NCBI GenBank assembly: GCA_964507665.1
Contig: CAZDPT010000001.1
Coordinates: 33,912-97,911 of the forward strand
From: an uncultured Candidatus Saccharibacteria bacterium
GTDB lineage: Bacteria > Patescibacteriota > Minisyncoccia > Minisyncoccales > CAYZYK01
Length of the DNA: 64,000 nt
Direction: 5' to 3'
A program made the translations under genes and the position numbers. The notes below the pieces were generated by a model. It saw only the letters and a list, made by a program, of their open reading frames with translations. It made no database searches and was not told the origin of the DNA. Positions within the stretch are counted from its first letter, which is position 1; each line of letters opens with the position of its first letter. This document shows positions 1-64,000 of the stretch, piece by piece.

Positions 1-127
1 TTTTTGCTAATTCTGTTATACTAATCTTATTTTCGGACTCAAAGGGCTGGGCAACTAAACTAAAAACGCCTCCGATTATGAGAAAAATCAGGATTATGAA
101 AATAAAGTTTTTAATTAATTTATTCAT
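1..127 (-). CDS. N-terminal fragment of a membrane protein running off the window edge (FtsH-like N-terminus is only a guess)
   Basis: Reverse complement of 1..127 reads MNKLIKNFIFIILIFLIIGGVFSLVAQPFESENKISITELAK with no stop before the window edge. One hydrophobic TM segment follows a short basic N-terminus. Confidence 0.35.
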   Translation of the reverse strand, partial: MNKLIKNFIFIILIFLIIGGVFSLVAQPFESENKISITELAK

Positions 128-235
128 TCTTTCTTAAAACTAATATTAGACGATTATTTTTATCCTCTATGCCTTATACAATAGCAGAAAAATTCTCAGA
201 AATCAACTCTAAATTATAATTAAATTAAAAAGAAA

Positions 236-263
236 AGTCCCCCGCGGGATAGCGCAAGGGACT
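236..263 (-). terminator. intrinsic terminator of the GC-island ORF (hairpin AGTCCC...GGGACT followed by a T-tract on the minus strand)
   Basis: Plus-strand agtccc(236-241) and gggact(258-263) are complementary with a GC-rich interior. The A-run at 227-235 becomes a U-tract 3' of the hairpin on the minus-strand transcript, immediately downstream of the ORF stop at 297. Confidence 0.55.
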
Positions 264-296
264 CGGGATAGACAGGGATTATAGGTTTGTAAGAGG

Positions 297-926
297 TTAG
301 TTGGCGTTCACGACGTTCTCCAGGAAGCTGATAGCTTTCTGGAACGTCCTAAGAATTTTATACGTGCGGTTGCCCTCGACTTTCTCCCAGAAGGCTTTCT
401 TTCTCTGGGCAGCCTTCTGTTTGAGGTCGCTTAGGTAGATGCTCTTCTTTTCGCAGGCAAACTCCAATTCGGCCCAGGCGACGTTAAAGGCCACTTGGTC
501 CAAGATTCGGTATCCCTCCCACACCCGGGGATACATAGCTTTGCACCTTCGCAGAGTTTCCTCGGGTATGGAACTTGCTGCGGTCCTTCGGGCCCACTCC
601 GTCAAGGAATTGGTACCCTCGATCTCCTCGATTTCCTCAAGAGAACCGGAGATGAGAAGTTGTTCTATCTCCTTTCTCTGGTCCTCAAAAGAGCTGTAGC
701 AGGCCCCACAGACGATGTCCTGTATTTTCTGCTTCTCCTCCCCGCAGACCGGACAGGACCGGATTAGCTTTTCGGCCTCGTCCAGGACCGGGTTGAGCTC
801 TTTCTCAACCCATGCGCGAAGATCTTCGCGGCTGGCGCCGTAGCCCAGATTCTGGGGAACCTGGGGGTCTTCCTGTCCGTTTATTTCTTTCACGTAAGGG
901 CTTTGCTGATGGGTGTTGGTACCCAT
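297..926 (-). CDS. hypothetical protein with CxxC-x13-CxxC zinc-ribbon, encoded in a ~55% GC island (foreign composition)
   Basis: 630-nt ORF from the track. GC content and codon usage differ strongly from the rest of the window. Preceded by caaGGAGGaagaatcaaATG (perfect SD) and a consensus promoter. No family recognised. Confidence 0.55.
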   Translation of the reverse strand: MGTNTHQQSPYVKEINGQEDPQVPQNLGYGASREDLRAWVEKELNPVLDEAEKLIRSCPVCGEEKQKIQDIVCGACYSSFEDQRKEIEQLLISGSLEEIEEIEGTNSLTEWARRTAASSIPEETLRRCKAMYPRVWEGYRILDQVAFNVAWAELEFACEKKSIYLSDLKQKAAQRKKAFWEKVEGNRTYKILRTFQKAISFLENVVNAN

Positions 927-1014
927 TTGATTCTTCCTCCTTGAGGTTGGATTGCGTCGAAACTACGCTACTGCAGGTCTATCCCTATCCCTGTCTATAT
1001 TAAGTACTGTCCCT

Positions 1015-1059
1015 ATTATAACGCAAAGTAAAAAACTTGTCAAGGGATGATGACAAGTT
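1015..1059 (-). promoter_or_regulatory. consensus sigma70-like promoter (TTGACA-17nt-TATAAT on minus strand) with the -35 embedded in a palindrome AACTTGTCA-N8-TGACAAGTT (operator-like)
   Basis: Plus-strand attata at 1015-1020 and tgtcaa at 1038-1043, spaced 17 nt. Perfect 9-bp inverted arms at 1034-1042 and 1051-1059. Oriented to drive the 297..926 ORF. Confidence 0.55.
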
Positions 1060-1096
1060 TGGTAAGATTCTATTTATTAAAGAAATGAAAGTAAGA

Positions 1097-2182
1097 TTAT
1101 TCTTCTTTTAATTTTAGGGTTACTCTGTACTCTTTGGGCTCGATTGAGAGAATTTCAAATTTGTATTCTTTCCCTATTTTTAGTTTTTCTTTCATCTTTT
1201 TTTCTGTTCCCAGTTCAGAAATATGGCAGAGCCCTTGAATTTTTGGGGTAATTTGAACAAAAGCCCCAAAAGGATTGAATTTAGTAACTTCTCCTTTAAT
1301 AATATCTCCTTTTTTGTGTTCTTTTTTAAATTCTTTCCAGGGATCTTCTTTTAATCTTTTGAGGGAGAGGAAAACTTGATTATTCTCATCAATTTTAATT
1401 ATCTTAACTTTAATTTTGTCCCCGACTTCAACAACGTCAGATGGATCTTCAATAAGTCGCCAAGCTAACTCTGAAATGTGACAGAGTCCCTCAATTTTAG
1501 GAGTTTTTTTCTTAGTTTTTTTCTGATTGACTGGAAATTTTATAAATGCTCCAAAATCTGCAATTCCGCTTATTTCTCCAGTGACTATGTCTCCTTCTTT
1601 GTATTCTTTTAAAGTCTCTTTTATTTTTTCTTTCTCTTTTGCTTTCTCAGATAGAATTAATTTATTCTCTTTGGGATTAAGATCCAGAATTTTAACTTCT
1701 AAGGTTTCTCCAATGAAGTTCTGCAGTTTTTGTAAGATTTTTTCTCTGTTCCCTTTTTTTACTCTTGGGTAATGCTCGGGAGATAATTGAGACACAGGCA
1801 GAAAAGCTTTTATTCCTTTTACTTTAGCTAAGAGACCTCCTTTATTAGCTCCTAGAATTTCCACTTTTATAATTTCTGCTTTTTCTTTCTTTTCTTTCAG
1901 TTTTTTCCAGGCTATTTCTCTTCTAGCTTTTATTAGAGAAAGTTCCCGGTAACCTTCTTCATTTTCTAAAGCAGTTAGTTTAGCTGAGACTTTATCTCCT
2001 GTCTCAAGATTCTTAAGATAATCTTTTGCGTTTTGGTATTCTCTACCGTAAATTATTCCTGTTCCATAGACTCCCAAATCCACAAAGACAGAGGATTTTC
2101 CCCAGGCAACAATCTCTCCTTTTACAATTGATCCTACTGTTGGAGGCCCTATTAAATTTTTGGTCTTTTTCATATTCTGCAT
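1097..2182 (-). CDS. S1 RNA-binding domain protein with four S1 repeats (30S ribosomal protein S1-like)
   Basis: 361 aa with repeated S1-domain signatures (GDKVSAKL..., two GLCHISEL repeats). Typical reduced S1 architecture. Confidence 0.7.
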   Translation of the reverse strand: MQNMKKTKNLIGPPTVGSIVKGEIVAWGKSSVFVDLGVYGTGIIYGREYQNAKDYLKNLETGDKVSAKLTALENEEGYRELSLIKARREIAWKKLKEKKEKAEIIKVEILGANKGGLLAKVKGIKAFLPVSQLSPEHYPRVKKGNREKILQKLQNFIGETLEVKILDLNPKENKLILSEKAKEKEKIKETLKEYKEGDIVTGEISGIADFGAFIKFPVNQKKTKKKTPKIEGLCHISELAWRLIEDPSDVVEVGDKIKVKIIKIDENNQVFLSLKRLKEDPWKEFKKEHKKGDIIKGEVTKFNPFGAFVQITPKIQGLCHISELGTEKKMKEKLKIGKEYKFEILSIEPKEYRVTLKLKEE

Positions 2183-2352
2183 ATAATAATAGATATTATT
2201 ATACCTTCTTCTTTTTTTTAAATCAAGTCCCTTTTTGCTTAAATCAAATACAGAGAAAAGTTAATTGAATCAGAAGATATAAGGTAAATTTAAGTTGAAT
2301 TTTTAGAGAATTTTTGCTAAAATTACTAAATGAATAAAAACTGAGTCAAATT

Positions 2353-3003
2353 ATGAAAATTACATGGGCAGGTCAATCCTGCTTTAAAATTGTTATTTCC
2401 AAAGGAAGGAAGAAAGTTAAGATAGCAATAGATCCTTTTACTAAAAAGATAGGCCTTTCTCCTCCTTCTTTTTCTGCTGATATTTTACTTATAACTCATG
2501 ATCATAATGATCATAATAATATCAAAACTATAAAAGGCAACCCCTTTTTAATTGAAGGCCCGGGTGAATACGAGATTCAAAAGATATTCATAAAAGGAAT
2601 TTCTTCTTTTCATGACAAAGTGGAGGGCAAAAAGAAAGGTAAGAACACAATATATACTTTAAGGGATGGAGGAATGAAGGTCTGTCATCTCGGTGATTTG
2701 GGGCAGAAACAATTGACAGATTCCCAAATTGAAAAAATAGGAGGAGTAGATATTTTAATGGTTCCAGTGGGTGGAAATTATACTATTTCAGCTAAAGAGG
2801 CCCAAGGTATTATTTCTCAAATTGAACCCAAAATAGTAATTCCTATGCATTATGAGATTCCGAAACTTAAACCAAAACTGGACAGTTTAAAAAAGTTTTT
2901 GAAAGCAATGGGTCAAAACTCAGTCAAGAAAAAGTCTCATTTTTCAATAAAAGAAAAAAACCTACCCACAGAGAAAATGGAAATAATAGCTCTCCGACCT
3001 TAA
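2353..3003 (+). CDS. MBL-fold metal-dependent hydrolase
   Basis: HDHNDH (HxHxDH) metal-binding motif near the N-terminus, 216 aa, later conserved His/Asp. Confidence 0.65.
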   Translation: MKITWAGQSCFKIVISKGRKKVKIAIDPFTKKIGLSPPSFSADILLITHDHNDHNNIKTIKGNPFLIEGPGEYEIQKIFIKGISSFHDKVEGKKKGKNTIYTLRDGGMKVCHLGDLGQKQLTDSQIEKIGGVDILMVPVGGNYTISAKEAQGIISQIEPKIVIPMHYEIPKLKPKLDSLKKFLKAMGQNSVKKKSHFSIKEKNLPTEKMEIIALRP

Positions 3004-3461
3004 TGGACCCAAAAAACAACATCAAATCTTCTCCTGAAGAAAATAATCTTCGAAATAGAATTAAAGATATTTTAGAAAGAACTCAAGGTCTTCCCCAGAA
3101 AACAAAAAAAGTTATTTTAGTTTTGATAGTTTTGATAGTAGGTCTAATCCTCGGTTTTATCTGGCTTCAGCAAACAAAAAAAAGACTAGCAGATTTTAAA
3201 AAAGAAGGCTTGATGGGAGAATATAATATCTCTTCTCTTAAAGAAGAAATAGAAGGGGAATTACAAGGAGCATTTTCATCAGAAATAGGAGTTAATACAG
3301 AAAGACTTAAGAGATTAAAGAAATTGATGGAGGAGAATCCAGAGCAAGCAAAAAAACTATTAGAAGAGATCAAACAGAACCCAGAAAAAGCAGAACAATT
3401 AATATCGGAATTTGAGAAAAAGAATAATTCTTCTGTCCCAGAAGAAAAATTAGAAGAATAA
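3003..3461 (+). CDS. hypothetical single-pass membrane protein with charged coiled-coil tail
   Basis: Start overlaps the upstream stop (taATGg). One TM (VILVLIVLIVGLILGFIWL) then a K/E-rich region. No family recognised. Confidence 0.45.
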   Translation: MDPKNNIKSSPEENNLRNRIKDILERTQGLPQKTKKVILVLIVLIVGLILGFIWLQQTKKRLADFKKEGLMGEYNISSLKEEIEGELQGAFSSEIGVNTERLKRLKKLMEENPEQAKKLLEEIKQNPEKAEQLISEFEKKNNSSVPEEKLEE

Positions 3462-3470
3462 TTATATATT

Positions 3471-6400
3471 ATGGCAAAATCTTCAAAAACTAAAACAAAA
3501 GAAATAGGTGAAGTAAAAGAGAGAAAAATAACAGAAGAGATGAAAGAGAGTTATATTGACTATGCTATGTCAGTTATTATTTCCAGAGCCTTGCCTGATG
3601 TCAGAGATGGTTTGAAGCCAGTTCACCGCAGAATTCTATATGCAATGTATGAGGATAGACTACTTCATAATGCCAGTTTCAGAAAATCAGCTACTGTAGT
3701 GGGGGCTTGCCTGAGTCGATATCATCCTCATGGAGATGTAGCTGTTTATAATTCTTTAGCAAGAATGACCCAAGATTTTTCTCTAAGATATCCGTTGACT
3801 TCCGGACAGGGAAATTGGGGTTCAATTGATGACCCTTCAGAATTTGCTGCAATGAGATATTGTATTACTGGTGATTCAATGATTGTTACCGACAGATGCT
3901 TAGAAAAAGTTGGGGAAGTTTCGGATAAAGAAGATATCTCTTTAAAGGTTTTATCTATGGGGAAAAAGGTGAATCAGGCATCAAAATGGTTTGATTCTGG
4001 AATTCACCCTGTTTTACAAATTAAAACTCATCGTGGTTATTCTTTGAGGGGGACATTTAATCATCCAATATTAACTTTGGTTCAGAACCAGGAGACAGGT
4101 AAACCAAACTTTAAATGGAAACTATTGGAAAACATTGAGAAAGGTGATTTTGCTGTTATTGATAGAAGTGACACTTTCTGGCCAGAAAAAGAACCTAGTT
4201 TAAAAAAATATTTTCCTGAAAGAGAAAGAAAAGACCGTGCTTTTGTTTATAACTTACCTTCTAAAATGAACCAGGACTTAGCTTTCTTAATGGGGGCTAT
4301 AACGGCTGAGGGCTATATTTCTATAGGAAAGAAGAGCGGAGCTCATAAGATAGGTTTTTGTAACACCGACAAGGAATTTCTTGATGGGTTTAGAAAAAGA
4401 TTTAAGAATCTATTTCCAAATTGTAAGATTTATGAACAAAAAAGAGACTCCTTAAGTTATGGTAAGAAAGAATTTGTCTCCTTTGAAATATGTTCTAAAT
4501 ATCTTGTTGAATTTTTGAAAAATTTAGGCCTTCAAGAAGTTCTTTCTGATAAAAAAAGAGTCCCTGAAATAATATTTCATTCTAGTAAGAAATCTGTAGC
4601 AGAGTTTCTAAAAGGATATTTTGAGGGGGACGGGGGGGTTTATCAAAACGTTGATTCTGGCTGGATAGAAGCCTCCTCTGCTAGTGGAGATTTATTTGAA
4701 GAGATACAAAATATTTTATTAAGGTTTGGTATAGTTTGTTCGGTGGTATATAACCAAAAAAGGAAAGAGTTTAAATTACTTATTAGAGGTTATAATAATC
4801 TGGGCCAGTTTAGAGAAAAGATTAATTTTCTTTCAAAAAGGAACAAAAATAAACTTAAAAAGTTTTCTCGCATTTATTCGGGAACCGCAATATCCAAAAC
4901 AGATTATATTCCCTTTCTTTCCCGGTATATAAGAAAAAAATATAAAAAGAAGGAAATAAATCCCGAGGATAAAAAATATCTTCGAACTCACAACCTTGAC
5001 AGATATTCCAAATTAAAGAAATATTTTCCTTATTTAAAAAAGATACTAGATAAGTCCGATATTGAACTTATTGAGAACTTTCTCGAAAATCATTATCTGT
5101 TTGATTCTATTGTCTCTATTAAGAAGAAATCAAAAGAGAGAGTGTATTCTTTAAGGATAGATAGTTCTTGCCATTCTTTTGTTTCTAACGGTTTTATTAG
5201 CCATAATACTGAAACAAAACTTTCAAAAATTGGAGAAGAAATGTTAAGAGACATTAAAAAAGACACAGTTGATTTTGAAGACAATTACGATGGGACCAGA
5301 CAAGAGCCAGTTGTTTTACCTTCTCCTGTCCCTCAACTTTTATTAAATGGAGCTTTGGGTATTGCAGTTGGTATGGCCACAAAGATTCCTCCTCATAATC
5401 TTTCTGAGGTTTGTGATGCTTGTTGTTTTCTTATTGAAAATCCAGAAGCTGAAACCTCTGATTTGTTTAAATTTATTAAAGGACCTGATTTTCCAACCGG
5501 TGGTATGATTTTTGATAAAAAGGAGATTATTTCTGCTTATTCTCAAGGCAAAGGTAAGATTGTGATGAGAGCCAAAACTAACATAGAAAAAAAGAAAGGG
5601 GGGGGAGCTAAAATTATAATTACAGAAATTCCCTATCAAGTTCAAAAAACCAGTTTAATTTCTAAGATGGCTAAGTTAGTTTCTGATAAGAAGATTAAAG
5701 GGATAAAAGATATTAAAGATTTATCAGATAGAGAAGGCATGAGAATTGAAGTAACAGCAAAAAAAGGTTCAAATCCTCGCAGAATTCTGAACAGACTCTA
5801 TAAATTTACCAATCTTCAGAAGAATTTCTATTTGAATATGTTAGCTATCGTTGATGGAATTCAGCCCAAAATTCTTTCTTTGACTGATGTTCTTTCTTAT
5901 TTCATTGCTCACAGAAAAGAGGTTGTGAAAAGAAGGACTAAATTTGAATTAGAGAAAGCAAAAGACAGAGCTCATATTCTTGAAGGGTTGAGTGTAGCTT
6001 TGAAAAATATTGATGATGTTATAGCAACAATTAAGAAATCAGCTAACCGTGATAAAGCTAAGAAAAACTTGAAGAAAAAGTTTGAATTAAGTAACAAGCA
6101 AGCAGAAGCAATATTACAGATGCGTCTTCAAGCCTTAGCTAAACTTGAAAGAGAAAAGATAGAAAAAGAATTCAAGGAATTAAAAAAGAAAATTAAGAAA
6201 TTAAAGGCAATTTTGAAAAGCAAAAAGAAGATTAAAGAAATTGTTAAAAAAGAATTAAAAGAAGTAAAAGAAAAATATGGGGATAAAAGAAAAACTAAAG
6301 TCAAAAAAGGTAAAATCAAAAGGATAAAAGAAGCAGATCTAGTTCCTTTACGGGAAACAATTATTACCCTGACAAAAGGAGGGTATGTTAAAAGAATTAA

Positions 6401-7319
6401 ACCAGGCACTTATAAGATTCAGAGAAGAGGCGGTAAAGGAATTATTGGTATGAAAACAAGGAAAAAGGATATTGTTGAACATTTTGTTTCTGCGTCAACA
6501 CATGATAAACTTCTCTTTTTTACAGACTCTGGAAAGGTTTTTCAAACTAAAGTTTACGAAATTCCAAAGGCAAAAAGAGTGGCCCGAGGTAGAGGCTTAG
6601 TTAACTTTTTAGATCTCTCCACAGAAGAGAATGTTTTATCTTTAATTCCCTTAAAGAAACAAGAAGAGAAGGGGATTAAGTATTTGGTTATGGTTACAAA
6701 AAATGGTAAAATAAAGAAAACAAGTTTAGATAAGTTCCAAAACGTAAGAAGAACTGGAATTCGAGCTATAAAGTTGAGAAAGGGAGATTTAGTAAGAGGT
6801 GTTATAAAAACTACTGGAAAAGACCAAATAATCCTGATTACCAAGAAAGGGAAATCAATAAGATTTAAAGAACAACAAGTAAGATCTATGGGTAGAGCAA
6901 CTTATGGAGTAAAAGGTATTAAACTTAAGAAAGGAGATGAGATAATTGGAATAGATGTTATCCATTCAGCAGACAAGAAGAAATCCAAGAAAAAAGAAAA
7001 GAAAAGCAAAAAAGGAAAGAAAACAGTATTGGTGGTTACAGAATCAGGTTATGGTAAAAGAACTCCTCTCTCGAAGTATAGAACTCAGAAGAGGGGAGGA
7101 GTAGGAATAAAGACAGCTAATATAAATAAGAAAACGGGCCAGATTGTAATTGGAAAAGTTCTAAGTTCTGAAGAAAAGGATCTAATTGTAATTTCAAGAA
7201 AAGGACAAGTGATAAGAGTTAAGATTGATTCTATTTCTATCCACAACAGAGCAACTCAGGGAGTTAGAATTATGAGGCTGAAAGAAGGAGATAAAGTAGC
7301 TTCTGGTACCTGTATTTAA
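3471..7319 (+). CDS. gyrA: DNA gyrase subunit A, interrupted in-frame by a 449-aa intein (precursor 1282 aa, mature about 833 aa)
   Basis: N-terminal GyrA signatures ([32 protein letters not shown], catalytic AAMRY). After the intein the GyrA sequence resumes (TETKL..., [23 protein letters not shown]). C-terminal beta-pinwheel repeats carry a K-rich insertion. Confidence 0.92.
3861..5207 (+). mobile_element. intein with LAGLIDADG homing-endonuclease domain at the gyrA-a site (immediately after the active-site Tyr)
   Basis: Starts with Cys ([11 protein letters not shown], block A) right after AAMRY. Block B is TFNHPILT. Two LAGLIDADG motifs ([15 protein letters not shown] and [14 protein letters not shown]). 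Ends ...SNGFISHN, with Thr as the first C-extein residue. 1347 nt, in frame. Confidence 0.88.
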
Positions 7320-7342
7320 AAAAACATTATATTTAACAATTT

Positions 7343-7855
7343 ATGTTCGATCCAGAAGAAGTTTTAAACAATTTGGATTTGAGAAGCAATATGACAGCTG
7401 CTGAATTTGGATGTGGCGGGGGAGGTTTCGCTATCCCCCTGGCTAAAAGACTAAAACAAGGAAAAGTTTATGGTTTGGATATTCAAGAAGAAAAGTTATC
7501 TGCCTTAAAGAATAAAGCAACTTTGGAGAATATTTCTAATATACAGACTATTGTTTGTGATTTAGAAAAAGAAAAAGGTTCCACCTTAAAGGGTGGATCT
7601 TTAGATTTAGTTTTGATTCCAAATGTTTTATTTCAAGCAGAGGATAAAACTGCTATAATAAAGGAAGCTAAAAGAGTTTTAAAAGAAGCTGGGGAAATTC
7701 TTGTGGTGGATTGGAAAAAAGAATCCTCTTTGGGACCAAAACAGGGAAGGGTTTCAAAAGAGGAAGTTCAGAAAATTACAAAAGAAATAGGGCTTAAATT
7801 AAAAAAAGAGTTTTCTCCAGGTGACTATCATTATGGTTTGGTATTTAGAAAATAG
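7343..7855 (+). CDS. class I SAM-dependent methyltransferase
   Basis: Motif I AEFGCGGGGFAIPLA (GxGxG), acidic residue after beta-2 (YGLDIQ), 170 aa. Confidence 0.65.
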   Translation: MFDPEEVLNNLDLRSNMTAAEFGCGGGGFAIPLAKRLKQGKVYGLDIQEEKLSALKNKATLENISNIQTIVCDLEKEKGSTLKGGSLDLVLIPNVLFQAEDKTAIIKEAKRVLKEAGEILVVDWKKESSLGPKQGRVSKEEVQKITKEIGLKLKKEFSPGDYHYGLVFRK

Positions 7856-7866
7856 TTGATATAAAT

Positions 7867-8220
7867 ATGTTAATAAAAAAATCTTTTGTTCTCTTAATAT
7901 TGTTTTTGATCTTGCTGCTCTCTTCAAGCTTTGCGAAGGCAGTTATGATTGATAATCCTCTACAGGCTGAAAGTTTTTCAGATCTTATCAAGGCAATTGC
8001 GGAAATAATTTCAAGTATTGTTGGTGTTTTGGCTGTTTTAATGTTGATAATTGCGGGAATCTATTTTGTTACAGCAGCAGGTGATCCAAATCAAATCTCT
8101 AAAGCTAAAACCATGGTAAAATATGCTATAATAGGAGTTATTATCGCTACTTTAGCTGGGGCTATAGGGAGTGTAATTGAAGAAAAGTTATTAACAAAAG
8201 GCTTGTTGATAATTTTTTAA
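7867..8220 (+). CDS. small secreted/bitopic protein, paralog 1 of 9 (VirB2/T4SS-pilin-like architecture)
   Basis: Signal peptide (..SSSFAKA), variable segment, TM1 ending AGIYFVTAAGDPNQISKAKT, TM2 glycine/alanine-rich. Most divergent member of the array. Confidence 0.55.
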   Translation: MLIKKSFVLLILFLILLLSSSFAKAVMIDNPLQAESFSDLIKAIAEIISSIVGVLAVLMLIIAGIYFVTAAGDPNQISKAKTMVKYAIIGVIIATLAGAIGSVIEEKLLTKGLLIIF

Positions 8221-8283
8221 GTATTTATTAAGATATTATAATATAATTCAAAGGTCGAAATTTAAGATTTAAAATATAAAAAC

Positions 8284-8600
8284 AAAAACATGAAAAGAGT
8301 ATTATCTGCTTTAATTCTCACAAGTCTCTTAGCTGTACCTCTTTTAGTGACAGCCCAAGGTGAACCAACACCTCCTGGAGATATTGAAGATATTCTTATT
8401 ACGATAAGAGGTATATTATGGGGTGCCTTCACTATCTTTGCTGTGATTATGTTTATTTATGCGGGTATCTTGTTTTTTACTGCCGGGGGTGATCCAGAAA
8501 AAGCAGCTAAAGCAAAAAGCGCTGTTATATTCGGAGTTGCTGGAATAGCAATTGCTATCTTAGGTTATGGAATTGTTGAGATTATGAGAGGAATTATGGG
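8284..8600 (+). repeat. tandem duplication unit, copy 1 (about 317 bp, near 100% identical to 8749..9065)
   Basis: Gene 8290..8607 and gene 8755..9072 are identical at nucleotide level from just upstream of the ATG through about codon 98. They differ only in the last about 7 codons and in the downstream spacers. Confidence 0.85.
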
Positions 8601-8607
8601 AGCCTGA
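8290..8607 (+). CDS. small secreted/bitopic protein, paralog 2 (T4SS-pilin-like)
   Basis: Signal peptide (LVTAQGE), core FIYAGILFFTAGGDPEKAAKAKSAVIFGVAGIAIAILGYGIVEIMRGIMGA. Near-identical to paralog 3. Confidence 0.6.
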   Translation: MKRVLSALILTSLLAVPLLVTAQGEPTPPGDIEDILITIRGILWGAFTIFAVIMFIYAGILFFTAGGDPEKAAKAKSAVIFGVAGIAIAILGYGIVEIMRGIMGA

Positions 8608-8748
8608 TAAATTGACTTTCGGAGATTGAATAGAATTATAGTGTTTTATTTTAAAATGGGTTCTAAGCCATAGGGTTTTGAAATGGCTTAGAACTCATTA
8701 TTTGGGTAAAAATAATTAAAAAAGGTTGAATTCTAAAATAAATTATAT

Positions 8749-9065
8749 AAAAACATGAAAAGAGTATTATCTGCTTTAATTCTCACAAGTCTCTTAGCTG
8801 TACCTCTTTTAGTGACAGCCCAAGGTGAACCAACACCTCCTGGAGATATTGAAGATATTCTTATTACGATAAGAGGTATATTATGGGGTGCCTTCACTAT
8901 CTTTGCTGTGATTATGTTTATTTATGCGGGTATCTTGTTTTTTACTGCCGGGGGTGATCCAGAAAAAGCAGCTAAAGCAAAAAGCGCTGTTATATTCGGA
9001 GTTGCTGGAATAGCAATTGCTATCTTAGGTTATGGAATTGTTGAGATTATTAAAGGAATTATGGG
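8749..9065 (+). repeat. tandem duplication unit, copy 2
   Basis: See copy 1. Offset of 465 bp. Confidence 0.85.
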
Positions 9066-9072
9066 GGCTTGA
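8755..9072 (+). CDS. small secreted/bitopic protein, paralog 3 (recent duplicate of paralog 2)
   Basis: Protein identical to paralog 2 except the C-terminal EIIKGIMGA versus EIMRGIMGA. Confidence 0.6.
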   Translation: MKRVLSALILTSLLAVPLLVTAQGEPTPPGDIEDILITIRGILWGAFTIFAVIMFIYAGILFFTAGGDPEKAAKAKSAVIFGVAGIAIAILGYGIVEIIKGIMGA

Positions 9073-9214
9073 GTTAATTTACTTTCTTCTTCCAAATAAG
9101 TTGACAATTCTTATCTCAAGAGTTATTTTAAAAGAAGAGTTTTTAAGCCTTTAAAAGGTCGTTCTAAATTCTATTTTCAAGTAAAATCTTGGATAAAAGA
9201 TAAGTTTAAAAAAC

Positions 9215-9544
9215 ATGAGAAAGATATTTGCAATTTTAGTTCTTAGTATTTTTTTGAGTTTGCCCTTTTTGGTATCTGGGGCTCTTCCTTCAGATCCTGG
9301 CTATAGCTGGTGGACAGATCTTGAAAGCGTACTAGAAGGTATATTAAGTAAATTTTGGACGATTTTTGTAGTTTTTTCTGTTATGGCCTTTATTTACGCT
9401 GGTTTCTTATTTTTAACCTCATCTGGAGATCCTGACAGAATAAAAAGAGCGAAGGGAGCTTTCATCTGGGGTGTGGTCGGTGTAGCTGCTGCTATTCTTG
9501 GTTATGCGATGATTAATATCATTAAGGGTATAGTTGGAGCTTGA
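9215..9544 (+). CDS. small secreted/bitopic protein, paralog 4 (T4SS-pilin-like)
   Basis: Signal peptide, core FIYAGFLFLTSSGDPDRIKRAKGAFIWGVVGVAAAILGYAMINIIKGIVGA. TTGACA-type promoter in the upstream spacer. Confidence 0.6.
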   Translation: MRKIFAILVLSIFLSLPFLVSGALPSDPGYSWWTDLESVLEGILSKFWTIFVVFSVMAFIYAGFLFLTSSGDPDRIKRAKGAFIWGVVGVAAAILGYAMINIIKGIVGA

Positions 9545-9775
9545 GATATTCTCTTAAAAATTATTCCCTGGTGTAGTTTTCAGGATAATATTATTTTGAA
9601 ATTGTCAGTAATTTAGATTAAGCAAGAAAGTAATTACAAAGAGCTAAAATAGTAAGAGTATTAGGTTGATATTTAAAACACAAAAGAATATATCTTTGAC
9701 AATTTAGAGATTGAAGATTCCTCAAATAGAGCACATATATTTTAATTAGGACAGTACAATAATTTAAATAAAATT

Positions 9776-10078
9776 ATGAGAATAGTTTTAATTAGTTTGT
9801 TTTGCTTTGTTGTTTTAATTTTACCCTTTACAGTAAATGCTCAGATTACTTGGAAGCAACTCAGTGGAGGTCTTATATCAGCAGCTTGGTCTATTTTTGC
9901 AGTTGTGGTTATTTTAAGTTTTATTTACGCTGCTTTGTTGTTTCTCAGCTCAGCGGGAGAGCCAGATAAAGTTAGCAGAGCAAAAAGAGCTTTTATTTGG
10001 GGAGTAGCTGGTGTAGTAGTTGGACTTCTTGCTTTTACAATAATAAGTCTTATAAAGGGAATAGTTGGAGCATCATAA
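9776..10078 (+). CDS. small secreted/bitopic protein, paralog 5
   Basis: Signal peptide (TVNAQ), core FIYAALLFLSSAGEPDKVSRAKRAFIWGVAGVVVGLLAF...IKGIVGAS. Confidence 0.6.
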   Translation: MRIVLISLFCFVVLILPFTVNAQITWKQLSGGLISAAWSIFAVVVILSFIYAALLFLSSAGEPDKVSRAKRAFIWGVAGVVVGLLAFTIISLIKGIVGAS

Positions 10079-10114
10079 GTCTTATGAAGGAGATTTTATA
10101 CTAAAATATCTATA

Positions 10115-10414
10115 ATGAAAATGAAGAAAAAAACCTTAATTATTATACTTTTTCTTTTTGTTTTGCCTCTCGTGGCTAATGCTGGTTATCTTGACTCGAT
10201 ACTAATCGGAATTAAAAATGCAATGATTAAAATTGCAGCTGCTGTAGTGATAGTAATGTTTCTTTGGGCTGCTATATTATTTGCTACAGCTTCAGGAGAA
10301 CCAGATAAAATTACGAAAGCAAAAAAAGCTTTTATTTGGAGTATTGCTGCAGCAATAGTAGCTATTATTGCTACTTCTATGTTTAGTTTAATTAGTGAAC
10401 TTACTGGTTTATAG
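10115..10414 (+). CDS. small secreted/bitopic protein, paralog 6
   Basis: Signal peptide (LVANA), core MFLWAAILFATASGEPDKITKAKKAFIWSIAAAIVAII. Confidence 0.6.
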   Translation: MKMKKKTLIIILFLFVLPLVANAGYLDSILIGIKNAMIKIAAAVVIVMFLWAAILFATASGEPDKITKAKKAFIWSIAAAIVAIIATSMFSLISELTGL

Positions 10415-10476
10415 TATTCTTTTTAATTCTAGAGGAATATTTAGAAGTTTAAAATAATCTTATCAATTATTACTAA

Positions 10477-10929
10477 ATGAAAAGGAGTCTATTTATTTTC
10501 ATTCTTATCTGTAATATTTTTTTGGTCTCTAATATTTTTCTTATTTTTCAGCTTGAAGGTAATAATACAGAAGAACTTTTCAGTAATTCATCCTCCTTTT
10601 TAAAAGATATCTTTACAGCAGAGAAGATTTTTGCTCAAGATGGAGATGGAGAACCTATTCCACCAAAAAAAGAAATTCCTTGGACTGGTAGCACAACTTT
10701 AAATAATATTTTTTTAGGTATCGCAACCTGGATAGTTAGAATTGGAGTAACAGTTACGGTAGTTATGTTTCTTTGGGCTGCTATATTATTTGCTACAGCT
10801 GCTGGAGACCCGACCAAACTCTCCCAAGCAAAAAAAGCTGTAATTTGGGGTTTGGCTGGAGGAATAATAGTTTTTCTTTCTCAAGTGATGAGCTGGATAG
10901 TTTATGAAATTACTGGTCTTTCCTGGTAA
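10477..10929 (+). CDS. small secreted/bitopic protein, paralog 7 (longer variable N-region, 150 aa)
   Basis: Core MFLWAAILFATAAGDPTKLSQAKKAVIWGLAGGIIVFL. Extended hydrophilic segment before TM1. Confidence 0.55.
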   Translation: MKRSLFIFILICNIFLVSNIFLIFQLEGNNTEELFSNSSSFLKDIFTAEKIFAQDGDGEPIPPKKEIPWTGSTTLNNIFLGIATWIVRIGVTVTVVMFLWAAILFATAAGDPTKLSQAKKAVIWGLAGGIIVFLSQVMSWIVYEITGLSW

Positions 10930-10971
10930 TAAATTTCTATTTTAAGATATAAAAAGGTTTGGAAAATTTAT

Positions 10972-11310
10972 TTGAATCAAAGTATGAAAAAAATCTTATC
11001 TATTATAATTATTTCTAGCATTTTCATTTCTCCTATTATTGTTTCAGCTGCTGATTTATTCGAGGTACCAGAGAAAACCTTAGAGAATGTAAAAACAACA
11101 GTTATAAATATATTAAAGGCTCTTGTTTGGACAGTAACCATAGTTATGTTCGTTTACGCTGGAATTTTATTTCTTACCTCAGCAGGAGCTCCAGATAAAC
11201 TCGGAAAAGCAAAAAAAGCGTTTATTTGGGGAATAGGGGGAGTAATAGTGATTGGAATAGGTTTTGCAATAGAAACCATTGTAAGTGAATTGTTTGGTTT
11301 AAGTTTCTAA
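10972..11310 (+). CDS. small secreted/bitopic protein, paralog 8
   Basis: Signal peptide (IVSAAD), core MFVYAGILFLTSAGAPDKLGKAKKAFIWGIGGVIVIGIGF. Confidence 0.6.
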   Translation: MNQSMKKILSIIIISSIFISPIIVSAADLFEVPEKTLENVKTTVINILKALVWTVTIVMFVYAGILFLTSAGAPDKLGKAKKAFIWGIGGVIVIGIGFAIETIVSELFGLSF

Positions 11311-11387
11311 ATTATTTTTATTGGGTACTTTTTATCTGTTTTGGAAATAAAAATTAATAATTCATAGAATAAAATTTTTCAAAAAAT

Positions 11388-11714
11388 ATGAATAAAATTT
11401 TATTAAATCTCAGTCTTACTATTCTTATCGTCAGCATTTTAGTTTTACCTTTTGAAGTTATCGCAGCAGGAGATAGTGGTATAACTGAGATTAAAAATAA
11501 AATTAAAGAATTAGGAAAACTAGCCTGGACTATTTTAGTTTCTTTAGCAGTAGTAATGTTTGTATATGCTGGAATTTTATTTCTGATATCTTCGGGATCT
11601 CCAGATAAACTCGGAAAAGCAAAAAAAACGTTTATTTGGGGAATTGCTGGGCTGATACTGGGTCTCTTAGCATTTTGGCTAGTAGAAATTATTTCAGGAA
11701 AGGCTGCTTGGTGA
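11388..11714 (+). CDS. small secreted/bitopic protein, paralog 9
   Basis: Signal peptide (EVIAAGD), core MFVYAGILFLISSGSPDKLGKAKKTFIWGIAGLILGLLAF. Confidence 0.6.
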   Translation: MNKILLNLSLTILIVSILVLPFEVIAAGDSGITEIKNKIKELGKLAWTILVSLAVVMFVYAGILFLISSGSPDKLGKAKKTFIWGIAGLILGLLAFWLVEIISGKAAW

Positions 11715-11732
11715 AATAATTGAAGATTACAG

Positions 11733-11814
11733 GGGCGAGTGGCGGAATTGGAAGACGCGTACGGTTTAGGACCGTATCCTGAAAAGGTTGGGGGTTCGAG
11801 TCCCTCCTCGCCCA
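11733..11814 (+). tRNA. tRNA-Leu (anticodon TAG), type II with long variable arm
   Basis: Manual fold: acceptor GGGCGAG/CTCGCCC, anticodon stem TACGG/CCGTA, loop TTTAGGA, T-loop TTCGAGT, discriminator A, no encoded CCA. Confidence 0.8.
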
Positions 11815-11824
11815 TACAAAAATT

Positions 11825-11852
11825 AAAACTCCAGTAAGTTTACTGGAGTTTT
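11825..11852. terminator. bidirectional intrinsic terminator (12-bp stem aaaactccagta/tactggagtttt, loop agtt) between tRNA-Leu and convergent hsp20
   Basis: Perfect hairpin flanked by an A-run upstream and a T-run downstream. Confidence 0.7.
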
Positions 11853-11873
11853 GTAGTTGAAAGACTTTATCTT

Positions 11874-12290
11874 TTATTTCAGATCTATTTCTTTTTTTTC
11901 GTCTTTTTGGAGTTTTGGCATTTTTATTTTAAGAATTCCATTTTCCATTGAAGCATCAATTTGGGAAGTATTTACATTTTGGGGGACAATTATTTTGCGA
12001 GAGAAGGGTCCCCAATAACATTCTTTGTAAAAATAATTTTTATCTTCAGTATCCACAGGATTTTCACGATCCCCTTTTATTAAAAGCATATCTTTTTCAA
12101 CGGAAATATCAATATCTTCTCTTGAAACTCCACCTGTGGCTGCCATTACAATAAAGTCTGTTTTTGTTTCATAGACATCAACTGCTAATTTCCCTTCTGT
12201 TTGAAGTATTCCTCTTTTTTTATTCTCTTTCTTTTTCTTTTTCGAACTGGATTTTTTTTGTTTGATTTTAATTTTTTTTGAAAAAAGCAT
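11874..12290 (-). CDS. small heat-shock protein, Hsp20/alpha-crystallin family
   Basis: Alpha-crystallin domain (VDVYETKTDFIVMAATGGVSREDIDISVEKDMLLIKG ... GILKIKMPK). K-rich N-terminal extension. Confidence 0.75.
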   Translation of the reverse strand: MLFSKKIKIKQKKSSSKKKKKENKKRGILQTEGKLAVDVYETKTDFIVMAATGGVSREDIDISVEKDMLLIKGDRENPVDTEDKNYFYKECYWGPFSRKIIVPQNVNTSQIDASMENGILKIKMPKLQKDEKKEIDLK

Positions 12291-12346
12291 AATTTTTATT
12301 ATCTAAACACAGATTTTTATAGACTTTATTTATTTTGTAATCTAAA

Positions 12347-13066
12347 TTATTTAATTTTACAAATACTTTTTATTTTTTTGAGTTTCTTGAATCCACGAGA
12401 AACAAATAGAGCAAGAAAAATTAAGATAATGCTAGGAATAAGAATTTTAAGTGGTCCTTCTATTTCTATTATAGAAAAATTATAGAGACCGTGCAAAAGG
12501 ACAGCTATTGTTAATCCTGAGAATAAAAAAGTTTTTCTTTGTTTTAAAAAAGAAAGAGCTAAAAAATATCCTATTGTTCCCGAACATAAAGCGTGGAGAA
12601 ATGTTGCTGAGATAAAACGAAAGAGAGCAAGCCCTGTACTGGCTAGTAAATTAGGATAAATACTTAAGAAAATAAAGATATTTTCTAAAGTAGCAAATCC
12701 CAGAGCAGCAATTATCATATAAAGGATAACATCTACTGGTTCATCAAGTTGGGGATGTTTTAATACTCCCCATTTTACTGTTAAGTATTTTAATATTTCT
12801 TCGGTGAAGCCAACTATTATAAACCAATCAAAAATGAGGATAAAAAGGGTTAATAAATCAGATTTTATTATTTCCAAAAGAGAAACTAATTGACTTTCAA
12901 CTATTATCTCTATTAAAACCGCCACAATAGCTGCTAGCATACCATAGAAAAATATTTTCAAAATCATCTTGTTGGATTCAGGATGGACATCTTTTCTCAA
13001 GTAGAACAAAAGCCAGACCAAACTAGGTAAAAAACCGAGTAAAATAAAAGAGATGATTAGAAGCAT
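12347..13066 (-). CDS. polytopic intramembrane metalloprotease, PrsW/CPBP-like
   Basis: Multiple TM helices with the ordered motifs EExxK (GFTEEILKY), FxxxH (FLHALCSG) and HxxxN (HGLYNF). Confidence 0.55.
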   Translation of the reverse strand: MLLIISFILLGFLPSLVWLLFYLRKDVHPESNKMILKIFFYGMLAAIVAVLIEIIVESQLVSLLEIIKSDLLTLFILIFDWFIIVGFTEEILKYLTVKWGVLKHPQLDEPVDVILYMIIAALGFATLENIFIFLSIYPNLLASTGLALFRFISATFLHALCSGTIGYFLALSFLKQRKTFLFSGLTIAVLLHGLYNFSIIEIEGPLKILIPSIILIFLALFVSRGFKKLKKIKSICKIK

Positions 13067-13112
13067 AAAATTATTAGTGGCAATTTAGTGTACTTTATTG
13101 GTTCTTCCCTGT

Positions 13113-15299
13113 TTATTTTTCAATTGACTGGGGCCATTTTTCAACTAATAGTAATTTTTTTTCTTCAATTGGTAGTTTCTGATAAAGTTCTTCTGTAATG
13201 AAAGGGCAGAAAGGATGTAGAAGCTTAAGAGAGATTACTGAGACATATAGTAATATTTTTTCTGTATTCTTTCTCTGCTCTTCATTTTTTAGTTGGGGTT
13301 TACTCTGTTCAATATAGTTGTCACAGAAATCATGCCAGAAAAAATCATAAAGTTTATGAGCTGCTTGACCGAACTCAAACCTTTCTAAATCTTTATCTAC
13401 TTGATTTATAGTCTTGTTTAATTTTTTAATTACTTTTCTATCTGCTTCTGTTAGAATTTTAAAACCTGAAACTTGATTAAGATTTTTGAATTTTGAGTTA
13501 GATTTTTCAATATTTTCTAAGAGAAACCTGGTAGCATTCCAAATCTTGTTACAGAATTTTTCTCCCATAGTAATATTATCTTCAACAAAACGAATATCCT
13601 GCCCGCCCATAATTTGGTAGGCGATACCGAATCTAGTGGCATCAGCGCCATATTTCTCTATTAATTTAATAGGATCAATTCCAGTTCCTAATGATTTTGA
13701 CATTCTTTTTCCTTCCTGAGTCAAGATTGTAGCATGAATTATTACATCTGAGAATGGAATTTTTTTCATAAACTCTTCTCCTGAAAATATCATTCTTGTT
13801 ACCCAAAGATTGATTATATCTCGAGCTGTACTCAAAACATTAGTGGGATAAAATTTCTTCAAATCTTTTGTTTCTTTAGGCCACCCTAAGGTTGCAAAGG
13901 GCCAGAGAGCAGAACTGAACCAGGTATCTAAAACATCAGTTACTTGTTTTGGTTCACATTTTCCACAAATTTTACATTCTTTTGGGTTTTTTATTGAAGC
14001 AAAGAATCTTTTTTTCATTTTTGCTGTTTTTTTTGCGTTTTGACATTCCCAGATGGGCATTCTGTGTCCCCACCAAATTTGTCTTGATATACACCAATCT
14101 CGGACTTTCTCTAGCCAATTGAAATATAATTTTTTAAAGTTTGAGGGATGAAATTTTATTTCCCCTTTTTTAACAGGATTCTTTGCTGTTTCTGCTAACT
14201 TGTCCATTTTTAAGAACCACTGCCAGGAAGGAATGAATTCAATTGTAGTTCCGCACCTGTAACACTTTGGAATTTTATGAATGTGAGATTCTGTTTTTTC
14301 TAGAAGTTCTTTCTTTTTGAGATCTTTTATAATCTTCTCTCTTGCTTTTTCAACTTCAAGATTTTGGTATTTTTTTGGTGCTTTTTTTGTAATTTTTCCT
14401 TCTTTGTCTATAACTTGAATTATTTCTAAATTATGTTTCTTTCCTATTTTATAATCGGTGAAATCATGAGCTGGAGTTACTTTAACTGCTCCTGTTCCGA
14501 ACTCAGGATCAACTAAAATGTCTTTAATGATAGGAATTTCTCTTTCAACTAGAGGTAAAATTACCTTTTCTCCTATTATATCTTTGTATCTTTTATCTTT
14601 TGGATTAACAGCAACAGCAGTATCTCCAAGCATCGTTTCGGGGCGAGTTGTTGCTACTGTAATATGACCTACCTTGTTTTTAAAAGGATAATGGATATGC
14701 CATAATTTCCCTTTTTTTTCTTCGTGTTCTAGTTCTAAATTAGATAAACTGGTGGCGCATCGGGGGCACCAATTAACAACCCTTTTACCTCGTCTTATTA
14801 AACCTTTTTTGAAATAATGAACAAAGGCTTGTTTTACTGCTTTGCTGTAATCTTCATCCATTGTAAACCTTGTTCTTGACCAATCACAAGAACTCCCCAG
14901 TTTTTTTAATTGCTTTAAGATAATATTTCCATATTTTTCTTTCCATTTCCAAACTTCTTTTATGAATTTTTTTCTTCCTAAATCAAAGCGAGTTTTACCT
15001 TCTTTTTTTAATTTTTTTTCCACTACATTCTGGGTGGCGATTCCAGCATGGTCGGTTCCCGGCAACCAGAGAGTTTTGTAACCTTCCATTCTTTTTTTTC
15101 TGATTAAAACATCTTGGATTACAGCGTTTAAAGCGTGCCCCATGTGTAACTTACCCGTAACATTAGGTGGGGGGATAGTAATACAAAAACCCTCCTTTTT
15201 ACCAGGGCAATTATCTGGATTAAAAAAACCAGATTCTTCCCACTTCTTATAGATTCTCTTCTCTACTTTTTTTGGATTGTAGGTTTTTGGAAGTTCCAT
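13113..15299 (-). CDS. valS: valyl-tRNA synthetase (short form lacking the C-terminal coiled-coil)
   Basis: HIGH region PPPNVTGKLHMGHALN (ValRS-type), KMSKS motif, 728 aa. Confidence 0.8.
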   Translation of the reverse strand: MELPKTYNPKKVEKRIYKKWEESGFFNPDNCPGKKEGFCITIPPPNVTGKLHMGHALNAVIQDVLIRKKRMEGYKTLWLPGTDHAGIATQNVVEKKLKKEGKTRFDLGRKKFIKEVWKWKEKYGNIILKQLKKLGSSCDWSRTRFTMDEDYSKAVKQAFVHYFKKGLIRRGKRVVNWCPRCATSLSNLELEHEEKKGKLWHIHYPFKNKVGHITVATTRPETMLGDTAVAVNPKDKRYKDIIGEKVILPLVEREIPIIKDILVDPEFGTGAVKVTPAHDFTDYKIGKKHNLEIIQVIDKEGKITKKAPKKYQNLEVEKAREKIIKDLKKKELLEKTESHIHKIPKCYRCGTTIEFIPSWQWFLKMDKLAETAKNPVKKGEIKFHPSNFKKLYFNWLEKVRDWCISRQIWWGHRMPIWECQNAKKTAKMKKRFFASIKNPKECKICGKCEPKQVTDVLDTWFSSALWPFATLGWPKETKDLKKFYPTNVLSTARDIINLWVTRMIFSGEEFMKKIPFSDVIIHATILTQEGKRMSKSLGTGIDPIKLIEKYGADATRFGIAYQIMGGQDIRFVEDNITMGEKFCNKIWNATRFLLENIEKSNSKFKNLNQVSGFKILTEADRKVIKKLNKTINQVDKDLERFEFGQAAHKLYDFFWHDFCDNYIEQSKPQLKNEEQRKNTEKILLYVSVISLKLLHPFCPFITEELYQKLPIEEKKLLLVEKWPQSIEK

Positions 15300-15337
15300 A
15301 TCTGTTATTTTAACACAGACAACACGATTATTAAATT

Positions 15338-16492
15338 TTACCTTATTCTCAAATTCGATTCAGCTTTTATTTTTTGCCAGGGAGTTTTATTTTCTTTGTG
15401 AAAAAATCCCGTGACCGCTGTCATTACTGCATTATCTCCTGAATATTTAATATTCGGAATTAATAATTTTGTTTCCGGAATATCTTTTTTTATTTTTTGT
15501 TTAAATTGTTTTCTTAATCCTTTATTGGCTGTAACACCACCACCCAAAAAAATACTTTTTGTTCTGTAATTTTTTGCTGCTCTGATTGTTTTTTTAATTA
15601 AAACATCAATTATTGCCTGCTGGATTTCTTTTGCTGCTTCTGTTATATATTGTTTTGATTTTCTTTGTTTTTGTTTTCTTTTTTTGAAATCATACAAGAC
15701 AGCAGTTTTTAATCCAGAGAAACTAAAATCATAATTTTTACTGTTAATCATTGGTCTCGGCAATTTTATATCAAATTCTACTTTCTTGTTCCATTGTTTT
15801 GCTTTCTTTTCAATAGCTGGTCCTCCAGGATAAGGAAGACCTAAAATCCTTGCTGTTTTATCAAAACATTCACCTGCTGCATCATCTCTTGTTTCACCGA
15901 TTATCTTGTAATTCCCGATCTCTTTCATTAGAATTAATTGAGTATGTCCTCCACTGACTACAAGAGAAATCGCAGGAAATAATTCTTTTTTTACCTTCTC
16001 TTCAATAAAATTTGAGAGAATATGGGATTCAATATGATTTACCGAGACAACAGGCAAATTCCAAGTAAGTGATAAAACTCTAGTAAAATTAATTCCTACC
16101 CAGAGACAGGGATCAAGTCCAGGACCCTGGGTTATTGCAATTAAGTTAATTTTTGGTTTTTTGTAGGTTTTTAAAAACTTTTCCAGATTATCAAAAAGAT
16201 ATTTTTCTCTTTTTAGAATCTGTTTAATTTTCTTTTCTTTTAATTTTCTTTTGTTTTTTAATTTAGAAAGAAGTTTTGCTTTTTTTAATGATTTTTCAAG
16301 AACCGGAATTAAGTTTTTTTGATGCTCTCTTTTAGCTAAAGTAGGATAGACTCCACCGTATTTTTTGTGAATTTTAACTTGTGAGGAAATGATGTTTGAT
16401 AAAACTTTAAAATGACCCCTTTTGTTTTTGGGGGTTTCAATTATAGTAACACAGGTATCATCACAAGAGGTTTCAATGCCTAAAATTTTCAT
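15338..16492 (-). CDS. tsaD: tRNA N6-adenosine threonylcarbamoyltransferase TsaD (Kae1/YgjD family) with a K-rich insertion
   Basis: N-terminal ILGIETSCDDT signature, actin-like fold motifs (GGV.AN). The track ORF begins at a TTG at 16516; the ATG at 16492 (MKILGIETSCDD) is the more plausible start. Confidence 0.8.
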   Translation of the reverse strand: MKILGIETSCDDTCVTIIETPKNKRGHFKVLSNIISSQVKIHKKYGGVYPTLAKREHQKNLIPVLEKSLKKAKLLSKLKNKRKLKEKKIKQILKREKYLFDNLEKFLKTYKKPKINLIAITQGPGLDPCLWVGINFTRVLSLTWNLPVVSVNHIESHILSNFIEEKVKKELFPAISLVVSGGHTQLILMKEIGNYKIIGETRDDAAGECFDKTARILGLPYPGGPAIEKKAKQWNKKVEFDIKLPRPMINSKNYDFSFSGLKTAVLYDFKKRKQKQRKSKQYITEAAKEIQQAIIDVLIKKTIRAAKNYRTKSIFLGGGVTANKGLRKQFKQKIKKDIPETKLLIPNIKYSGDNAVMTAVTGFFHKENKTPWQKIKAESNLRIR

Positions 16493-16571
16493 AAATCCGA
16501 AAAGAGTAAAAAACAAGTAATATTTATATTACTTGAGAAATTGATTTTTTTCAATTTTTAAGTTAAGATTA

Positions 16572-16643
16572 AGATATTGTTGGCCCTATCGTCTAACGGA
16601 AAGGACACTTGATTTTCAATCAAGCAATAGGGGTTCGATTCCC
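16572..16643 (+). tRNA. tRNA-Glu (anticodon TTC)
   Basis: Manual fold: acceptor GGCCCTA/TGGGGCC, D-arm TCGTCTAACGG..GAC, anticodon stem CTTGA/TCAAG, loop TTTTCAA, T-arm AGGGG TTCGATT CCCCT. Close match to canonical bacterial tRNA-Glu. Confidence 0.8.
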
Positions 16644-16654
16644 CTTGGGGCCAC

Positions 16655-17343
16655 ATGAATCCCAGAAACAAAAGTAAATACAAAAAGGCATTTAACTTAC
16701 GAGTTAAAGGAAAAAGTTATGGAGAAATAAAAGAAGCTTTAGGAATTCCCAAAAGCACGCTTAGTAGTTGGTTTAAGAACCTGAAATTGCCTAAATCCGC
16801 TCAAAAAATCCTTAAGAAGAAAGACAAAAAAGGTAGAAAAAATTATTAGAATTTAATAAAAAACGTAGTCAGAGAATCCGCCTTGAGAACCAAAGAATAA
16901 GAAAAAATGCTGCTAATAAAATCAAATCTTTTTCAAAATATGAACTGTTGTTGATCGGAAGTGCTCTCTATTGGGCAGAAGGATATAAAAAACAACAAAA
17001 CACAAACTCGCCTTGTATCTGCTTTGCGAACTCTGATCCAGCAATGATTCTTTTATTTCTTCGCTTTCTTCGCGAAATTATTGAAGTTCCCGAAAAAAGA
17101 ATAAGGTTATCAATTCAAATACATCCAAATCTTGACAAAAAATCTATTGTCAATTTTTGGGCGAGCATCACTGATATTTCTCAAGAACGGATTAGAACCA
17201 AGAGATGTAAGAGTCGGGCGAGCAAGGGAAAACGTCCTAAAAACACCCTTCCCTATGGGACAGCAGATGTAAGAGTTAGTAAGCGTCAATATTTTTTCAA
17301 GATTAGGGGATGGATTGATGGGATTAAAAAATTCAATACTTGA
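16655..17343 (+). pseudogene. split or frameshifted ORF pair: 64-aa basic HTH protein (16655..16849) and 131-aa ORF (16948..17343, TTG start) with a degenerate LAGLIDADG-like motif; possibly a decayed free-standing homing endonuclease
   Basis: The first ORF has an HTH (SYGEIKEALGIPKSTLSSWF). The second, in a different frame, carries LIGSALYWAEGYK (compare GFFEAEGSF variants of LAGLIDADG) followed by the hydrophobic pattern typical of that fold. Located directly 3' of tRNA-Glu. Confidence 0.3.
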
Positions 17344-17369
17344 AATAAGTTGATTGGTCTTATTATCTT

Positions 17370-18929
17370 ATGCCCAAAAAATATTTAGAAATAGCCCATG
17401 CTTCAGATTTCAAAGATTTAAGAAGAAGAAAGATTTATCGTTTCTTTGAAATGATTCCGGGAGTCTTAAGTTTGGGAACTCTTATCGGAGTTCTCTTTTT
17501 TTCTTGGATTTTACCTTCTTTTGTGGCAATTTTTATAATTCTTTTTTGTCTCTTTTATCTTTGTAAAATCTGTTATCTTTCAATTCATCAGATAATTACT
17601 TATATTAAGATGAAAAAGAATCTAAGAATTGACTGGCTAAGTAAACTTAAAAAATTAAAAACTAAGAACTGGGAAAACATTTATCATTTAATAGTTTTAC
17701 CAACTTACAAAGAAAAAAAGAAAATTATTAAGGACAGTTTGAACGCTTTGGTAAAATCAGATTATCCAAAAGAAAAGATGATAGTAGTTTTGGGAGTTGA
17801 AGAGAGGGCAGGCAAACAAGCTTTGCGAGGAGCTGAAGAGATAGAAAAAAAATACAAGAACAAATTTTATAAGTTTTCAATTACGGTTCACCCAAAAGAC
17901 ATTCCTGGCGAGGTAGCAGGAAAAGGTTCTAATGAAAGATGGGCAGTAAAAAAAGCCCATCAGAAGATAATTGATAAAGAAAAAATTCCCCATAAAGACA
18001 TTGTTGTTTCTAGTTTTGATATTGATACCAAAGTTTACCCAAAATACTTTTCTTGTTTGACATATCATTTTTTGACGACAAAAAACCCCCATAAAACAAG
18101 TTATCAACCCATCCCAGTTTATAATAACAATATTTGGCAAGTACCTGCTTTCAGTAGAGTAGTAGCAACTTCTAACACTTTCTGGCAGATGGTTCAACAA
18201 GGAAGGCCAGAAAAACTCGTTACTTATTCTTCTCACTCAATGCCCTTTCGGGTCTTTGAAGAAGTAGGATATCCTAATAATATGGTCTCTGATGATTCAA
18301 GGATTTTTTGGAAATCATATCTTCATTATAATGGAGATTATAAGGCTCTGCCCTTATATTATCCTGTTTCAATGGATGCTGTTTTAACCGATTCTCTTTT
18401 AAAAACAATAATCAATCAATACAAGCAACAAAGAAGGTGGGCTTGGGGATGTGAGGAGATTCCTTATTTGATATATGGCTTTTTGAGAAATAAAAAAATA
18501 TCTTTCTGGAATAAATTAAAACATCTTCTTGCTGTAATTGATGGTTTTTGGTCCTGGGCAACCTCTACCCTTTTAATTTTTATTCTAGGATGGTTGCCTT
18601 TAATTTTAGGAGGAGAACGATTTAGCACAAGTTTACTCTCCTATAATCTTCCCAGGTTAACTGGAAGAATTATGACTTTTGCTATGATTGGAATGGTTGT
18701 TTCTGCTATCTTAAGTATGCTTCTTTTGCCTTCCCGGCCTCAAGGAATTAAAAGAACAAAATATATCTCTTTATTTTTACAATGGCTTCTTTTACCTATT
18801 ACTTTAATATTTTTTGGGTCTTTTCCAGCTCTGGATGCTCAAATTCATTTAATGATTGGTAAGTATATGGGTTTTTGGGTTACCGAGAAATCTCGCTATC
18901 CCAGAAGCAGAAAACAACCAGAAGAATGA
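17370..18929 (+). CDS. membrane-embedded processive family-2 glycosyltransferase (cellulose/chitin-synthase-like)
   Basis: N- and C-terminal TM helices flank a GT-A domain. Contains DxD-like SFDIDTK and the Q(Q/R)xRW motif QQRRWAWG diagnostic of processive GT2 enzymes. Confidence 0.75.
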   Translation: MPKKYLEIAHASDFKDLRRRKIYRFFEMIPGVLSLGTLIGVLFFSWILPSFVAIFIILFCLFYLCKICYLSIHQIITYIKMKKNLRIDWLSKLKKLKTKNWENIYHLIVLPTYKEKKKIIKDSLNALVKSDYPKEKMIVVLGVEERAGKQALRGAEEIEKKYKNKFYKFSITVHPKDIPGEVAGKGSNERWAVKKAHQKIIDKEKIPHKDIVVSSFDIDTKVYPKYFSCLTYHFLTTKNPHKTSYQPIPVYNNNIWQVPAFSRVVATSNTFWQMVQQGRPEKLVTYSSHSMPFRVFEEVGYPNNMVSDDSRIFWKSYLHYNGDYKALPLYYPVSMDAVLTDSLLKTIINQYKQQRRWAWGCEEIPYLIYGFLRNKKISFWNKLKHLLAVIDGFWSWATSTLLIFILGWLPLILGGERFSTSLLSYNLPRLTGRIMTFAMIGMVVSAILSMLLLPSRPQGIKRTKYISLFLQWLLLPITLIFFGSFPALDAQIHLMIGKYMGFWVTEKSRYPRSRKQPEE

Positions 18930-18963
18930 AAAAGCAGTTAGTCCAGAAACTCAAGAAAGAAGA

Positions 18964-19027
18964 TTTATTCAAAATGAATCCTTTTTTCAAATTGTTTTAC
19001 CCTTTGTTTAAGAGCAGGGTATTTTTT
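18964..19027. repeat. direct repeat A: relic copy of the recG 3' end (last 20 codons plus stop; 2 aa substitutions if translated on minus strand)
   Basis: About 88% identical to 19886..19950. The reverse complement reads KKYPALKQRVKQFEKRIHFE-stop versus the authentic RecG C-terminus KKYPALKKRVKQFEKKIHFE. Confidence 0.8.
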
Positions 19028-19053
19028 TAGTTTTTTGGATAGAGCGGATTTAT

Positions 19054-19107
19054 TTGACAACAAAGTTAACCTATGTTAGCTTACTAAACAAAGGTTAACT
19101 TAGGTTA
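19054..19107 (+). promoter_or_regulatory. promoter/operator of the HTH-doc module: TTGACA followed by two direct repeats GTTAACCTATGTTA / GTTAACTTAGGTTA (each containing GTTAAC)
   Basis: TTGACA at 19054-19059. 14-bp repeats at 19065-19078 and 19094-19107. ATG at 19118. Confidence 0.45.
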
Positions 19108-19117
19108 AAAACAAAAT

Positions 19118-19399
19118 ATGACAAACAAAAGCAAAAAAGCAAAAAAGCAAAAATTTTTGTCTACCACTGAATTAGCTGAGATTTTAGGTATCAGCCGGAT
19201 TGCAGTTTACAAGAAAATAAAAAAGGGAGAAATTAAAGCTCAAAAAATAGCAGGTAATTATGCTATCGATAAGAAAGATTTAGGGGGTATTTTAAAAGAA
19301 GAATTATCTCAAAAAGAAAAAGCAGAAATTGAAGAGGTAGTTGATAAGGTGGTTGAAGATTACGGTGAAACCCTTAAATTGTTATCTCGAAATGATTAA
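19118..19399 (+). CDS. excisionase-family helix-turn-helix DNA-binding protein, likely antitoxin/autorepressor of the downstream Doc toxin
   Basis: LSTTELAEILGISRIAVYKKIKKGEIKAQKIAGNYAIDKKDL (Xis/MerR-type HTH). Its stop overlaps the doc start (ATGATTAA). Confidence 0.6.
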   Translation: MTNKSKKAKKQKFLSTTELAEILGISRIAVYKKIKKGEIKAQKIAGNYAIDKKDLGGILKEELSQKEKAEIEEVVDKVVEDYGETLKLLSRND

Positions 19400-19817
19400 A
19401 TCTTTATCTAAAGCAGAAGTTAAAGAGATTGCCTTTGTGCTTGCCAAAAAGCATCTTGGTTTTGATGAACCAATTCCTGGTTTTGATAGTCGCTATCCTA
19501 ATATTTTAGAAAGTTGTCTTGTGGTTCCTTTTCAAACATTTACCAAAAAACCAGTTTACAAGGGTCTTATTGGAAAAGCATCAATCCTTTTTTATTTAAT
19601 GATTAAAAACCATCCATTTCAGAACGGCAATAAAAGGATTGCAATGACCACATTGCTTTTTTTTCTTTACAAAAACAAAAAATGGTTAGAGATTGACGCC
19701 AAAGAACTTTATAATTTTGCGGTTTGGGTCACAGAAAGCAACCCAAAAGTTAAGACCGAGACCATAGAATCTATTAAAAAGATTCTTAGAACCCACTTAG
19801 TTAATTTAAAGGAATAA
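19392..19817 (+). CDS. doc: Doc/Fic-family toxin (death-on-curing)
   Basis: Core motif HPFQNGNKR (compare P1 Doc HIFNDANKR). ATG at 19392 overlaps the upstream stop. The track ORF starts further upstream at 19341. Confidence 0.75.
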   Translation: MIKSLSKAEVKEIAFVLAKKHLGFDEPIPGFDSRYPNILESCLVVPFQTFTKKPVYKGLIGKASILFYLMIKNHPFQNGNKRIAMTTLLFFLYKNKKWLEIDAKELYNFAVWVTESNPKVKTETIESIKKILRTHLVNLKE

Positions 19818-19885
19818 TTTTAACAAGAAAGTCGTGTTCTCAAAGGGACACCTATAGAATCGCTGAAGATTGAAAAAAATAGAAG

Positions 19886-19950
19886 TTTATTCAAAATGAA
19901 TTTTCTTTTCAAATTGTTTTACCCTCTTTTTGAGAGCAGGGTATTTTTTT
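19886..19950. repeat. direct repeat B: authentic 3' end of recG (partner of 18964..19027)
   Basis: See repeat A. Confidence 0.8.
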
Positions 19951-22037
19951 AATTTGGGGTCCTCAGTTAGGATTTCTTTTGCTGATTCTCTTGTTTTTTC
20001 TACCAATTCTATATCCTTTAAGCTTGTCATAGCAAGGTCTGGAATACCCCATTGCCGATTTCCGTAAAGTTCCCCCGGACCCCTGATTTCAAGATCTTTT
20101 TCTGCCAGTTCAAAGCCATCCTCTGACTTTTCTAAGGCTTTTAATCTTTTTCTTGTTTTTTTTGTTCGAGAATTGGTAAACAAAAAACAATAGGATTGAT
20201 ATTTTGCCCTGCCTACTCTGCCCCGGAATTGATGAAGTTGAGCTAAACCAAATCTTTCAGCACCTTCAATCATCATAACTGTAGCTCTGGGGATATCAAT
20301 TCCTACTTCAACCACAGAGGTGGCAACTAAAATATCAATTTCTCCCTTTTTAAATTTTTTCATTGTTTTCTCTTTTTCTCTTGTTCCCATTTTACCGTGT
20401 AACATTCCAATTTTTAGATCAGGGAAAATCTCTTCTGAGAGTTTTTGATATTCTTCTTTTACGGCTTTCACTTCCCCCCAACCTGTTTTATCTTCTTCTT
20501 TTTCGGTGGGTTCTATCCTTGGACAAATTACAAAAACTCCTCTTCCTTTTTCAATTTCTTTTTTAATAAAGTTATAGGTTTGTTTCCTTTTATTTGAGGA
20601 GACAATTTTAGTTTTTACTTTTTTTCTACCTTTTGGTAATTCAGTAATTAAAGATAAGTCAAGATTACCGTAGACAGTTAAAGCTAAAGTTCTGGGAATT
20701 GGGGTGGCGGTCATAGATAAAAAGTGAGGAATAAATTCTTTTTGAAGACAGAGTTTTGCTCTTTGTTCAACTCCAAAACGGTGTTGTTCATCAACAATTA
20801 CTAAAGCTAGGTCTTTGAATTTAACCTTTTCCTGAATCAGAGCATGGGTTCCTATTAAAATATCTATTTCTCCTTCTTTTAATTTTTTTAATAACCTTCT
20901 GCGAGAAATTTCTAAAACTTCGTTTTTTAATTTTTTAGCGTTAACTTTATCTTGTTTTCCTGTTAAAAAACCAATTTTTAATTTAAAATCATCTAAGATT
21001 CTTCTTACTTTTCTAAAATGTTGTTTAGCTAAGATTTCAGTTGGAGCCATAAAAGCTACCTGATGTCGGTTTCTGGCTACATTTAAAGCAGCCATAGTAG
21101 CAACTACCGTTTTACCACTTCCAACATCACCTTCTAATAATCTTGACATAGGAGTGGGTTTTTCTAAATCCTTTAATATTTGCCAGGCTGCCTTTTTTTG
21201 AGAATCAGTTAGAGAAAAAGATAGAGATTCAGTAAAATCTTTCATTAATTCTGTGTCCATGGGACAAGAAACAGCTTTCTTTTTTTTCAATCGTAATTTT
21301 TCTTTTAAAACAGAAATTTGAATGAGAAACAATTCTTCAAAACCAAATCTTTTTTTAGCCCTTTTTGCTTTTTTTAGAGAATCAGGAAAATGAATTTGGA
21401 TTAGAGCTTCTTTTATAGGTAAGAGGTTGTATTTTCTTCTCATTTTTTCTGGAAGAGGATCTTGAATCTTATTTCTGAATTTAAAGAGTAGAGGTTTTAA
21501 AATATATCGTAACCATCTTGAGGATAAACCTTCTGTTTCTGGATAGACAGGAATTATTCTACCAGTATGAATTAATTTAGATTTTATCTCTTTGTTAAAT
21601 TTGTTCTCACTGGTAGTATTGGAAGAGGACTTTGAAATTTTTTCATAAATAGGATTATTAAGGTATAAACCCTCTTTTCCTAATTTAATTTTTCCTGCCA
21701 GACAAACAGTTGTGCCAGTTTTTAAAGTTTTTTTAAGGTAAGGTCGGTTAAACCATATTACCTTTAAGGGGGCTGTTTTATCTTGAACAATAGCTTGAGT
21801 TAAAATCATCTTTTTTTTCCATGTTCTTTTGTTTTCTATTTCTTTAATTTCTCCTTTAACACAAACTGTTTTGTTTGGGCTAATTTCTGCTATTTTGGTT
21901 ATTTCTGAAAAATCTTCATATCGGTGAGGAAAATGATAAAGCAGATCTCGTACATTTTTAATACCGAGTTTATTTAATCTTTTCTGGTATTTTTTTCCCA
22001 CATTAGGTATTTTTTTAATTGAAGTAGATAAATCCAT
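19887..22037 (-). CDS. recG: ATP-dependent DNA helicase RecG
   Basis: Wedge/OB N-terminal domain, helicase motifs GDVGSGKT (Walker A), VDEQHRFG (DEQH box), HGKM...QFRGRVGR. 716 aa. Confidence 0.9.
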   Translation of the reverse strand: MDLSTSIKKIPNVGKKYQKRLNKLGIKNVRDLLYHFPHRYEDFSEITKIAEISPNKTVCVKGEIKEIENKRTWKKKMILTQAIVQDKTAPLKVIWFNRPYLKKTLKTGTTVCLAGKIKLGKEGLYLNNPIYEKISKSSSNTTSENKFNKEIKSKLIHTGRIIPVYPETEGLSSRWLRYILKPLLFKFRNKIQDPLPEKMRRKYNLLPIKEALIQIHFPDSLKKAKRAKKRFGFEELFLIQISVLKEKLRLKKKKAVSCPMDTELMKDFTESLSFSLTDSQKKAAWQILKDLEKPTPMSRLLEGDVGSGKTVVATMAALNVARNRHQVAFMAPTEILAKQHFRKVRRILDDFKLKIGFLTGKQDKVNAKKLKNEVLEISRRRLLKKLKEGEIDILIGTHALIQEKVKFKDLALVIVDEQHRFGVEQRAKLCLQKEFIPHFLSMTATPIPRTLALTVYGNLDLSLITELPKGRKKVKTKIVSSNKRKQTYNFIKKEIEKGRGVFVICPRIEPTEKEEDKTGWGEVKAVKEEYQKLSEEIFPDLKIGMLHGKMGTREKEKTMKKFKKGEIDILVATSVVEVGIDIPRATVMMIEGAERFGLAQLHQFRGRVGRAKYQSYCFLFTNSRTKKTRKRLKALEKSEDGFELAEKDLEIRGPGELYGNRQWGIPDLAMTSLKDIELVEKTRESAKEILTEDPKLKKYPALKKRVKQFEKKIHFE

Positions 22038-22128
22038 AATTTTTAAATCTCCCTTATTTATATTAAACTATACTCAGGGTATAAATCAAAAAAAACTAAA
22101 GATTAAATATTAAAATTCAAGTGGTAAA

Positions 22129-23091
22129 ATGAAATTTAAGAAACATGGCCCGATATTGACTGCTCGAAATAGGAAAGATATTGGTGCCATATTCAATTGT
22201 GCTGCAATAGAGAAAGAAGGAGTAATTTATTTACTTCCAAGAGTAATTGAAAAAGGATACAAGAAAAGAAAAGAAGGGGGGTTTGATAAATATATTTCTA
22301 CTATTCATATTGCTGAGAGTGAAAATGGAAAGAATTTTAATCTTTCTCAAAAACCTTTTTTAGCTCCCGATGCACCTTATGATAAATATGGCTGTGAAGA
22401 CCCCAGAGTAGCAAAACTAGGAGATCGTTATTTTATAACCTATACTGCTCTTTCTGCTCCTGCTTATTCTGGTAAAGGGTGGCGAATTGGGTTAGCTTCA
22501 ACTAAGGATTTTTCTAATATTAAGAAACACGGAATTTTAGGTCCCAACACAGAGGACAAAAATGCTGTTATCTTTCCGGGTGTCATTAAGGGTAAAATTG
22601 TTGCTTTACATAGAATAGAACCAGAAATCCAAATAATATATTTTAATAACAAGGAAGATTTAACCAGCAACAAAAATCCTAATTTTTGGAAAGCTTACCT
22701 TGAAAGAATGGAGAGATATACAGTTTTGAAAAGAAAGTATAAATGGGAGAGAGTTAAAATTGGAGCAGGACCACCACCTATTAAAACAGAGAAAGGTTGG
22801 CTTCTGATTTATCATGGAGTTGATGCTGAAGAAATATACAGGGCTGGGGCTGTTCTTTTGGACTTAACTGATCCCGAGAAAATAATTGCAAGGAGTCCTC
22901 TGCCTATTTTAGAACCAACAGAAGATTATGAGAAAAAAGGCGATGTTCCTTCTGTTGTTTTTCCAACTGGGGCTGTGGTTCGGAAAGAAGAATTGTTTCT
23001 TTATTATGGTGCAGCTGATCAAAGGTGTTGTCTGGCAACTTGTAGTTTAAAAGAATTAATTAACTTTTTACTTAAAAAAGGAAAAAGGTAA
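22129..23091 (+). CDS. glycoside hydrolase family 130-like beta-mannoside phosphorylase/glycosidase (DUF377 fold)
   Basis: Conserved GCEDPRV (catalytic Asp in the EDPR motif), beta-propeller pattern, 320 aa. Confidence 0.6.
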   Translation: MKFKKHGPILTARNRKDIGAIFNCAAIEKEGVIYLLPRVIEKGYKKRKEGGFDKYISTIHIAESENGKNFNLSQKPFLAPDAPYDKYGCEDPRVAKLGDRYFITYTALSAPAYSGKGWRIGLASTKDFSNIKKHGILGPNTEDKNAVIFPGVIKGKIVALHRIEPEIQIIYFNNKEDLTSNKNPNFWKAYLERMERYTVLKRKYKWERVKIGAGPPPIKTEKGWLLIYHGVDAEEIYRAGAVLLDLTDPEKIIARSPLPILEPTEDYEKKGDVPSVVFPTGAVVRKEELFLYYGAADQRCCLATCSLKELINFLLKKGKR

Positions 23092-23095
23092 TTTT

Positions 23096-23785
23096 ATGGA
23101 TAAAGATTTAATTATTATTTCTGTTGGTGGATCTTTAATTGTTCCAGATGAGATTGATATAGTTTTTTTAAAATCTTTTAAGAAAATTATTCAAAATCAG
23201 ATTAAAAAAGGTAAAAGGTTTATTATTGTTTGTGGGGGAGGAAAGCTGGCAAGAGATTATCAAAAAGCAGCTGGAAGCCTTTCTGATATTAAAAAAGAAG
23301 AGCTTGATTGGATGGGTATTCAAGCTACTGTTATTAACGCTCATCTTTTGAAAATAATTTTTGGGAAACAAGCTTACCCTGAAATTATTAGAGATCCAAT
23401 CCAGAAAATAAAGTTCAAAGAAAAGATTCTCTTAGCAGCAGGATGGAAGCCAGGGTTTAGCACAGATTATGATGCTGTCTTGCTTGCTGAAAATTTTGAA
23501 GCAAAGAAAATTCTTAATTTGACGGATATTGACTACATTTACGATAAAGACCCAGATAAATTTAAAGAAGCTAAACCTATTAAAAAAATCTCTTGGAAGA
23601 GATTTATAAACCTTATACCTGAAGACTGGAAACCGGGTTTGAACTTTCCTTTTGATCCTGTTGCTGCAAGGAAGGCAAAAGAATTGAGTCTAGAAGTATC
23701 AATAGTTAATGGAAAAAAGAGGAAAAGAATAAATGATTATCTGAATGAAAAAGACTTCGTTGGGACGAAAATAATTCCTGATTAA
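23096..23785 (+). CDS. pyrH: archaeal-type UMP kinase (amino-acid-kinase family)
   Basis: SVGGSLIVPDEIDIVFL...VCGGGKLARDY matches the short (about 225 aa) archaeal PyrH pattern, including the TDYDAVLLAE block. Confidence 0.7.
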   Translation: MDKDLIIISVGGSLIVPDEIDIVFLKSFKKIIQNQIKKGKRFIIVCGGGKLARDYQKAAGSLSDIKKEELDWMGIQATVINAHLLKIIFGKQAYPEIIRDPIQKIKFKEKILLAAGWKPGFSTDYDAVLLAENFEAKKILNLTDIDYIYDKDPDKFKEAKPIKKISWKRFINLIPEDWKPGLNFPFDPVAARKAKELSLEVSIVNGKKRKRINDYLNEKDFVGTKIIPD

Positions 23786-23786
23786 A

Positions 23787-24230
23787 TTAAAGGTCTCTTC
23801 TCATCTGAATTTCTCCGCTTTTCTTCATTCTACATTTTTTATAGAAGGGAATTAATTCTTTTTTGCAATTTAAAATAACTTTATAGCAGTTTTTTTGTTC
23901 TGCTTTTTCAATTAGATGATTAACTATAATTTTTCCAATCCCTTTTCCTCGGGCCTTTTTATCTACTACTATATTTTCTATGTGTCCGTAGGGTCTTGTT
24001 CCATGAGAAAGATTTAATTGTCTGAGTAAAGTTCCTGTCCCTAGAATTTTTCCTTTCTCTTGATAAATACAGGTATAATAATTTTCATCAGTAATTATCT
24101 TCTTTAAAGTATTGGAAGGTTCTTTTCTGTCTATCTCTTTATCTCGTTTAGTTTTCGGACTAAGTTGATATAGTAGATTAAGTAAACTGTTTAAATCTTT
24201 TATTTCTACTTTTCTAATTTTATTTTTCAT
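23787..24230 (-). CDS. GNAT-family N-acetyltransferase
   Basis: Acetyl-CoA binding motif IVVDKKARGKGIGKIIVNHLIE. 147 aa. Divergent to glmS. Confidence 0.7.
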   Translation of the reverse strand: MKNKIRKVEIKDLNSLLNLLYQLSPKTKRDKEIDRKEPSNTLKKIITDENYYTCIYQEKGKILGTGTLLRQLNLSHGTRPYGHIENIVVDKKARGKGIGKIIVNHLIEKAEQKNCYKVILNCKKELIPFYKKCRMKKSGEIQMRRDL

Positions 24231-24239
24231 AAATAAATT

Positions 24240-26039
24240 ATGTGTGGAATTTGTGCCTATATCGGAGAAAGGGAATCCCTCCCTTTATTACTTGAAGGTT
24301 TAAAAAAACTTGAATATCGAGGATACGACAGCGCAGGAATCTGTATATTAAATGATTCTAATTTAAATATTGTAAAAAAACAAGGGAAGATCAAACAGTT
24401 GTCTCAACAACTGAAATTAAAAAAGTTGAAAGGTAATATTGGAATTTCACATACCAGATGGGCAACTCATGGAGCACCCAGTAAAGCTAATGCTCATCCT
24501 CAAACTGATTGTAAGGGAGAGATCGCAATAGTTCATAATGGGATAATTGAAAATTATCAAAGCCTGAAAGAATTATTAAAAAAAGAAGGTCATAAGTTTT
24601 CCTCAGAAACTGATTCTGAAGTTATAGCCCATCTCATAGAAAAATTTTACTCAGGTAATATTGAGAAAGCAACAATTAAAGCTTTGAAGTTAGTGAGGGG
24701 AGCTTTTGGGCTAGCAGTAGTTCACAAAGAAGAAAAAAAGATAATAGCAGCAAGAAGAGGATCTCCTTTAATTTTGGGTATAGGGAAAAATGAGATTTTT
24801 GTTGCTTCAGATATTCCTGCCATATTAAATCAGACTAAAAGAATAGTATATTTAAATGATAATGAAATTGCCTGTTTAAATCACAAGGGATATTCTATTA
24901 AAAATCTAGATGGTAAAGAAGTTAATAAAGAAATAAGTGAGGTGAAATGGACAGCAAGGCAGATAGAGAAAAAGGGCTTCAAACATTTTATGCTTAAAGA
25001 AATACTCGAACAGCCCACTTCAATAGAAAATACTCTCCGAGGAAGAGTAAAGAAGAATAGAATTAAATTGAGCCTTAATTTGGAAACTAACTCAATAAAG
25101 AGGATAATAATAACTGCTTGTGGAACAAGTTGGCATTCAGCTTTAATAGGGAAATATATAATTGAGAAGATGCTAGAAATTCCAGTAGAAGTTGATTATG
25201 CTTCAGAATTTAGATATAGGAATCCAATAATTAAGAAAGAAGATTTAGTAATTGTAATTTCTCAATCAGGAGAAACAGCAGATACTTTAGCTGCCTTAAG
25301 AGAAGCTAAAGAGAAAAAAGCTAAGACTTTAGGGATAATAAATGTAGTGGGTTCTACTATGACCAGAGAAGTTGATTCTGGAATATACTTACACGCAGGA
25401 CCTGAAATAGGAGTGGCTTCAACTAAAGCTTTTACTTGTCAGATTACAGCTTTGATTTTACTTTCTCTCTTTATAAAACAAGAGAAAGGAGAGAAAGTTA
25501 ACGAAAGGATTATCGAAAATCTTAGAGGAATTTCTTTAAAAGTAAAAGAAGCCCTGAAGAAATCAGATAATGTAAGAAAAACAGCAAGAGAATTTAAGAA
25601 TACTAAGAACTTTCTTTATTTAGGAAGGGGTTTAAATTTTCCTGTTGCTTTGGAGGGTGCTTTAAAACTTAAAGAAATCTCTTACATACATACTGAAGGA
25701 TATCCAGCAGCTGAAATGAAACACGGCCCCATCGCTCTAGTTGATAAAGATATGCCAGTAGTTTTTGTTTCTCCAAAAGACTCAACTTACCAAAAAATAT
25801 TAGCTAATATGGAAGAGATTAAAGCCAGGGGTGGTAAAATAATTGCTGTTACAACAAAGAGAGATAAAAAGATAGAAAGACTTGCTGATAATTTAATTAA
25901 AGTTCCTCAAACTGATGAACAGCTTTCTCCGATAGTAAATGTTATCCCCTTACAATTGTTTGCTTATCACATCGCTGATTTAAAAGGTATTGATGTTGAT
26001 AAACCAAGAAATTTAGCTAAATCTGTAACGGTAGAATAA
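24240..26039 (+). CDS. glmS: glutamine--fructose-6-phosphate aminotransferase (GlmS)
   Basis: N-terminal nucleophile MCGICAYIG, two SIS domains, C-terminal ...KSVTVE. 599 aa. Confidence 0.92.
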   Translation: MCGICAYIGERESLPLLLEGLKKLEYRGYDSAGICILNDSNLNIVKKQGKIKQLSQQLKLKKLKGNIGISHTRWATHGAPSKANAHPQTDCKGEIAIVHNGIIENYQSLKELLKKEGHKFSSETDSEVIAHLIEKFYSGNIEKATIKALKLVRGAFGLAVVHKEEKKIIAARRGSPLILGIGKNEIFVASDIPAILNQTKRIVYLNDNEIACLNHKGYSIKNLDGKEVNKEISEVKWTARQIEKKGFKHFMLKEILEQPTSIENTLRGRVKKNRIKLSLNLETNSIKRIIITACGTSWHSALIGKYIIEKMLEIPVEVDYASEFRYRNPIIKKEDLVIVISQSGETADTLAALREAKEKKAKTLGIINVVGSTMTREVDSGIYLHAGPEIGVASTKAFTCQITALILLSLFIKQEKGEKVNERIIENLRGISLKVKEALKKSDNVRKTAREFKNTKNFLYLGRGLNFPVALEGALKLKEISYIHTEGYPAAEMKHGPIALVDKDMPVVFVSPKDSTYQKILANMEEIKARGGKIIAVTTKRDKKIERLADNLIKVPQTDEQLSPIVNVIPLQLFAYHIADLKGIDVDKPRNLAKSVTVE

Positions 26040-26089
26040 AAAAAGAAATACTAAGTAAAAAAAAGAGGAGAGCACCTCTTTTTTGTTTA

Positions 26090-26161
26090 TGCCCTCGATA
26101 GGATTCGAACCTATAGTTCTTCCTCCGCAAGGAAACGTTTTATCCACTAAACTACGAGGGC
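26090..26161 (-). tRNA. tRNA, by manual fold tRNA-Arg with unusual anticodon GCG (G34 instead of A34)
   Basis: Minus-strand sequence GCCCTCG TA GTTT AGTGGATA AAAC G TTTCC TTGCGGA GGAAG AACT ATAGG TTCGAAT CCTAT CGAGGGC A. It aligns arm-by-arm with E. coli tRNA-Arg(ACG) except position 34. Confidence 0.6.
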
Positions 26162-26167
26162 AGTAAG

Positions 26168-26253
26168 CGGAGGGGGTGGGACTCGAACCCACATGGGAAT
26201 AATTCCCGCTGGTTTTCAAAACCAGTTCCTTGCCAAATTCGGAGCACCCCTCC
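26168..26253 (-). tRNA. tRNA-Ser (anticodon TGA), type II
   Basis: Acceptor GGAGGGG/CCCCTCC, anticodon stem CTGGT/ACCAG, loop TTTGAAA, long variable arm CGGGAATTATTCCCAT, T-arm GTGGG TTCGAGT CCCAC, discriminator G. Confidence 0.8.
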
Positions 26254-26373
26254 CCGGAAAACAGAATAGGCGGAATCCAAATAAGTTGTTCTAAGATAGA
26301 AAGAGCCCGAGGAGTAAATTCTTGCCATATCCCGCCTTAAAAAAACTCAAACAGCCTAAGGGTTTTTCAATTG

Positions 26374-26462
26374 CTGGCGGAGGAGGTGGGATTCGAACCC
26401 ACAAGCGGTTTTATCCGCGCAAGTTTAGCAAACTTGTGGCTTGCCATTCGCCGCACTCCTCC
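26374..26462 (-). tRNA. tRNA-Ser (anticodon GCT), type II, CCA encoded
   Basis: Acceptor GGAGGAG/CTCCTCC, anticodon stem CAAGT/ACTTG, loop TTGCTAA, variable arm with GCGG/CCGC stem, T-loop TTCGAAT, 3' GCCA. Confidence 0.8.
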
Positions 26463-26515
26463 TCTTTCCACTCTATTTTAATGAAAAAAAACATTAAAGT
26501 CAATTTTTTGTATCT

Positions 26516-27250
26516 TTATCCTTCTCTGGCTACTGTAATACCAAAAACTCTTTTTGCTCCTGCTTTCTTTAAAGTTTTAGTAGCTTCTTCTATAGTAGCT
26601 CCGGTGGTGTAAACATCATCAATTAAAAATATCTTTTTTCCTTTTATCTCCTTTGGGTTCTGGCAAGAAAAAGAATCTTTAATATTCTCTTTTTTAAGTT
26701 TAATCTCAGTAGGAGTTGGTTCTGTCTTAATTAAGCAATCTTCAACAACAGGAACGGAAACAGAAGGGAAATAGGGATGATTTTTAAGATTTTCAGAGAG
26801 AGCCTCAGCCAGAAGAGTTGCTGGATTGAACCCTCTTTTTTTTAACTCTTTTTTGTATAAAGGAACAGGGACAAGTATTGATTTTTTAAAGATCTTTCCT
26901 AAATTTTTACCAGATAAAAGAAAGTGATCTATTATTAAAAGAGAAAAGGGTTGGGCTAATTCTTTGACATAGGGTTCGTGTTTGAAATTTGAGATTAATC
27001 TTTTAATTAAATAATTCTCTTTGTAAGAGGTCGCATAATAAAGACCTGAGAGTTTTTTTGAAGAACATTTTTTGCATTTTCCAGCATCAGGAAGTAGTAA
27101 AGGATTTTTGTTACAAAGACATTTTTGGTTCTCTAAAATATCAAGAGTAGATTTACAATCTTCACAGAGATAATTACCTTCTCGACCACACCCTAGACAG
27201 AATTTTGGGAAAATAATATTTTTTAGAACTTTTTTTATTACAGAAAACAT
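26516..27250 (-). CDS. comF: ComF-family protein (double zinc-ribbon plus phosphoribosyltransferase domain)
   Basis: N-terminal CLGCG...CEDC...C..C zinc ribbons. C-terminal PRTase motif KKIFLIDDVYTTGATI. Confidence 0.8.
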   Translation of the reverse strand: MFSVIKKVLKNIIFPKFCLGCGREGNYLCEDCKSTLDILENQKCLCNKNPLLLPDAGKCKKCSSKKLSGLYYATSYKENYLIKRLISNFKHEPYVKELAQPFSLLIIDHFLLSGKNLGKIFKKSILVPVPLYKKELKKRGFNPATLLAEALSENLKNHPYFPSVSVPVVEDCLIKTEPTPTEIKLKKENIKDSFSCQNPKEIKGKKIFLIDDVYTTGATIEEATKTLKKAGAKRVFGITVAREG

Positions 27251-27295
27251 TTTGTTAATTTAAAGATTACAATTTTTAAGGTATAATAGAACAAT

Positions 27296-28366
27296 ATGAT
27301 TTTCAATCCTTTCAGTTTTCTTTTTCCTAAAAAATTTGTTGGGGTAGACGTTGGTACTTCTGCAATAAAACTTGTGGAAATTTCTCGCTGGGGGAAAGGA
27401 ACTACCCTAGAGAATTACGGGGAAATAAAATCTGGAGCATTATTTGAAGAATCATTCCAAACTTTTGAGACAGCCACTCATTTAATTTCAGAAGAATTTG
27501 TTGGAAGAGCTATTAAGGCTATTTTAAAAGAAGCTAAAATTAGAACTAAATCAGCTATCTTTAGTCTTCCTGATTTTTCTACTTTTGTTACTACTTTTGA
27601 GTTACCTCCGATGACTGAAAAAGAGATTCCAGAAGCAGTTCATTATACAGCTCCAAGATACACTCCTCTTCCTATAAAAGAAACTACTCTCGATTGGCAT
27701 TTAATTGGAGGTACTCCCGGTGACAAAAAATCTCATCTTAAAATATTGTTGATTGCTATTCCAAAAGAAGTGGTAGAGAAATATCAAGAAACAGCTAAAA
27801 GAGCAGGATTACAACTTTATGCTCTGGAAGCAGAAGTTCTAGCTATAAATAGGGCTTTGGTGAAAAACGAAAAAAAAGTAATTTGTCTTGTAGAGATCGG
27901 TGCTCAGAGTTCAACTATAAGTATTGTAGATAAAGGAATCTTTAAAAAAAGTTATAGCTCTGATTTTTCCAGCAATCGATTAACTCACAGTATAAGTGCT
28001 TCTTTAGATATGGAGTATTCGGAGGCTGAGAAAACGAAAACAAAACATGGTTTAATTTCTTCCCAAGAAATAGATCTCAGGGACAGTTTAGTTCTTTTAA
28101 TTAACCCATTCTTGGAGGAGATTAAAAAAATTTCAGATGAATTTTCTAGAAAAAATGAGAAACCAGTAGAAGAAATCTATTTATCAGGAGGAGGAGCTAA
28201 TTTACCAGGATTAAAAAAATATATTCAAAAAGAAACAGGCAAGAAAACTAAGATACCTAACTGTTTTTCTGGAATTCTTTCTCCCCCCATTCTTGATAAA
28301 ACCCTGAAAGAAATAAGTCCTCGTTTTGCAGGGGCGGTTGGGGCAGTAATTGGTGAACTTTGGTAA
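27296..28366 (+). CDS. pilM: type IV pilus assembly protein PilM (actin-like ATPase)
   Basis: N-terminal FVGVDVGTSAIKLVEI, ASKHA fold pattern, 356 aa, first gene of the pil operon. Confidence 0.8.
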   Translation: MIFNPFSFLFPKKFVGVDVGTSAIKLVEISRWGKGTTLENYGEIKSGALFEESFQTFETATHLISEEFVGRAIKAILKEAKIRTKSAIFSLPDFSTFVTTFELPPMTEKEIPEAVHYTAPRYTPLPIKETTLDWHLIGGTPGDKKSHLKILLIAIPKEVVEKYQETAKRAGLQLYALEAEVLAINRALVKNEKKVICLVEIGAQSSTISIVDKGIFKKSYSSDFSSNRLTHSISASLDMEYSEAEKTKTKHGLISSQEIDLRDSLVLLINPFLEEIKKISDEFSRKNEKPVEEIYLSGGGANLPGLKKYIQKETGKKTKIPNCFSGILSPPILDKTLKEISPRFAGAVGAVIGELW

Positions 28367-28422
28367 TTGGATATTTAATTTAGATATTATATAATAAATT
28401 AACTAGATTAAATTTTATAATT

Positions 28423-28968
28423 ATGGCTCTAAATTTTGATTTTCTTTACGGACTTAAAACAGGAAAGACTTGGTGGTTAGATGTGCTACTTTACTTTGTT
28501 TTGTCTTTATTGGTAGCTTTAATTATTTCCTATATCCTTTTTGGATTGAAAATATCTTTTCAAAAAGACCACCTTCAGGAATTAGAACAAGATATTACTA
28601 AGACAGGTACCCGGCAACAAAAAGAAGTAGAGAAAAAAGTTTTTTTGTATCAAAAGAAATTAAATGATTTTGTGGGGATATTTGAGGAACATAAGGTACC
28701 CTCAAACCTGTTTGCTTTAATTGAAGATTCAACTCTTCCTAATGTTTGGTTTACAAGCTTTATTTTAAGTACCTCAAACAATACTTTAAATTTAAGAGGA
28801 GAAACAGATGATTTTCAAACTTTAGCCCGACAAATCTCTATATTTGAAGAGAACAAACTTATCTCAGAAGTAAATCTGTTGGGAAGTTCTTTGATGGGAC
28901 AAGCAAAAATTGATTTTACTTTAGGTTTTTCTTTTAATGGAAAATTATTGAAACCATTCAGTAACTAA
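28423..28968 (+). CDS. PilN-like bitopic pilus assembly protein
   Basis: Single N-terminal TM plus periplasmic-type domain, positioned after pilM. Confidence 0.5.
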   Translation: MALNFDFLYGLKTGKTWWLDVLLYFVLSLLVALIISYILFGLKISFQKDHLQELEQDITKTGTRQQKEVEKKVFLYQKKLNDFVGIFEEHKVPSNLFALIEDSTLPNVWFTSFILSTSNNTLNLRGETDDFQTLARQISIFEENKLISEVNLLGSSLMGQAKIDFTLGFSFNGKLLKPFSN

Positions 28969-28988
28969 AAAAATATTTTATTAATAAA

Positions 28989-29537
28989 ATGAAATTAAAT
29001 CGTCCCGTCACAATAGGTCTTATCTTGATTATTATTATAATTGTAGGTTTTTATTTTGTTTTACCCAAATACAAAGAGGTTAAAAAATTCCAAGTTAAGG
29101 TTGCTGAAAAAGAAGCTGAATTAAAAGCAAAAGAAGAATATTTTAGAAAATTATCTGAAACCTTACAAAAGCTAACTGAACATGAAGAAAATGTAAAAAA
29201 GATTAATACTGCTCTTCCAGAGAAAGTTTCTCTTCCTCCTTTAATTTATTTTATTCAAGATAAGACTCTTGAAAATGGTCTAATTTTGGGAGATTTAAAT
29301 CTTCAAGGAACTTCTTCTTTAGAAAAAAAGACAGGCCTTAAGCAGACCAGTTTCTCCCTTGGAGTTACAGGTTCTTATTCTGCTTTCCGTAACTTTATTT
29401 CAAGTTTGGAAAAATCGTCTCGGCTTATCGAAATAAGTGATGTTTCATTTGGTGCTCTTCGGAAGAGAACCAGAGAAGAGGAATCTCCTCTAAAAATCTA
29501 TCAGTTTAATTTAGGAATAAAAGTTTATTCTTATTAA
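28989..29537 (+). CDS. PilO-like bitopic pilus assembly protein
   Basis: N-terminal TM, coiled-coil (EAELKAKEEYFRKLSETLQKL), then a globular domain. Position after pilN. Confidence 0.5.
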   Translation: MKLNRPVTIGLILIIIIIVGFYFVLPKYKEVKKFQVKVAEKEAELKAKEEYFRKLSETLQKLTEHEENVKKINTALPEKVSLPPLIYFIQDKTLENGLILGDLNLQGTSSLEKKTGLKQTSFSLGVTGSYSAFRNFISSLEKSSRLIEISDVSFGALRKRTREEESPLKIYQFNLGIKVYSY

Positions 29538-29541
29538 TTTC

Positions 29542-29961
29542 ATGGCTATTGTATTTATATCACCAAGAAAACCTCAAATAATATTAATTTCTGCTGCTGT
29601 GGGAGTGGTTTCTCTAGGATTGATTATTACGCTGTTGATAGTTTTTCTAAGTAAACCAGAACCTATTGCTCCCGAAGAGGTGTTCAAACCAAAAGAGGTT
29701 AAAATAGATTTTACTATTCTAAGATCTCCTCAATTAGAAAAACTTGAACTTTTTCCTGATAAAGTTAAGAAAGAATTTGTCTATGAGGCAAAGACCGAAG
29801 AGGGAGAAAAGAAAACAGGTAAAATCTTGGCGTTTTCTGAGCAAGAAGGGAGAGGAGTTTTAAGTGAGGCAGGATTATCTGATATTGAAATAGAAAGGAT
29901 TAAAATTGGTAGGAGAAACCCTTTTACTCCTTTTCAAGTTACAGAAGCAGAAGAGGATTAA
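29542..29961 (+). CDS. membrane-anchored hypothetical protein in PilP-like position (C-terminal RRNPFTPF)
   Basis: N-terminal TM, 139 aa. Position between pilO and pilB. Confidence 0.35.
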   Translation: MAIVFISPRKPQIILISAAVGVVSLGLIITLLIVFLSKPEPIAPEEVFKPKEVKIDFTILRSPQLEKLELFPDKVKKEFVYEAKTEEGEKKTGKILAFSEQEGRGVLSEAGLSDIEIERIKIGRRNPFTPFQVTEAEED

Positions 29962-29966
29962 AAATT

Positions 29967-31691
29967 ATGGAAGGTTTAATAAAACAACTATATAAGGAGG
30001 GAGTAATAGATAAATCCAAAAGAAAAAGTTTAGGATTAGAGAAAAAAAGAACAGGAAAAAAAGAAGAACAAATAATCTTAGAAAAAAAAGTTGTTCCGGA
30101 AGATTTTTTATTTAAATTAAAAAGTAAACTATTAAAGATTTCCTTAAGAGATATTGTTCCCGAGGAGATACCATTAGAAGTTTTGGAATTAATTCCGGAA
30201 AGTTCTGCTTTAAGTTACAAAATGATACCCTTATCTAAAAAAGATAGTACAGTGGAGATAGGAATGGTTTATCCTGAAGATGCTCGTCCCAAAGAAGCTT
30301 TAAGGTTTATTGCCAGACAAGGAAAGTTTGACTACAAGATTTATTTAATCACTCTAACTGATTTTCAAGATCTTATCGGGCAATACAGAACCTTAAAAAG
30401 AGAAACGAAGAGAGCCCTGGAGGCTATGGAAGAGGAAGAAATCAGCATTCCATCTCCTGAGAGAAAACTCCCGGAAACTGAAAAGATAACTGAAGAAACC
30501 CCAATTGTTAAGATGGTTTCTGTGATTATAAAACATGCTGTTGAAGGTAAGGCTTCTGATATTCATATTGAACCTACAGCAGAAAAAGTAAAAGTCCGTT
30601 TTCGATTAGATGGAATTTTGTATTCTAGTTTGTTTTTACCCAGAAGAGTTCATTCAGCAATCGTAGCTAGGATTAAAGTTTTAGCTAAACTAAAAATTGA
30701 TGAAACAAGAATTCCTCAAGATGGTAGGTTCACTACCGAAGTTAAAGATAAAAAAATTGATTTTAGGGTCTCTACTTTCCCAACCATTTTAGGGGAGAAG
30801 GTAGTAATAAGGGTACTTGATCCTACTGAGGGACTGAAATCTTATAAAGAGATAGGTTTGGAGAAAAGGAATCTTGAGTTGGTTGAAAAAGCAGCAAAAG
30901 ACCCATTTGGATTGATTTTGGCAACAGGTCCTACCGGTTGTGGAAAAACTACTACCCTTTATTCTCTTTTACGCCTTTTAAATAAAGAGAAAGTAAATAT
31001 TGTAACCATTGAGGACCCAGTAGAATATTCTATTGAGGGAGTTAATCAGTCTCAGGTTAAACCAGAGATAAATTATACTTTTGCCAGAGGCTTGCGTCAT
31101 GTTTTAAGACAAGACCCCGATGTTATTATGGTAGGGGAAATTAGAGATGAGGAAACAGCCCAGTTAGTAATACACGCTGCCTTAACAGGGCATGTGGTGT
31201 TTTCAACCTTACACACTAACAATGCTGTAGGAGTTATTCCCAGGTTAGTTGATATGGGAATAAGATCATTTTTACTTCCCCATAGTCTGAATATTGCTAT
31301 TTCTCAAAGATTAGTAAGATCTCTCTGTCCTGATTGTAAAAAGAAAGTAAGAGCTGATAAAGAAACAAAAGAATATATTCTAGATCAGATTGATAAATTC
31401 CCCCCAGAAGTAAAAAAGAAAGTAAAAATTCCTAAAACACTTTATATCTATGAACCCCAGGGATGTGAGAAATGTAATTTTAAAGGTTACATCGGAAGAA
31501 TAGGTGTGTTTGAGGTTTTTAAAATGACAGATAAAATGGCTGATTTAATCTCAGAGGGAATAAACACAGATAAAATTCGCAAAGAAGCTTATCGTCAAGG
31601 TATGATTACTATGGCTCAAGATGGAGTCTTAAAGGTCTTGGATGGTGAAACTACTGTAGAGGAAGTGCTAAGATTAGTTCAAACTAGGTAA
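29967..31691 (+). CDS. pilB: type IV pilus assembly ATPase PilB (GspE family)
   Basis: Walker A GPTGCGKTT, Asp box, His box, tetracysteine CPDC...CEKC, N-terminal GspII-like domain. 574 aa. Confidence 0.88.
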   Translation: MEGLIKQLYKEGVIDKSKRKSLGLEKKRTGKKEEQIILEKKVVPEDFLFKLKSKLLKISLRDIVPEEIPLEVLELIPESSALSYKMIPLSKKDSTVEIGMVYPEDARPKEALRFIARQGKFDYKIYLITLTDFQDLIGQYRTLKRETKRALEAMEEEEISIPSPERKLPETEKITEETPIVKMVSVIIKHAVEGKASDIHIEPTAEKVKVRFRLDGILYSSLFLPRRVHSAIVARIKVLAKLKIDETRIPQDGRFTTEVKDKKIDFRVSTFPTILGEKVVIRVLDPTEGLKSYKEIGLEKRNLELVEKAAKDPFGLILATGPTGCGKTTTLYSLLRLLNKEKVNIVTIEDPVEYSIEGVNQSQVKPEINYTFARGLRHVLRQDPDVIMVGEIRDEETAQLVIHAALTGHVVFSTLHTNNAVGVIPRLVDMGIRSFLLPHSLNIAISQRLVRSLCPDCKKKVRADKETKEYILDQIDKFPPEVKKKVKIPKTLYIYEPQGCEKCNFKGYIGRIGVFEVFKMTDKMADLISEGINTDKIRKEAYRQGMITMAQDGVLKVLDGETTVEEVLRLVQTR

Positions 31692-31755
31692 GGTTCTATC
31701 CATAGAAAAATAATAAATATTTCATAAAGGTCAAAAGAAAATTAATGTATAAAAT

Positions 31756-32127
31756 ATGAAATCAATTCTACTAGTTGAAGATGACCCCTTTTTAATAGAT
31801 ATATATGTTACTCGCCTAAGAGACGAGAGTTATAAGATTGAGGTAGCAAAAGATGGAAAAAGTGCCTTGGAAAAGCTTAAAAAGAAAAAACCTTCTCTCT
31901 TGTTGTTAGATATTGTTTTACCTAAGATGGATGGTTGGGAATTACTGAAAAAAATAGCAAAAGATTCTAAACTCAAAAAAATGAAGGTAATTATACTCTC
32001 TAATCTAGGAGAAAGAAAGGAAATAAAGGAAATAAAGAAAGGATTGGGTCTGGGAGCTGTCAAATATTTAGTTAAGGCAAATTATACTCCTAGTGAAGTT
32101 GTGGAGGAGATAAAAAAGATTCTTTAA
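31756..32127 (+). CDS. stand-alone response-regulator receiver domain (CheY-like)
   Basis: LLVEDDPF...DIVLPKMDGWELLKKI...KVIILSNLG: phospho-acceptor Asp and conserved Lys pattern. 123 aa. Confidence 0.75.
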   Translation: MKSILLVEDDPFLIDIYVTRLRDESYKIEVAKDGKSALEKLKKKKPSLLLLDIVLPKMDGWELLKKIAKDSKLKKMKVIILSNLGERKEIKEIKKGLGLGAVKYLVKANYTPSEVVEEIKKIL

Positions 32128-32166
32128 AAATAGTTATTATTAATTAATCTTTGAATTATTATATCC

Positions 32167-33231
32167 ATGAACTATTCTCTGAAACTTAAAAAACTGTTAT
32201 CTCAAGTTTTAAAAGAGAAAGCCTCCGATTTACATATTTCTGTTGGTCATCCTCCAACTTTAAGGATAACAGGTAGATTAACTCCTCTGGTAAAAGAGAA
32301 AGAAATTACCCAAAAGGACGCTCAAGGATTGGCTTCTGCTTTGATGACTGAAACTCAATGGCAGAAATTTCAGAAAGAAAAGGGGGTTGATTTCTCTTAT
32401 GACTTTGAAAAGAAAGCCAGATTCCGAGTAAATGTCTTTTTTCAAAGAGGGAATGTAAGTGTAGCTTTAAGATTAATTCCTTACAAAATTAGAACAATTG
32501 AAGAGTTAAATTTACCTCCTGTTTTACATGAATTTACTCGACGATCCCAGGGACTTGTTTTAATCACTGGAGCTTCAAGTCAAGGTAAATCTACTACCTT
32601 AGCTGCCTTAATTGATGAAATAAATGAAAACAGACCAGTTCATATAATAACCATTGAAGACCCTATTGAGTATGTTTTTCATGATAAACAAGCTATAGTG
32701 GATCAAAGAGAGGTTTATCATGATACTTTAAGTTTTAATAAAGCTCTCAGATCTACCTTCCGTCAAGACCCCGACGTTATTATGGTAGGGGAGATAAGAG
32801 ATCTTGAGACAATCTCTAGTGTTATTACCGCAGCAGAAACGGGTCATTTAGTTTTTGCTACCTTACATACTAATTCTGCCTCCCAAACTATTCATCGAGT
32901 TGTTGATGTTTTTCCACCAGAGCAACAGAACCAGATTAGGTATCAATTATCTGGTTCTTTATTGGGGGTAGCGTCACAAAGATTAATTCCTTCAATTAAA
33001 GGAGGATTTGTTCCTGCTTGTGAGATTATGTTCGCTAATTCAGCTGTGGCAACTCTGATTCGGGAGAACAAAATTCATGAACTTCCTGCTGTGATTGAAA
33101 CTTCAGCTAAAGAGGGTATGGTCTCTCTAAACAGAGCTTTGGCAGATTTAGTTAGAAGGAAAGAAATTTCTGTTAAAAATGCCATTAGTCATTCTTTAAA
33201 GCCCGGTGATCTTAGAAACATTTTAGGGTAA
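32167..33231 (+). CDS. pilT: twitching-motility/retraction ATPase PilT
   Basis: 354 aa PilT-size hexameric ATPase. Walker A GASSQGKSTT, IITIEDPIEY, RQDPDVIMVGEIRD. Confidence 0.85.
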   Translation: MNYSLKLKKLLSQVLKEKASDLHISVGHPPTLRITGRLTPLVKEKEITQKDAQGLASALMTETQWQKFQKEKGVDFSYDFEKKARFRVNVFFQRGNVSVALRLIPYKIRTIEELNLPPVLHEFTRRSQGLVLITGASSQGKSTTLAALIDEINENRPVHIITIEDPIEYVFHDKQAIVDQREVYHDTLSFNKALRSTFRQDPDVIMVGEIRDLETISSVITAAETGHLVFATLHTNSASQTIHRVVDVFPPEQQNQIRYQLSGSLLGVASQRLIPSIKGGFVPACEIMFANSAVATLIRENKIHELPAVIETSAKEGMVSLNRALADLVRRKEISVKNAISHSLKPGDLRNILG

Positions 33232-33261
33232 AAGAAAACAAATCTTTAATAACCAAAAGAT

Positions 33262-34476
33262 ATGAAATTTGCTTACCAGGCTAGAGATAAAGAAGGAAAG
33301 ATAAAAACAGGAGAAATAGAGGCCTCTTCGGGGGAGGCAGCTACAGAAATTCTAAGGAAGAAAAACCTATATCTTACCTCTTTAAAAGAAATTAAAAGTG
33401 GTTTTTTTTCTTTTGAGGGTATAAAATCAAAGATTTTTAAGAGAGTTTCTAAAAAAGATATTGCTATATTTTCTCATCAATTGGCGGTGATGCTTGATTC
33501 TCGAATTCCAATTGTTGAAAGTTTATTAAGTTTGTCTGTTCAAACTGAAAATCCTAGCTTTAAAGAAAAGATATTGAAGGTTAGTGAAGCAATAGAAGGG
33601 GGTAGCTCTATGTCAGAGGCTTTTTCTATGTATCCTGAACTTTTTGACGAATTCTATATTAATCTTTTAAAATCTGGAGAAACAGCAGGAAAAATTTCAG
33701 AATCTTTGTTCTATTTAAGCGAGCACCTGGAAAGAGAATATAATATTAGAAGCGATATTAAGAAAGCAATGGCTTATCCAGTGTTGGTTTTGTTAGTTTT
33801 TATAGTATCTATCACCATTATAATAGTTTTTGTTATTCCCCCTTTTAGTGAAATTTTAAGCGAAGCAGGTGGGGAACTTCCTTTCACTACTAAATTAATG
33901 TTGGGTTTCTATAGTTTTCTGACTAATTTTTGGTGGGCTTTAATACTTATTTTTGGAGGATTGATTGGTTTTTTAATCTACTATTTCAGAACAGAACAAG
34001 GCAAAAAAATTTATGATAGAATTTCTGTAAGAACTCCCTTCTTGGGTGACTTTTTTCAGAAAATTTTTATGACTCGATTTGTTGAGAATCTTTCCACTCT
34101 TATTGAGTCAGGTGTTTCTGTGACTCGAGCCTTAAGAATTAGTAAAAATTTGATAGGAAATACTGTTTATGAGGAAATTCTCCAAGAAGCAGAACAGAAA
34201 GTAGCCAGGGGAGAGCAGATAAGTTATGTTTTAGTTAAATATCCTGATGTGATTCCAGCCTTTGTTACTCAAATGGTAAAGGTTGGGGAAAGTACAGGAA
34301 AGTTAGAAAAAAGTTTAAGTGAAGTAGTTAAATTTTATCAAAAAGAAATAGAACGAACCACAGAAACTTTTATGACTCTTATTGAACCAATTCTTATAAT
34401 TTTCTTAGGGGGAATAGTGGCTTTGTTGGCAATTTCTGTTTTTATGCCACTTTATGGTATGGTTGGTAATATATAA
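33262..34476 (+). CDS. pilC: type IV pilus platform protein PilC (GspF family)
   Basis: Two GspF repeats, three TM helices, 404 aa. Confidence 0.85.
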   Translation: MKFAYQARDKEGKIKTGEIEASSGEAATEILRKKNLYLTSLKEIKSGFFSFEGIKSKIFKRVSKKDIAIFSHQLAVMLDSRIPIVESLLSLSVQTENPSFKEKILKVSEAIEGGSSMSEAFSMYPELFDEFYINLLKSGETAGKISESLFYLSEHLEREYNIRSDIKKAMAYPVLVLLVFIVSITIIIVFVIPPFSEILSEAGGELPFTTKLMLGFYSFLTNFWWALILIFGGLIGFLIYYFRTEQGKKIYDRISVRTPFLGDFFQKIFMTRFVENLSTLIESGVSVTRALRISKNLIGNTVYEEILQEAEQKVARGEQISYVLVKYPDVIPAFVTQMVKVGESTGKLEKSLSEVVKFYQKEIERTTETFMTLIEPILIIFLGGIVALLAISVFMPLYGMVGNI

Positions 34477-34589
34477 ATAGTTATCCACATTATATTGTTG
34501 ATTTGTTTCAGGGAGATGTAGTATAATTACTTAATAAACCCGTTAATTTTTAAAAGGTCGGCTATGAAATCTTTAAAATTAAATAAAAA

Positions 34590-35036
34590 ATGAAAATTTT
34601 TAAAAAGAAATCTCGAGGTTTTACTTTAATTGAACTTTTGGTAGTAATTGCTATTATTGGAATTTTAGCTGGGATTGTTTTAGTTAATGTTAGAAGTGCC
34701 AGAAATAAAGCAAAGGATGGAGCTATTAAAGCTGATATGAGTGCTTTAGCAGCAACAGCTGAGATATATTATGATAGTAATAATTATAGCTATAATCTTT
34801 TTTGTGATGATACAGAAACACTCAGAATAGAGGATGCAATTGTTAAATTAATTCCAGCAGATGGAGTAACCGGTTGTGGAGATTACTCTGATACTTGGTA
34901 TTTTTGTGCTACATTGAACGAAGGTAGTAACTGGTGTACAGACAATACCGGGCAAGCAATAAAAACAGGACAGTGTGATGATGAAGGTGCTTTTTCGGGA
35001 GACAACTTAACCTGCAGCGATCTAAGTCCTCTCTAA
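34590..35036 (+). CDS. type IV (major) pilin with class III prepilin signal
   Basis: [10 protein letters not shown]|[20 protein letters not shown] (G-1, E+5). Cys-containing C-terminal region. Followed by a strong terminator. Confidence 0.85.
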
Positions 35037-35068
35037 AAATTAATGTTAAAAGGGAGTTTGGCTTTTGG

Positions 35069-35097
35069 AAACCCCGCCTGGGGCGGGGTTTTGTTTT
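35069..35097 (+). terminator. GC-rich intrinsic terminator after the major pilin gene (ccccgcc tgg ggcgggg followed by ttttgtttt)
   Basis: 7-bp G/C stem, 3-nt loop, U-tract. Confidence 0.75.
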
Positions 35098-35125
35098 AGA
35101 GAAGAAGATATATTAAAATAGAAAA

Positions 35126-35947
35126 ATGACAACTCTTTTTTCAATAATTATTTTCATATTAGGAACTTCGGTGGGAAGTTTTTTGAATTGTATTATTTAC
35201 CGCCTTCCCAAAGAAAAATCTTTCTTGAAAGGTAGATCTTATTGTCCTCGTTGTTCTCATAAATTGGCCTGGTATGATTTAATTCCAATTTTAAGTTTTT
35301 TAATTCAGAGAGGTAAATGCAGATATTGTAATAAAAGAATTTCTCTCCAATATCCTTTAGTTGAATTAATTACAGGAGTTTTGTTTGTCTTGATTTTTAA
35401 TTTTTCTTTCCAGGATAGTTTTCAACAAGGAAAACAACTATTGGATTTCAGCTTCCATAACCTTACATATTTTATTTATCTTCTAATAATCAGTTCTTTT
35501 TTAGTAATAATTTTTGTGTCTGATTTAAAAAGATTTATTATTCCAGATAAGATTATTTATCCTGCTTGCTTGTCGGCTCTTATTTTTAATTCTTATTCAG
35601 GATTTATTCAGGGTAAGTTTGATATTTTGAAACAGAGTCTATTGAGTGCTGTCTTGACCTCTTTTCTCTTCTTTCTCTTATTTCTATTTTCTCGAGGAAA
35701 ATGGTTGGGGTTCGGAGATGTTAAATTGGTTTTTTTTATGGGTCTTTTTTTGGGTTATCCTGAGATTCTAGCGGCTTTGTTTTTTTCCTTTTTTATTGGT
35801 GGTATAATAGGATTAGGGTTGATGATTTTTGGGAAAGCAGGATTAAAAACTGAGATTCCATTTGGTCCATTTTTAATAATAGGAACACTTATTGGTTTGT
35901 TTGAAGGGCAACATTTTATTAATTGGTATATTTCTTTAGTTTTTTAA
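35126..35947 (+). CDS. pilD: prepilin peptidase PilD (A24 family, with N-terminal zinc-binding/methyltransferase region)
   Basis: CPRCSH...CRYCNKRIS tetracysteine. Catalytic Asp motifs DLKRFIIPD and GFGDVKL. Polytopic, 273 aa. Confidence 0.85.
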   Translation: MTTLFSIIIFILGTSVGSFLNCIIYRLPKEKSFLKGRSYCPRCSHKLAWYDLIPILSFLIQRGKCRYCNKRISLQYPLVELITGVLFVLIFNFSFQDSFQQGKQLLDFSFHNLTYFIYLLIISSFLVIIFVSDLKRFIIPDKIIYPACLSALIFNSYSGFIQGKFDILKQSLLSAVLTSFLFFLLFLFSRGKWLGFGDVKLVFFMGLFLGYPEILAALFFSFFIGGIIGLGLMIFGKAGLKTEIPFGPFLIIGTLIGLFEGQHFINWYISLVF

Positions 35948-35978
35948 TAATTTTCTTCTTTAATTTTCTCAATTAATT

Positions 35979-36569
35979 GTGTTTTATAAAAGTAAAGAAA
36001 GAGGTTTTACTCTAATTGAGTTTTTAGCCGTACTCTTTATTATAAGTTTATTATCAGGAATTTTAATGATTAGTTTTTCTAAGGTTAAGAAAGAAAAAGC
36101 CCTTCAAATGTCAGCCCAGAGATTACTTCAGGATTTAAGGAGAATTCAAGAAAAAGCTCTCTCTCCCACAGGGCAGAGAACAGAACTTTGTGATTCTCCA
36201 AATCCTCCCCAAGATGAAATTGAAGGATTAATAGTTGGGGCTTATTTTAATCAGAATAATCCTGAATCCTATATTTTATTTGTAGATTGTGATTCAGAAG
36301 GTGCCCCTGGTCGCTACAGATACAACGAGGACAGAGATAAAGAACTAGTTCCAATTGGATTTGAGAAAAATGTAAAAATTAAGAACTTATTTCCTACTGA
36401 TTCCAACAGTGACTTGGATATTGTTTTTGTTCCTCCTGCTCCCGACCTTTATATCAATGGTGATTTAGCTGAAAATGGAGTTGAAATTCAAATTTGTTTG
36501 AAAAATAATTGCTCTAGTTCTTTTGAAACAATTAGGATTAATAAAAGTGGTCTTGTGGAATTAGAATAA
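35979..36569 (+). CDS. minor pilin / pseudopilin with prepilin N-terminus
   Basis: KERG|FTLIEFLAVLFIISLLSGIL. Confidence 0.7.
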   Translation: MFYKSKERGFTLIEFLAVLFIISLLSGILMISFSKVKKEKALQMSAQRLLQDLRRIQEKALSPTGQRTELCDSPNPPQDEIEGLIVGAYFNQNNPESYILFVDCDSEGAPGRYRYNEDRDKELVPIGFEKNVKIKNLFPTDSNSDLDIVFVPPAPDLYINGDLAENGVEIQICLKNNCSSSFETIRINKSGLVELE

Positions 36570-36582
36570 TTCTCTAGTAATT

Positions 36583-37122
36583 ATGTCTCATTACAGTATT
36601 AATTTTCAAAAAGGTTTTACTTTAACTGAAGTTATAATGGCTATTTCTGTTTTAATGATTGGAGTTGTCGGTGTTTATATTGTTTTCGGAAGTGCTGTTT
36701 CTTCCCTGCCCTATATTTCTTCCAGAATAACTGCTGCTTATTTAGCCCAGGAAGGAGTTGAAATAATAAGAAATATTAGGGATTCAAATTGGATTGAAAA
36801 TGAAAATAAATCCAGTGTTACTGTTGCCTGGGATGATGGTTTAAATGAAGGAGAATGGCAGGCTGATTATAATGATAATCAGCTAAGGGAATGTTTCTCT
36901 CCATGTAGTTATAATTCTGACAATCTTTTTTTTCTTAGAACAGAAGATAACAAATTCTACAATTATGATTTAGGAGATAATACTCCTTATAAAAGAAAAA
37001 TTATTATTGAAAAAGACCCCAGTCAACCAGATATGTTGAAAGTTAAAGTAATAGTTCAGTGGAAGATAAAAGGAAAACTTCAAGAAATTAAAGCAGAGGA
37101 TCATTTATATAATTGGTATTAA
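36583..37122 (+). CDS. minor pilin (PilV-like) with prepilin N-terminus
   Basis: FQKG|FTLTEVIMAISVLMIGVVGV. Confidence 0.7.
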   Translation: MSHYSINFQKGFTLTEVIMAISVLMIGVVGVYIVFGSAVSSLPYISSRITAAYLAQEGVEIIRNIRDSNWIENENKSSVTVAWDDGLNEGEWQADYNDNQLRECFSPCSYNSDNLFFLRTEDNKFYNYDLGDNTPYKRKIIIEKDPSQPDMLKVKVIVQWKIKGKLQEIKAEDHLYNWY

Positions 37123-37134
37123 CCCTCTTTTATT

Positions 37135-37734
37135 ATGTTTCAAAAAGGATTTACTGTAATTGAATTATTAACAGCGTTAGTTGTTTTTTCTTTGGTGGTT
37201 AGTTTCACGTCCATGATTTTTATCTCTGTGGTTGGACATCAAAGAGAAATCTTAGCCAAACAAGAAATTGTAAGTCAAGTGAATTATGCTACAGAGTATA
37301 TGAGCAGGGCTCTGAGGATGGCAAAAAAAGAACTTAACTGTACTGATTCTTCAGACCCTAATTCTTGTAGTTGTCTTAAAGAAAAAGGATATGGTTACAA
37401 TTATGAGATTCCTTCAGAATATCAAATAGGAGATGAAAGTATGGGGCGGGGAATAAGATTTATAAATCATTTACAAGATGATAAATGCCAGAAGTTTTTT
37501 CTTGAACAAGGACAGTTAAAACATAGAAGAGATGGCTCTGAGACAGTGCCTTTGACTTCAGATAAATTTGAAATAACTAACTTAAAATTTAAACTTTTTG
37601 GTGAGTCACAAGAAGATGACATCCAACCTAAAGTGGCAATTGTTTTGAAGATTAAATTAAAAGGAGATGAGGAGCAACCAAAATTAAAGATTCAAACTAC
37701 AATTTCTCAAAGGAATTTAGATATTGAATTATGA
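37135..37734 (+). CDS. minor pilin (PilW-like) with prepilin N-terminus
   Basis: MFQKG|FTVIELLTALVVFSLVV. Confidence 0.7.
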   Translation: MFQKGFTVIELLTALVVFSLVVSFTSMIFISVVGHQREILAKQEIVSQVNYATEYMSRALRMAKKELNCTDSSDPNSCSCLKEKGYGYNYEIPSEYQIGDESMGRGIRFINHLQDDKCQKFFLEQGQLKHRRDGSETVPLTSDKFEITNLKFKLFGESQEDDIQPKVAIVLKIKLKGDEEQPKLKIQTTISQRNLDIEL

Positions 37735-39032
37735 ACAAAGATTATCAAAAAGGAGTTTCTATTTTTTTGGCTGTATCTTTAATGTCAATAGTTTTTATTA
37801 TTGTTCTTGGAATAAGTTTGATATTAGCCAGCCAACTTAAAATAACAAGAGCTACTGGGAGATCTGTGACCTCTTTCTTTGTTGCAGATAGTGGGATTGA
37901 AAGAACCTATTATATTGATAGGAAATTAGGATCTACAGGAACAGTAAGGGGTCTTTGTAATATTGTTGAGGGAGGGGAGTGCTCTTCTGTTTTCTGTGAG
38001 GGTTGTGAAAATTGTGAAACTACTGATCTTCCTTCAAACTACAATAGGGGGAGTTGTGATAGAGAAAACTGTGTGGATTGTAAAATATCTTTTAATTCTG
38101 AATTTAATGATAAAAAATATGAAGTTATTGTTTTAATAAAAGGAATTGAACCTCCGCCTCAAATTGATTATGTAGACCCAGATGGTGATGGGTGGGCAAT
38201 GGAATGGAGTTGTGTTCATGAAGGTTCTTCTCCTAATCCCTGTATAAACGGACATTACGATGCAATCGATAAGTTTGTGAGAAATCCAACTACTCCAAGT
38301 TTATCAGATTACATTTATACCTCAAACAGTGGAAGCAGCGATTATTTTACCATGAGCACAGTGCCCGAGGTTGGGGAAGTAAAAGAAGTTAAAGTATGGA
38401 TTTATGGTAGAAAAGATTCGGAAGGAAGAGATGTAGGAGCTGATATTTATATGGGGGGTTGGCAAGGAGGATGGCATGGGTTTGGTATTCAAACGACACC
38501 TTCTTGGAAAAGTGTTGCTTTTTCTGGAAAATGGAATCAAGCAGACTTAGATAATTTAAAGATTGAATTAACCAGAGCAGATGGTGGGACAGGAGCTACT
38601 TTTATCTATGCTATGTATGCTGAGATTACTTATTTGCCTTCCAATGTTCCCACCGAAAATATTATTAAATCCTTTGGGACTCATAAAAACACCAAGAGGG
38701 CAATTGAAATAACTTATTTGAAAGGAATGCCAGGACCAACGCCATCTCCTGAAGGTCCTATCATCACTAATGCAGATGTAGAACCTCACTCCGTTCCTGA
38801 AGGAAAAAAACTTGTTATTTCTGCTGATATTATTGATCCCGATGGAGTAGATCCATCAACGACCTGGGCTCATATTCAGAGCCCAGATGAAACTGAGATT
38901 GATGCTGTAATTTTAGATCTAATTGGAGAGAATAAATATGAAGGAACTTGGACAGGATCTGTGGGTACTTATTATGTGGATATTACCGCTTGTGACCTAA
39001 ATGGAAATTGTAGTGAAGAGGAGAATATTTAA
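37731..39032 (+). CDS. PilX-N-domain-like, cysteine-rich putative pilus tip/minor pilin protein
   Basis: N-terminal hydrophobic helix followed by RSVTSFFVADSGIE (resembles the PilX_N AEAG motif). Cys-rich middle region. Start overlaps the upstream stop. 433 aa. Confidence 0.5.
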   Translation: MNKDYQKGVSIFLAVSLMSIVFIIVLGISLILASQLKITRATGRSVTSFFVADSGIERTYYIDRKLGSTGTVRGLCNIVEGGECSSVFCEGCENCETTDLPSNYNRGSCDRENCVDCKISFNSEFNDKKYEVIVLIKGIEPPPQIDYVDPDGDGWAMEWSCVHEGSSPNPCINGHYDAIDKFVRNPTTPSLSDYIYTSNSGSSDYFTMSTVPEVGEVKEVKVWIYGRKDSEGRDVGADIYMGGWQGGWHGFGIQTTPSWKSVAFSGKWNQADLDNLKIELTRADGGTGATFIYAMYAEITYLPSNVPTENIIKSFGTHKNTKRAIEITYLKGMPGPTPSPEGPIITNADVEPHSVPEGKKLVISADIIDPDGVDPSTTWAHIQSPDETEIDAVILDLIGENKYEGTWTGSVGTYYVDITACDLNGNCSEEENI

Positions 39033-39115
39033 AGAATTATTTTTATTAAACGAAAAGAAACAGATACATAGTCTTATAAAGTATAGAATAATATGATAAA
39101 ATAGAGAAAGGAAAT

Positions 39116-41005
39116 ATGAAGAAATTTTTCTTTATTATTGCTTTAATCTTCTGTTTTGGCTTATTTTCTTTGGTTTCAGCCCAGGGGCCAAGTTTTGAGA
39201 TTGTTCCTGTTGCAGAACCAACGATTGAGAACACGAATGTTTCCCAGACCGAAAGCGTTGTTACTATAACAGCAGGAGCTTTTGATATTTCTGGAATTTC
39301 TTCGGTAGTTGCGGTAATTAAAGATTTTGAAGGAAATAAAGTTAATAGATTGAGTTTATATGACAATGGAAGTTTTCCAGACCAAGAAGCCAATGATAAT
39401 ATCTATACTACCTCAGATTCTTTTTCTGGTTATTCCCCTGGCACTTATACCGTAGATATTTTTGCGGTAGATAGTTTGGGGTTTACTGAATATGTTGAGA
39501 ATATAGGAAGCTTTGAAGTTACAATAACTGATTTTCCTCAAGTTACCACCCACCCTGCAAGTTCAATTGGAACAACAACTGCAACAGGAAATGGAGAGAT
39601 CACTGATGTTGGAGGAGAAAACTGTGATGAGAAAGGCTTTGAATGGGGAACTACTCCAGGAGGTCCTTATCCTAATGAAGTAACAGAAACAGGAACCTTC
39701 ACTGAAAGTGGTTTTTTAATAGATATAACAGACTTGACTCCAGGAACAACCTATTATTACAGAGCAAAGGCTCACAACTCTGCTGGTTGGGGCTATGGGG
39801 AAGAGGAGAGTTTCAGTACTTTAAGTCAAGCTGGTTGTACCCCCGGTGAAACCAAACAATGTACTTCCTCTCAGGGTTGTACTCACACCATAACCTGTTC
39901 TTCTGGGGGTGTTTGGCCAACTTGTCCAACAGATGCTTGTGTTGCTAACACCAGCGATAGCCTAGATTGTTCCCAATCAACCTTTGAAGGCTGTATAGGT
40001 AACCTTTCTGGGATAAGAGATCTTTACGGGGATTGTGACAGTAACTGTCAATGTACAGAGGACTCTTTTAATTATATTTGTATAGAAGGGAGCTGTGGGG
40101 CAGAATGTGATGCTGGTTCTGATTGTTCTTGTCCAACAGATGGTTGTCAAGGAAGAGATTACTACGACTATCCAGAACACGGAAGCTGTACTTCAAATTG
40201 TCTCTGTAGTATAGGAACAGAGACAGGGGAACCATGTGAACCAACTATTACCTCAAATGATTCAAGATGTATTAGTGTTCCTCAAGTTACCACTCACCCT
40301 GCAAGTTCAATTGGAACAACAACTGCAACAGGAAATGGAGAGATCACTGATGTTGGAGGAGAAAACTGTGATGAGAAAGGCTTTGAATGGGGAACTACTC
40401 CAGGAGGTCCTTATCCTAATGAAGTAACAGAAACAGGAACCTTCACTGAAAGTGGTTTTTTAATAGATATAACAGACTTGACTCCAGGAACAACCTATTA
40501 TTACAGAGCAAAGGCTCACAACTCTGCTGGTTGGGGCTATGGGGAAGAGGAGAGTTTCAGTACTTTAAGTCAAGTCGGTACTTCTCCAAACTGTGATTCA
40601 TTCTCTGGAGCTTCTCTCTGTGTGAATACCGAGACCTTTATTGACTTACCTCCTCAATGTAACAGTACAGTCCCAGATTCAGTCAATGTTCTTCAAGAAT
40701 TCCAGATTGATGTTAGTGGTTCCACTGACGATAATGGAATCAGCCAGGTTCGTTTCAAATCTGATCATATTCAGAATGGAACACAGAAAGGAGAGTGGAC
40801 TAGTTGGTATTCTTGGAATAGTTCAGCTGTAGATTGGGATTCTCAAAGAAAAACAATGAACTGGAACTTCCCAGAAGCAGGAGACAAAGAAGTCTGGGTA
40901 GAATTAAAAGATAGCAGAGGTCAGACCTCTAAATGTTCAGATACCATAACTGTCTCTGGAACTGCAAACTGTGATTCATTCTCTGGAGCTTATCTCTGCT
41001 TCTGA
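39116..41005 (+). CDS. secreted protein with two identical fibronectin-type-III-like domains separated by a Cys-rich module; candidate adhesin
   Basis: Signal peptide (LVSAQG). Domain sequence ...TDLTPGTTYYYRAKAHNSAGWGYGEE occurs twice. 32 Cys between the repeats. A repeated C-terminal ...NCDSFSGA(S/Y)LC motif. Confidence 0.6.
   Translation: MKKFFFIIALIFCFGLFSLVSAQGPSFEIVPVAEPTIENTNVSQTESVVTITAGAFDISGISSVVAVIKDFEGNKVNRLSLYDNGSFPDQEANDNIYTTSDSFSGYSPGTYTVDIFAVDSLGFTEYVENIGSFEVTITDFPQVTTHPASSIGTTTATGNGEITDVGGENCDEKGFEWGTTPGGPYPNEVTETGTFTESGFLIDITDLTPGTTYYYRAKAHNSAGWGYGEEESFSTLSQAGCTPGETKQCTSSQGCTHTITCSSGGVWPTCPTDACVANTSDSLDCSQSTFEGCIGNLSGIRDLYGDCDSNCQCTEDSFNYICIEGSCGAECDAGSDCSCPTDGCQGRDYYDYPEHGSCTSNCLCSIGTETGEPCEPTITSNDSRCISVPQVTTHPASSIGTTTATGNGEITDVGGENCDEKGFEWGTTPGGPYPNEVTETGTFTESGFLIDITDLTPGTTYYYRAKAHNSAGWGYGEEESFSTLSQVGTSPNCDSFSGASLCVNTETFIDLPPQCNSTVPDSVNVLQEFQIDVSGSTDDNGISQVRFKSDHIQNGTQKGEWTSWYSWNSSAVDWDSQRKTMNWNFPEAGDKEVWVELKDSRGQTSKCSDTITVSGTANCDSFSGAYLCF
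39536..39830 (+). repeat. 295-bp intragenic direct repeat, copy 1 (one mismatch versus copy 2)
   Basis: cctcaagttaccacccaccctgcaag... to ...tactttaagtcaag is repeated at 40280..40574. Confidence 0.85.
40280..40574 (+). repeat. 295-bp intragenic direct repeat, copy 2
   Basis: See copy 1. Confidence 0.85.
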
Positions 41006-41164
41006 AATTTTTGTCTACCTTTTCATCTTGAAGAATTAGGGATATAGAAAATTTATGATAAAATGATATTAAGTAAATTTCATATAAAACTTAGAAATAA
41101 ATTATTTTATTGAAATTAATATTTTATCAAAAGGTCAGATAAATTTTTAAAATTACTTATTTTC

Positions 41165-41590
41165 ATGTCAAAAATAGATAAAGTTTCATTAATTGTAATT
41201 CTGATTTTAATCGTTGGAATAGGAATTTCTTATTATTTTATCCAACAACAGAAATCCAATCTCTTTTTGGCTTTAAGAAAGTTAATTTTTGAGGAAAAGG
41301 AGGAGATGACAGAAAAAACAGCAGCGGATGAAGAAGAAGAGGAAGAAGGGGAGGAAAGGGAAGAGAAAGAAAAACATCCAGATGTTGTTCAAGGTACAAT
41401 TAACTTTTCTAAGGAAGAAAATCGAACTATAATTGAAACAGAAAAAGGAGAGGATCTCGTGTTGTGGCCCCCTTATCCCGGATCCCATTATGAGGAAAGG
41501 GGAATTGAAGAAGGACAAAAAGTTAAGATTAGGGGAAAACTTTTGAGCGACCAACGGATTTATGTAGGAGAAATAGAAGTCGTTGAGTAA
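41165..41590 (+). CDS. hypothetical membrane-anchored protein with polyacidic stretch
   Basis: N-terminal TM. EEEEEEGEEREEKEK run. Confidence 0.4.
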   Translation: MSKIDKVSLIVILILIVGIGISYYFIQQQKSNLFLALRKLIFEEKEEMTEKTAADEEEEEEGEEREEKEKHPDVVQGTINFSKEENRTIIETEKGEDLVLWPPYPGSHYEERGIEEGQKVKIRGKLLSDQRIYVGEIEVVE

Positions 41591-41661
41591 GTTGAATAAT
41601 ATTAAAACTATAATAAAAAGAACTAAAGGTCGTAAAAAAACAATATTGTTAAGTTGAATTC

Positions 41662-42384
41662 ATGAACAAAAGAAGAGTTTTAATTGGAACAATTTGTATT
41701 TTTGCTTTTTTGGTCCTTCTTTTGCCCGCTAGCACTGAGGCAGGCACAGTTGTAAAAATAGAAATTACTTATGCAAAAAGAGCAGACAGAACACGTTTTT
41801 GTCTTCCTCCAGGAACAGATGTAATTTTAAGAAAAATTTTTAGAAGTGGAACCAAATTTCAATCACAAAGCTCATTTACATATAAAACCCAAACACAAAA
41901 GTGTGAAGGTGAAATAATTGATTTAGGAATTGTTCCGCGTTGGCCACCTTCAACAATAGAGATAATGCACCCAGGGTTTATGTATATGTTTGATTTTAAT
42001 GTGGATGTTTGTTACTCCACTTATGATGGTTATTGTTGGAGGCTAGCAGGTGAGGATGTGAGTTGTATGGAGGTCTGTCAGGATTATTATGATTTGGTTG
42101 GCCCCCCTGATAATTGTACTCAATATGTTCCGGCAGCAGAAATAGAAAAAATTATGAAAAAGGTGCTCTTGAGCCCAGACAACCTATCTCCTAGATGTGG
42201 GAGTCCAAAATCTTATTGTCCTGCGGGTTGGGTTGAGCATGAGGGGGTATACTCCTGTTACACCTGTGAAGAAGAAGGTGGTCCTGTGGCTCTTTGGCCC
42301 GGCGGGGGTGACTATTGTAATTATAAAGGAAAGATGATTCAGCTTTGTGCCTGTGGAGCGGGATTTAGACTCTCAGGGTTTTGA
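41662..42384 (+). CDS. hypothetical secreted cysteine-rich protein
   Basis: Signal peptide (ASTEAG). About 18 Cys in 240 aa. Confidence 0.4.
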   Translation: MNKRRVLIGTICIFAFLVLLLPASTEAGTVVKIEITYAKRADRTRFCLPPGTDVILRKIFRSGTKFQSQSSFTYKTQTQKCEGEIIDLGIVPRWPPSTIEIMHPGFMYMFDFNVDVCYSTYDGYCWRLAGEDVSCMEVCQDYYDLVGPPDNCTQYVPAAEIEKIMKKVLLSPDNLSPRCGSPKSYCPAGWVEHEGVYSCYTCEEEGGPVALWPGGGDYCNYKGKMIQLCACGAGFRLSGF

Positions 42385-42538
42385 ATTTGAAACAGAATTT
42401 AGACTCCTTTGTTCTTTGTAGTAATTTTTAGATATTAGTTATTGTAACTGAAAAATAAATTCAACTAGAATTATAATCTGGTTTTAAGGTAGTCTTTATT
42501 ACAACTAATAATAATTAAAGAAATTTAGAAATAAGTTT

Positions 42539-42982
42539 ATGTCATCCCAGAAAAAAATTATAATAGGGGTAGTGATTATTATTATAGCTGTAGTAGCATT
42601 TAGTTTAAAAACTAAGTTTATTAAAGATAAACAGGAGGTTTCTCTTGAAAAAGAAGAAAAAGAATTGACTAGAGAAGAGATTGTTAGTGTTTTACAACAA
42701 AACGAGAAGGGAGCAGACTACCTTGAAAAGAATGATGTTTTTGAAATAGGAGAAAACAAACCCTTGACTAAAGAAGACATTTTGAAGAACCAGAAAGAGA
42801 AAAGATATAAAGAAATTTATCAAGATTTGTCTCCAGAAGATAACAAATATTCTAAAGTAACATTAATAAATGAAGCAGGGAAGGGTTTATTTTTAATCTT
42901 GGATTTGAACAATCAGAAAGTTGTTGAAATTCATGATTTAATTCTATTGAAAGCTCAAGTGAAACCAGAAGAGAGCAATTGA
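42539..42982 (+). CDS. hypothetical membrane-anchored protein
   Basis: N-terminal TM, charged ectodomain. Confidence 0.4.
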   Translation: MSSQKKIIIGVVIIIIAVVAFSLKTKFIKDKQEVSLEKEEKELTREEIVSVLQQNEKGADYLEKNDVFEIGENKPLTKEDILKNQKEKRYKEIYQDLSPEDNKYSKVTLINEAGKGLFLILDLNNQKVVEIHDLILLKAQVKPEESN

Positions 42983-43063
42983 AGAGAATTTTATCTAAAA
43001 AATAAGTCAAAAAGTCCTTTAAACGGGATTTTTTGATTCCAGAAAGTAAGGTATAATAATAAT

Positions 43064-45124
43064 ATGACCAAAAAAGAAGCTAAAAAAAGGATAAAAAAAC
43101 TGAGAGAAACTATTCGTCATCACCGCTATCTTTATCATGTTCAAGATAAACAAGAGATTTCAGAAGCTGCTCTTGATTCTTTAAAAAAAGAACTTTTTGA
43201 TTTAGAACAAAAATATCCTGAGCTGGTAACTCCCGATTCACCGACTCAAAGAATAAGCGGGAAGCCTTTGGAGGAATTTGAGAAAGCAGAACATCCCCAA
43301 AGAATGCTCTCTTTTAATGATGCTTTTTCAGAGCAGGATATGAAAGATTGGTTGGAAAGGATTTCAAAACTTTTAACTGAGAAAGAAAAAGAGAAAATAG
43401 GTTTTTATTGTGAGTTAAAATTAGATGGTCTGGCTGTTGAGTTGATTTATAGGAATAAGAGTTTGAAAGTGGGTTCAACTAGAGGAGATGGTAAGATTGG
43501 GGAAAATGTTATTCAAAACTTAAAAACAATCGAGGCTATTCCTTTAAAATTACGATATCAAAAGAAGATAGTAAGAGATTTTAAAAAAGAAAGACTTAAT
43601 AGTATTTCCCAGACCATCAAAGATAAAGGGTTCAAAGAAGTGATAGTTAGAGGAGAAGTTTTTTTACCTAAAAAAGAGTTTAAAAAAATTAACAAAAAGA
43701 GAACAAAGAAAGGTAAACCCCCTTATGCTAATCCTAGAAATGTTGCTGCAGGTTCAGTTCGACAACTTGATCCGAAAGTTACTGCTTCAAGAAATTTAGG
43801 TTTTCATGCCTATGATATAATAACTGACTTTGGACAGAAAACTCACCTTGAGGATCATAAGGTTTTGGAGGTTTTAGGTTTCAAAACCAATAATAAACAT
43901 AACAAATATTGTAAAAATCTAAAACAGGTTTTTAAATTTCATAAAAAATCTCAAGAGAAAAGAGAAAAACTTCCCTATGAGATTGACGGGGTAGTGGTAA
44001 ATGTTAATTCTAAGAGAATTTTTAAAAAATTAGGGGTAGTTGGCAAAGCTCCTAGGGGGGCTGTTGCTTTTAAATTTCCCTTACAGCAAGCAACAACTAA
44101 AGTAAAGGATATAAAGGTTCAGGTAGGAAGGACAGGGGCTGTAACTCCAATTGCAATTCTGAGTCCCGTTGAAGTTGGGGGAGTTACAATCACCCGAGCT
44201 ACCTTACATAATACTGATGAAATCAAAAGATTAGGAATTAAAATCGGAGATACAGTAGTTGTAGGTAGAGCCGGTGATGTTATACCCAATGTAGTCAGAG
44301 TTTTAACTGAGATGCGGACAGGAAAAGAGAAGAAATTTAGAATGCCCCCAAAATGTCCTACTTGTGGAACAAAACTAAAAAAGCCAAAAGGTGAAGTTGC
44401 TTGGAAATGTCCTAATCCAGATTGTTTTGCCAGAAAAAAAAGATATTTTTATCATTTTGTATCCAAGGGGGCTTTTGATATTGAAGGATTAGGACCTAAA
44501 ATCATTAATCAATTATTAGAGGAGGGTTTGATTGGGGACCCCGCTGATTTATTTGAAATAGAAAAAGGAGATTTATTACCCCTTGAAAGATTTGCTGAAA
44601 AATCAGCTCAGAATTTAATAGAAGCCATAAAAAAAAGTAAAGAGATAAACTTAGTACGATTTATTTATTCTTTAGGAATTCCTCAAGTTGGGGAACAAAC
44701 CGCTCAGGATTTAGCCAATTATTTTGGTTCAATTAAAAAATTAAAAGAAGCTTCTCTGCGAGAGTTAGAGGAGATTCAGGATATAGGACCTGTGGTCGCA
44801 GAGTCAATTTCTAACTGGTTTAATAAAAAAAGCAACAGGAAATTACTCTTGAAACTGAAAGAAGCAGGAGTGGAGATTAAAAAAATGGGTAAATTACAGA
44901 AACTAAAAGGTAAAACCTTTATTTTAACTGGAAGTTTATCTACTTGGTCACGGCATGAAGCAAAAAAGAAAATCAGGCAACTTGGCGGGAAAGTTCTAAG
45001 TTCTGTTTCTAAGAGAGTTGATTATTTGGTAGTTGGTGAAAACCCTGGTTCAAAACTTGAGAAGGCAAAAAAATTAGGAATAAAAAGAATAAATGAGGAT
45101 CAATTTTTAAAAATGATTAAATAA
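43064..45124 (+). CDS. ligA: NAD-dependent DNA ligase LigA
   Basis: Adenylation motif KLDGLAV, OB fold, Zn-finger CPTCGTKL...CPNPDC, HhH, C-terminal BRCT (KTFILTGSL). Confidence 0.92.
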   Translation: MTKKEAKKRIKKLRETIRHHRYLYHVQDKQEISEAALDSLKKELFDLEQKYPELVTPDSPTQRISGKPLEEFEKAEHPQRMLSFNDAFSEQDMKDWLERISKLLTEKEKEKIGFYCELKLDGLAVELIYRNKSLKVGSTRGDGKIGENVIQNLKTIEAIPLKLRYQKKIVRDFKKERLNSISQTIKDKGFKEVIVRGEVFLPKKEFKKINKKRTKKGKPPYANPRNVAAGSVRQLDPKVTASRNLGFHAYDIITDFGQKTHLEDHKVLEVLGFKTNNKHNKYCKNLKQVFKFHKKSQEKREKLPYEIDGVVVNVNSKRIFKKLGVVGKAPRGAVAFKFPLQQATTKVKDIKVQVGRTGAVTPIAILSPVEVGGVTITRATLHNTDEIKRLGIKIGDTVVVGRAGDVIPNVVRVLTEMRTGKEKKFRMPPKCPTCGTKLKKPKGEVAWKCPNPDCFARKKRYFYHFVSKGAFDIEGLGPKIINQLLEEGLIGDPADLFEIEKGDLLPLERFAEKSAQNLIEAIKKSKEINLVRFIYSLGIPQVGEQTAQDLANYFGSIKKLKEASLRELEEIQDIGPVVAESISNWFNKKSNRKLLLKLKEAGVEIKKMGKLQKLKGKTFILTGSLSTWSRHEAKKKIRQLGGKVLSSVSKRVDYLVVGENPGSKLEKAKKLGIKRINEDQFLKMIK

Positions 45125-45140
45125 GATTAATTAAGTTAAA

Positions 45141-46232
45141 ATGAATTTTATTATTTCTCATTTTAAAAGACTAGATTGGATTTTAATCGGAAGTGTTGTT
45201 TTTTTAACTTTATTGGGTTTAGTTTCAATTTATAGTTCTTCTTTTCGTAATAGTGATTTTTTGAATTTCAAAAAACAAATTATTTTTTTTGGTATAGGAT
45301 TTTGTTTAATGCTCGGAATGAGTTTTTTCGATTACAGGGTTCTTAAAAATAATTCTTCTTTAATTTTAATTCTTTATTCTTTATGTTTATTTCTCTTGGT
45401 GGGAGTGTTTTTTTTAGCTCCAACTATAAGAGGAATTAAAGGATGGTATAAGATAGGAGGTGTTTCTTTTGATCCTGTAGTTCCCACAGAAATTATTTTG
45501 ATAATTCTGTTTGCCAAATACTTTTCGATGAGACATGTGGAGATGTATAAATTTAGACATATCTTTTTTTCAGGGATTTATGTGATAATACCGAGTGTTT
45601 TAATCTTCTTACAACCCGATCTAGGTCCGGTTATAATTTTAATTATGATTTGGCTGGGAATTTTAATTATTTCTGGAATTAAAACTCGTCATCTTTTAAT
45701 TCTTATTCTATGTAGCATTTTAATTTTAGGTTTAAGTTGGCAGTTTTTTTTAAAAGATTATCAAAAACAGAGGATTATAAGTTTTATAGTACCCTATGAT
45801 CCTTTAGGGATTTCTTGGAGCCAGAACCAGGCAGAGGTTGCGATAGGATCTTCATCTCTTTTTGGTAAAGGTTTGAAACATGGTTCTCAAACCCAATATG
45901 GATTTTTACCCGAACCCCAAACTGATTTTATCTTCGCTGCTTTAACTGAAGAAACTGGTTTAATTGGAATTGGATTCCTTCTTTCACTATTCGGTTTATT
46001 TTTATGGAGAATAGTAAAAATAGCTCAAAGTTCTCAGTCAAACTTTTCTCGAATTTTTAGTTTGGGTGTTGCTATTTTTATCTTCTCTCAATTTTTTGTA
46101 AATATTGGTATGAATTTAGGACTTTTACCGATTATAGGGATTTCTTTGCCTTTTGTAAGTTACGGTGGTTCTAATTTAATTTTTACATATATTGCTGTGG
46201 GAATACTTCAAAGCATGAAAATTAACAGTTAG
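45141..46232 (+). CDS. SEDS-family peptidoglycan polymerase (FtsW/RodA)
   Basis: 10-TM architecture, 363 aa, conserved PEPQTDFIFA and GISLPFVSYGGS blocks. Confidence 0.8.
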   Translation: MNFIISHFKRLDWILIGSVVFLTLLGLVSIYSSSFRNSDFLNFKKQIIFFGIGFCLMLGMSFFDYRVLKNNSSLILILYSLCLFLLVGVFFLAPTIRGIKGWYKIGGVSFDPVVPTEIILIILFAKYFSMRHVEMYKFRHIFFSGIYVIIPSVLIFLQPDLGPVIILIMIWLGILIISGIKTRHLLILILCSILILGLSWQFFLKDYQKQRIISFIVPYDPLGISWSQNQAEVAIGSSSLFGKGLKHGSQTQYGFLPEPQTDFIFAALTEETGLIGIGFLLSLFGLFLWRIVKIAQSSQSNFSRIFSLGVAIFIFSQFFVNIGMNLGLLPIIGISLPFVSYGGSNLIFTYIAVGILQSMKINS

Positions 46233-46263
46233 TCTATTTATTAAAATTAAGGTAACAGAAGGC

Positions 46264-46291
46264 TTGACAAAACTTTTAAAATGAATATAAT
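46264..46291 (+). promoter_or_regulatory. sigma70-like promoter for rpoBC (TTGACA-16nt-TATAAT)
   Basis: ttgaca at 46264-46269, tataat at 46286-46291. Confidence 0.55.
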
Positions 46292-46299
46292 GGATAATT

Positions 46300-46540
46300 G
46301 AGTTTTAAAAATTAGAAATTAAAAGGTGTTTCTTAATTCTCTGGGATTTTTAATTTAAACTGAATCTGCTACCCCGCTTCCTGCAGTAGTGATTTTTAAC
46401 TTTATTTTGAAGGTTTTTGTATCTTTTTAAACTTATCTGTTCTCGGGATTTATCTGCTTTGAGAAAGTTAAAATCAAAGAAAGGTGCAGTTTTTAAGAGG
46501 CGGGGTAACCCTAATGATATTTAGGGTTTTTTGTAGTTTT
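46300..46540 (+). promoter_or_regulatory. about 240-nt structured rpoB leader ending in a terminator-like hairpin (aaccctaa tgatat ttagggtt followed by a T-tract); attenuator or small RNA candidate
   Basis: 8-bp hairpin at 46507-46528 followed by ttttgtagtttt. Long-range complementarity taccccgc (46369-76) with gcggggta (46500-07). Confidence 0.4.
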
Positions 46541-46560
46541 ATAAAGTAAAAACATCAATT

Positions 46561-49500
46561 ATGGAAGATATTAATAAGATTACCGAAACAAAAAGTTTCT
46601 CCAAGTCCAAGGTTTCTTTTTCTTTGCCTTCTTTAACTTATCTCCAAAAAGAAGCCTGGAAAGAGTTTTGGGAAGTGAGATTAAAAGATCTTTTTTCTGA
46701 GGTTTCTCCAGTTTTAGATCATACTGGTGAAGAATTTGAACTTTCATTTTTAGATTATAAATTAGAGAAATCTAAATATGAGTCAGGACTTGAAGCTAAA
46801 TTAAATGATGCTTCTTATGAAGCTCCTCTCCGAGCAAAAGTAAAGTTGGTTAATTTAAAAACAAAAGAAATAAAAGAACAGGAGGTTTTTTTGGCTAATT
46901 TCCCTTTAATGACAGAAAAGGGAACTTTTATTATTAATGGCGTGGAAAGGGTAGTTGTTTCTCAAATTATACGTTCACCGGGTGCTTTCTTTACTACAAA
47001 TACTTATCGGGGGGAAGAGTACTTTGGAGCAAAAATTGTTCCTAATCGGGGAGCCTGGCTTGAGTTTGCAACAGAAAGTTCTGGGTTTATTGGAGTTAAA
47101 ATTAATAGAAAAAGGAAGATTGCAGCTACCACTTTGTTACGAGCTTTTGGAATTGAGAGCGATAAAAAAATTAAGGAAAAATTTAAAGAAGTAGATACAG
47201 GAGAAACTAAGTATATAGAGAAGACCCTCAAAAGAGATTCTGCTTCAAACCAGAAAGAAGCATTAATGGAAATTTATGGTAGATTAAGACCAGGTGCTTA
47301 TGTTACTCCTGATAATGCTAAAGATTTTATCTTTAATATGTTCTTTAATTTTGACAGATACGATTTAGCTAAAGTAGGAAGATGGAAAACTTGGAAAAGA
47401 TTGCCTCAGCTTTCTCCTAAGAAAAAAACAAAAGACATAAAAGAAAAAGATAGGGTATTGAAGGTAGAAGATGTAGTGGAGGTAATGAGAGAGATTATTA
47501 GGTTGGATAGTGACCCGGAGGCTGAGCCTGACCAAATTGATCATTTAGCTAATCGTAGAGTAAGGACTCCAGCTGAACTTTTACAGAATCGACTCCGAGT
47601 TGGACTGATGCGAACTATAAGGATAATAAAAGATAGAATGTCTACTATGGATGCAGCTACTCTGACTCCAATTCAACTTATAAACTCAAGACCATTTTCA
47701 GCTGTGGTAAGACAGTTTTTTTCTTCTTCTCAATTTTCTCAATTTATGGATAACGAAAATCCCTTAGCTGAACTTGAACATAAAAGAAGAATTACAGCTA
47801 CAGGTCCTGGGGGTCTTACCAGGCAGAGGGCTGGTTTTGAAGTAAGAGACGTACAACCCTCCCACTATGGAAGAATTTGTCCTATACAAACCCCAGAGGG
47901 TCCTAATGTTGGTTTGGTAAATCATCTAGCTTGTTTTGCAAGAATTAACCCCTTTGGTTTTTTAGAGACTCCTTACTTTAAAGTCAAAAAAAGTAGGGTA
48001 ACTGATGAGGTAGAATATCTTCTAGCTGATGAGGAGGAGAAATGTAATATTGCTCCAGGTTCTGTTCCTCTTGATGAAAAAGGTAACATTACAGCCGAAA
48101 AGGTAGAAGCCAGAATAAAAGGGGAACCCGGAGAGATTGAGCGATCCAAGGTAGATTATGTTGATGTTTCTTCAAAACAATTTGTAAGTGTAGCTACTTC
48201 CCTTATTCCCTTTTTACAAAATGATGATGCAGCCCGTGCTCTGATGGGTTCAAATATGCAGAGACAAGCAGTTCCTTTAGTGAACCCCGAACCCCCTTTG
48301 GTTGGAACTGGAGTTGAAAGAAATGTAGCTCAAGATTCTGGTCAGCAAATTATTGCTGAAGAATCAGGAACAATAAAAGAGGTGGATGCTCAACATATAA
48401 AAATTAAACTTAAGAATAAAAGAAAGAAAAAAGAATATAAGGTTCGTCCCTTTGTCCGAAGTAATCAATACACTTGTTTTCATCAACGAGTGAAAGCAAA
48501 GAAGGGACAAAAAGTTAAAAAAGGTGATATCTTGGTAGATGGGGCAGCTATTTCAAATGGAAGGTTAAGTCTAGGTAAAAATGTTCTGGTTGCTTTTCTT
48601 TCCTGGAGAGGAGCCAACTATGAAGATGCAATAGTTGTTTCAGAAAGATTGGTCAAGGATGATGTGTTCACTTCTATTCATCTTCAGGATTTCACTTGTG
48701 ATGTTCGGGAAACAAAATTAGGGCCCGAAGTTACCACTTCTGACATCCCTAATGTTGGAGAAGATAAATTAAAAGATTTGGATGAGGAAGGAATTGTGAG
48801 AGTAGGGGCTGAGGTTACTCCTAACGATATTTTAGTAGGTAAAATTTCTCCAAAGGGAGAGACAGAGTTAACAGCTGAAGAAAGATTATTGAGAGCTATT
48901 TTTGGGGAAAAAGCAAAAGATGTTAAAGATACCTCTTTAAGAATGGAACACGGCAAAAGAGGAAAAGTAGTTGGAATAAAAATTTTCTCTAGAGAGAAGG
49001 GTCACAAATTAGATCCTGGAGTTATTAAACGAGTAAGAGTTGAAGTTGCAGAAATAAGAAAGATAAAAGTAGGTGATAAGTTATCTGGAAGACACGGAAA
49101 TAAAGGTGTAATTTCTAAAGTTTTACCACCAGAAGAAATGCCCTTCTTGGAAGATGGCACTCCAGTTGATTTAGTTTTAAGTCCTCTTTCTGTTCCTTCT
49201 CGTATGAATATTGGACAAATTCTTGAAACCCATTTGGGATGGGCTGCTCAGAAACTGGGTTATTTAGCAATTTCTCCTGCTCTGCTTGGGGCAACAGAGG
49301 ATGATATCAAAGAAGAATTAAAGAAGGCAGGGGTTCCTGAATCAGGACAAGTAACTTTGTATGATGGTAGGACCGGAAAATCTTTTTCTCGCAAGGTGAC
49401 AGTAGGTTTTATGTATGTAATGAAATTAATTCATATGGTTGATGATAAAGCCCATGCTCGTTCAATTGGCCCTTATTCTTTAATTACTCAACAGCCCCTA

Positions 49501-49776
49501 GGAGGCAAGGCTCAATTTGGAGGTCAGAGGTTTGGGGAAATGGAAGTTTGGGCTCTGGAAGGTCATGGTGCCTCTCACAGTTTACAGGAGATGTTAACTA
49601 TTAAATCTGACGATGTTCAAGGTAGAGGTGCTCTTTATCAGTCTATATTAAAAGGGGAACCAATTAAAAATCCTAATATTCCAGCCTCTTTCAATTTAAT
49701 GGTAAATGAATTAAAAGCTTTAGGCCTCAATGTTATTTTAGAGGAGGAAAAAAACAAAAGTAAAAAAGGTAAATAA
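46561..49776 (+). CDS. rpoB: DNA-directed RNA polymerase beta subunit (compact form)
   Basis: Conserved blocks (FGEMEVWALE, NIGQILETHLGWA, GGQRFGEME). Confidence 0.95.
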   Translation: MEDINKITETKSFSKSKVSFSLPSLTYLQKEAWKEFWEVRLKDLFSEVSPVLDHTGEEFELSFLDYKLEKSKYESGLEAKLNDASYEAPLRAKVKLVNLKTKEIKEQEVFLANFPLMTEKGTFIINGVERVVVSQIIRSPGAFFTTNTYRGEEYFGAKIVPNRGAWLEFATESSGFIGVKINRKRKIAATTLLRAFGIESDKKIKEKFKEVDTGETKYIEKTLKRDSASNQKEALMEIYGRLRPGAYVTPDNAKDFIFNMFFNFDRYDLAKVGRWKTWKRLPQLSPKKKTKDIKEKDRVLKVEDVVEVMREIIRLDSDPEAEPDQIDHLANRRVRTPAELLQNRLRVGLMRTIRIIKDRMSTMDAATLTPIQLINSRPFSAVVRQFFSSSQFSQFMDNENPLAELEHKRRITATGPGGLTRQRAGFEVRDVQPSHYGRICPIQTPEGPNVGLVNHLACFARINPFGFLETPYFKVKKSRVTDEVEYLLADEEEKCNIAPGSVPLDEKGNITAEKVEARIKGEPGEIERSKVDYVDVSSKQFVSVATSLIPFLQNDDAARALMGSNMQRQAVPLVNPEPPLVGTGVERNVAQDSGQQIIAEESGTIKEVDAQHIKIKLKNKRKKKEYKVRPFVRSNQYTCFHQRVKAKKGQKVKKGDILVDGAAISNGRLSLGKNVLVAFLSWRGANYEDAIVVSERLVKDDVFTSIHLQDFTCDVRETKLGPEVTTSDIPNVGEDKLKDLDEEGIVRVGAEVTPNDILVGKISPKGETELTAEERLLRAIFGEKAKDVKDTSLRMEHGKRGKVVGIKIFSREKGHKLDPGVIKRVRVEVAEIRKIKVGDKLSGRHGNKGVISKVLPPEEMPFLEDGTPVDLVLSPLSVPSRMNIGQILETHLGWAAQKLGYLAISPALLGATEDDIKEELKKAGVPESGQVTLYDGRTGKSFSRKVTVGFMYVMKLIHMVDDKAHARSIGPYSLITQQPLGGKAQFGGQRFGEMEVWALEGHGASHSLQEMLTIKSDDVQGRGALYQSILKGEPIKNPNIPASFNLMVNELKALGLNVILEEEKNKSKKGK

Positions 49777-49802
49777 AACTTAGAAAATAAAAGAGAAAAA
49801 CT

Positions 49803-52800
49803 ATGAAAGTAGCTGACTTAAAATCATTAACAATAAAAATTACTTCTCCTGAAGAAATTTTATCTTGGAGTCATGGGGAAGTAACTGAACCCGAGACAAT
49901 TAATTATAGAACTCAAAAACCAGAAAAAGATGGTCTTTTTGATGAGAGAATCTTCGGCCCCGTAAAAGATTATGAATGTGCTTGTGGTAAGTATAAAAGA
50001 ATTCGTTACAAGGGGGTTGTTTGTGATAGATGTGGAGTTGAAGTTACAAAATCAAGGGTTAGAAGAGAAAGAATGGGGCATATTAAATTAGCTGTTCCAG
50101 TCAGCCACATTTGGTTTTTAAGAGGAATTCCTTCTAGAATGGGAATTGTTTTGAATAAATCTGGCCGTAAACTAGAGAAAGTTATTTATTTCTCATCTTA
50201 TATCATTACCGAAGTTGATAAAGAAGCTAAAAAAAGAGTTTTAAAAGAAATAAAAGCTGAGTATAAAAGGAAGAGCAAAGAAGCTGAATCCGATAAAGAA
50301 AAGAAAAAACTCAAGAAAGCCAGAAATAAGGCAAAAAAACGATTATCAGCAATTAAACCATTGAATATTTTAAGTGAGGTACTTTACCGAAAACTATCAT
50401 TGAAGTATGGAGAAGTTTTTGAAGCAGGAACTGGGGCTGAGACTGTTTATAAGATTTTTAAACAACTGGACCTTGAAAAACTAACCAAGAAGCTGAAAAA
50501 GAAATTAGAATCTACTCCTCAAAGCAGAAAAAAGAAACTCCTGAGAAGGTTAAAATTAATTGAAAAAATACAAGGGGGAAAAGTTAAACCAGAGTGGATG
50601 TTTTTGAAAATTCTGCCAGTTTTACCCCCTGATTTACGACCCATGGTTCAATTAGATGGTGGAAGATATGCTTCCTCTGACTTAAACGATCTTTATAGAA
50701 GGGTGATAAATAGAAATAATCGATTAAAGCACCTTCTTGAAATTTCAGCTCCAGAAGTGATTGTTAGAAATGAAAAAAGAATGCTCCAAGAAGCAGTGGA
50801 TGCTTTAGTTGATAATAATATGAGAAAGGGGGTAACAACTACAGCAACCACAGGACAGAGAAGATTATTAAAATCTTTAGCAGATATGCTTAAAGGCAAA
50901 CAGGGGAGATTTCGACAAAATCTTTTAGGTAAAAGGGTAGATTATTCTGGAAGGTCTGTTATTGCTGTAGGACCCGAACTTAAACTTCATCAGTGTGGTT
51001 TACCAAAAACTATGGCTCTTGAAATTTTTAAACCTTTTGTTATTAGAGAAATTTTGGATCAGGAGCTAGCTTACAATATTAAAGGAGCAACTAGACTAAT
51101 TGAAGCTCAAGGACCTGAAGTTTGGGCTATTTTAGAGGAGATAGTTAAAGAGAAGTTAGTTTTACTAAATCGAGCCCCAACTTTACATCGATTAGGAGTT
51201 CAAGCATTCCAGCCAGTTTTAATTGAGGGAGAAACTATAAAAGTTCATCCTTTAGTCTGTGAAGCTTTTAATGCTGATTTTGATGGAGACCAAATGGCGG
51301 TTTTTCTTCCTCTTTCAAATGAGGCTCAAAAAGAAGCAAAGGAGATTATGCTCTCTTCTAAAAATCTTTTAAAGCCAGCTACTGGTAAACCAATTATTGG
51401 TCCATATCATGAGATTGTATTAGGAACTTATTATTTAACTAAGCTTAAGCCCCAATCAAATCAAAATAATTCTAAAAAAGAAAAAGAGAAGAAACAAAAG
51501 GTTTTTGCAAGTTCTTCAGAGGCCATATTAAGTTATGAACATGAATATACGGAATTAAGAGAGCGTATTAAGATCCCCCAACCCAAACCATTATTAGATG
51601 AGGAAGTAAAAGAAGACAAGAAGTCTAGTTTGGAGAAGAGTAAGAAAAAAAGTAAAAAGGATTTAAGAAAGAGACTGATTAAAACTAGCCCGGGAAGACT
51701 AATTTTCAATAGTGTTTTACCTAAAGATTATCCTTTTATCAATAAAATTGTTAACTCAAAAGTTCTTAGAAATTTAATTAGTGACTTAATTGAAAAATAT
51801 CCTAAAGAGGAAGTACCTCAAATTTTAGATGATATTAAAGATATAGGTTTCGAATATTCCACTATATCTGGTATAAGTTGGGGAATGGATGATTTGGTTA
51901 TTCCCGAAGAAAAAGAAGGACTGATTGAAAAAGCTGAGAAAAAAGTAGAAGAAATTAAAGGACACTATCAAAAAGGATTGCTTACTCGAGAAGAGAAAAT
52001 TTCTCAGGAAATATTTGTCTGGCAAGGAGTTAAAACAAAGATTGAAAAATTATTGAAAGAAAAGACCTTACCAAAAGATGGGCCTGTTTTCTCTATTGTT
52101 AATTCTGGAGGTCGGGCTTCTTGGGCTCAACCTGTTCAGACAGCAGGTATGAAAGGTTTGGTAGTTAATCCCGCTGGTGAAATAATTGAATTACCTATAA
52201 AGAATTCTTTTAAGGAAGGTTTTAATGTTTTGGAATACTTTATTTCTACTCATGGAGCAAGAAAAGGAACAGCCGATACTGCTCTCCGTACTTCAACTGC
52301 TGGTTATTTAAGTAGAAGATTGATTGATGTAGCTCATGATGTAATAATTACCGAGAAGGATTGCGGAGATAAAAAAGGGATAACTGTTTTTAAAGAAGAC
52401 GCAGAAAACATTGAACAGGACTTTTCTTTTAAAATTGCAGGAAAAGTTTGCCTGGAGAAGATTAAGCAAGGCAAGAAAGTATTAGTTAAGAAAGGGGAAA
52501 TTATTAATTGGAATAAAGCTGAACTAATAAAAGAATCAAAGATTGAAAAAGTTGAGATTCGTTCTCCTTTAAGTTGTAAAGCTAAGAGGGGGATTTGTCA
52601 GAAATGTTATGGTTGGGATCTTGGAACAAATAAATTAATTAAAAAAGGAGAAGCAGTTGGAGTAGTAGCTGCTCAGTCAATTGGAGAACCCGGTACTCAA
52701 CTTACATTGAGAACCTTTCATTTAGGTGGAGTTGCAGGAAAAGTAGATATTACTCAAGGTTTACCCCGAGTAGAGGAAATTTTTGAGATAAGGGGTCCTA

Positions 52801-53483
52801 AAGGAAAAGCTTCTATGTCTAAAGTGGAAGGGAAAGTAACAAAAATTGATGCTGATAAAAGGATAGTTAAAATTAAGCCTAGTTCTAATGAATCTAAGAA
52901 ATCTAAGAAATCCAAGAAATCAAAGAAATCAAACAAGCCAATTGAGTATAAGATTCCAGTTGGAAGAGCTATCTGGGTGGAAAAAAATGAAAAAGTTACT
53001 CCAGGACAACCTTTATGTGAAGGAAGTTTAGATTTAGAGAAACTTTTCGGAGTAACCGATAAAGTTCATACCCAACGTTATATCCTTAACGAAATTCAAA
53101 AAATATATGTTTCCCAAGGAGTAGATATTCATGACAAGCATATTGAAGTAATAGTACGCAAGATGTTTTCTCGATTAGAAATTACAGATGGTGGAGATAG
53201 CCCCTGGATTAGAGGGGAAATAGTTGAAAAGCCGGTATTTAAGAAAGAAGTTCAGAATTTAAAGAAACAAAAAAAGATTCCCCCGAAAGCAAAACAAATA
53301 ATACTTGGCATCTCTAAAGTAGCTCTCACTTCAGATAGTGTGCTTTCGGCTGCTTCGTTTCAACAAACAGCAAGAGTTTTAATTGAAGCAGCACTAGCAG
53401 GTAAAAAAGATACCCTCAAAGGACTTAAAGAAAATGTAATTATAGGTAAACTTATTCCGGTTGGTACAGGTTTTAGGAAATAA
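49803..53483 (+). CDS. rpoC: DNA-directed RNA polymerase beta' subunit
   Basis: Zn-finger CACGKY...CDRCGVEV, catalytic NADFDGDQM, trigger loop and bridge helix. K-rich insertions. Confidence 0.95.
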   Translation: MKVADLKSLTIKITSPEEILSWSHGEVTEPETINYRTQKPEKDGLFDERIFGPVKDYECACGKYKRIRYKGVVCDRCGVEVTKSRVRRERMGHIKLAVPVSHIWFLRGIPSRMGIVLNKSGRKLEKVIYFSSYIITEVDKEAKKRVLKEIKAEYKRKSKEAESDKEKKKLKKARNKAKKRLSAIKPLNILSEVLYRKLSLKYGEVFEAGTGAETVYKIFKQLDLEKLTKKLKKKLESTPQSRKKKLLRRLKLIEKIQGGKVKPEWMFLKILPVLPPDLRPMVQLDGGRYASSDLNDLYRRVINRNNRLKHLLEISAPEVIVRNEKRMLQEAVDALVDNNMRKGVTTTATTGQRRLLKSLADMLKGKQGRFRQNLLGKRVDYSGRSVIAVGPELKLHQCGLPKTMALEIFKPFVIREILDQELAYNIKGATRLIEAQGPEVWAILEEIVKEKLVLLNRAPTLHRLGVQAFQPVLIEGETIKVHPLVCEAFNADFDGDQMAVFLPLSNEAQKEAKEIMLSSKNLLKPATGKPIIGPYHEIVLGTYYLTKLKPQSNQNNSKKEKEKKQKVFASSSEAILSYEHEYTELRERIKIPQPKPLLDEEVKEDKKSSLEKSKKKSKKDLRKRLIKTSPGRLIFNSVLPKDYPFINKIVNSKVLRNLISDLIEKYPKEEVPQILDDIKDIGFEYSTISGISWGMDDLVIPEEKEGLIEKAEKKVEEIKGHYQKGLLTREEKISQEIFVWQGVKTKIEKLLKEKTLPKDGPVFSIVNSGGRASWAQPVQTAGMKGLVVNPAGEIIELPIKNSFKEGFNVLEYFISTHGARKGTADTALRTSTAGYLSRRLIDVAHDVIITEKDCGDKKGITVFKEDAENIEQDFSFKIAGKVCLEKIKQGKKVLVKKGEIINWNKAELIKESKIEKVEIRSPLSCKAKRGICQKCYGWDLGTNKLIKKGEAVGVVAAQSIGEPGTQLTLRTFHLGGVAGKVDITQGLPRVEEIFEIRGPKGKASMSKVEGKVTKIDADKRIVKIKPSSNESKKSKKSKKSKKSNKPIEYKIPVGRAIWVEKNEKVTPGQPLCEGSLDLEKLFGVTDKVHTQRYILNEIQKIYVSQGVDIHDKHIEVIVRKMFSRLEITDGGDSPWIRGEIVEKPVFKKEVQNLKKQKKIPPKAKQIILGISKVALTSDSVLSAASFQQTARVLIEAALAGKKDTLKGLKENVIIGKLIPVGTGFRK
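52891..52935 (+). repeat. in-frame 9-nt tandem repeat (5 units, AATCTAAGA-like) encoding (KKS)n inside rpoC
   Basis: aatctaaga aatctaaga aatccaaga aatcaaaga aatcaaaca. Confidence 0.8.
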
Positions 53484-53542
53484 TAAAATTTGTTAAAATA
53501 GAATATGGGAATAAATTGCTTTAGGTGTTAATTTTTATTTAA

Positions 53543-55663
53543 ATGGCAAAAAAGAAAAAGAAAAAAAGTTCCAGAAAGAAGAAATCTAAAGAGTCGGTCT
53601 TGAAGTTTACCACTAAACAAAAAATAAAGGCCTTAGGAATGTTTGTGGTGGCTTTAATTTTTATCGCCTCTTTGTTTGAACTAGCAGGCCCTGCAGGAGA
53701 AGCTATCAGAAACGGATTTAATTATTTGATTGGAAAGGCAGTCTTTATTATCCCTCTCTTTTTCATTATTACAGGTCTAATTTTTCTGAAACCAAAATAT
53801 AAAGGAAAACTTCTCCCGTTACTTTTGGGAGTTTTTGTTTTGATTATAGGAATGTCGGGTATTTTGGGAGCATTTGATATAACAAAGAATGAAGTAACCA
53901 GTTGGATTTATACGGGCAAAGGGGGAATTTTAGGAAATGTTTTGGCTCTACCTTTAATTAATTACTTCGGAATTCTTGTGGCAAATGTTATTTTAGGAGC
54001 GGTAATTATAGGTGGATTAGTCATATTTTTTCAGTTTATAGAAAAAGAAATAATTGAAAAAGAGAAAACTTCTCAAGTAACAAAGAAATTAAAAAAAGCT
54101 GTTTCTTCTGCTAATAGAATAAAAGAAGCAGTTAAGAAAAAAGAGAAATCAAAAGAAACTCAACCTAGAATTTCAAGATTTAAAGAAAAAATTAAATTAA
54201 AAGGAAAAGAAACAACCGCTAAGAAAGGAAAATATGTAGTTCCTCCTTTAAAACTTCTTACTGAAGAGAAGGGCAGGCCTACTAGTGGAGATATTAAGAA
54301 AAACTCTAAGATAATTAAAAAAACCCTAGATAATTTTGGGATTTCAGTTGAGATGGCAGAGGCGAATATAGGACCTACTGTTACCCAGTATACTTTTAAA
54401 CCCGCAGAAGGAATAAAATTATCAAAAATAACAACTCTGTCGAGAAATCTTTCTTTGGCTCTAGCAGCTCACCCTATTCGTATTGAAGCTCCTATTCCAG
54501 GAAGATCTTTGGTCGGAGTTGAAGTTCCTAATAAAAAGAGAGCCCAAGTACGCCTCCGTAATCTTATTGGCAACAGTGCATTTCAGGATTCTTCTATTCC
54601 ATTACTTTTTTGTTTAGGAAGGGGAGTTTCGGGTTCTCCCATGTATGCTAACCTTGGAAAAATGCCTCATCTTTTAGTTGCTGGAGCTACTGGAAGTGGT
54701 AAGACTGTCTTTCTTAACGGATTGGTACTCAGCCTTTTATATCGAAATTCTCCTCGTGATTTAAACTTTATCTTGGTTGATCCAAAGAGAGTGGAATTTC
54801 AGAGTTACAACCATTTTTCTCATCTTTTAACTCCGGTGATTACTAACGTTGATACAGCTATAAATGCTCTTCAGTGGTTAGTTAAAGAAATGGAAAGAAG
54901 GTTTGAAGTTTTCTCTACTGTTCCTACCCGTAATATTTCAACTTACAATAGCTTGAAATCTGTTAAGTCTTCGGGAAAGCAAATTCCTTATATCGTAGTT
55001 ATTATTGATGAATTAGCAGATTTTATGGCTTCTAAAGGAAAAGAAATGGAAGGTGCAATTGTAAGATTGGCTCAAATGGCAAGAGCAACAGGTATCCATT
55101 TGGTGGTAGCCACCCAGAGGCCGTCAGTTGAAGTAATTACAGGCCTCATTAAAGCTAATATAACGTCTAGAGTTACTTTCCAGGTAGCTTCTCAAGTTGA
55201 TTCCCGGACAGTTTTGGATATGGCAGGGGCAGAGAATCTTTTAGGTGATGGGGATATGCTTTATATCTCCTCACAAATGGGTAAACCAAAGAGAGTCCAA
55301 GGAGTTTATGTTTCAGAAAAAGAAGTTAAAAAGGTTACTAAGTTTATTAAAAATGAAAAGAAGGCTCCTTCTCCACCATCAAAGCTTTCAGAAAGTATAG
55401 AGGGGTATCTTGAAAAACAAAAACAAAAACCCCAAACTTTTGAAGTAGGAGAAGATGAATTATATGAAGATGCAAAAAAATTAGTCATTGAAGCTGATAA
55501 AGGTTCAGCTAGTTTACTTCAGCGAAGATTAAGAATAGGCTATGCTAGAGCAGCAAGATTACTTGATATGCTTCAAGAAAAAGGAATAGTAGGACCACCA
55601 AGAGGCTCAAAACCCAGAAAAGTTATTGCAGAAGAAGAGGATGATTCAGAAATTGATTTTTAG
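53543..55663 (+). CDS. ftsK: DNA translocase FtsK/SpoIIIE
   Basis: N-terminal TM region, Walker A GATGSGKTV, Walker B VVIIDELAD, C-terminal gamma winged helix (LYEDAKKLVIEADKGSASLLQRRLRIGYARAARLLDMLQEKGIV). Confidence 0.88.
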   Translation: MAKKKKKKSSRKKKSKESVLKFTTKQKIKALGMFVVALIFIASLFELAGPAGEAIRNGFNYLIGKAVFIIPLFFIITGLIFLKPKYKGKLLPLLLGVFVLIIGMSGILGAFDITKNEVTSWIYTGKGGILGNVLALPLINYFGILVANVILGAVIIGGLVIFFQFIEKEIIEKEKTSQVTKKLKKAVSSANRIKEAVKKKEKSKETQPRISRFKEKIKLKGKETTAKKGKYVVPPLKLLTEEKGRPTSGDIKKNSKIIKKTLDNFGISVEMAEANIGPTVTQYTFKPAEGIKLSKITTLSRNLSLALAAHPIRIEAPIPGRSLVGVEVPNKKRAQVRLRNLIGNSAFQDSSIPLLFCLGRGVSGSPMYANLGKMPHLLVAGATGSGKTVFLNGLVLSLLYRNSPRDLNFILVDPKRVEFQSYNHFSHLLTPVITNVDTAINALQWLVKEMERRFEVFSTVPTRNISTYNSLKSVKSSGKQIPYIVVIIDELADFMASKGKEMEGAIVRLAQMARATGIHLVVATQRPSVEVITGLIKANITSRVTFQVASQVDSRTVLDMAGAENLLGDGDMLYISSQMGKPKRVQGVYVSEKEVKKVTKFIKNEKKAPSPPSKLSESIEGYLEKQKQKPQTFEVGEDELYEDAKKLVIEADKGSASLLQRRLRIGYARAARLLDMLQEKGIVGPPRGSKPRKVIAEEEDDSEIDF

Positions 55664-55746
55664 ATTTGTCCTATAAAAAGAGCTTTAAAAATCAACTAAA
55701 ATAGTTTATAATTTAATATTACAAAAGTTAAAAATTATTATTCTAA

Positions 55747-56802
55747 ATGTCAAAGAAGAAGAACAAAAATAATAAAAAATCTGGAGAAGAGAAAGCAAAA
55801 AAGAAAAAAACTAAAAAAGAGAAAGAATTAGAAGAGGCTTTGGATGGAATAAAGCATAAATTTGGTGAAGGAGCAGTAATGAAACTAAAAGAAATCAGTC
55901 CTGTTGATGTTGATTCTATTTCGACAGGTTCCATTTCAATGGATTTAGCTTTGGGTGTGGGGGGAGTTCCTCGAGGCAGAGTAATTGAAGTTTTCGGCCC
56001 TGAAGCAAGTGGTAAAACCACCTTAGCCCTCCATATTTTAGCAGAAGCCCAAGAAAAAGAAGGAATAGCAGCTTTTATCGATGCAGAGAATGCTTTAGAT
56101 CCTGATTATGCTAAGAAGATTGGAGTGAATGTTGATGACCTTTTAATTTCTCAGCCTGATTCTGGAGAACAAGCTCTTCAAATTGTTGAAACTTTGGTTA
56201 GGTCCGGAACATTGGATGTTATTGTGGTAGATTCTGTTGCTGCCTTAACTCCGAAAGCAGAGATTGAAGGGGAAATAGGGGATCAACATATTGGACTTCA
56301 AGCTCGAATGATGAGTCAAGCTTTAAGGATGCTTTCTAAAGTTATTTCAGATACAAAAACTACGGTTTTGTTTTTGAATCAGACCAGAATGAAAATAGGA
56401 GTAAGATTTGGTAATCCAGAGACAACTCCTGGGGGTTTGGCCTTAAAATTTTATTCTTCGGTAAGAATTAATCTTAGGAGAAGAGCTCAAATTAAACATA
56501 AAGATGAAATTATAGGAAATAGAGTTAAGGCTAAAATTGTAAAGAATAAAGTAGCCCCACCTTTTAAAACTGCAGAATTTGATATTTATTACAACGAAGG
56601 AATCTCCAGAACTGGGGATATTCTCCGAGCAGGATTAAAGACTGGATTGATCGAGCAATCAGGAAGTTGGTACAGTTTCGGTGATGAAAAACTTGGCCAG
56701 GGAATGAGTGCTGCTAAGAAATTCCTAAAGGAAAATTCAAAACTAGCCCAAGAAATAAAAGAGAAGGTATTGAAAGGAACCGAAGAAAAAGATGAGGACT
56801 GA
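55747..56802 (+). CDS. recA: recombinase RecA (with K-rich N-terminal extension)
   Basis: [13 protein letters not shown] Walker A, L1/L2 loops. 351 aa. Confidence 0.93.
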
Positions 56803-56834
56803 ATAAAAAAGAATTTAATTAAAAGAAATAAAAA

Positions 56835-56862
56835 AACAACCTTTTTAGAAGGGTTGTTTTTT
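56835..56862. terminator. bidirectional terminator hairpin between recA and convergent rpsR
   Basis: aacaaccttttt agaa gggttgtt followed by a T-run; near-perfect inverted repeat. Confidence 0.6.
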
Positions 56863-56887
56863 ATTAAAGAAAATTTAATTATTTTCT

Positions 56888-57082
56888 TTAAGGAGTATAA
56901 GGCAATAAACCCAGTTGTCTTGATTTCTTTATAGCTCGGGAAACTTCTCTTTGATGGTGAGCACAAAGACCTGTTTTTCTTCTGTTTTTGATCTTATAAA
57001 GATCATCAATAAATTTACGGAGTAACTCCGTATTTTTGAAGTCAATCTCTCTTTTATTTTTTTGGCAGAAATAACAAATCAT
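56888..57082 (-). CDS. rpsR: 30S ribosomal protein S18
   Basis: CYFC...TGLCAHHQREVSRAIKKSRQLGLLPY. Confidence 0.88.
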   Translation of the reverse strand: MICYFCQKNKREIDFKNTELLRKFIDDLYKIKNRRKTGLCAHHQREVSRAIKKSRQLGLLPYTP

Positions 57083-57134
57083 AATAAATCAATTAAAAAA
57101 TTTAGATTAGATTGTTTTTTATTTTAATTATTTA

Positions 57135-57674
57135 TCAAAAGGGTATGTCTTCTATATCAATCTCCTCTTCCTTATTAGAATCTTTTTCTTTTGAGGTTTT
57201 TTTACTTGATTGTTTCTCTTTGTTCTCTGGTTTTGAATTGTTTCCCTTATTTTTAGCAGAGGAATCAGAATCTTCTTCAATCACTGGAATATCTTGGTTG
57301 AATTTTTGTTGTGGTTTTTGATTTTGAGAAGAAGGTGCAGTTCCCCAAGATTTAGGTGGAAGTTGAATGTTGCGAGCTATAACTTCTGTTCGGTAGCGAG
57401 TAGAACCAGAGGAATCCTCCCACGATCTTGTTCTTAATCTACCTTCTATTAAAGTTAAAGAGCCCTTTTTAAGATAACGTGAACTAATATCTGCTAATCT
57501 ACCGAAAGCAACAATATTATGGAATTGAGTATTTTGTTGCTTTTCTCCTGAACTGTCAGTATAGAAGCGATTAGTAGCCATTCCAAAATTAACTACCGAT
57601 TTTCCACTTGGTAAAGCTTTAACTTCTGGGTCTCTGGTTAGATTACCCAAGAGAAATACTTTATTTAAATTCAT
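57135..57674 (-). CDS. ssb: single-stranded DNA-binding protein
   Basis: OB-fold N-terminal MNLNKVFLLGNLTRDPE, acidic C-terminal tail ending DIPF. Confidence 0.9.
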   Translation of the reverse strand: MNLNKVFLLGNLTRDPEVKALPSGKSVVNFGMATNRFYTDSSGEKQQNTQFHNIVAFGRLADISSRYLKKGSLTLIEGRLRTRSWEDSSGSTRYRTEVIARNIQLPPKSWGTAPSSQNQKPQQKFNQDIPVIEEDSDSSAKNKGNNSKPENKEKQSSKKTSKEKDSNKEEEIDIEDIPF

Positions 57675-57745
57675 ATTTACTAAATTTATTTTTTTAATAA
57701 GAGTTGACCTTTGATTTAAAAATTTTATATCTCAATAAATTGAGA

Positions 57746-58189
57746 TTATTGTCCTAAAATTTCATCTAATTTTTTCTCTATTTCATCTAGTTTCCCTTTT
57801 TCTTTTTCTCGGTCTTTCTTTTTAGCGCTCTCAACGGAGGTAGCTTGAGTTATTCTTTCTTTAAATGAAGTTTTACTAGATACTCCAACTCGCTTTTTTT
57901 CTGGTTTTTTAATAGAAAGAATAAAACGTAAAATTTTATTATTTGTTTTAATCTTTTGTTTTAAATCTTTTATTTTTTGAGGATTGAAATAAAAATTAAT
58001 GTTCATTAAATAGACCCTTCTTTGATCTTTTATCGGATAAGCAGATGTCTTTTTAATAGGAGAGGTTGAGTCCACTATTGTGGCTCCTTTTTCTTTTTGG
58101 ATAAGAGAGGTAATTTCTTCTGTTATTTCTTTTACTTCTTCTTCAGAATGATCTTGAGAAATGAGATAAGTGAGTTGGTAAGGTTTCAT
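57746..58189 (-). CDS. rpsF: 30S ribosomal protein S6 (with C-terminal charged extension)
   Basis: MKPYQLTYLISQD... S6 pattern. Conserved rpsF-ssb-rpsR gene order. Confidence 0.7.
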   Translation of the reverse strand: MKPYQLTYLISQDHSEEEVKEITEEITSLIQKEKGATIVDSTSPIKKTSAYPIKDQRRVYLMNINFYFNPQKIKDLKQKIKTNNKILRFILSIKKPEKKRVGVSSKTSFKERITQATSVESAKKKDREKEKGKLDEIEKKLDEILGQ

Positions 58190-58200
58190 AATATTTAATA

Positions 58201-59298
58201 TTAAATCTTAAACTCAATAACATCTCCGTCTTGAATTATGTAATCTTTTCCCTCAGTTCGAATCCAACCATTTCTTTTTGCTTTTTGCCACTCTCCAGCT
58301 TTTATTAGTTTCTTCCAGAAAATTACTTCGGCTTTAATAAATTTTTCCTCAAAATCGGAGTGTACAATTCCTGCTGCTTTTTTACAGCTTTCTCCCTGAA
58401 CAAGAGTCCAGGCTTTGGCTTCTTTTAGCCCCACAATAGTATAGAAAGTAATTAAATCAAGAATATTATAGCAAGTAACTATCAAAGAATCAAGATGAGA
58501 TTTGAGTTTAAGTTCTTTTTTGTCTTGTTCTGATAATTCAGAAATCTCTTTTTCTATTTTAAGATCGAGAGATATAGTAGAGGAAAATTCTGATTTTATT
58601 TCATTAATTTCTAAATTTTCAGATTTTTCTTCTGCTTTTTTGTTGAAAACATAAAGGGTTGGCTTTTGAGTTAAAAATTGATACTCTTCTATTAAAGAAT
58701 CTCCCTCTGTGTTTAAATTAAGTTCAGAAATCTTTTTTCCTTCAGATAAAGTTTTTTCAATTTTTTCTAAAATTTGGACCTTTTTAGATATTTCTTTATC
58801 TTGAGTTTTTTTCTTTAATTTATTAAGGGATTTTTGACACGTTTCTAGGTCTTTCATTATCATTTCAGTTTTTATAATCTCAATATCTGTTTTTGGTCTT
58901 GGAGGTTGGGAAAGATGATATTGAATTTCTTGAGAATCTTGGTTCTGACTATTATCTTGTTGGTTTTCAGATATTGAGAAGCAGCGTACTACCTCTAAAA
59001 TTGCATCGCATTCTCTAATATGAGCTAAAAATTGGTTACCTAGCCCTTCTCCTCGGTGAGCTCCTTTTACTAATCCTGCAATATCAACGAACTTTATTAC
59101 AGTTGGAGTTATTTTTTCAGCTGACACAATTTCTGCTATTTTTTGTAATCTCCTATCGGGAACAGCAACTATACCTATATTGGGATGAACTGTAGTGAAA
59201 GGATATTCACCGATATCTACACTTTTTTGAGTTAAAGCAGAAAAAAGGGTAGACTTACCCACATTTGGAAAACCAACAATGCCAATAGAAAAGCTCAT
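58201..59298 (-). CDS. ychF: ribosome-binding ATPase YchF (Obg-family)
   Basis: IGIVGFPNVGKSTLFSALT G1 motif, EYPFTTVHPNIG, C-terminal TGS domain. 365 aa. Confidence 0.88.
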   Translation of the reverse strand: MSFSIGIVGFPNVGKSTLFSALTQKSVDIGEYPFTTVHPNIGIVAVPDRRLQKIAEIVSAEKITPTVIKFVDIAGLVKGAHRGEGLGNQFLAHIRECDAILEVVRCFSISENQQDNSQNQDSQEIQYHLSQPPRPKTDIEIIKTEMIMKDLETCQKSLNKLKKKTQDKEISKKVQILEKIEKTLSEGKKISELNLNTEGDSLIEEYQFLTQKPTLYVFNKKAEEKSENLEINEIKSEFSSTISLDLKIEKEISELSEQDKKELKLKSHLDSLIVTCYNILDLITFYTIVGLKEAKAWTLVQGESCKKAAGIVHSDFEEKFIKAEVIFWKKLIKAGEWQKAKRNGWIRTEGKDYIIQDGDVIEFKI

Positions 59299-59402
59299 AG
59301 TTTAAGATATATATAGATGATAACTTTCGATTATCTTATTGTCAACTTTCAATTGCGTTTTTAAGGTTGTAAAAGTTTCTAAAAAAAATATATAATACTT
59401 AT

Positions 59403-60335
59403 ATGTTGAGAACAATAACTACAATTGGTGGAGGAACAGGCCAATATACATTATTGAGAGGCCTGAAGAATTATGATATTAATTTGACTGCTATTGTCTC
59501 TATGATGGATGACGGGGGAAGTACAGGTAAACTCCGAGATGAATTTGGAGTTTTACCCCCTGGTGACTTAAGAAGGTGTTTGGTGGCTTTATCTCGAGAA
59601 TCTAAGAGTCTGAGAGAGCTTTTTGAGTATCGGTTTGGGAAAGACTGTGTAGGAAACATGATACTGGCTGCTCTACAAGAAATTGTAGGTAAAGAAAGAT
59701 ATGTTCAGGAGGCAGCCAGAATTTTGAACACTTCAGGAACTGTTTTTCCTATCACCACAGATGAAACAAATATTTTTGGCAAGACAAACAAAGGTAAAGA
59801 ATTAAAGGGTCAATTGGAGGTAAGTTATAATATTGATGAAGATGAGGTGATAGAGAAGATTTGGTTGGATCCTGAGGCTTTTATTTCAGAGAAAGCTGCT
59901 GGAGCTTTAAGGAAATCCGATTTAATAGTTATTTGTCCAGGAGATTTATTTGGGAGTATTATACCTAATTTCTTGGTAAAAGGATTCAAGAAAGCTCTCA
60001 AGAATTCTGAGGCTAGAATTGTATATGTTTGTAATTTAGTAACCAAACAAGGTTCTTATGAATTTGGAGCAAGTGACTTTGTGAAAAAAATTGAAAAATA
60101 TATTAACAGAAAAATAGATATCCTTGTTTTAAATAAGAAAAAGCCCACTCAGAAAATTGTGGATAAGTATAAGGGAGAGAATTCTTATTTCGTAACTCCT
60201 GATCTAGATAAAATCAATACAGATATAATTAAAGGAGACCTTTTACTAGAACACAAATCAAACGGAAAAATAATTGCTCGACATGATCCTGACAAAACAG
60301 CGAAGTTAATTATGAAACTTTATAATGAAAAATAA
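59403..60335 (+). CDS. YvcK/CofD-family (UPF0052) gluconeogenesis-factor-like protein
   Basis: ITTIGGGTGQYTLLRGL...MMDDGGSTGKLRDEFGVLPPGDLRRCLVAL. Confidence 0.75.
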   Translation: MLRTITTIGGGTGQYTLLRGLKNYDINLTAIVSMMDDGGSTGKLRDEFGVLPPGDLRRCLVALSRESKSLRELFEYRFGKDCVGNMILAALQEIVGKERYVQEAARILNTSGTVFPITTDETNIFGKTNKGKELKGQLEVSYNIDEDEVIEKIWLDPEAFISEKAAGALRKSDLIVICPGDLFGSIIPNFLVKGFKKALKNSEARIVYVCNLVTKQGSYEFGASDFVKKIEKYINRKIDILVLNKKKPTQKIVDKYKGENSYFVTPDLDKINTDIIKGDLLLEHKSNGKIIARHDPDKTAKLIMKLYNEK

Positions 60336-60343
60336 TTTATTTT

Positions 60344-61693
60344 ATGAACTCTGATGATACTATCTTTAAAACTTATGATATTCGAGGAATTTACCCAGAT
60401 CAACTTGATGAGGAAAAAGCTCAAAAAGCTGCTAGAGTTTTTGGAAAAATTACAGGAGTAAAAAGAGTAGTTATAGGAAAAGATACAAGGAATTCATCAT
60501 CCAAGATAGCCAAAGCTGTAATGGAAGGTTTAATTCAGCAAGGAATTGATGTTTTTGATATTGGAGAAATATCGACTGATTGTTTGTACTTTTCTTTAAT
60601 GAATTACAATTGTGATGGAGGGATAATGATAACTGCCAGTCACAATCCTCCTCAGTACAACGGACTTAAAATGATGAGGAGAGATAAAGAGGGGCCCCTG
60701 CCCATATCTGGAAAAAAAATTGGTAGTGAATTTAATAAAGAAATTAATTCCGTCTCTCCAAAAGGAAAAATCCAAAAAATGGACATTTGGGGAGATTATA
60801 TAAAACATCTTTTTTCTTTTATTGAAACGAATAAGGTTAAACCCTTTCGGGTTGTGATAGATACCAGTTGTGGAATGGCTGGAAAAGTTATTCCACAAAT
60901 TCAGGACAGATTACCTATAAAAATTATTCCTTTAAACTTTGAATTAGATGGAGATTTTCCTGCTCATTCTCCAAATCCTTTAGCTGATAAAGCGACTGAT
61001 CAGATAATAAAAACAATTAAAAAAGAAAAAGCCGATCTCGGCTTTATTTTTGATGGTGACGCAGATAGGGTTTTGTTAATAGCAGAAGATGGAACTCCTG
61101 TTCCAGCTGATATTACCCTTCTATTATTAGCTAAATCTTTCTTAGAAAACTCAGAAAAATTTTCCGAATCAATTGTTTATAATCTAACCTGCTCTCGAGC
61201 TGTCCCCGAATTTATCAGAAAGTGGGGCGGAAAACCTGTTCGTTCTCCAGTTGGATATATTAACCTTTGGGAAAAAATGCGAGAAGTAAAAGCTATTTTA
61301 GGCGGTGAAACTTCAGGGCATTTTGCCTTCAGAGATAGTTTTTATTCAGATTCTGCTTTTATTGCTTTTCTTCGCTTGCTTGTGGTAATTTCAGGAAATA
61401 AAAAAAAGTTGTCACAATTAGTTAATAAACTTCAACCTTATTTTAAACCTCCAAAAACAAATCTAGAAATTAAAAATAAAGAAGAAATTTTAGAAGAAAT
61501 TAAGAAAAAATATTCAGATGGAAAACAAGATTATTTAGATGGGGTTACAGTGGGATATAAAGATTGGTGGTTCAATGTTCGTCCTTCAAACACAGAACCT
61601 CTTTTGAGAGTTACAATTGAAGCAGATAACAGGGAAATTTACAAAGAAAAAAAAGAGCAACTAATCTCTTTTATTAAAACTCAGTCTAAATAA
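60344..61693 (+). CDS. phosphohexomutase (phosphomannomutase/phosphoglucosamine mutase family)
   Basis: Active-site TASHNPPQYNG, metal-binding FDGDADRV, sugar-binding GETSGH. Confidence 0.8.
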   Translation: MNSDDTIFKTYDIRGIYPDQLDEEKAQKAARVFGKITGVKRVVIGKDTRNSSSKIAKAVMEGLIQQGIDVFDIGEISTDCLYFSLMNYNCDGGIMITASHNPPQYNGLKMMRRDKEGPLPISGKKIGSEFNKEINSVSPKGKIQKMDIWGDYIKHLFSFIETNKVKPFRVVIDTSCGMAGKVIPQIQDRLPIKIIPLNFELDGDFPAHSPNPLADKATDQIIKTIKKEKADLGFIFDGDADRVLLIAEDGTPVPADITLLLLAKSFLENSEKFSESIVYNLTCSRAVPEFIRKWGGKPVRSPVGYINLWEKMREVKAILGGETSGHFAFRDSFYSDSAFIAFLRLLVVISGNKKKLSQLVNKLQPYFKPPKTNLEIKNKEEILEEIKKKYSDGKQDYLDGVTVGYKDWWFNVRPSNTEPLLRVTIEADNREIYKEKKEQLISFIKTQSK

Positions 61694-61717
61694 TAATTTT
61701 TATAATTTAATAAAGCA

Positions 61718-61743
61718 AAGGTGGTTCTCGGGGAACCACCTTT
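61718..61743. terminator. bidirectional terminator hairpin aaaggtggttc tcgg ggaaccaccttt
   Basis: Perfect 11-bp inverted repeat between convergent genes. Confidence 0.65.
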
Positions 61744-61755
61744 GTGATATATTAT

Positions 61756-62235
61756 TTAGAGCGGCCTGATTACTGTTTTTACAGAGGGGTCAGAGAATAG
61801 ACCACCACTTCTTCGGGTAGTTTCAGCTACCATACCGCGTCCTTGACGCGCAAATTCTTGGGCGGGCCCTCCTGTAATCTTAGCGTGAGTTTCATCGAGT
61901 GAGCGTTTAAGTAACAGGTCGTGTGCTAATTCAGGAGATTCTCTTGCTAGGGTTGTTACTGGACTTTCAGGAGGAGGAGGAGTATAAAGAGAAGGATAGG
62001 AACTAGAACGGAGAACGGGTAGAGAACTTCTTGTTGGTACAGGCAGCATTTCTTTCTCCTTTCTTTTTGAAGGTTCTTTTTTCTTTATGCCTTTTTCGCC
62101 CATGAACTTAGGTATCACTAATGCAACCATTATCATTGAAAAACCCAAGAGAGGAAGGATCATCAACCATATCATCATGCCCCCTATTAAAACAAGTAAA
62201 ATAAGGAAGCCTATTGTGCGATTTTTAATTTCCAT
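61756..62235 (-). CDS. hypothetical membrane protein (two TM) with Pro/Ser-rich linker and GC-elevated 3' half
   Basis: Track ORF. No family recognised. Local GC about 45% versus about 30% background. Confidence 0.35.
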   Translation of the reverse strand: MEIKNRTIGFLILLVLIGGMMIWLMILPLLGFSMIMVALVIPKFMGEKGIKKKEPSKRKEKEMLPVPTRSSLPVLRSSSYPSLYTPPPPESPVTTLARESPELAHDLLLKRSLDETHAKITGGPAQEFARQGRGMVAETTRRSGGLFSDPSVKTVIRPL

Positions 62236-62378
62236 GGATTTTTCCTCCTATGAAATTTTACAAAGAGCAAGCAGCGTTTTTTCTATTATCATTATAGATT
62301 TTTTATTTCTCTTTGTCAAATCTAAAAAAATAAAAACAGATTTTCATTTCTGTTTTTGATTTTTACTTCTGTGTAGTA

Positions 62379-63356
62379 TTAGACCAATCCCATTTTTTTT
62401 CTAACTTCTTGTATTGTTTTTTGAGCAATTTTTTTAGCTTTTTTTGCACCTTGATTGAGAACTTTTTTAATATAATCTTCTTTTTTTGATAATTCTTTCC
62501 TCTTTTCTCTAAAGGAGCCAAGAGAGTTAATTAAAAGTTGAGACAAAGATTTTTTAAATTCGGCGTACCCTTTGTTTTTAAACTCTTTTTCTATTTCTTC
62601 TATTTCTTTGTTTGAAAACAAACTGTAAATTAAAAGGAGGTTGGAGATACCTGGTTTAGTTTTTGGGTTGTATTTAATTTCTTTTCCAGTATCTGTTTTG
62701 GCTGACATTATCTTTTCTTTAATTTCTTTTTGGGAATCAAACAAAAAAATACAACTCTTTTCTTTATCGCTTTTTGACATTTTATTCCTAGGATTCTCCA
62801 AACTCATAATTTTAGCACCCTTTTTGGGAAGTAAGGGCTCTGGCAAAGTAAATGTTTTCCCGAATCTATTGTTGAATTTTCGGGCAATTGTCCTAGTTAA
62901 TTCTATATGTTGAACTTGATCTTTCCCGACCGGTACTTTTTCTGTTTTGTAAAGCAAAATATCAGCTGCTTGCAAGACAGGGTAATTTAAAAGACCCGCA
63001 TTTATATTCTTTTTGAATTTTTGTGATTTTTCTTTGTATTGAGTCATCCTTTTAAGCTCAGAAACAGGACAAATCGTGTTTAATAACCAAGCTAACTCCG
63101 GGTGTTCTTTTAGATGCGATTGAACAAAGAAAATGCTTTTTTTAGGATTAATCCCTGCTGCTAGGTGGGCTTTGGTTGCTTCTAGAATATTCTCTTGGAG
63201 TTTTTTGGGATTGTAAGGTACGGTCAAGGAGTGTAAGTCAGCAATAAAAAAAATACAGTCATTTTTTTGTTGTAATTTGACCCAATTTTTTATAGCTCCC
63301 AAGTAATTTCCTATATGTATTTTTCCTGTGGGTTGAATACCGCTTAATATTTTCAT
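62379..63356 (-). CDS. trpS: tryptophanyl-tRNA synthetase
   Basis: ILSGIQPTGKIHIGNYLGA (class I HIGH region of TrpRS type), KMSKS. Confidence 0.85.
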   Translation of the reverse strand: MKILSGIQPTGKIHIGNYLGAIKNWVKLQQKNDCIFFIADLHSLTVPYNPKKLQENILEATKAHLAAGINPKKSIFFVQSHLKEHPELAWLLNTICPVSELKRMTQYKEKSQKFKKNINAGLLNYPVLQAADILLYKTEKVPVGKDQVQHIELTRTIARKFNNRFGKTFTLPEPLLPKKGAKIMSLENPRNKMSKSDKEKSCIFLFDSQKEIKEKIMSAKTDTGKEIKYNPKTKPGISNLLLIYSLFSNKEIEEIEKEFKNKGYAEFKKSLSQLLINSLGSFREKRKELSKKEDYIKKVLNQGAKKAKKIAQKTIQEVRKKMGLV

Positions 63357-63367
63357 ATTTTTAGAAG

Positions 63368-64000
63368 TTAAACTTCAATTACAACTGGTAGAACCATCGG
63401 TCTTCTTTTTGTCTTGCTGTATAAAAAATTACCTATTCTATCTCTTAGATTATTCTTGATGTAACTCCAATTAACAGCTCCACCTTTGCCAGCTTTCTGA
63501 TTAACTATTTTTACAATTTTTTTTCTGGTTTGTCGGAGTAATTTTTTTGATTCTCTTAGGTAAACAAATCCTCTTGATATTATATCGGGGGAACCTTTTA
63601 CCTTTCCAGTTTGTCCATCAACCACAACTACAATAACAAACATTCCATCTTCAGCCAAGTTTTTTCTGTCTCTTAAAACTATCTTTCCAACATCACCAAT
63701 TCCTAATCCATCTACCATGATGTAATTTGAAGGAACCTTTTTCTTTCTTATAGAAAAGTTTGATCTGGTGACATCAATTACATTTCCGTTTTCTGCTAAG
63801 ATAATATTCTTTTTGGAGATTCCTTTTTCTCTGGCTAATTTAGAATGAGCCACTAGCATTGAAAACTGACCGTAAGCGGGGAAAAAGAATTTTGGTTTCA
63901 TAATCTCTATCATTTTTTTGAGTTCTTCTTGGTGAGCATGTCCTCCTGCATGAATATCCATCATTTCATAATGATAGACATTAGCCTCTCTTCTATAAAA
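63368..64000 (-). CDS. rnj: ribonuclease J, C-terminal part (gene continues beyond window end)
   Basis: HAGGHAHQEELKKMIEIMKPKFFFPAYGQFSMLVAHSKL matches the RNase J beta-CASP/C-terminal region. The ORF is open to the window edge. Confidence 0.7.
   Translation of the reverse strand, partial: FYRREANVYHYEMMDIHAGGHAHQEELKKMIEIMKPKFFFPAYGQFSMLVAHSKLAREKGISKKNIILAENGNVIDVTRSNFSIRKKKVPSNYIMVDGLGIGDVGKIVLRDRKNLAEDGMFVIVVVVDGQTGKVKGSPDIISRGFVYLRESKKLLRQTRKKIVKIVNQKAGKGGAVNWSYIKNNLRDRIGNFLYSKTKRRPMVLPVVIEV

Follow-up and report, generated by a model that had tools for sequence, protein, structure and literature searches.

Few bacterial messages in the literature covered here have been shown experimentally to have their two ends clamped together, hbs and the type I toxin mRNAs being examples. 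In the hbs mRNA of Bacillus subtilis, a 14-nt sequence of the 5' UTR pairs just upstream of the terminator, and this pairing, which was validated by compensatory mutants, restricts cleavage by RNase Y (Braun, Durand & Condon 2017; PMC5737220). [quoted passage not shown] A separate line of work deals with base composition: where a genome is AT-rich, its GC-rich islands have proved to predict structured RNAs (PMC6429828).

The locus considered here lies in a window of 64,000 nt (the whole stretch of DNA that was analysed) and consists of a gene read from the minus strand in a slot between a gene for an S1 RNA-binding protein and ftsH. On balance, it is probably explained as a whole by a resident gene whose mRNA is clamped at its ends and stabilised. 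The left border of the slot is the upstream neighbour, a four-domain, rpsA-like S1 gene (1097..2182, minus strand), recognized from its ORF and from PF00575 S1 matches in homologous loci. The right border is the start of ftsH (1..127, minus strand; ATG at 127..125), which continues beyond the window. Between these borders, the gene appears to be transcribed alone, from its own consensus promoter to its own terminator, in agreement with the original prediction of a self-contained monocistronic unit with promoter, Shine-Dalgarno (SD) sequence, ORF, and terminator. The sigma-70-type promoter TTGACA-17-TATAAT (1015..1043, minus strand) agrees with the consensus at 12 of 12 positions and is the sole perfect match within 1-2400; all lineages keep TTGACA together with a -10 at or near the consensus. 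Its -35 hexamer lies, as had been described, within a palindrome, AAACTTGTCA-N8-TGACAAGTTT followed by TTTT (1033..1060, minus strand), with arms of 10 nt at 1033-1042 and 1051-1060 separated by 8 nt. This terminator-like element of 10 pairs and a T run is more readily accounted for as the S1 gene's own intrinsic terminator, with the -35 hexamer of the next promoter lying in its 3' arm. A hairpin and T run overlapping TTGACA are also present in L001, L004, and the L007-like group, and L006 and L005 have no palindrome and a separate terminator upstream instead.

Transcription is predicted to start near position 1008. About 10 nt from this predicted 5' end lies a purine-rich box, AUAGACAGGGAUAGGGAUAGAC (977..1000, minus strand; core 12-mer at 987-998), which would form the 5' strand of a long-range closing helix. 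The expected SD sequence AGGAGG is present (936..941, minus strand), 9 nt and not 7 nt 5' of the ATG (926..924). The CDS of a 209-aa protein (297..926, minus strand) follows. The 3' box, AUCCCUGUCUAU (265..285, minus strand; core 268-279), which would provide the other strand of the helix, is located 17 nt past the stop codon and 3 nt ahead of the hairpin of the intrinsic terminator (226..264, minus strand). This terminator was correctly recognized at the outset: it is composed of a 12-pair GC-rich hairpin (264..235) and a U tract, and wherever the contig of a related locus reaches that far, an equivalent hairpin is found directly 3' of its 3' box. Further downstream, TTGATT-N17-TATTGT with a TG-extended -10 (176..206, minus strand), kept in L004 and L005, is a putative promoter of ftsH. 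On the antisense strand of the unit, no conserved promoter was identified, but only a weak AT-rich match.

Comparison among relatives indicates that the gene is real and protein-coding, because dN/dS is 0.25-0.67 and the cysteines are conserved. The 209-aa protein harbors an N-terminal extension, a Zn ribbon (C58, C61, C73, and C76), and then a helical bundle; the AF2 model built with a 10-sequence alignment has a pLDDT of 82. The zinc-ribbon ORF had been foreseen, with a cysteine spacing that is in fact CxxC-x11-CxxC and not x13. Across the family, the motifs CPxCG...CxxCY, W, and LW..GN[RK] are conserved, and the products are helical proteins of 160-227 aa with no hydrophobic stretch visible in their sequences. 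They appear to be cytoplasmic, judged by eye from the lack of a visible N-terminal hydrophobic signal-like segment. When 5.8 billion proteins were searched with the single sequence, it matched only itself; an exhaustive phmmer search added one weak but true relative along with two repeat-protein artefacts, and a profile search of the same 5.8 billion proteins gathered a family of 10 clusters. That the protein belongs to no recognizable family was upheld in Pfam, PHROGs, NCBIfam, PADLOC, a PDB sequence search, and Foldseek. The best Pfam zinc-ribbon score was 13 bits against a cut-off of 27, and only weak coiled-coil matches were obtained with PADLOC LmuB, NCBIfam SMC, and PHROGs. The PDB profile search reached a best E of 0.004, none of the matched stretches passing individually, and the best Foldseek E values were 0.1 against PDB and 0.26 against BFVD. 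The family thus searched for seems to be undescribed and confined to one CPR clade (Parcubacteria/Staskawiczbacteria-like).

The order S1 gene, slot gene, and ftsH is fixed, and the slot is filled in 15 other related CPR contigs (L001, L004-L017). The S1 neighbour was confirmed where the contig reaches it (L001, L004-L009, L012-L013); L014-L016 carry an unidentified ORF upstream, and the contigs of L010, L011, and L017 end there. For the family of 10 clusters, each member with an examinable contig sits in the S1-ftsH slot of one clade. The slot of L005 holds an unrelated ORF of 424 aa within a like frame of promoter, boxes, and terminator. All of these sequences are metagenome assemblies; the 15 other contigs stem from independent projects, with 14 of them coming from JGI and ENA. 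The gene is syntenic in the loci compared and is best read as a resident, lineage-specific gene and not as an inserted element.

The original prediction of a GC-rich island in an AT-rich background is borne out by windowed GC, which is 51-58% in 200-nt windows between 301 and 1000 and about 25-40% nearby. The island on the minus-strand gene reaches 52-54%, compared with 33.1% for the window overall, and positions 364-963 are the 600 nt richest in GC of the 64 kb (0.54; runner-up 0.44). Within it, the CDS has a GC content of 53.5% and a GC3 of 0.68. GC3 is 0.64-0.68 in the window gene, L004, L006, and L010, against 0.23-0.36 in neighbour genes, and 0.38-0.46 in L007-L009, against 0.21-0.32; the slot gene is enriched in GC in all 15 other contigs. 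Other GC bumps, at 39-42 kb, correspond to secreted proteins rich in Cys, Gly, and Thr and are unrelated to the island. The GC of the island equals the level of the window's tRNAs. Thermophily is an unlikely source of it, because tRNA GC is 46-60%. It is more likely that the elevated GC reflects selection acting on the RNA than foreign ancestry. In a genome of 33% GC, GC-rich codons could hinder translation rather than help it.

The 12-mer ATAGACAGGGAT had been described as a perfect inverted repeat, and so it is; its right copy is at 987-998(-) as given, while its left copy is at 268-279(+) and not at 267-278. Its placement in the 5' and 3' UTRs also held, the boxes lying between the predicted transcript ends and the ORF. 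With at most one mismatch, ATAGACAGGGAT occurs 4 times in the window, where 0.33 occurrences would be expected. For complementarity between 5' and 3' flanks, the 297..926(-) gene is the top outlier among the window's 59 ORFs. The next-best, at 36583-37122, was considered as a second clamped gene and rejected, since its match, within a pilin-like operon, is AT-rich and attributable to chance.

In six lineages, the box of the 5' UTR pairs with a box between stop codon and terminator, and the sequence of the boxes is lineage-specific while their complementarity and position are kept. The closing helix is AUAGACAGGGAU in the window, GGGGAGGAGGGAAGAGG in L004, AGAAUAAGGAAAGG in L006/L010/L016, GCCAAAUAGGG in the L007-like group, GGAUAGCGGAAAAGGA in L011, and CGCUGCGGGG in L005; relative to L006/L010/L016, L015 carries a compensatory A-U to G-C change. 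Repeat length ranges from 10 to 17 nt, and all but one of the 6 lineages have a purine-rich 5' box. When each of the six 5' boxes was combined with each 3' box, the cognate duplex won every row and column of the matrix, and the sum of the cognate duplexes was reached by only 1 of 720 permutations. With shuffled 3' UTRs, the energy of the real pair was reached by 0-6 of 500 controls in 8 of 9 loci; in L004, 30 of 500 did so. The helix is found in the MFE structure of all 6 folded transcripts and has P>0.8 across 11-20 nt in the ensembles of 11 transcripts. In the same ensembles, pairing of the SD to the 3' region has P<=0.08, the SD of the window being mostly unpaired (P 0.01 with the 3' UTR). 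The features of an hbs-type interaction are thus found on two counts: contiguous complementarity, in a 12-nt perfect core and a geometry shared by all related loci, and selection on pairing, in six lineage-specific boxes whose cognate is always best and in the L015 change. Complementarity between the boxes covaries across lineages, and since their sequence differs while their complementarity is kept, the boxes fit a base-paired helix and not a transposase or recombinase site. Pairing between the two ends of the gene's own mRNA is the most likely role of the "inverted repeats".

The transcript is also folded beyond expectation. Whole-transcript folding gives z values of -3.1 to -14.8, where host segments give -0.7 to +1.2, and the window CDS has a z of -4.4 against both dinucleotide and synonymous-codon shuffles, compared with -2.6 to +2.1 for 14 host CDS. 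Folding stability is therefore in excess of the controls, with differences among loci: the excess of CDS structure is very strong in L007, L008, and L005 and moderate in the window gene, L004, and L016, whereas the CDS of L011 and L015 are indistinguishable from host genes. At the 300-nt scale, the window cassette is no outlier (z -1.4 to -2.1).

Diversity at the locus is concentrated in the CDS, which shows 81-92% identity between strains with flanks at 98-100%. The variation covers the whole CDS, indels included; synonymous divergence is also raised about 10-fold, and in one allele exactly 72 nt are deleted in frame. The alleles are mosaic, and one of them is 100% identical between genomes that are only ~78% identical. 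This tract, shared with L001 (CAYZYK010000001.1), occupies 1..973 as the window part of ~1.5 kb; the flanks of L001 beyond it are 70-80% identical. It starts just inside the 5' box and, in L002, runs ~680 nt into ftsH. The cassette must be older than the tract, because up to window position 974 L001 has a promoter and a 5' UTR that are orthologous but diverged. Such patterns point to lateral exchange of the locus through homologous recombination, both within and among related genomes, and to this extent the foreign origin first proposed survives; recent acquisition does not, since the slot is filled by GC-enriched genes in 15 contigs. As L001 comes from a co-assembly ('binchicken'), some of the mosaicism could be assembly-made. 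Intein co-conversion was rejected as the cause of the tract, which ends ~80 nt before the intein site of L001 ftsH, with synonymous differences between. A diversity-generating retroelement was likewise rejected: neither the window nor the 10-kb loci contain a template repeat, and the substitution spectrum (AG 31, CT 13, transversions 18) is not A-specific; the search for a reverse transcriptase context covered the window and the fetched loci.

Several other explanations of the locus were weighed. Recent acquisition of a foreign gene, or of a mobile cassette resembling a MITE, from a donor rich in GC would account for the sharp contrast in composition (GC3 0.68 against ~0.25) and for a 100% identical tract between genomes 78% identical, but it is very unlikely: all examinable members of a family of only 10 clusters among 5.8 billion proteins occupy one slot of one clade, a scan of viral contigs gave no relative, and L001 is the sole match in a genome collection of 185,579 species. 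No empty site was found among the relatives examined, no second copy in the 64-kb window or the 10-kb loci, and no direct repeat or target-site duplication flanking the unit, and the cassette predates the identical tract. The absence of a transposase had already been noted correctly, and the small MITE-like cassette suggested alongside it is not supported: as judged against MITEs, IS, and transposons, the repeats differ between lineages, the slot of every relative is filled, and both the 12-mer and the cassette are single-copy in the window. Assembly chimerism or contamination, which had also been raised, is extremely unlikely. The data are all metagenomic and L001 is from a co-assembly, but in a Logan assembly of SRR7048227, made independently, 8.3 kb spanning both junctions recur at 100% identity, and the 14 contigs from JGI and ENA projects have the same architecture. 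More closely tied to the boxes is a DNA-level element, in which the inverted repeats are recombination sites of an invertible (inverton-like) or swappable cassette. It would explain why diversity stops at the boxes, which are conserved and bracket the hypervariable segment, why the L001-identical tract begins just inside the 5' box, and why L005 has an unrelated ORF in a like frame. Sense and antisense strands also fold about equally well, so thermodynamics cannot separate RNA pairing from a DNA-level inverted repeat. We consider it quite improbable all the same. Recombinase sites are normally conserved in sequence, whereas the boxes are wholly different between lineages and only 10-17 nt long; the orientation is the same in 17 of 17 loci (the window, L001, and L004-L017, with L002 and L003 duplicating the window and L001), and no invertase or other recombinase gene was found among the neighbours. 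In addition, ordinary homologous recombination would give a tract reaching into ftsH as that of L001 does, and a 5' box that is mostly purine-rich is a strand asymmetry unexpected for a symmetric DNA site.

Two further alternatives act at the RNA level. A lock of the hok/aapA type, in which the 5'-3' helix would keep the full-length mRNA stable and inert until 3' trimming or refolding allows translation, would imply a product that is harmful or tightly rationed. A long-distance 5'-3' interaction enclosing the ORF, with a stable compact fold, is its hallmark (PMC6733600), and in two-strand duplex calculations a CU-rich tract, which reads CCUCUU in the window and CCUCC in L009 and L012-L014 and directly follows the stop codon, can pair with the SD. 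The lock is improbable, since the SD is mostly open in the full-length ensembles described above, the anti-SD tract is missing in L006 and L011, the product is a soluble helical protein and not a small hydrophobic peptide, and no antisense RNA gene is evident. It also seems doubtful that the locus encodes a functional RNA, as its sole or second product, that is, a large GC-rich, stem-closed structured RNA of dual function, comparable to an rRNA precursor, carrying the ORF. GC-rich islands in AT-rich genomes predict structured RNAs (PMC6429828), and the tRNA-like GC of this one, the transcript z values of -10 to -15 in L007, L008, and L005, and an architecture common to the unrelated L005 ORF all speak for it, as does a hairpin that L007 and L008 build at one position from unlike sequences, with altered amino acids as the price. 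Against it, L011 and L015 show no significant excess of internal structure, the coding signal is clear (dN/dS <1, conserved Cys, consensus SD), and the lineages were not seen to share a core of primary sequence or a loop motif. Rfam 15 gave nothing in the unit when 1-3000 was searched at E<=10 (three chance-level matches lie outside it), and only tRNAs reach the gathering threshold in the whole window; homology to a structural RNA, on account of which the ORF might have been dismissed as spurious, was not found.

[quoted passage not shown] As the 3' box stands directly ahead of the terminator hairpin, SD and ORF would be closed into a loop. By analogy with hbs, the clamp, the terminator, and the compact GC-rich body would most likely shield the transcript from decay, both 5'-end-dependent and endonucleolytic, and the free SD would then give a long-lived, strongly expressed message. 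The hypervariability of the CDS, and a raised GC3 where there is no excess of structure, are left unexplained by this model. A more speculative and rather unlikely extension is that the S1-ftsH slot is an undescribed replaceable expression module, in which promoter, covarying clamp boxes, and terminator are fixed and GC-rich, hairpin-dense, hypervariable ORFs, including unrelated ones such as that of L005, are swapped by recombination. If so, RNA structure and protein would be selected together, and the module might take part in an arms race, in interaction with a host or in defence against phages, or its folded RNA might have a role of its own.

The combination of maximal expression signals and extreme strain-level diversity is typical of conflict or interaction genes. 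Here, an anomaly of composition resembling horizontal transfer marks a vertically syntenic gene, which is a caution for genome scans: GC islands in AT-rich genomes need be neither non-coding RNA nor foreign DNA. The locus also adds a tiny uncharacterised protein family to the poorly understood CPR bacteria, and gives covariation support from at least six lineages for a bacterial mRNA with both ends clamped.

Compared with known systems, the locus resembles pilin, capsule, and restriction-specificity loci in that diversity peaks in one gene between near-identical flanks, alleles are mosaic, and one allele occurs in divergent backgrounds. At those loci, diversity is kept by balancing or diversifying selection and recombination. 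The slot gene differs from them by an apparently cytoplasmic product, a dN/dS below 1, and the rise in synonymous divergence. As in the processing stems of 16S/23S rRNA and in GC-rich structured RNAs, flanking sequences would form a long-range stem round a GC-rich body, and the folding energy exceeds that of shuffled controls; unlike them, the body contains an ORF under purifying selection and has no Rfam match. With hok and aapA, it shares mRNA ends predicted to pair and enclose the ORF, and a compact, very stable fold. In those mRNAs the SD is sequestered until 3' trimming, whereas here it is predicted to be free, no antisense antitoxin is evident, and the product is no small membrane peptide. 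As in hbs, the mRNA is monocistronic, a strong SD is left accessible, and the pairing has the same geometry (PMC5737220). It departs from hbs in encoding a Zn-ribbon/helical protein and not HU, in a whole transcript that is GC-enriched in an AT-rich genome with a hypervariable CDS, and in a complementarity that covaries over at least six lineages.

The GC-rich unit at 227-1060 on the minus strand stands out against a whole-window GC of 33.1%: positions 364-963 are the GC-richest 600 nt of the window (0.54), the runner-up stretch reaching 0.44 and the tRNA cluster 0.43. The original prediction described the unit accurately, and each of its elements was recovered: a TTGACA-17-TATAAT promoter (1043..1015, -; 12/12 match), a palindrome of 10 nt with an 8-nt spacer (1033-1060, -), a 209-aa ORF (297..926, -), a terminator made of a 12-pair hairpin and a T run (264..226, -), and a perfect 12-mer, ATAGACAGGGAT, at 268-279 (+) and 987-998 (-), for which four window matches with at most one mismatch are found against 0.33 expected. 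Adjustments concern details: the left copy of the 12-mer had been placed one nucleotide off, the CxxC pair has an x11 rather than an x13 spacing, and the SD lies 9 nt, not 7 nt, from the ATG. Homology to a structural RNA had been named as the observation that would make the ORF spurious; no Rfam family matches the unit. Elsewhere in the window, 39116-42384 (+; GC 0.41-0.44) encodes Cys/Gly/Thr-rich secreted repeat proteins of 629 and 240 aa, and its raised GC, due to amino-acid content, is unrelated to the GC-island gene.

A T run follows the palindrome, AAACTTGTCA-N8-TGACAAGTTT, which is scored as a terminator. An equivalent hairpin and T run overlaps the -35 in related CPR contigs, namely L001 (CAYZYK010000001.1), L004, and the L007-like loci. 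In L006 and L005 the palindrome is missing, and the upstream gene is followed instead by a separate terminator. Most economically, the palindrome is read as the terminator of this upstream gene, encoding a four-domain S1 RNA-binding protein, with its 3' arm carrying the -35. An operator role is also possible. Downstream of the cassette terminator, a promoter-like element of ftsH, TTGATTT-N16-TGnTATTGT (176-206, -), is conserved with L004 and L005.

As a sole query, the 209-aa protein matched only itself among 5.8 billion sequences, and database comparisons with known families and folds gave no match, in agreement with the earlier statement that it has no recognisable family. Relatives were reached through the closest relatives of the neighbouring S1 protein, whose S1-ftsH spaces were then read. 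Each of these contigs harbors a small GC-rich ORF between the two genes, and two such ORFs could be aligned to the 209-aa protein, with which they share a zinc ribbon as well as W, LW..GN[RK], and LE motifs. A profile built from the aligned ORFs retrieved 10 clusters, which are exclusively metagenomic and lack Pfam domains, and all clusters with a readable contig occupy one place, between S1 and ftsH. Three further loci, including a sixth lineage (L011), came from a metagenome scan. The four cysteines and about 20 further columns of the family alignment are conserved despite 22-27% overall identity, dN/dS among close alleles is 0.25-0.67, and AF2 with a 10-sequence alignment predicts a zinc knuckle and, after it, a helical bundle (pLDDT 82, pTM 0.73). 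The ORF is coding. In the L006 allele, an in-frame deletion of exactly 72 nt has taken out the zinc ribbon; comparison of L006:6241-6744 with L016:482-1069 indicates that the whole ribbon is removed and the frame preserved.

The base composition and the inverted repeats had suggested a foreign or mobile cassette. The gene has a GC3 of 0.64-0.68 at four loci, where its neighbours have 0.23-0.36, and of 0.38-0.46 at another group of loci, where they have 0.21-0.32. Since GC3 is raised in a syntenic gene across loci, the compositional anomaly is a stable property of the gene rather than a sign of recent arrival. A second copy of the repeat-bounded cassette, a flanking direct repeat, and an empty site were looked for and none was found. 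The viral contigs searched contained no relative, and the genome collection yielded L001 as sole match. Given the fixed slot, the stable GC3, and the lack of a second copy or empty site, insertion is mostly not borne out.

For the inverted repeats, the spacers before and after the gene were compared across all loci. At every locus, a 5' UTR box about 10 nt past the predicted start is complementary to a box that follows the stop codon at a distance of a few to about 20 nt, with the terminator hairpin almost directly behind; the two are proposed to pair as a clamp. Box sequences are unrelated from lineage to lineage: AUAGACAGGGAU in the window, GGGGAGGAGGGAAGAGG in L004, AGAAUAAGGAAAGG in L006, L010, and L016, GCCAAAUAGGG in the L007-like group, GGAUAGCGGAAAAGGA in L011, and CGCUGCGGGG in L005. 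The boxes of L015 and L006 differ by a compensatory A-U to G-C change. Complementarity and position that persist while sequence changes freely are characteristic of a helix under selection rather than of a terminal repeat recognised by a protein. In a 6x6 comparison of 5' UTR and 3' UTR duplex energies, the cognate pair was the best of each row and column (-25.6 to -33.9 kcal/mol), and the cognate energy sum was reached by only 1 of 720 permutations. All six transcripts folded contain the helix in their MFE structure, and ensemble calculations on eleven transcripts give it P>0.8 over 11-20 nt. Of the 59 window ORFs, ranked by 5'/3' flank complementarity, the GC-island gene is by far the strongest. 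Sense and antisense fold near-equally, so that assignment to the RNA strand rests on transcription-unit anatomy and on the consistently purine-rich 5' box. Two copies of GGGAUAG lie in the 5' UTR (977-1014, -), and the 3' end has two of CUAUCCC, one belonging to the clamp and the other to the terminator loop (246-252, 265-271, +). This duplication makes possible an alternative register, with the 5' UTR invading the terminator. The L011 3' UTR has a similar duplication, UAUCCUAUAA.

Whole-transcript z-scores against dinucleotide shuffles are -7.0 in the window, -5.0 in L004, -4.7 in L006, -4.6 in L010, -5.7 in L016, -6.6 in L011, -3.1 in L015, -10.1 in L007, -10.0 in L008, and -14.8 in L005, against -0.7 to +1.2 for host segments of comparable length; clamp and terminator supply part of this signal. 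CDS-only scores were calibrated on 14 host genes (-2.3 to +2.1 for the dinucleotide null, -2.6 to +1.7 for the synonymous-codon null). The window's gene scores -4.4 under both nulls, and L007, L008, and the L005 ORF -6.4 to -12.9; scores are moderate for L004 and L016, borderline for L006 and L010, and indistinguishable from those of host genes for L011 and L015. Scored over 300-nt stretches, the window's cassette is no more than mildly negative. The most negative stretches of that scan (-4.3 to -6.0) are 16401-16700, which overlaps tRNA-Glu, and 61601-61900, 60401-60700, 18801-19100, and 31001-31300, any of which may represent a terminator or a small structured RNA. Owing to their GC content, all members exceed host genes in absolute folding energy per nucleotide, by a factor of 1.1-2.5 overall and of about 1.5-2.3 for the window's gene. 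In the L007-like group, CDS hairpins are conserved, some with double changes; the sequence forming one of them differs between L007 and L008, this hairpin having been rebuilt.

The most extreme scores, for transcript and CDS (-12.9) alike, belong to L005, whose slot (L005:6867-8141, also 6139-6684) holds a normal-looking NYN-like gene (z +1.1), then a 424-aa ORF of 50% GC. The latter has no detectable similarity to the family; its promoter type, clamp boxes, and terminator are as in family loci, with its own covarying pair, CGCUGCGGGG/CCCCGCAGCG. Mainly because this unrelated ORF sits in a matching frame, we keep open the idea that the conserved entity is the frame of promoter, boxes, and terminator rather than one protein.

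The L008-like contigs originate from five different samples; they share 98-100% identity across S1, ftsH, and both UTRs, and only 81-92% in the CDS. Synonymous divergence in S1 is 0.014-0.038; in the CDS it is 0.16-0.23 between L008 and the other alleles and 0.05-0.16 among the remaining ones. Alleles are mosaic: L013 corresponds to L012/L009 in the first third and to L008/L014 in a later block. A DGR is ruled out as the source, since no template copy was found in the window or the 10-kb loci. The best-supported reading is that CDS diversity is kept by recombination, superimposed on a clamped-mRNA gene, possibly with balancing selection also maintaining it.

Flanks of the window and L001 are 70-80% identical, and a tract of about 1.5 kb is 100% identical (window 1-973 and, in the window's genome, L002:7350-8868, versus L001:9950-11470). 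It begins at window 973, inside the 5' UTR, and spans the ORF, terminator, and spacer before extending about 680 nt into ftsH. The promoter and 5' UTR start are diverged orthologues. The tract stops about 80 nt short of an intein found only in the L001 genome, and synonymous differences in this gap leave intein co-conversion unsupported. Recent homologous exchange or a co-assembly artefact may account for it, an assembly contribution being possible as CAYZYK010000001.1 comes from a co-assembly. The suspicion of a chimeric insertion did not hold for the window's own junctions, which an independent Logan assembly reproduces. The L001 intein is 1.38 kb, follows ...FVGVGA in ftsH (L001:11551-12933), and is absent from the window genome (L002:8187-10085); infB of L001 is likewise intein-bearing. 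Conversely, the window's gyrA (3471-7319, +) has an intein with a LAGLIDADG-type domain (1282-aa product), its L001 orthologue being intein-free (823 aa), so that presence differs gene by gene between the two genomes. Adjoining the L001 gyrA operon, about nine tandem small genes match T4SS-pilin (PF18895/TrbC; L001:847-4536); these paralogues are repeated and diverged, and the window counterpart lies beyond gyrA, at about 7.9-12 kb.

Overall, the evidence best supports a resident, clade-specific gene with an hbs-like 5'/3'-UTR helix closing its GC-enriched, compact mRNA. Together, these features would probably favour transcript stability and high expression; we infer this step from helix to mechanism, as we do any role for the protein. 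In the hbs mRNA of B. subtilis, 14 nt of the 5' UTR pair with a stretch just upstream of the terminator, and RNase Y cleavage is thereby limited (PMC5737220). A 5'/3'-UTR helix with its 3' strand before the terminator is likewise predicted for the window's gene. By contrast with the type I toxin mRNAs hok/aapA (PMC6733600), the SD is here predicted to be open, its pairing to the 3' region having P<=0.08.

Follow-up and report, generated by a model that had tools for sequence, protein, structure and literature searches.

What nine small membrane proteins encoded one after another might do, with no recognisable secretion machine beside their genes, is the question raised by this locus of a low-GC, Paceibacteria-type Patescibacteria genome. 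The window, by which we mean the whole 64 kb stretch of DNA that was analysed, carries nine plus-strand ORFs of 99–150 aa at 7867–11714. The preliminary description was right that nine tandem genes for small proteins lie here and that they are mutually homologous: run against the 64 kb window, an HMM built from the nine proteins matches these nine ORFs and nothing else, and they are true paralogues with local pairwise identities of 29–50% in 35 of the 36 pairs (mean 42%). The single pair exceeding this range is formed by copies 2 and 3, which are 98% identical in protein sequence.

The best Pfam match of all nine proteins is PF18895 (T4SS_pilin), as expected from the T4SS-pilin assignment and the Pfam check proposed with it, and eight pass the gathering score of 26.6 bits, with scores of 30.7–45.3 bits. 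Paralogue 1 (7867–8220, 117 aa), a distinct subtype, scores 45.3 bits, and paralogues 2 (8290–8607) and 3 (8755–9072), both of 105 aa, score 32.5 and 30.9 bits respectively. Paralogues 5 (9776–10078, 100 aa), 6 (10115–10414, 99 aa) and 9 (11388–11714, 108 aa) score 31.4, 40.2 and 43.3 bits, and in paralogue 7 (10477–10929, 150 aa) the match of 39.1 bits covers residues 72–138. Paralogue 8 (10972–11310) scores 30.7 bits and is 112 aa long when read from a TTG; the ATG at 10984, which is used by other gene callers and public assemblies and gives 108 aa, is the more likely start. Paralogue 4 (9215–9544, 109 aa) falls slightly below the cut-off at 24.9 bits, although it matches the array HMM with an E value of 1.2e-41 and, on sequence similarity, is clearly a paralogue of the other eight.

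The family is large, with 86,481 representative clusters at 50% identity, and all 111 aligned relatives match PF18895. PF04956 (TrbC/VirB2) is also matched by 45 of these 111 at E < 0.01 (best E 2.3e-10), and homology at the superfamily level is therefore likely. None of the nine array proteins reaches the PF04956 gathering score of 27.9 bits, the highest being a weak 15.8 bits for gene 8 (E 0.017). Among NCBIfam models, NF045849 (Mbov_0395) is the best match to the hairpin region for seven of the eight proteins tested, with scores of 18.5–38.1 bits that all lie under the 40-bit cut-off. No PDB pilin was found by sequence search with the array proteins, a result that counts against the T4SS-pilin reading.

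Each protein begins with a basic MK(K/R) start and a short N-terminal hydrophobic leader of about 22–27 aa, which is followed, as seen by hydropathy and alignment, by two more hydrophobic helices. A V/A-x-A/G cleavage site, judged by the -3/-1 rule only, falls at a common alignment column in eight of the nine. The shared hairpin consensus proposed earlier is borne out by the alignment of all nine, which gives V.MFIYAGILF.TA.GDPDK..KAK.AFIWG.AG and contains six invariant columns. For gene 9, AlphaFold2 predicts helices at residues 32–67 and 72–102 with a 4-residue turn between them (pLDDT 85); with hydropathy and alignment, this model upholds the architecture of a signal peptide plus two-helix hairpin. 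The hydrophilic segment, previously given as a variable 15–60 aa, measures about 8–25 aa in eight of the nine proteins and is long only in gene 7, where the alignment reveals an extended N-terminal region ahead of the hairpin.

All ORFs of the 64 kb window with 500 aa or more were scanned, and no VirB4, VirD4 or VirB6 was found, which extends to the entire window the earlier statement that none is near the array. The further claim that no other secretion ATPase is present is contradicted by PilB (T2SSE; 29967–31691) and PilT (32167–33231), which belong to a complete type IV pilus cluster at 27296–39032, 15.6 kb downstream of the array; RecG, FtsK, RecA and YchF are the only other Walker-A proteins of the window. 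This cluster includes four true type IV pilins (34590–37734, next to PilD) that carry the N_methyl motif. The PF07963 N_methyl motif (class III signal peptide) was found in none of the nine array proteins, whose signal peptides are of class I, which speaks against their being type IV pilus pilins.

Copies 2 and 3 share 300 nt at 100% identity, and their coding sequences are 99% identical, leaving two residues different between the proteins, against only about 50% identity in their flanks. In the sister locus L004, which has nine copies and a matching gene context, the counterpart pair is 95% identical in coding sequence (94% in protein) and the identity is likewise confined to the coding sequence; the array of L005 also contains a pair at 87% identity. 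Judged from these patterns, copies 2 and 3 are clearly kept near-identical by gene conversion. Between them, at 8655–8699 on the plus strand, lies a 17-bp stem-loop (-23.9 kcal/mol, z -6.9), and an equivalent 17-bp hairpin (-23.1 kcal/mol, z -5.7) occupies the same position in L004, within a spacer that is otherwise unalignable between the two loci. It may act as an attenuator inside the array or stabilise the mRNA.

A class I SAM-dependent methyltransferase gene (7343–7855, plus strand, 170 aa; Pfam Methyltransf_31/25/11) ends 11 nt before pilin gene 1, and the two are probably in one transcription unit. Intergenic gaps around genes 6–9 are 36–77 nt and the gap at gene 1 is 11 nt, which gives most of the array the appearance of an operon. 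The proposal of a separate TTGACA promoter for every gene does not hold, since a promoter scan returned 16 promoter-like sites compared with 20.0 ± 4.7 in shuffled sequence, and exact TTGACA occurs within the array only 5' of gene 4, as part of a TTGACA/TATTTT promoter-like site at 9101–9129, and in the 231-nt spacer 5' of gene 5. Downstream of gene 9 is a tRNA-Leu(TAG) at 11733–11814 (plus strand; ARAGORN and Rfam), followed by a palindromic 13-bp hairpin with flanking A and T runs at 11824–11852 (-16.4 kcal/mol, z -5.2), which was detected in the terminator scan and beyond which lies an Hsp20 gene convergent with the array. This hairpin is likely a bidirectional terminator common to the array and the Hsp20 gene; the described array end at a tRNA-Leu plus such a terminator is thereby located, the terminator role being predicted.

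We identified 14 related loci, all from Patescibacteria, 13 of which have 3–9 tandem copies. The array is linked to gyrA in 11 of the 14, a methyltransferase homologue lies between gyrA and the array in nine of those 11, and six loci have tRNA-Leu(TAG) after the array (L004, L005, L006, L007, L008 and L011). Within 10 kb of the array, neither a large unassigned ORF nor a recognised T4SS gene was found at any of the 14 loci. Rather than a mobile island, the array is a stable part of the core genome, in the order gyrA, methyltransferase, array, tRNA-Leu. Its members have changed at unequal rates. Pilins 1–3 are 63–77% identical to those of L004, with copy 1 at 63–65% and copy 2 at 77%, a conservation equal to that of flanking genes; the best match of copy 1 is at position 1 in four related arrays (L004, L005, L006 and L011). 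Pilins 4–9 have 31–50% identity at the matching array position and 35–55% with the best match anywhere in the L004 array, compared with 57–89% for flanking proteins (one at 100%). By this comparison copies 4–9 are diverging much faster than the flanking genes, in agreement with the diversification suggested for the family, and positional counterparts between the window and L004 are nonetheless kept at positions 1, 2, 3, 5, 6 and 9.

Some family members contain 2–17 hairpins within one polypeptide, behind one signal peptide, and in two relatives the hairpin is fused to PKD/PA14 adhesin-type domains (L010, 871 aa; L015, 1428 aa); these fusions count toward a surface role. Table S1 of PMC12102498 lists three of the related genomes, two as VirB4-positive (L005, Staskawiczbacteria 39_25, and L010, Terrybacteria 43_35) and one, the draft MAG L013 (Yonathbacteria 43_27), as VirB4-negative, a listing that weighs against the T4SS-pilin reading.

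We think it probable that the products of the nine genes are VirB2-like pilin subunits and that the T4SS serving them has its genes at another place in the genome. A second reading, to which we give appreciably less weight, is that these are T4SS-independent envelope proteins in which the hairpin anchors the protein in the membrane or builds a lattice, embedded in the membrane or lying on the cell surface; that short variable peptides (adhesin domains in relatives) are displayed without a VirB4 machine is similarly rather unlikely. Absence of T4SS genes from the window and from the surroundings of the 14 related arrays argues against T4SS pilins and for envelope proteins, as does the one VirB4-negative listing. 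The conserved housekeeping context, the PKD/PA14 fusions and a fold that is not diagnostic are also in keeping with envelope proteins. Moreover, polypeptides of 2–17 hairpin units resemble polytopic membrane proteins and are awkward for a subunit pulled singly from the membrane, and therefore count against pilins, and no pilus of the PF18895 family has yet been seen in any Patescibacteria, which weighs in the same direction. Opposing the envelope-protein reading are the homology to TrbC/VirB2 in the 45 relatives and to a pilin-like protein of mycoplasma ICEs, the presence of VirB4 in the majority of Patescibacteria genomes and in two of the three relatives checked, and the pilin array of Southlakia epibionticum ML1, which lies inside a T4SS locus and is essential together with that cluster (PMC10633639, Wang et al. 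2023; the essential array is treated also in PMC12857230). Pilin genes adjoin virB4 in 1135 assemblies; as this is only 1135 of 1948 VirB4-positive assemblies, unlinked pilin genes are common (PMC12102498).

The gene conversion also invites comparison with antigenic or phase-variation cassettes, in which one pilin is expressed and the other copies are mainly donors, as pilS is for pilE in Neisseria. The near-identical coding sequences with unrelated flanks in the window and in L004, the pair in L005 and the fast divergence of distal copies would fit such a system, but we regard it as improbable: all nine ORFs are complete with start codon, signal peptide and hairpin, there is no truncated silent cassette, the observed conversion homogenises two copies and does not shuffle variable segments, the 36–77 nt gaps suggest that most copies are co-transcribed, and positional counterparts are kept between genomes. 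The least probable reading makes them small peptides of a pore-forming, holin-like or bacteriocin type, or else subunits that the type IV pilus machine nearby would handle. Small size with two TM segments, a weak Phage_holin_2_1 match (E 0.0013) in one of the 111 relatives and the pilus cluster in the same window point that way; however, lysis, immunity, ABC-exporter and phage genes are absent beside the array at every locus, viral contigs yielded no relatives, and the signal peptides are unlike those of the four true type IV pilins. The pore-forming alternative raised in the preliminary description is left without support.

If the proteins are T4SS pilins, the precursors would be exported by Sec and cleaved by signal peptidase I after V/A-x-A/G, and the mature pilin would form a helical hairpin in the membrane, with its lysine-rich GDP.K..KAK loop toward the cytoplasm and its variable N- and C-termini facing outward. 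Extraction of the subunits and their polymerisation into a surface filament for host-cell contact would then fall to a type IV secretion machine with VirB4, whose genes would lie in another part of the genome. The gene-converted copies 2 and 3 are candidate major subunits, present in double dose, copy 1 is conserved, and copies 4–9 may be minor or variant subunits through which the exposed surface changes.

Anaplasma and Bartonella, which are diderm intracellular animal pathogens with canonical PF04956 pilins, have several divergent tandem virB2 copies, through which the exposed surface of the pilus presumably varies, and their T4SS genes are scattered across the chromosome. The window pilins differ in belonging to PF18895, and the partner cell is likely another microbe. 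The virB2 arrays of both genera are cited in PMC12102498. VirB2/TrbC/TraA proteins of diderm T4SSs (PF04956) and the window pilins have in common a cleaved leader, a hairpin, a short basic loop and small size, and the profile similarity is detectable, albeit below the cut-off for all nine; here, however, the leader is short, the host is monoderm, there is no adjacent VirB3-B11 operon, and no TraF/TraX-type cyclase or acetylase partner was seen for the window array. The Mbov_0395 protein belongs to mycoplasma ICEs, which have an MPF-FATA type system in a wall-less monoderm, and the VirB4 of Patescibacteria is related to the same class, although the window has no ICE context.

Closest are the tandem arrays of 2–11 VirB2-like pilin genes reported from 383 Patescibacteria assemblies (441 arrays; PMC12102498, Quinonero-Coronel et al. 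2025), most abundant in Microgenomatia and Saccharimonadia. The earlier suggestion that such a family is unusual is therefore not supported. By the definition used there, a Patescibacteria genome with at least two tandem PF18895/PF04956 genes, one intervening gene being tolerated, the nine consecutive genes here form an array. Phylum, PF18895 family, PF04956 similarity in relatives, divergent tandem copies and the absence of relaxase or coupling genes nearby are common to both. Reported within-array identities have a mean of 25% and a maximum of 54%, compared with a mean local identity of 42% here and with the pairs at 98% (here), 94% (L004) and 87% (L005), although the identity measures may differ. 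The role of the T4SS in Patescibacteria has been called 'completely unknown' (PMC11665869). The Southlakia array sits in a T4SS cluster, whereas the window array is outside any such cluster, at a site between gyrA/methyltransferase and tRNA-Leu that is conserved in Paceibacteria-type genomes. To the known patescibacterial pilin arrays this locus adds that conserved gyrA-methyltransferase-array site, with tRNA-Leu after it in six related loci, together with the conversion of copies 2 and 3, the conserved 17-bp hairpin, the fast divergence of copies 4–9, and relatives with pilin-adhesin fusions and multi-hairpin polyproteins.

The plus strand between 7867 and 11714 carries nine consecutive called ORFs of 99–150 aa each, the products of which can be aligned end to end around the core V.MFIYAGILF.TA.GDPDK..KAK.AFIWG.AG; six columns are invariant. 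An HMM derived from these proteins matches, within the 64 kb window, the nine ORFs only. The N-terminus of each is a basic MK(K/R) followed by a hydrophobic leader, which in eight of the nine terminates with V/A-x-A/G in a shared alignment column; hydropathy and alignment place after it a short variable segment and then two hydrophobic helices, with a lysine-rich loop between them. The AlphaFold2 model of gene 9 (11388–11714), computed from a 111-sequence alignment, has a mean pLDDT of 85, and helices 32–67 and 72–102 form a hairpin. ORF calls, alignment, HMM and model thus bear out the preliminary description of nine paralogues with a leader and a hairpin, and the array also ends as described there, at tRNA-Leu(TAG) (11733–11814) and, 3' of it, a palindromic, terminator-like hairpin (11824–11852).

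The pilin assignment made in that description holds when the proteins are compared with Pfam. PF18895 (T4SS_pilin) is the best match for all nine, eight of them above the gathering score; gene 4, at 24.9 bits, is under the 26.6-bit gathering score. PF04956 (TrbC/VirB2) is touched by gene 8 only (E 0.017). Among the aligned relatives, PF18895 is found in 111 of 111 and PF04956 also in 45 (best E 2.3e-10), and these latter matches tie the array family to the classical VirB2 pilins. The best NCBIfam model in seven of the eight array proteins tested, at sub-threshold scores, is NF045849, a 'pilin-like conjugal transfer protein' of a mycoplasma ICE. Searching the PDB with the family profile returned no pilin, and the best match, a phage coat protein leader (E 0.028), reflects chance or leader similarity. 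At E <= 1e-3 the family comprises 86,481 representative clusters, and at 1e-10 it comprises 29,382.

Related loci were retrieved using four closer paralogues as the query. All 14 are from Patescibacteria, mostly of the Paceibacteria type (Staskawicz-, Terry- and Yonathbacteria), and 13 carry three to nine tandem pilin copies. In 11 of the 14 the array is found directly 3' of gyrA, with a small methyltransferase gene between them in nine of these 11, and tRNA-Leu(TAG) is 3' of the array in six. At four loci (L004, the nine-copy sister genome, and L005, L007 and L008), the opposite strand then carries the genes for Hsp20, PrsW, an aminoacyl-tRNA synthetase and TsaD; the L011 sequence stops inside the aminoacyl-tRNA synthetase gene. 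GyrA identity across the gyrA-linked loci is as low as 46–50% with the order kept, which marks the arrangement as old and chromosomal. A mobile-element origin, to which an array ending at a tRNA might point, was rejected because tRNA-Leu(TAG) and the flanks are kept in six relatives and there is no integrase. Viral contigs yielded no relatives.

Several features of the neighborhood vary. At five loci (L010, L012, L013, L016 and L017) an ORF of 435–445 aa lies directly upstream of the array, after the methyltransferase gene (in L010, after gyrA); the three scanned (L010, L013 and L017) are all SBP_bac_1 extracellular solute-binding proteins with no adjoining ABC permease. The window GyrA (3471–7319) is 1282 aa long owing to an intein that carries a LAGLIDADG homing endonuclease; that of L004 is intein-free with 823 aa and that of L005 has 1299 aa. 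Inteins are also present in FtsH and IF-2 of the sister genome (L018). A 209-aa ORF on the minus strand (297–926) has no Pfam match, and its product is 100% identical to the sister-genome counterpart, its neighbors being 57–89% identical; a recent transfer or recombination event could account for this, as could extreme constraint.

The preliminary description had reported no VirB4, VirB6 or VirD4 near the array, and none is present within the 64 kb window. Of the ORFs of 500 aa or more, one alone lacks an assignment, a 519-aa membrane protein, and Walker-A proteins are limited to RecG, PilB, PilT, FtsK, RecA and YchF. The 519-aa protein (17370–18929) was not accepted as a hidden VirB6 or VirB4, as it has no Walker A motif and about four TM segments; it belongs to no Pfam family and has weakly glycosyltransferase-like matches. 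It is a conserved neighbor in L004, L005, L007 and L008, with 60–80% identity, like GyrA. Between it and recG lies an HTH_17 (93 aa) and Fic/DOC pair (19118–19817), likely a toxin-antitoxin-like module. The window, of ~32% GC, contains housekeeping genes including the intein-containing gyrA, rpoB/C, recA, ftsK, ligA and aminoacyl-tRNA synthetase genes.

The further statement that no other secretion ATPase is encoded here was wrong, as a complete type IV pilus cluster with PilB and PilT is located at 27296–39032. It encodes PilM, PilN, PilO, a small ORF, PilB, a response regulator, PilT and PilC, and after these a major pilin, the prepilin peptidase, three further N_methyl pilins and a 433-aa ORF. 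The type IV pilus is a distinct machine, the prepilin motif of which is missing from the nine array proteins; they were rejected as its substrates, the N_methyl motif being absent from all nine. A 629-aa protein with FN3-like repeats (39116–41005) is encoded after the cluster.

Within 10 kb of the array, none of the 14 related loci has a recognized T4SS gene or a large unassigned ORF. Table S1 of Quinonero-Coronel et al. 2025 (PMC12102498) lists the genomes containing L005 and L010 as VirB4-positive and the draft genome containing L013 as VirB4-negative. T4SS machinery, where present, is encoded away from the array.

Each gene had been thought to have its own TTGACA-type promoter, for which we find no support. 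Promoter-like sites number 16, compared with 20.0 +/- 4.7 in shuffled sequence, so there is no enrichment, and exact TTGACA is present upstream of genes 4 and 5 only. The gap from the methyltransferase gene to gene 1 is 11 nt and the gaps before genes 6–9 are 36–77 nt. Co-transcription of most of the array is probable, and internal signals may be located in the three long spacers of 142–231 nt. An Rfam scan of the longer spacers for structured RNAs found tRNAs only.

The nine copies have evolved unequally. Relative to L004, the flanking proteins are 57–89% identical, with one at 100%, pilins 1–3 are 63–77% identical, and pilins 4–9 are 31–50% identical at the same array position (35–55% when the best match in the whole array is taken); positional counterparts can still be recognized for positions 1, 2, 3, 5, 6 and 9. 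Copy 1 represents a subtype of its own, which also opens the arrays of L004, L005, L006 and L011. Copies 2 (8290–8607) and 3 (8755–9072) share 300 nt at 100% identity and 99% identity over the CDS, with spacers on either side at ~50%; the equivalent pair in L004 is 95% identical, and CDS identity between the window and L004 is 74–76%. The copy 2/3 identity is best accounted for, on these sequence comparisons, by gene conversion limited to the coding region. The spacer between the two copies contains a 17-bp stem-loop (8655–8699; -23.9 kcal/mol, z -6.9), which is common to L004 (7424–7467; -23.1 kcal/mol, z -5.7) although the remaining spacer cannot be aligned, suggesting an attenuator or an mRNA-stabilizing element after a highly expressed copy.

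Short-read assemblies from the same organism (SRR7048218, SRR7048220 and SRR7048227) break inside the array, with one contig (L019) ending at about window position 8313 and three (L001–L003) beginning at about 10771; one break falls exactly at the 300-nt perfect repeat. Because exact repeats break short-read assemblies, published array copy numbers are probably underestimates, with arrays fragmented in short-read MAGs.

In relatives, the hairpin also occurs within larger polypeptides. An 871-aa fusion in L010 (6596–9211) has the hairpin at residues 69–127 and then four PKD domains and one PA14, a 1428-aa fusion in L015 (10777–15063) has it at 68–138 and then six PKD domains, and a 364-aa protein in L017 (7539–8633) has a long N-terminal extension before a hairpin at 265–349. 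In the library, the family profile most strongly matches single polypeptides in which 2–17 consecutive hairpin units come after one N-terminal signal peptide, such as P0125 (606 aa), P0130 (352 aa), P0158 (188 aa) and P0131 (1775 aa). Internal leaders are absent, so these are not read-through products of tandem genes.

We consider it probable that the array proteins are T4SS-type pilin subunits polymerized by a VirB4-type machine encoded elsewhere. What is established here is confined to family membership, architecture, synteny and evolutionary pattern, and all of the assembly steps are inferred. The precursors would be exported by Sec and cleaved by signal peptidase I, and would then insert in the membrane as N-out/C-out hairpins with the basic loop inside, as predicted from the positive-inside rule and by analogy to TraA and VirB2. 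The VirB4-type machine would polymerize them into a surface filament, in which copies 2 and 3 could be the major subunits, supplied in double dose, and the fast-diverging copies minor or variant subunits that alter the exposed termini; the adhesin fusions of relatives would be specialized subunits. Extraction of single subunits from the membrane is hard to reconcile with the multi-hairpin polyproteins. These polyproteins, together with the lack of T4SS linkage, the position of the array amid housekeeping genes and the one VirB4-negative relative, favor the main competing explanation, a T4SS-independent envelope or anchor role, which we regard as possible and as the less probable outcome.

The polyprotein and fusion relatives also leave room for a less conventional view of the family, to which we give somewhat less credence still: that the gyrA-linked array is a core-genome module of Paceibacteria working without a dedicated adjacent T4SS, and that the hairpin is a general surface or membrane building block. 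Such a unit may be supplied as single genes, as adhesin fusions (PKD/PA14), in polyproteins that string together as many as 17 of them, or, for a gene-converted 'major' copy, at double dose with a conserved RNA hairpin behind it. Were this reading right, the name 'T4SS pilin' would be wrong for much of a family of 86,000 clusters, and the proteins would make up a new type of envelope structure in ultra-small bacteria. A cassette-type variation system is less likely than an envelope or anchor role, and indeed improbable, because every copy is complete and the copies are apparently co-transcribed. We found no support for a pore-forming role, which had been raised in the preliminary description, or for a type IV pilus role. 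Should the T4SS-independent explanation be true, a very large protein family would have to be re-annotated.

A large share of bacterial diversity, most of it uncultured, belongs to the Patescibacteria, which live attached to other microbes, and the role of their T4SS has been termed 'completely unknown' (PMC11665869). The array had been called unusual, and for this phylum it is not, as PF18895 and PF04956, when searched for in 3,035 Patescibacteria genomes, gave 441 arrays of 2–11 pilin genes in 383 assemblies, and of the 1948 VirB4-positive assemblies no more than 1135 had the pilin gene close to virB4; those authors suggested that array variation is an adaptation to different hosts (PMC12102498). 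To this the window locus adds its conserved place next to gyrA, a gene-converted pair and the RNA hairpin that goes with it, and relatives that are fusions or polyproteins. It is a clean, conserved example of an array with internal contrasts that suggest experiments, namely a conserved first copy, a gene-converted pair with a conserved RNA hairpin between, and six fast-evolving copies. The sole genetically tractable species, in which the T4SS and pilin array are essential, presents a picture that this locus leaves unchanged. Southlakia epibionticum has six divergent VirB2-like pilins (2025 review, PMC12857230), and its predicted pilin series, which is essential (Wang et al. 2023, PMC10633639), sits inside the T4SS cluster, whereas the array described here lies outside any T4SS cluster.

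Follow-up and report, generated by a model that had tools for sequence, protein, structure and literature searches.

A predicted HTH_17-Doc toxin-antitoxin cassette flanked by direct repeats of the recG 3' end in an uncultured bacterium

In the 64,000-nucleotide stretch of DNA analyzed here (the window), which stems from an ultra-small bacterium of the Patescibacteria type, a predicted toxin-antitoxin (TA) cassette is bracketed by two copies of the recG 3' end. The repeat and the polarity of the insertion show, at the level of sequence comparison, that this lineage acquired the cassette as an insertion between the convergent genes for RecG and a glycosyltransferase (GT)-like protein. As the tail of recG was duplicated by the insertion, the gene itself remained intact. 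We lean towards the view that the cassette arrived by a Campbell-type single crossover in the recG tail, with the replacement tail supplied by the incoming DNA, and infer both this crossover mechanism and a foreign origin of one of the two tails.

The repeat was found by repeat search and alignment and comprises 70 nt in two direct copies at positions 18964-19033 and 19886-19955, which are identical at 63/70 positions (90%) and have a spacing of 922 nt. It begins 1 nt outside the recG stop codon and spans this codon and the last 22 sense codons of the gene. An earlier reading of the sequence alone (the sequence-only reading) had described a recG-tail repeat of about 65 bp, 88% identity and 20 codons; its existence is borne out, while its dimensions have to be replaced by those given here. 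The right copy (19886..19955, minus strand; delimited by repeat search, alignment and folding) is the functional one and forms the current 3' end of an intact recG (19887..22037, minus strand), the 716-aa product of which possesses the full RecG set of Pfam domains. The left copy (18964..19033, minus strand; same methods) is a relic consisting of 22 codons and a stop. At least 63 matches in 70 positions have a chance expectation of about 2e-18 (binomial, all position pairs in 64 kb), and a BLAST comparison between the two 1200-nt flanks returns E = 4e-23 with an inverted-orientation control of at most 31 bits. Within the 64-kb window, it is the sole non-paralogous repeat of this kind. The structure is shared by the locus L001, which is 99.95% identical over 14,954 nt without any SNP in the cassette or the repeats, and by L002, such that three independent assemblies agree. 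A mis-assembly or a chance repeat is ruled out by these statistics and assemblies.

The left neighbor of the cassette (17370..18929, plus strand) encodes a 519-aa membrane protein; in all relatives it converges with recG, which its orthologues abut. The relic had been placed immediately after this gene, but a gap of 34 nt actually separates it from the stop codon. The earlier label 'GT2' is tentative: weak local similarity exists to TarS-like glycosyltransferases (E=0.026, PDB) and to the N-terminus of CelA (E=6e-4), and no Pfam family matches the gene product.

Four relatives with RecG proteins of 81% (L003), 59% (L004), 60% (L014) and 47% (L006) identity share this gene order: recG and the GT-like gene converge, and their stop codons are 0-60 nt apart. 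None of the four contains TA genes or a second repeat at the recG junction and they therefore represent empty sites, exactly as had been predicted for the GT-recG junction in related genomes. The opposite case, a duplicated tail without TA genes, had been put forward as the observation that would speak against an insertion; it is not seen in the four relatives, and downstream of recG in 14 other genomes no tail duplicate is present either, so that the recG tail is not recurrently targeted there. An old neutral duplication of the recG tail, predating and unrelated to the TA genes, is hardly credible in the light of these observations, and the same holds for coincidence or an assembly artifact; the empty sites and the independent assemblies effectively refute all three. 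The cassette has a GC content of about 31%, equal to that of its surroundings, and thus bears no compositional signature of foreign DNA. Sliding identity to L003 does not drop toward the recG 3' end, as it would be expected to if a longer tract had been imported. No RecG between 81% and 100% identity was present among 5.8 billion proteins, which precludes a finer dating of the insertion.

The repeat copies bracket an 852-bp insert that contains a promoter/operator region, a gene for an HTH_17 protein and an overlapping doc gene only. The promoter/operator region (19034..19117, plus strand) shows a layout common to 51/59 homologous loci. On the plus strand, a TTGACA -35 element (19054-19059) is followed by a first box pair, GTTAAC (19065-19070) and degenerate GTTAGC (19075-19080), which overlaps a putative -10 element TAGCTT (19077-19082), and by a second pair, GTTAAC (19094-19099) and degenerate GTTAAA (19104-19109), with 4 nt between the boxes of each pair. 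Phylogenetic footprinting revealed GTTAAC boxes in 51 of 59 homologous upstream regions, in the order TTGACA-N5-GTTAAC-N4-GTTAAC as in the window, which lends strong support to the earlier proposal that these repeats are a putative operator at a TTGACA promoter. A generic promoter scan makes no call at this position because the -10 element matches only 3/6 positions. The predicted boxes flank or overlap TTGACA and the -10 element, as is characteristic of an autoregulatory operator in type II TA systems.

The candidate antitoxin gene (19118..19399, plus strand; assigned by Pfam and TIGR01764) encodes 93 aa with an N-terminal winged HTH (residues 13-55) and a segment, ..EYGETLKLL.., near the C-terminus that is conserved in an alignment of 62 homologues. 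The protein matches HTH_17 (PF12728, E=2.5e-9) and the 'excisionase family' TIGR01764 (32.4 bits, cut-off 28.8); no match to Phd/YefM, the fold of the P1-type subfamily, was found. The doc gene (19392..19817, plus strand; assigned by PF02661, TIGR01550 and PDB) encodes a predicted toxin of the Fic-fold kinase type with 141 aa (PF02661, E=1.7e-8, 35.6 bits, cut-off 24; TIGR01550 DOC_P1, 43.8 bits, cut-off 38.65; PDB match 9vzc). Its motif HPFQNGNKR fits the Doc-type consensus HxFx(D/N)(A/G)NKR, and all residues invariant in 34 homologues are present. The ATG of doc overlaps the HTH stop by 8 nt, the commonest overlaps across homologues being -4, -7 and -1 nt, and in about 75 of 80 homologous loci doc is directly preceded by an HTH gene. 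The earlier assignment as an excisionase-type HTH gene translationally coupled to doc is thus upheld by curated thresholds and by a widely conserved bicistron; domain scores, active-site motif and coupled upstream partner are all consistent with membership in the Doc family. By analogy with this family, Doc would phosphorylate EF-Tu and stop translation, and the HTH protein would neutralize it via its conserved C-terminal segment and would repress the operon at the GTTAAC pairs, one located between -35 and -10 and the other just upstream of the start codon. Toxicity and neutralization are properties that we infer for this pair. PADLOC reported only generic similarity to a Doc domain and to the mad1 HTH, which does not support membership in a defense system. 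Between the doc and recG stops lies a spacer of 68 nt (19818..19885, plus strand) that is part of the inserted DNA and contains a weak hairpin only.

How the cassette came to lie between two recG tails is best approached via the tails themselves. The relic reads KLKKYPALKQRVKQFEKRIHFE-stop and the functional copy KLKKYPALKKRVKQFEKKIHFE-stop; reading frame and stop codon of the relic are thus intact and it retains a translatable RecG C-terminus, as had been stated before. The relic is gap-free relative to the functional copy, it retains the R of ..EKRIHFE that is present in most relatives, and the seven differences between the copies include three synonymous changes and two conservative replacements (K/Q, K/R). 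Identity to the outgroup L003 amounts to 61/70 for the relic and 60/70 for the functional copy, and polarization with L003 assigns two derived changes to the relic, three to the functional copy and leaves two ambiguous, although seven sites provide very little statistical power. Both copies look like working alleles. On the plus strand, the relic has kept a hairpin followed by T7 (18998-19028), which could serve as a putative terminator of the GT-like gene, and the functional copy folds into a hairpin with U7 (19920-19950) that could terminate the HTH-doc transcript. A small palindrome, ATTCAAAATGAAT, is present within the recG tail. An Rfam search of repeat and spacers returned a single sub-threshold match.

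As the relic is not more diverged than the functional copy, it does not resemble the decaying pseudo-copy expected from a duplication in place, that is, from an illegitimate or replicative insertion in which a long staggered break or template switching copied 70 nt of the cell's own recG tail and the initially identical copies diverged afterwards. Such an origin appears quite unlikely to us. It would agree with the variable length of the repeats at homologous cassettes (about 16-70 nt, or up to 183 nt when the hairpin clusters of L078 are counted), which is unlike the product of one site-specific enzyme, and with the scarcity of intergenic space, on account of which only insertions that regenerate gene ends would survive and selection alone could explain the restoration. 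However, the relic has neither excess divergence from the outgroup nor a frameshift or premature stop, and its changes are synonymous or conservative; if the 10% divergence arose after the insertion, the event must be old, and still there are no gaps in the non-coding relic. Furthermore, a repeat boundary at the recG stop is expected if the homology between donor and recipient ends there but would be coincidental for a random stagger, and a target duplication of 70 nt lies far beyond the known ranges of transposases.

In the Campbell-type crossover that we favor, a self-contained type II TA cassette of about 850 bp with its own promoter/operator, HTH_17 antitoxin and Doc toxin would have entered together with a recG-tail homologue, the two forming, in formal terms, a small circle (about 920 bp). 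By one reciprocal crossover within the terminal ~70 nt of recG, an at least partly incoming tail would then have been joined to recG and the native one displaced; the relic beside the GT-like gene is probably this native tail. The reaction might have been catalyzed by host homologous recombination acting on circularized transforming DNA from a related donor that carried the cassette downstream of recG, or by a tyrosine integrase acting in trans. In E. coli, a circularized molecule with a truncated homologous segment has indeed been found to yield flanking duplications of 109-950 bp by a single crossover (PMC3240628). Arguments against a crossover are that a donor carrying the cassette downstream of recG did not come to light and that the longest blocks of perfect identity between the copies, only about 20 nt, are short for a RecA-mediated event unless the differences arose later. 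The foreign-tail reading is also weakened by the small number of informative sites and by the distance of the closest TA-less relative, which shares only 81% RecG identity. The suggestion that the element had integrated within the recG terminus and restored the gene end is backed by the empty sites; because the insert lacks an integrase, the likeness to the regeneration of tRNA 3' ends is a formal analogy rather than a demonstrated mechanism.

Gene-end-restoring direct repeats are, on the other hand, a hallmark of integrase-mediated integration, and the cassette might be the CIME-like remnant of a larger element that integrated site-specifically into the recG 3' end by means of its own tyrosine integrase and an attP mimicking the recG tail. 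Streamlining would later have deleted everything but attL, TA module and attR, the TA module resisting loss by post-segregational killing. A classic tRNA 3'-end duplication at the homologous locus L089, the affiliation of the HTH protein with the excisionase family and the compactness of the genomes with their spacers of 0-60 nt are compatible with this history, which we nevertheless consider unlikely. The boundaries are very tight, as the relic and the -35 element are 20 nt apart and the 68-nt spacer follows doc, and they enclose no pseudogene debris; equal tightness occurs independently in L041, L064, L067 and L089 and would require repeated near-perfect reductions. The insert contains two ORFs only (HTH_17 and Doc), and neither there nor within 8 kb on either side does Pfam detect an integrase or recombinase. 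The same is true of any repeat-bearing homologous locus: none has a linked integrase or recombinase, which also weighs against the crossover favored above. No intact integrase-bearing parent adjoins a homologous cassette among the annotated or inspected neighbors of about 90 loci, and no cognate integrase-bearing element was found in these loci, plasmids, phages or IMG/VR. A phage or plasmid vehicle was considered and rejected, as plasmids and phages harbor only distant Docs (at most 36% identity) and 2.9 million viral contigs contain no relatives of the cassette. Xer/dif-dependent integration (IMEX) was likewise dropped, there being no dif consensus for the lineage and no evidence of a replication terminus here.

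Homologous cassettes are abundant (6,244 homologues at E<1e-5, 60-78% identical across phyla) and occupy many different loci. A sibling with 82% DNA identity, originating from the same run series (SRR70482xx), resides at another locus adjoining xseAB. Repeat-flanked, TA-only cassettes were found at the 3' end of a tRNA-Ala gene (L089), at the 5' end of a hydrolase gene, where a ribosome-binding site and a start codon persist as relics (L041), and between hairpin repeats of about 30 nt (L064, L065), while no flanking repeat is detectable at some 85-90% of the homologous cassettes. Borderline AT-rich matches in L070, L071, L088 and L091 were left out of the repeat-bearing counts. Flanking repeats at other loci were rejected as target duplications, as they proved to be REP-like hairpin clusters (L078), two whole paralogous peptidase genes (L076) or relic Doc 3' ends from decayed neighboring cassettes (L067, L108). 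The repeat-flanked minority hints at integrase-less cassette mobility without proving it. A bolder and rather doubtful interpretation is that HTH_17-Doc cassettes themselves are minimal mobile units that lack an integrase and insert at gene ends with target-restoring duplication. Targets may then comprise 3' and 5' ends of protein genes, tRNA 3' ends and terminator hairpins, and the antitoxin, when bound to its GTTAAC boxes at a distance of 10-30 nt to the left junction, may also act as an architectural or recombination-directionality factor that assists a host recombinase. On this view, the insertions in the window, L089, L041, L064 and L065 would be recent, and those of the repeat-less majority would be old.

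The locus offers a clean, synteny-dated case of a selfish TA module entering a streamlined genome with essentially no intergenic space, in the course of which the interrupted gene end was regenerated; in this respect it is a fairly ordinary, textbook-style case rather than a surprise. Phylogenetic footprinting furthermore documents how the operator is built in the HTH_17-Doc family of uncultured bacteria, which is very large and experimentally uncharacterized. A literature search retrieved no paper on HTH_17-Doc pairs or on TA-only repeat-flanked cassettes, an absence that does not by itself establish novelty. Should a systematic survey confirm the modest enrichment of flanking repeats, it would show that TA modules move as autonomous cassettes independently of a linked recombinase, and such movement, if true, bears on the spread of defense and addiction genes among Patescibacteria.

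Phd-Doc of bacteriophage P1 is a type II TA system whose toxin Doc, a Fic-fold kinase, phosphorylates EF-Tu. The pair described here shares with it the Doc/Fic motif, a small overlapping upstream antitoxin gene and operator sites over the promoter that imply autoregulation. It differs in its antitoxin, which is predicted to be an HTH_17/excisionase-type winged HTH protein with a C-terminal extension instead of a Phd/YefM-fold protein, and in its chromosomal location in uncultured Patescibacteria-like genomes; its Doc is only 32-36% identical to those of plasmids and phages.

Several integrative elements target the 3' end of a protein gene and bring along a replacement for it. The elements e14 and phage 21 integrate in icd of E. 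coli and leave an icdC relic, and ICESt1/ICESt3 integrate in the fda 3' end of Streptococcus thermophilus. The recG locus resembles such elements in that direct repeats of a gene 3' end flank the insert, the gene is intact, a relic lies at the far side and relatives have an empty site. It is unlike them in size (0.85 kb versus 10-40 kb) and in the lack of an integrase and excisionase pair or other cargo between the repeats; neither is the recG tail a recurrent att site, not being reused in 14 other genomes. CIMEs, described in S. thermophilus, are cis-mobilizable, att-flanked elements devoid of recombination and transfer genes. Like a CIME, the cassette is flanked by att-like direct repeats at the 3' end of a gene and lacks a recombinase of its own; its cargo, however, is a TA module only, and a larger ancestral element is unproven.

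TA cassettes of sedentary chromosomal integrons are likewise units of about 1 kb with a TA operon under its own promoter; they move as cassettes and stabilize their surroundings. At recG, there is neither an attC hairpin or attC-like imperfect palindrome nor an integron integrase, attI or integron array, and the flanking repeat is recG coding sequence. Features of transposons, IS elements or MITEs are equally absent from the insert: it has no terminal inverted repeats, no inverted repeat pairs its ends, it encodes no transposase and the duplication extends over 70 nt. Further parallels are Campbell integration of circularized DNA and homology-facilitated illegitimate recombination during transformation or conjugation. 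The latter in its classic form usually results in insertion plus deletion instead of the duplication seen here. The experiments mentioned above produced duplications of 109-950 bp with identical sequence, versus 70 nt at 90% identity in the present case (PMC3240628). On the other hand, the duplication is as long as the homologous segment brought in, a dedicated recombinase is unnecessary, and the route suits naturally competent bacteria.

The interval between a 519-aa gene (17370-18929, plus strand) and recG (19887-22037, minus strand, 716 aa) contains, according to the ORF listing, a 93-aa HTH_17 gene (19118-19399) and a 141-aa doc gene, whose ATG at 19392 overlaps the HTH stop by 8 nt and lies within a longer mechanical ORF (19341-19817). 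The RecG protein matches all RecG Pfam domains (wedge, DEAD, Helicase_C, RecG_dom3_C). The HTH and doc assignments of the sequence-only reading are borne out: the 93-aa protein passed HTH_17 (PF12728) and carries the 'excisionase family DNA-binding' domain TIGR01764 of NCBIfam (32.4 bits, cut-off 28.8), and the 141-aa protein passed Fic/Doc (PF02661) and TIGR01550 (DOC_P1; 43.8 bits, cut-off 38.65). The latter contains HPFQNGNKR, the form that the Fic motif takes in Doc proteins, and this is invariant across 34 aligned Doc homologues. The 519-aa neighbour had been labelled GT2; it matches no Pfam family and shows only weak local similarity to GT2 enzymes, so that the label is no more than plausible. 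At 16582-17343 a tRNA-Glu is directly followed by a 64-aa HTH ORF with weak transposase-HTH or sigma region 4 similarity and by a 131-aa ORF without family. Both are kept beside the tRNA in a relative with 81% RecG identity (L003 9675-10364) and may be two parts of a single split gene or a small element that has been domesticated.

The module is bracketed by a two-copy direct repeat (18964-19033 and 19886-19955; 70 nt, 63/70 or 90% identical, spacing 922 nt), which the repeat search recovered with slightly better figures than those originally claimed. In a MAFFT alignment the copies are similar from 1 nt beyond the recG stop codon up to a sharp break 22 codons inside the gene. Comparison of the left with the right cassette flank by BLAST yielded E=4e-23, and the inverted-orientation control did not exceed 31 bits at any locus. 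A chance repeat is rejected, as matches of 63/70 or better are expected, on a binomial model, only about 2e-18 times among all pairs in 64 kb. Read in the recG frame, the left copy, a relic, still encodes a RecG C-terminus, KLKKYPALKQRVKQFEKRIHFE-stop, as had been proposed. The seven differences between the tails amount to three synonymous changes and two conservative replacements (K/Q, K/R; two nucleotides each), and the relic has kept the R of ..EKRIHFE that is present in most relatives. An assembly artefact is likewise rejected: the structure recurs in a Logan contig from another run (L001; 99.95% identical over 14,954 nt with seven SNPs, none in cassette or repeats), and a third contig (L002) spans HTH-doc-recG.

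Other repeats occur in the window. A 100% identical pair of at least 300 nt, 465 nt apart, and a tandem family of diverged units of about 146-186 nt (8284-9048 and 8880-11700) fall in a run of small genes, with the Pfam label T4SS_pilin in the near-identical L001. Direct repeats are also present at 39534-39833/40278-40577 (99% over at least 300 nt, spacing 744) and 40584-40620/40962-40998 (95% over 37 nt, spacing 378). A 48-nt segment, 85% identical, is common to two genes 1.65 kb apart (31110-31157 and 32764-32811), probably paralogous ATPase genes.

The closest relatives, found via a RecG scan with one genome per species, were compared by tblastn of the window proteins and by their junction sequences. 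In L003, L004, L014 and L006 (81%, 59%, 60% and 47% RecG identity, respectively) recG converges on the GT-like gene, with 0-60 nt between the two; in L003 a single base separates their stop codons and the full gene order is kept (GH130, recG, GT-like gene, 131-aa ORF, small HTH ORF, TsaD, ValRS). The comparison of this junction proposed by the sequence-only reading thus returned an empty site in all four relatives, with neither HTH and Doc genes nor a second recG tail, which marks the toxin-antitoxin module as an insertion in the lineage of the window. The relic, beside the GT-like gene, occupies the place of the ancestral tail. The insertion is not datable more finely, since no RecG in a collection of 5.8 billion proteins falls between 81% and 100% identity to that of the window.

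The 852-bp insert has the GC content of its host and contains no recombinase; it also lacks terminal inverted repeats and attC, so that transposon and integron cassette are both rejected. We favour arrival by a Campbell-type single crossover inside the recG tail. Incoming DNA would bring the cassette together with a homologue of the recG tail, the native tail would be displaced, and RecA acting on circularised transforming DNA or an integrase acting in trans would be candidate catalysts. If, instead, the recG tail had been duplicated in place and the pseudo-copy had then decayed, one would expect the relic to have diverged further than the functional tail. It has not: against the outgroup L003 it is identical at 61/70 positions and the functional copy at 60/70, and derived changes number two in the relic and three in the functional copy, with two ambiguous, though seven sites give low power. 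In-place duplication is therefore not favoured. The crossover gains further from the exact start of the repeat at the stop codon, as expected if homology between incoming and resident DNA ends at the gene end; our confidence is kept modest by the low power of the seven sites and by longest perfect identity blocks of only about 20 nt. In E. coli, flanking duplications of 109-950 bp arose when a circularised molecule with a truncated homologous segment underwent a single crossover; classic homology-facilitated illegitimate recombination, by contrast, leads to insertion plus deletion (PMC3240628). The original interpretation, a small cassette integrated within the recG terminus, is supported in its essentials.

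On the plus strand the recG tail contains a hairpin (UACCCU..AGGGUA) followed by U7, both in the relic (18998-19028) and in the functional tail (19920-19950), as well as in the recG coding tail of L003, read on the opposite strand (about 8040-8075). It looks like the terminator of the convergent gene, which must sit within the coding end of the opposite gene because the two genes abut. Judging from this arrangement, transcription of the GT-like gene would still end at the relic after the insertion, and that of HTH-doc at the functional copy; such a retained role could be a reason why the relic has stayed gap-free.

The bicistron belongs to a large family. Doc homologues number 6,244 at E<1e-5, bear the database name 'type II toxin-antitoxin system death-on-curing family toxin' and are in many cases 60-78% identical across several phyla (Patescibacteria groups, Aminicenantes and others). 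When metagenomes were scanned with an alignment of Doc homologues, 80 loci were recovered; in about 75 of them an HTH_17 gene lies directly upstream of doc, most commonly with overlaps of -4, -7 or -1 nt. Two parts of the HTH protein are conserved across 62 sequences: the HTH itself (residues ~13-45) and, towards the C-terminus, the segment ..EYGETLKLLGKE. The palindrome GTTAAC occurs in 51/59 upstream regions, usually in two to four copies and typically as GTTAAC-ca-TTGACA-N5-GTTAAC-N4-GTTAAC. Identical spacing in the window (TTGACA at 19054, N5, GTTAAC at 19065, N4, GTTAGC at 19075) lends strong comparative support to the earlier suggestion that these boxes are operators. A putative -10 (TAGCTT, 19077-19082) lies within the second box, and a second pair (GTTAAC at 19094, GTTAAA at 19104) precedes the ATG. 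A generic promoter scan of the window did not call this site, only because the -10 is weak.

Close relatives of the cassette were found neither on sequenced plasmids and phages (best at most 36% identity) nor in 2.9 million viral contigs. A sibling with 82% DNA identity from the same SRR70482xx run series lies at a different locus, upstream of xseAB (L108 160-903; also L109); its doc has lost the stop and is extended by 106 residues. A Doc 3' fragment that has decayed and contains stop codons lies 3.2 kb downstream, right after xseB (4064-4205), so that two Doc tails bracket a 458-aa gene, xseA and xseB. One contig carries two complete HTH-Doc modules 3.3 kb apart (L037 2402-3066 and 5726-6396). 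Contigs with the identical Doc protein (L124/L125/L128/L133 versus L127/L130/L131) differ by an indel right beside the cassette: two small genes (97 aa, 235 aa), downstream of doc and ahead of a Lip_A_acyltrans gene, are either present or absent.

When the flanks of each homologous cassette were compared with each other, direct matches of at least 30 bits in 500-nt flanks occurred at 4/42 real modules (3/41 without the window) versus 4/351 pseudo-modules placed elsewhere in the same contigs (one-sided Fisher p=0.028), and exact matches of at least 16 nt in close flanks at 4/53 (3/52) versus 0/159 controls (p=0.014). Most homologous cassettes (~85-90%) have no flanking repeat. L089 shows the classic att-like tRNA-end signature with nothing but the toxin-antitoxin module as cargo: a tRNA-Ala(cgc) (1181-1254) ends 65 nt before the HTH start, the first GTTAAC box lies 11 nt past the tRNA end, and a copy of the tRNA 3' end (2005-2024; 17/22 positions) follows 15 nt after the doc stop, delimiting a segment of ~750 nt. 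L041 is a gene 5'-end duplication, the mirror image of the recG case: upstream of the cassette lie a relic ribosome-binding site, ATG and seven codons (MKRVFII) of the downstream serine-hydrolase gene (5640-5663), and the live gene (MTKRVFII...), which has no Shine-Dalgarno sequence of its own, begins anew 4 nt past the doc stop (6425-6449). L064 and L065 have hairpin repeats of 29-30 nt, one copy directly behind the upstream gene and the other behind doc.

Other repeats were rejected as target duplications. Those of L078, on both sides of the cassette (5370-5600 and 6550-6760), are REP/BIME-like clusters of short GC-rich hairpins such as GCAGACTTCAGTCTGC and GGAGTCCTCCCGAAAGGGAGG; in L076 they are two whole paralogous genes on either side of the region; those of L067 and L108 are relic Doc 3' ends. 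In L067 (364-636) a relic Doc C-terminus and a 65-nt hairpin that resembles a terminator and is 98% identical to that behind the intact doc lie just upstream of the intact module, which suggests tandem cassettes of which the first has decayed.

The neighbours of the inspected cassettes are housekeeping genes and never integrases. Tight boundaries recur at independent loci, which speaks somewhat against cassettes as remnants of repeatedly reduced large islands. Insertion of the cassette as a unit in itself fits the recurring boundaries better; on a small, heterogeneous sample we nevertheless consider it improbable.

By family membership, the module would work like Phd-Doc of P1, Doc being a kinase that would inactivate EF-Tu. 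The HTH protein would serve as antitoxin and autorepressor, its N-terminal winged HTH binding pairs of GTTAAC boxes and its conserved C-terminal segment acting on Doc. The partner of Doc is an HTH_17 protein here and not a Phd/YefM antitoxin, and the module is a Doc-family type II toxin-antitoxin system with an HTH_17 antitoxin. The insertion architecture resembles that of integrative elements regenerating a gene 3' end and that of CIMEs, which are att-flanked elements without integrase; unlike integrative elements, the cassette has no integrase inside and its site is not used recurrently in 14 other genomes. The locus stands out by being minimal in size and free of a recombinase, and both of its aspects belong to known kinds, a Doc toxin-antitoxin module and an insertion that restores a gene end.
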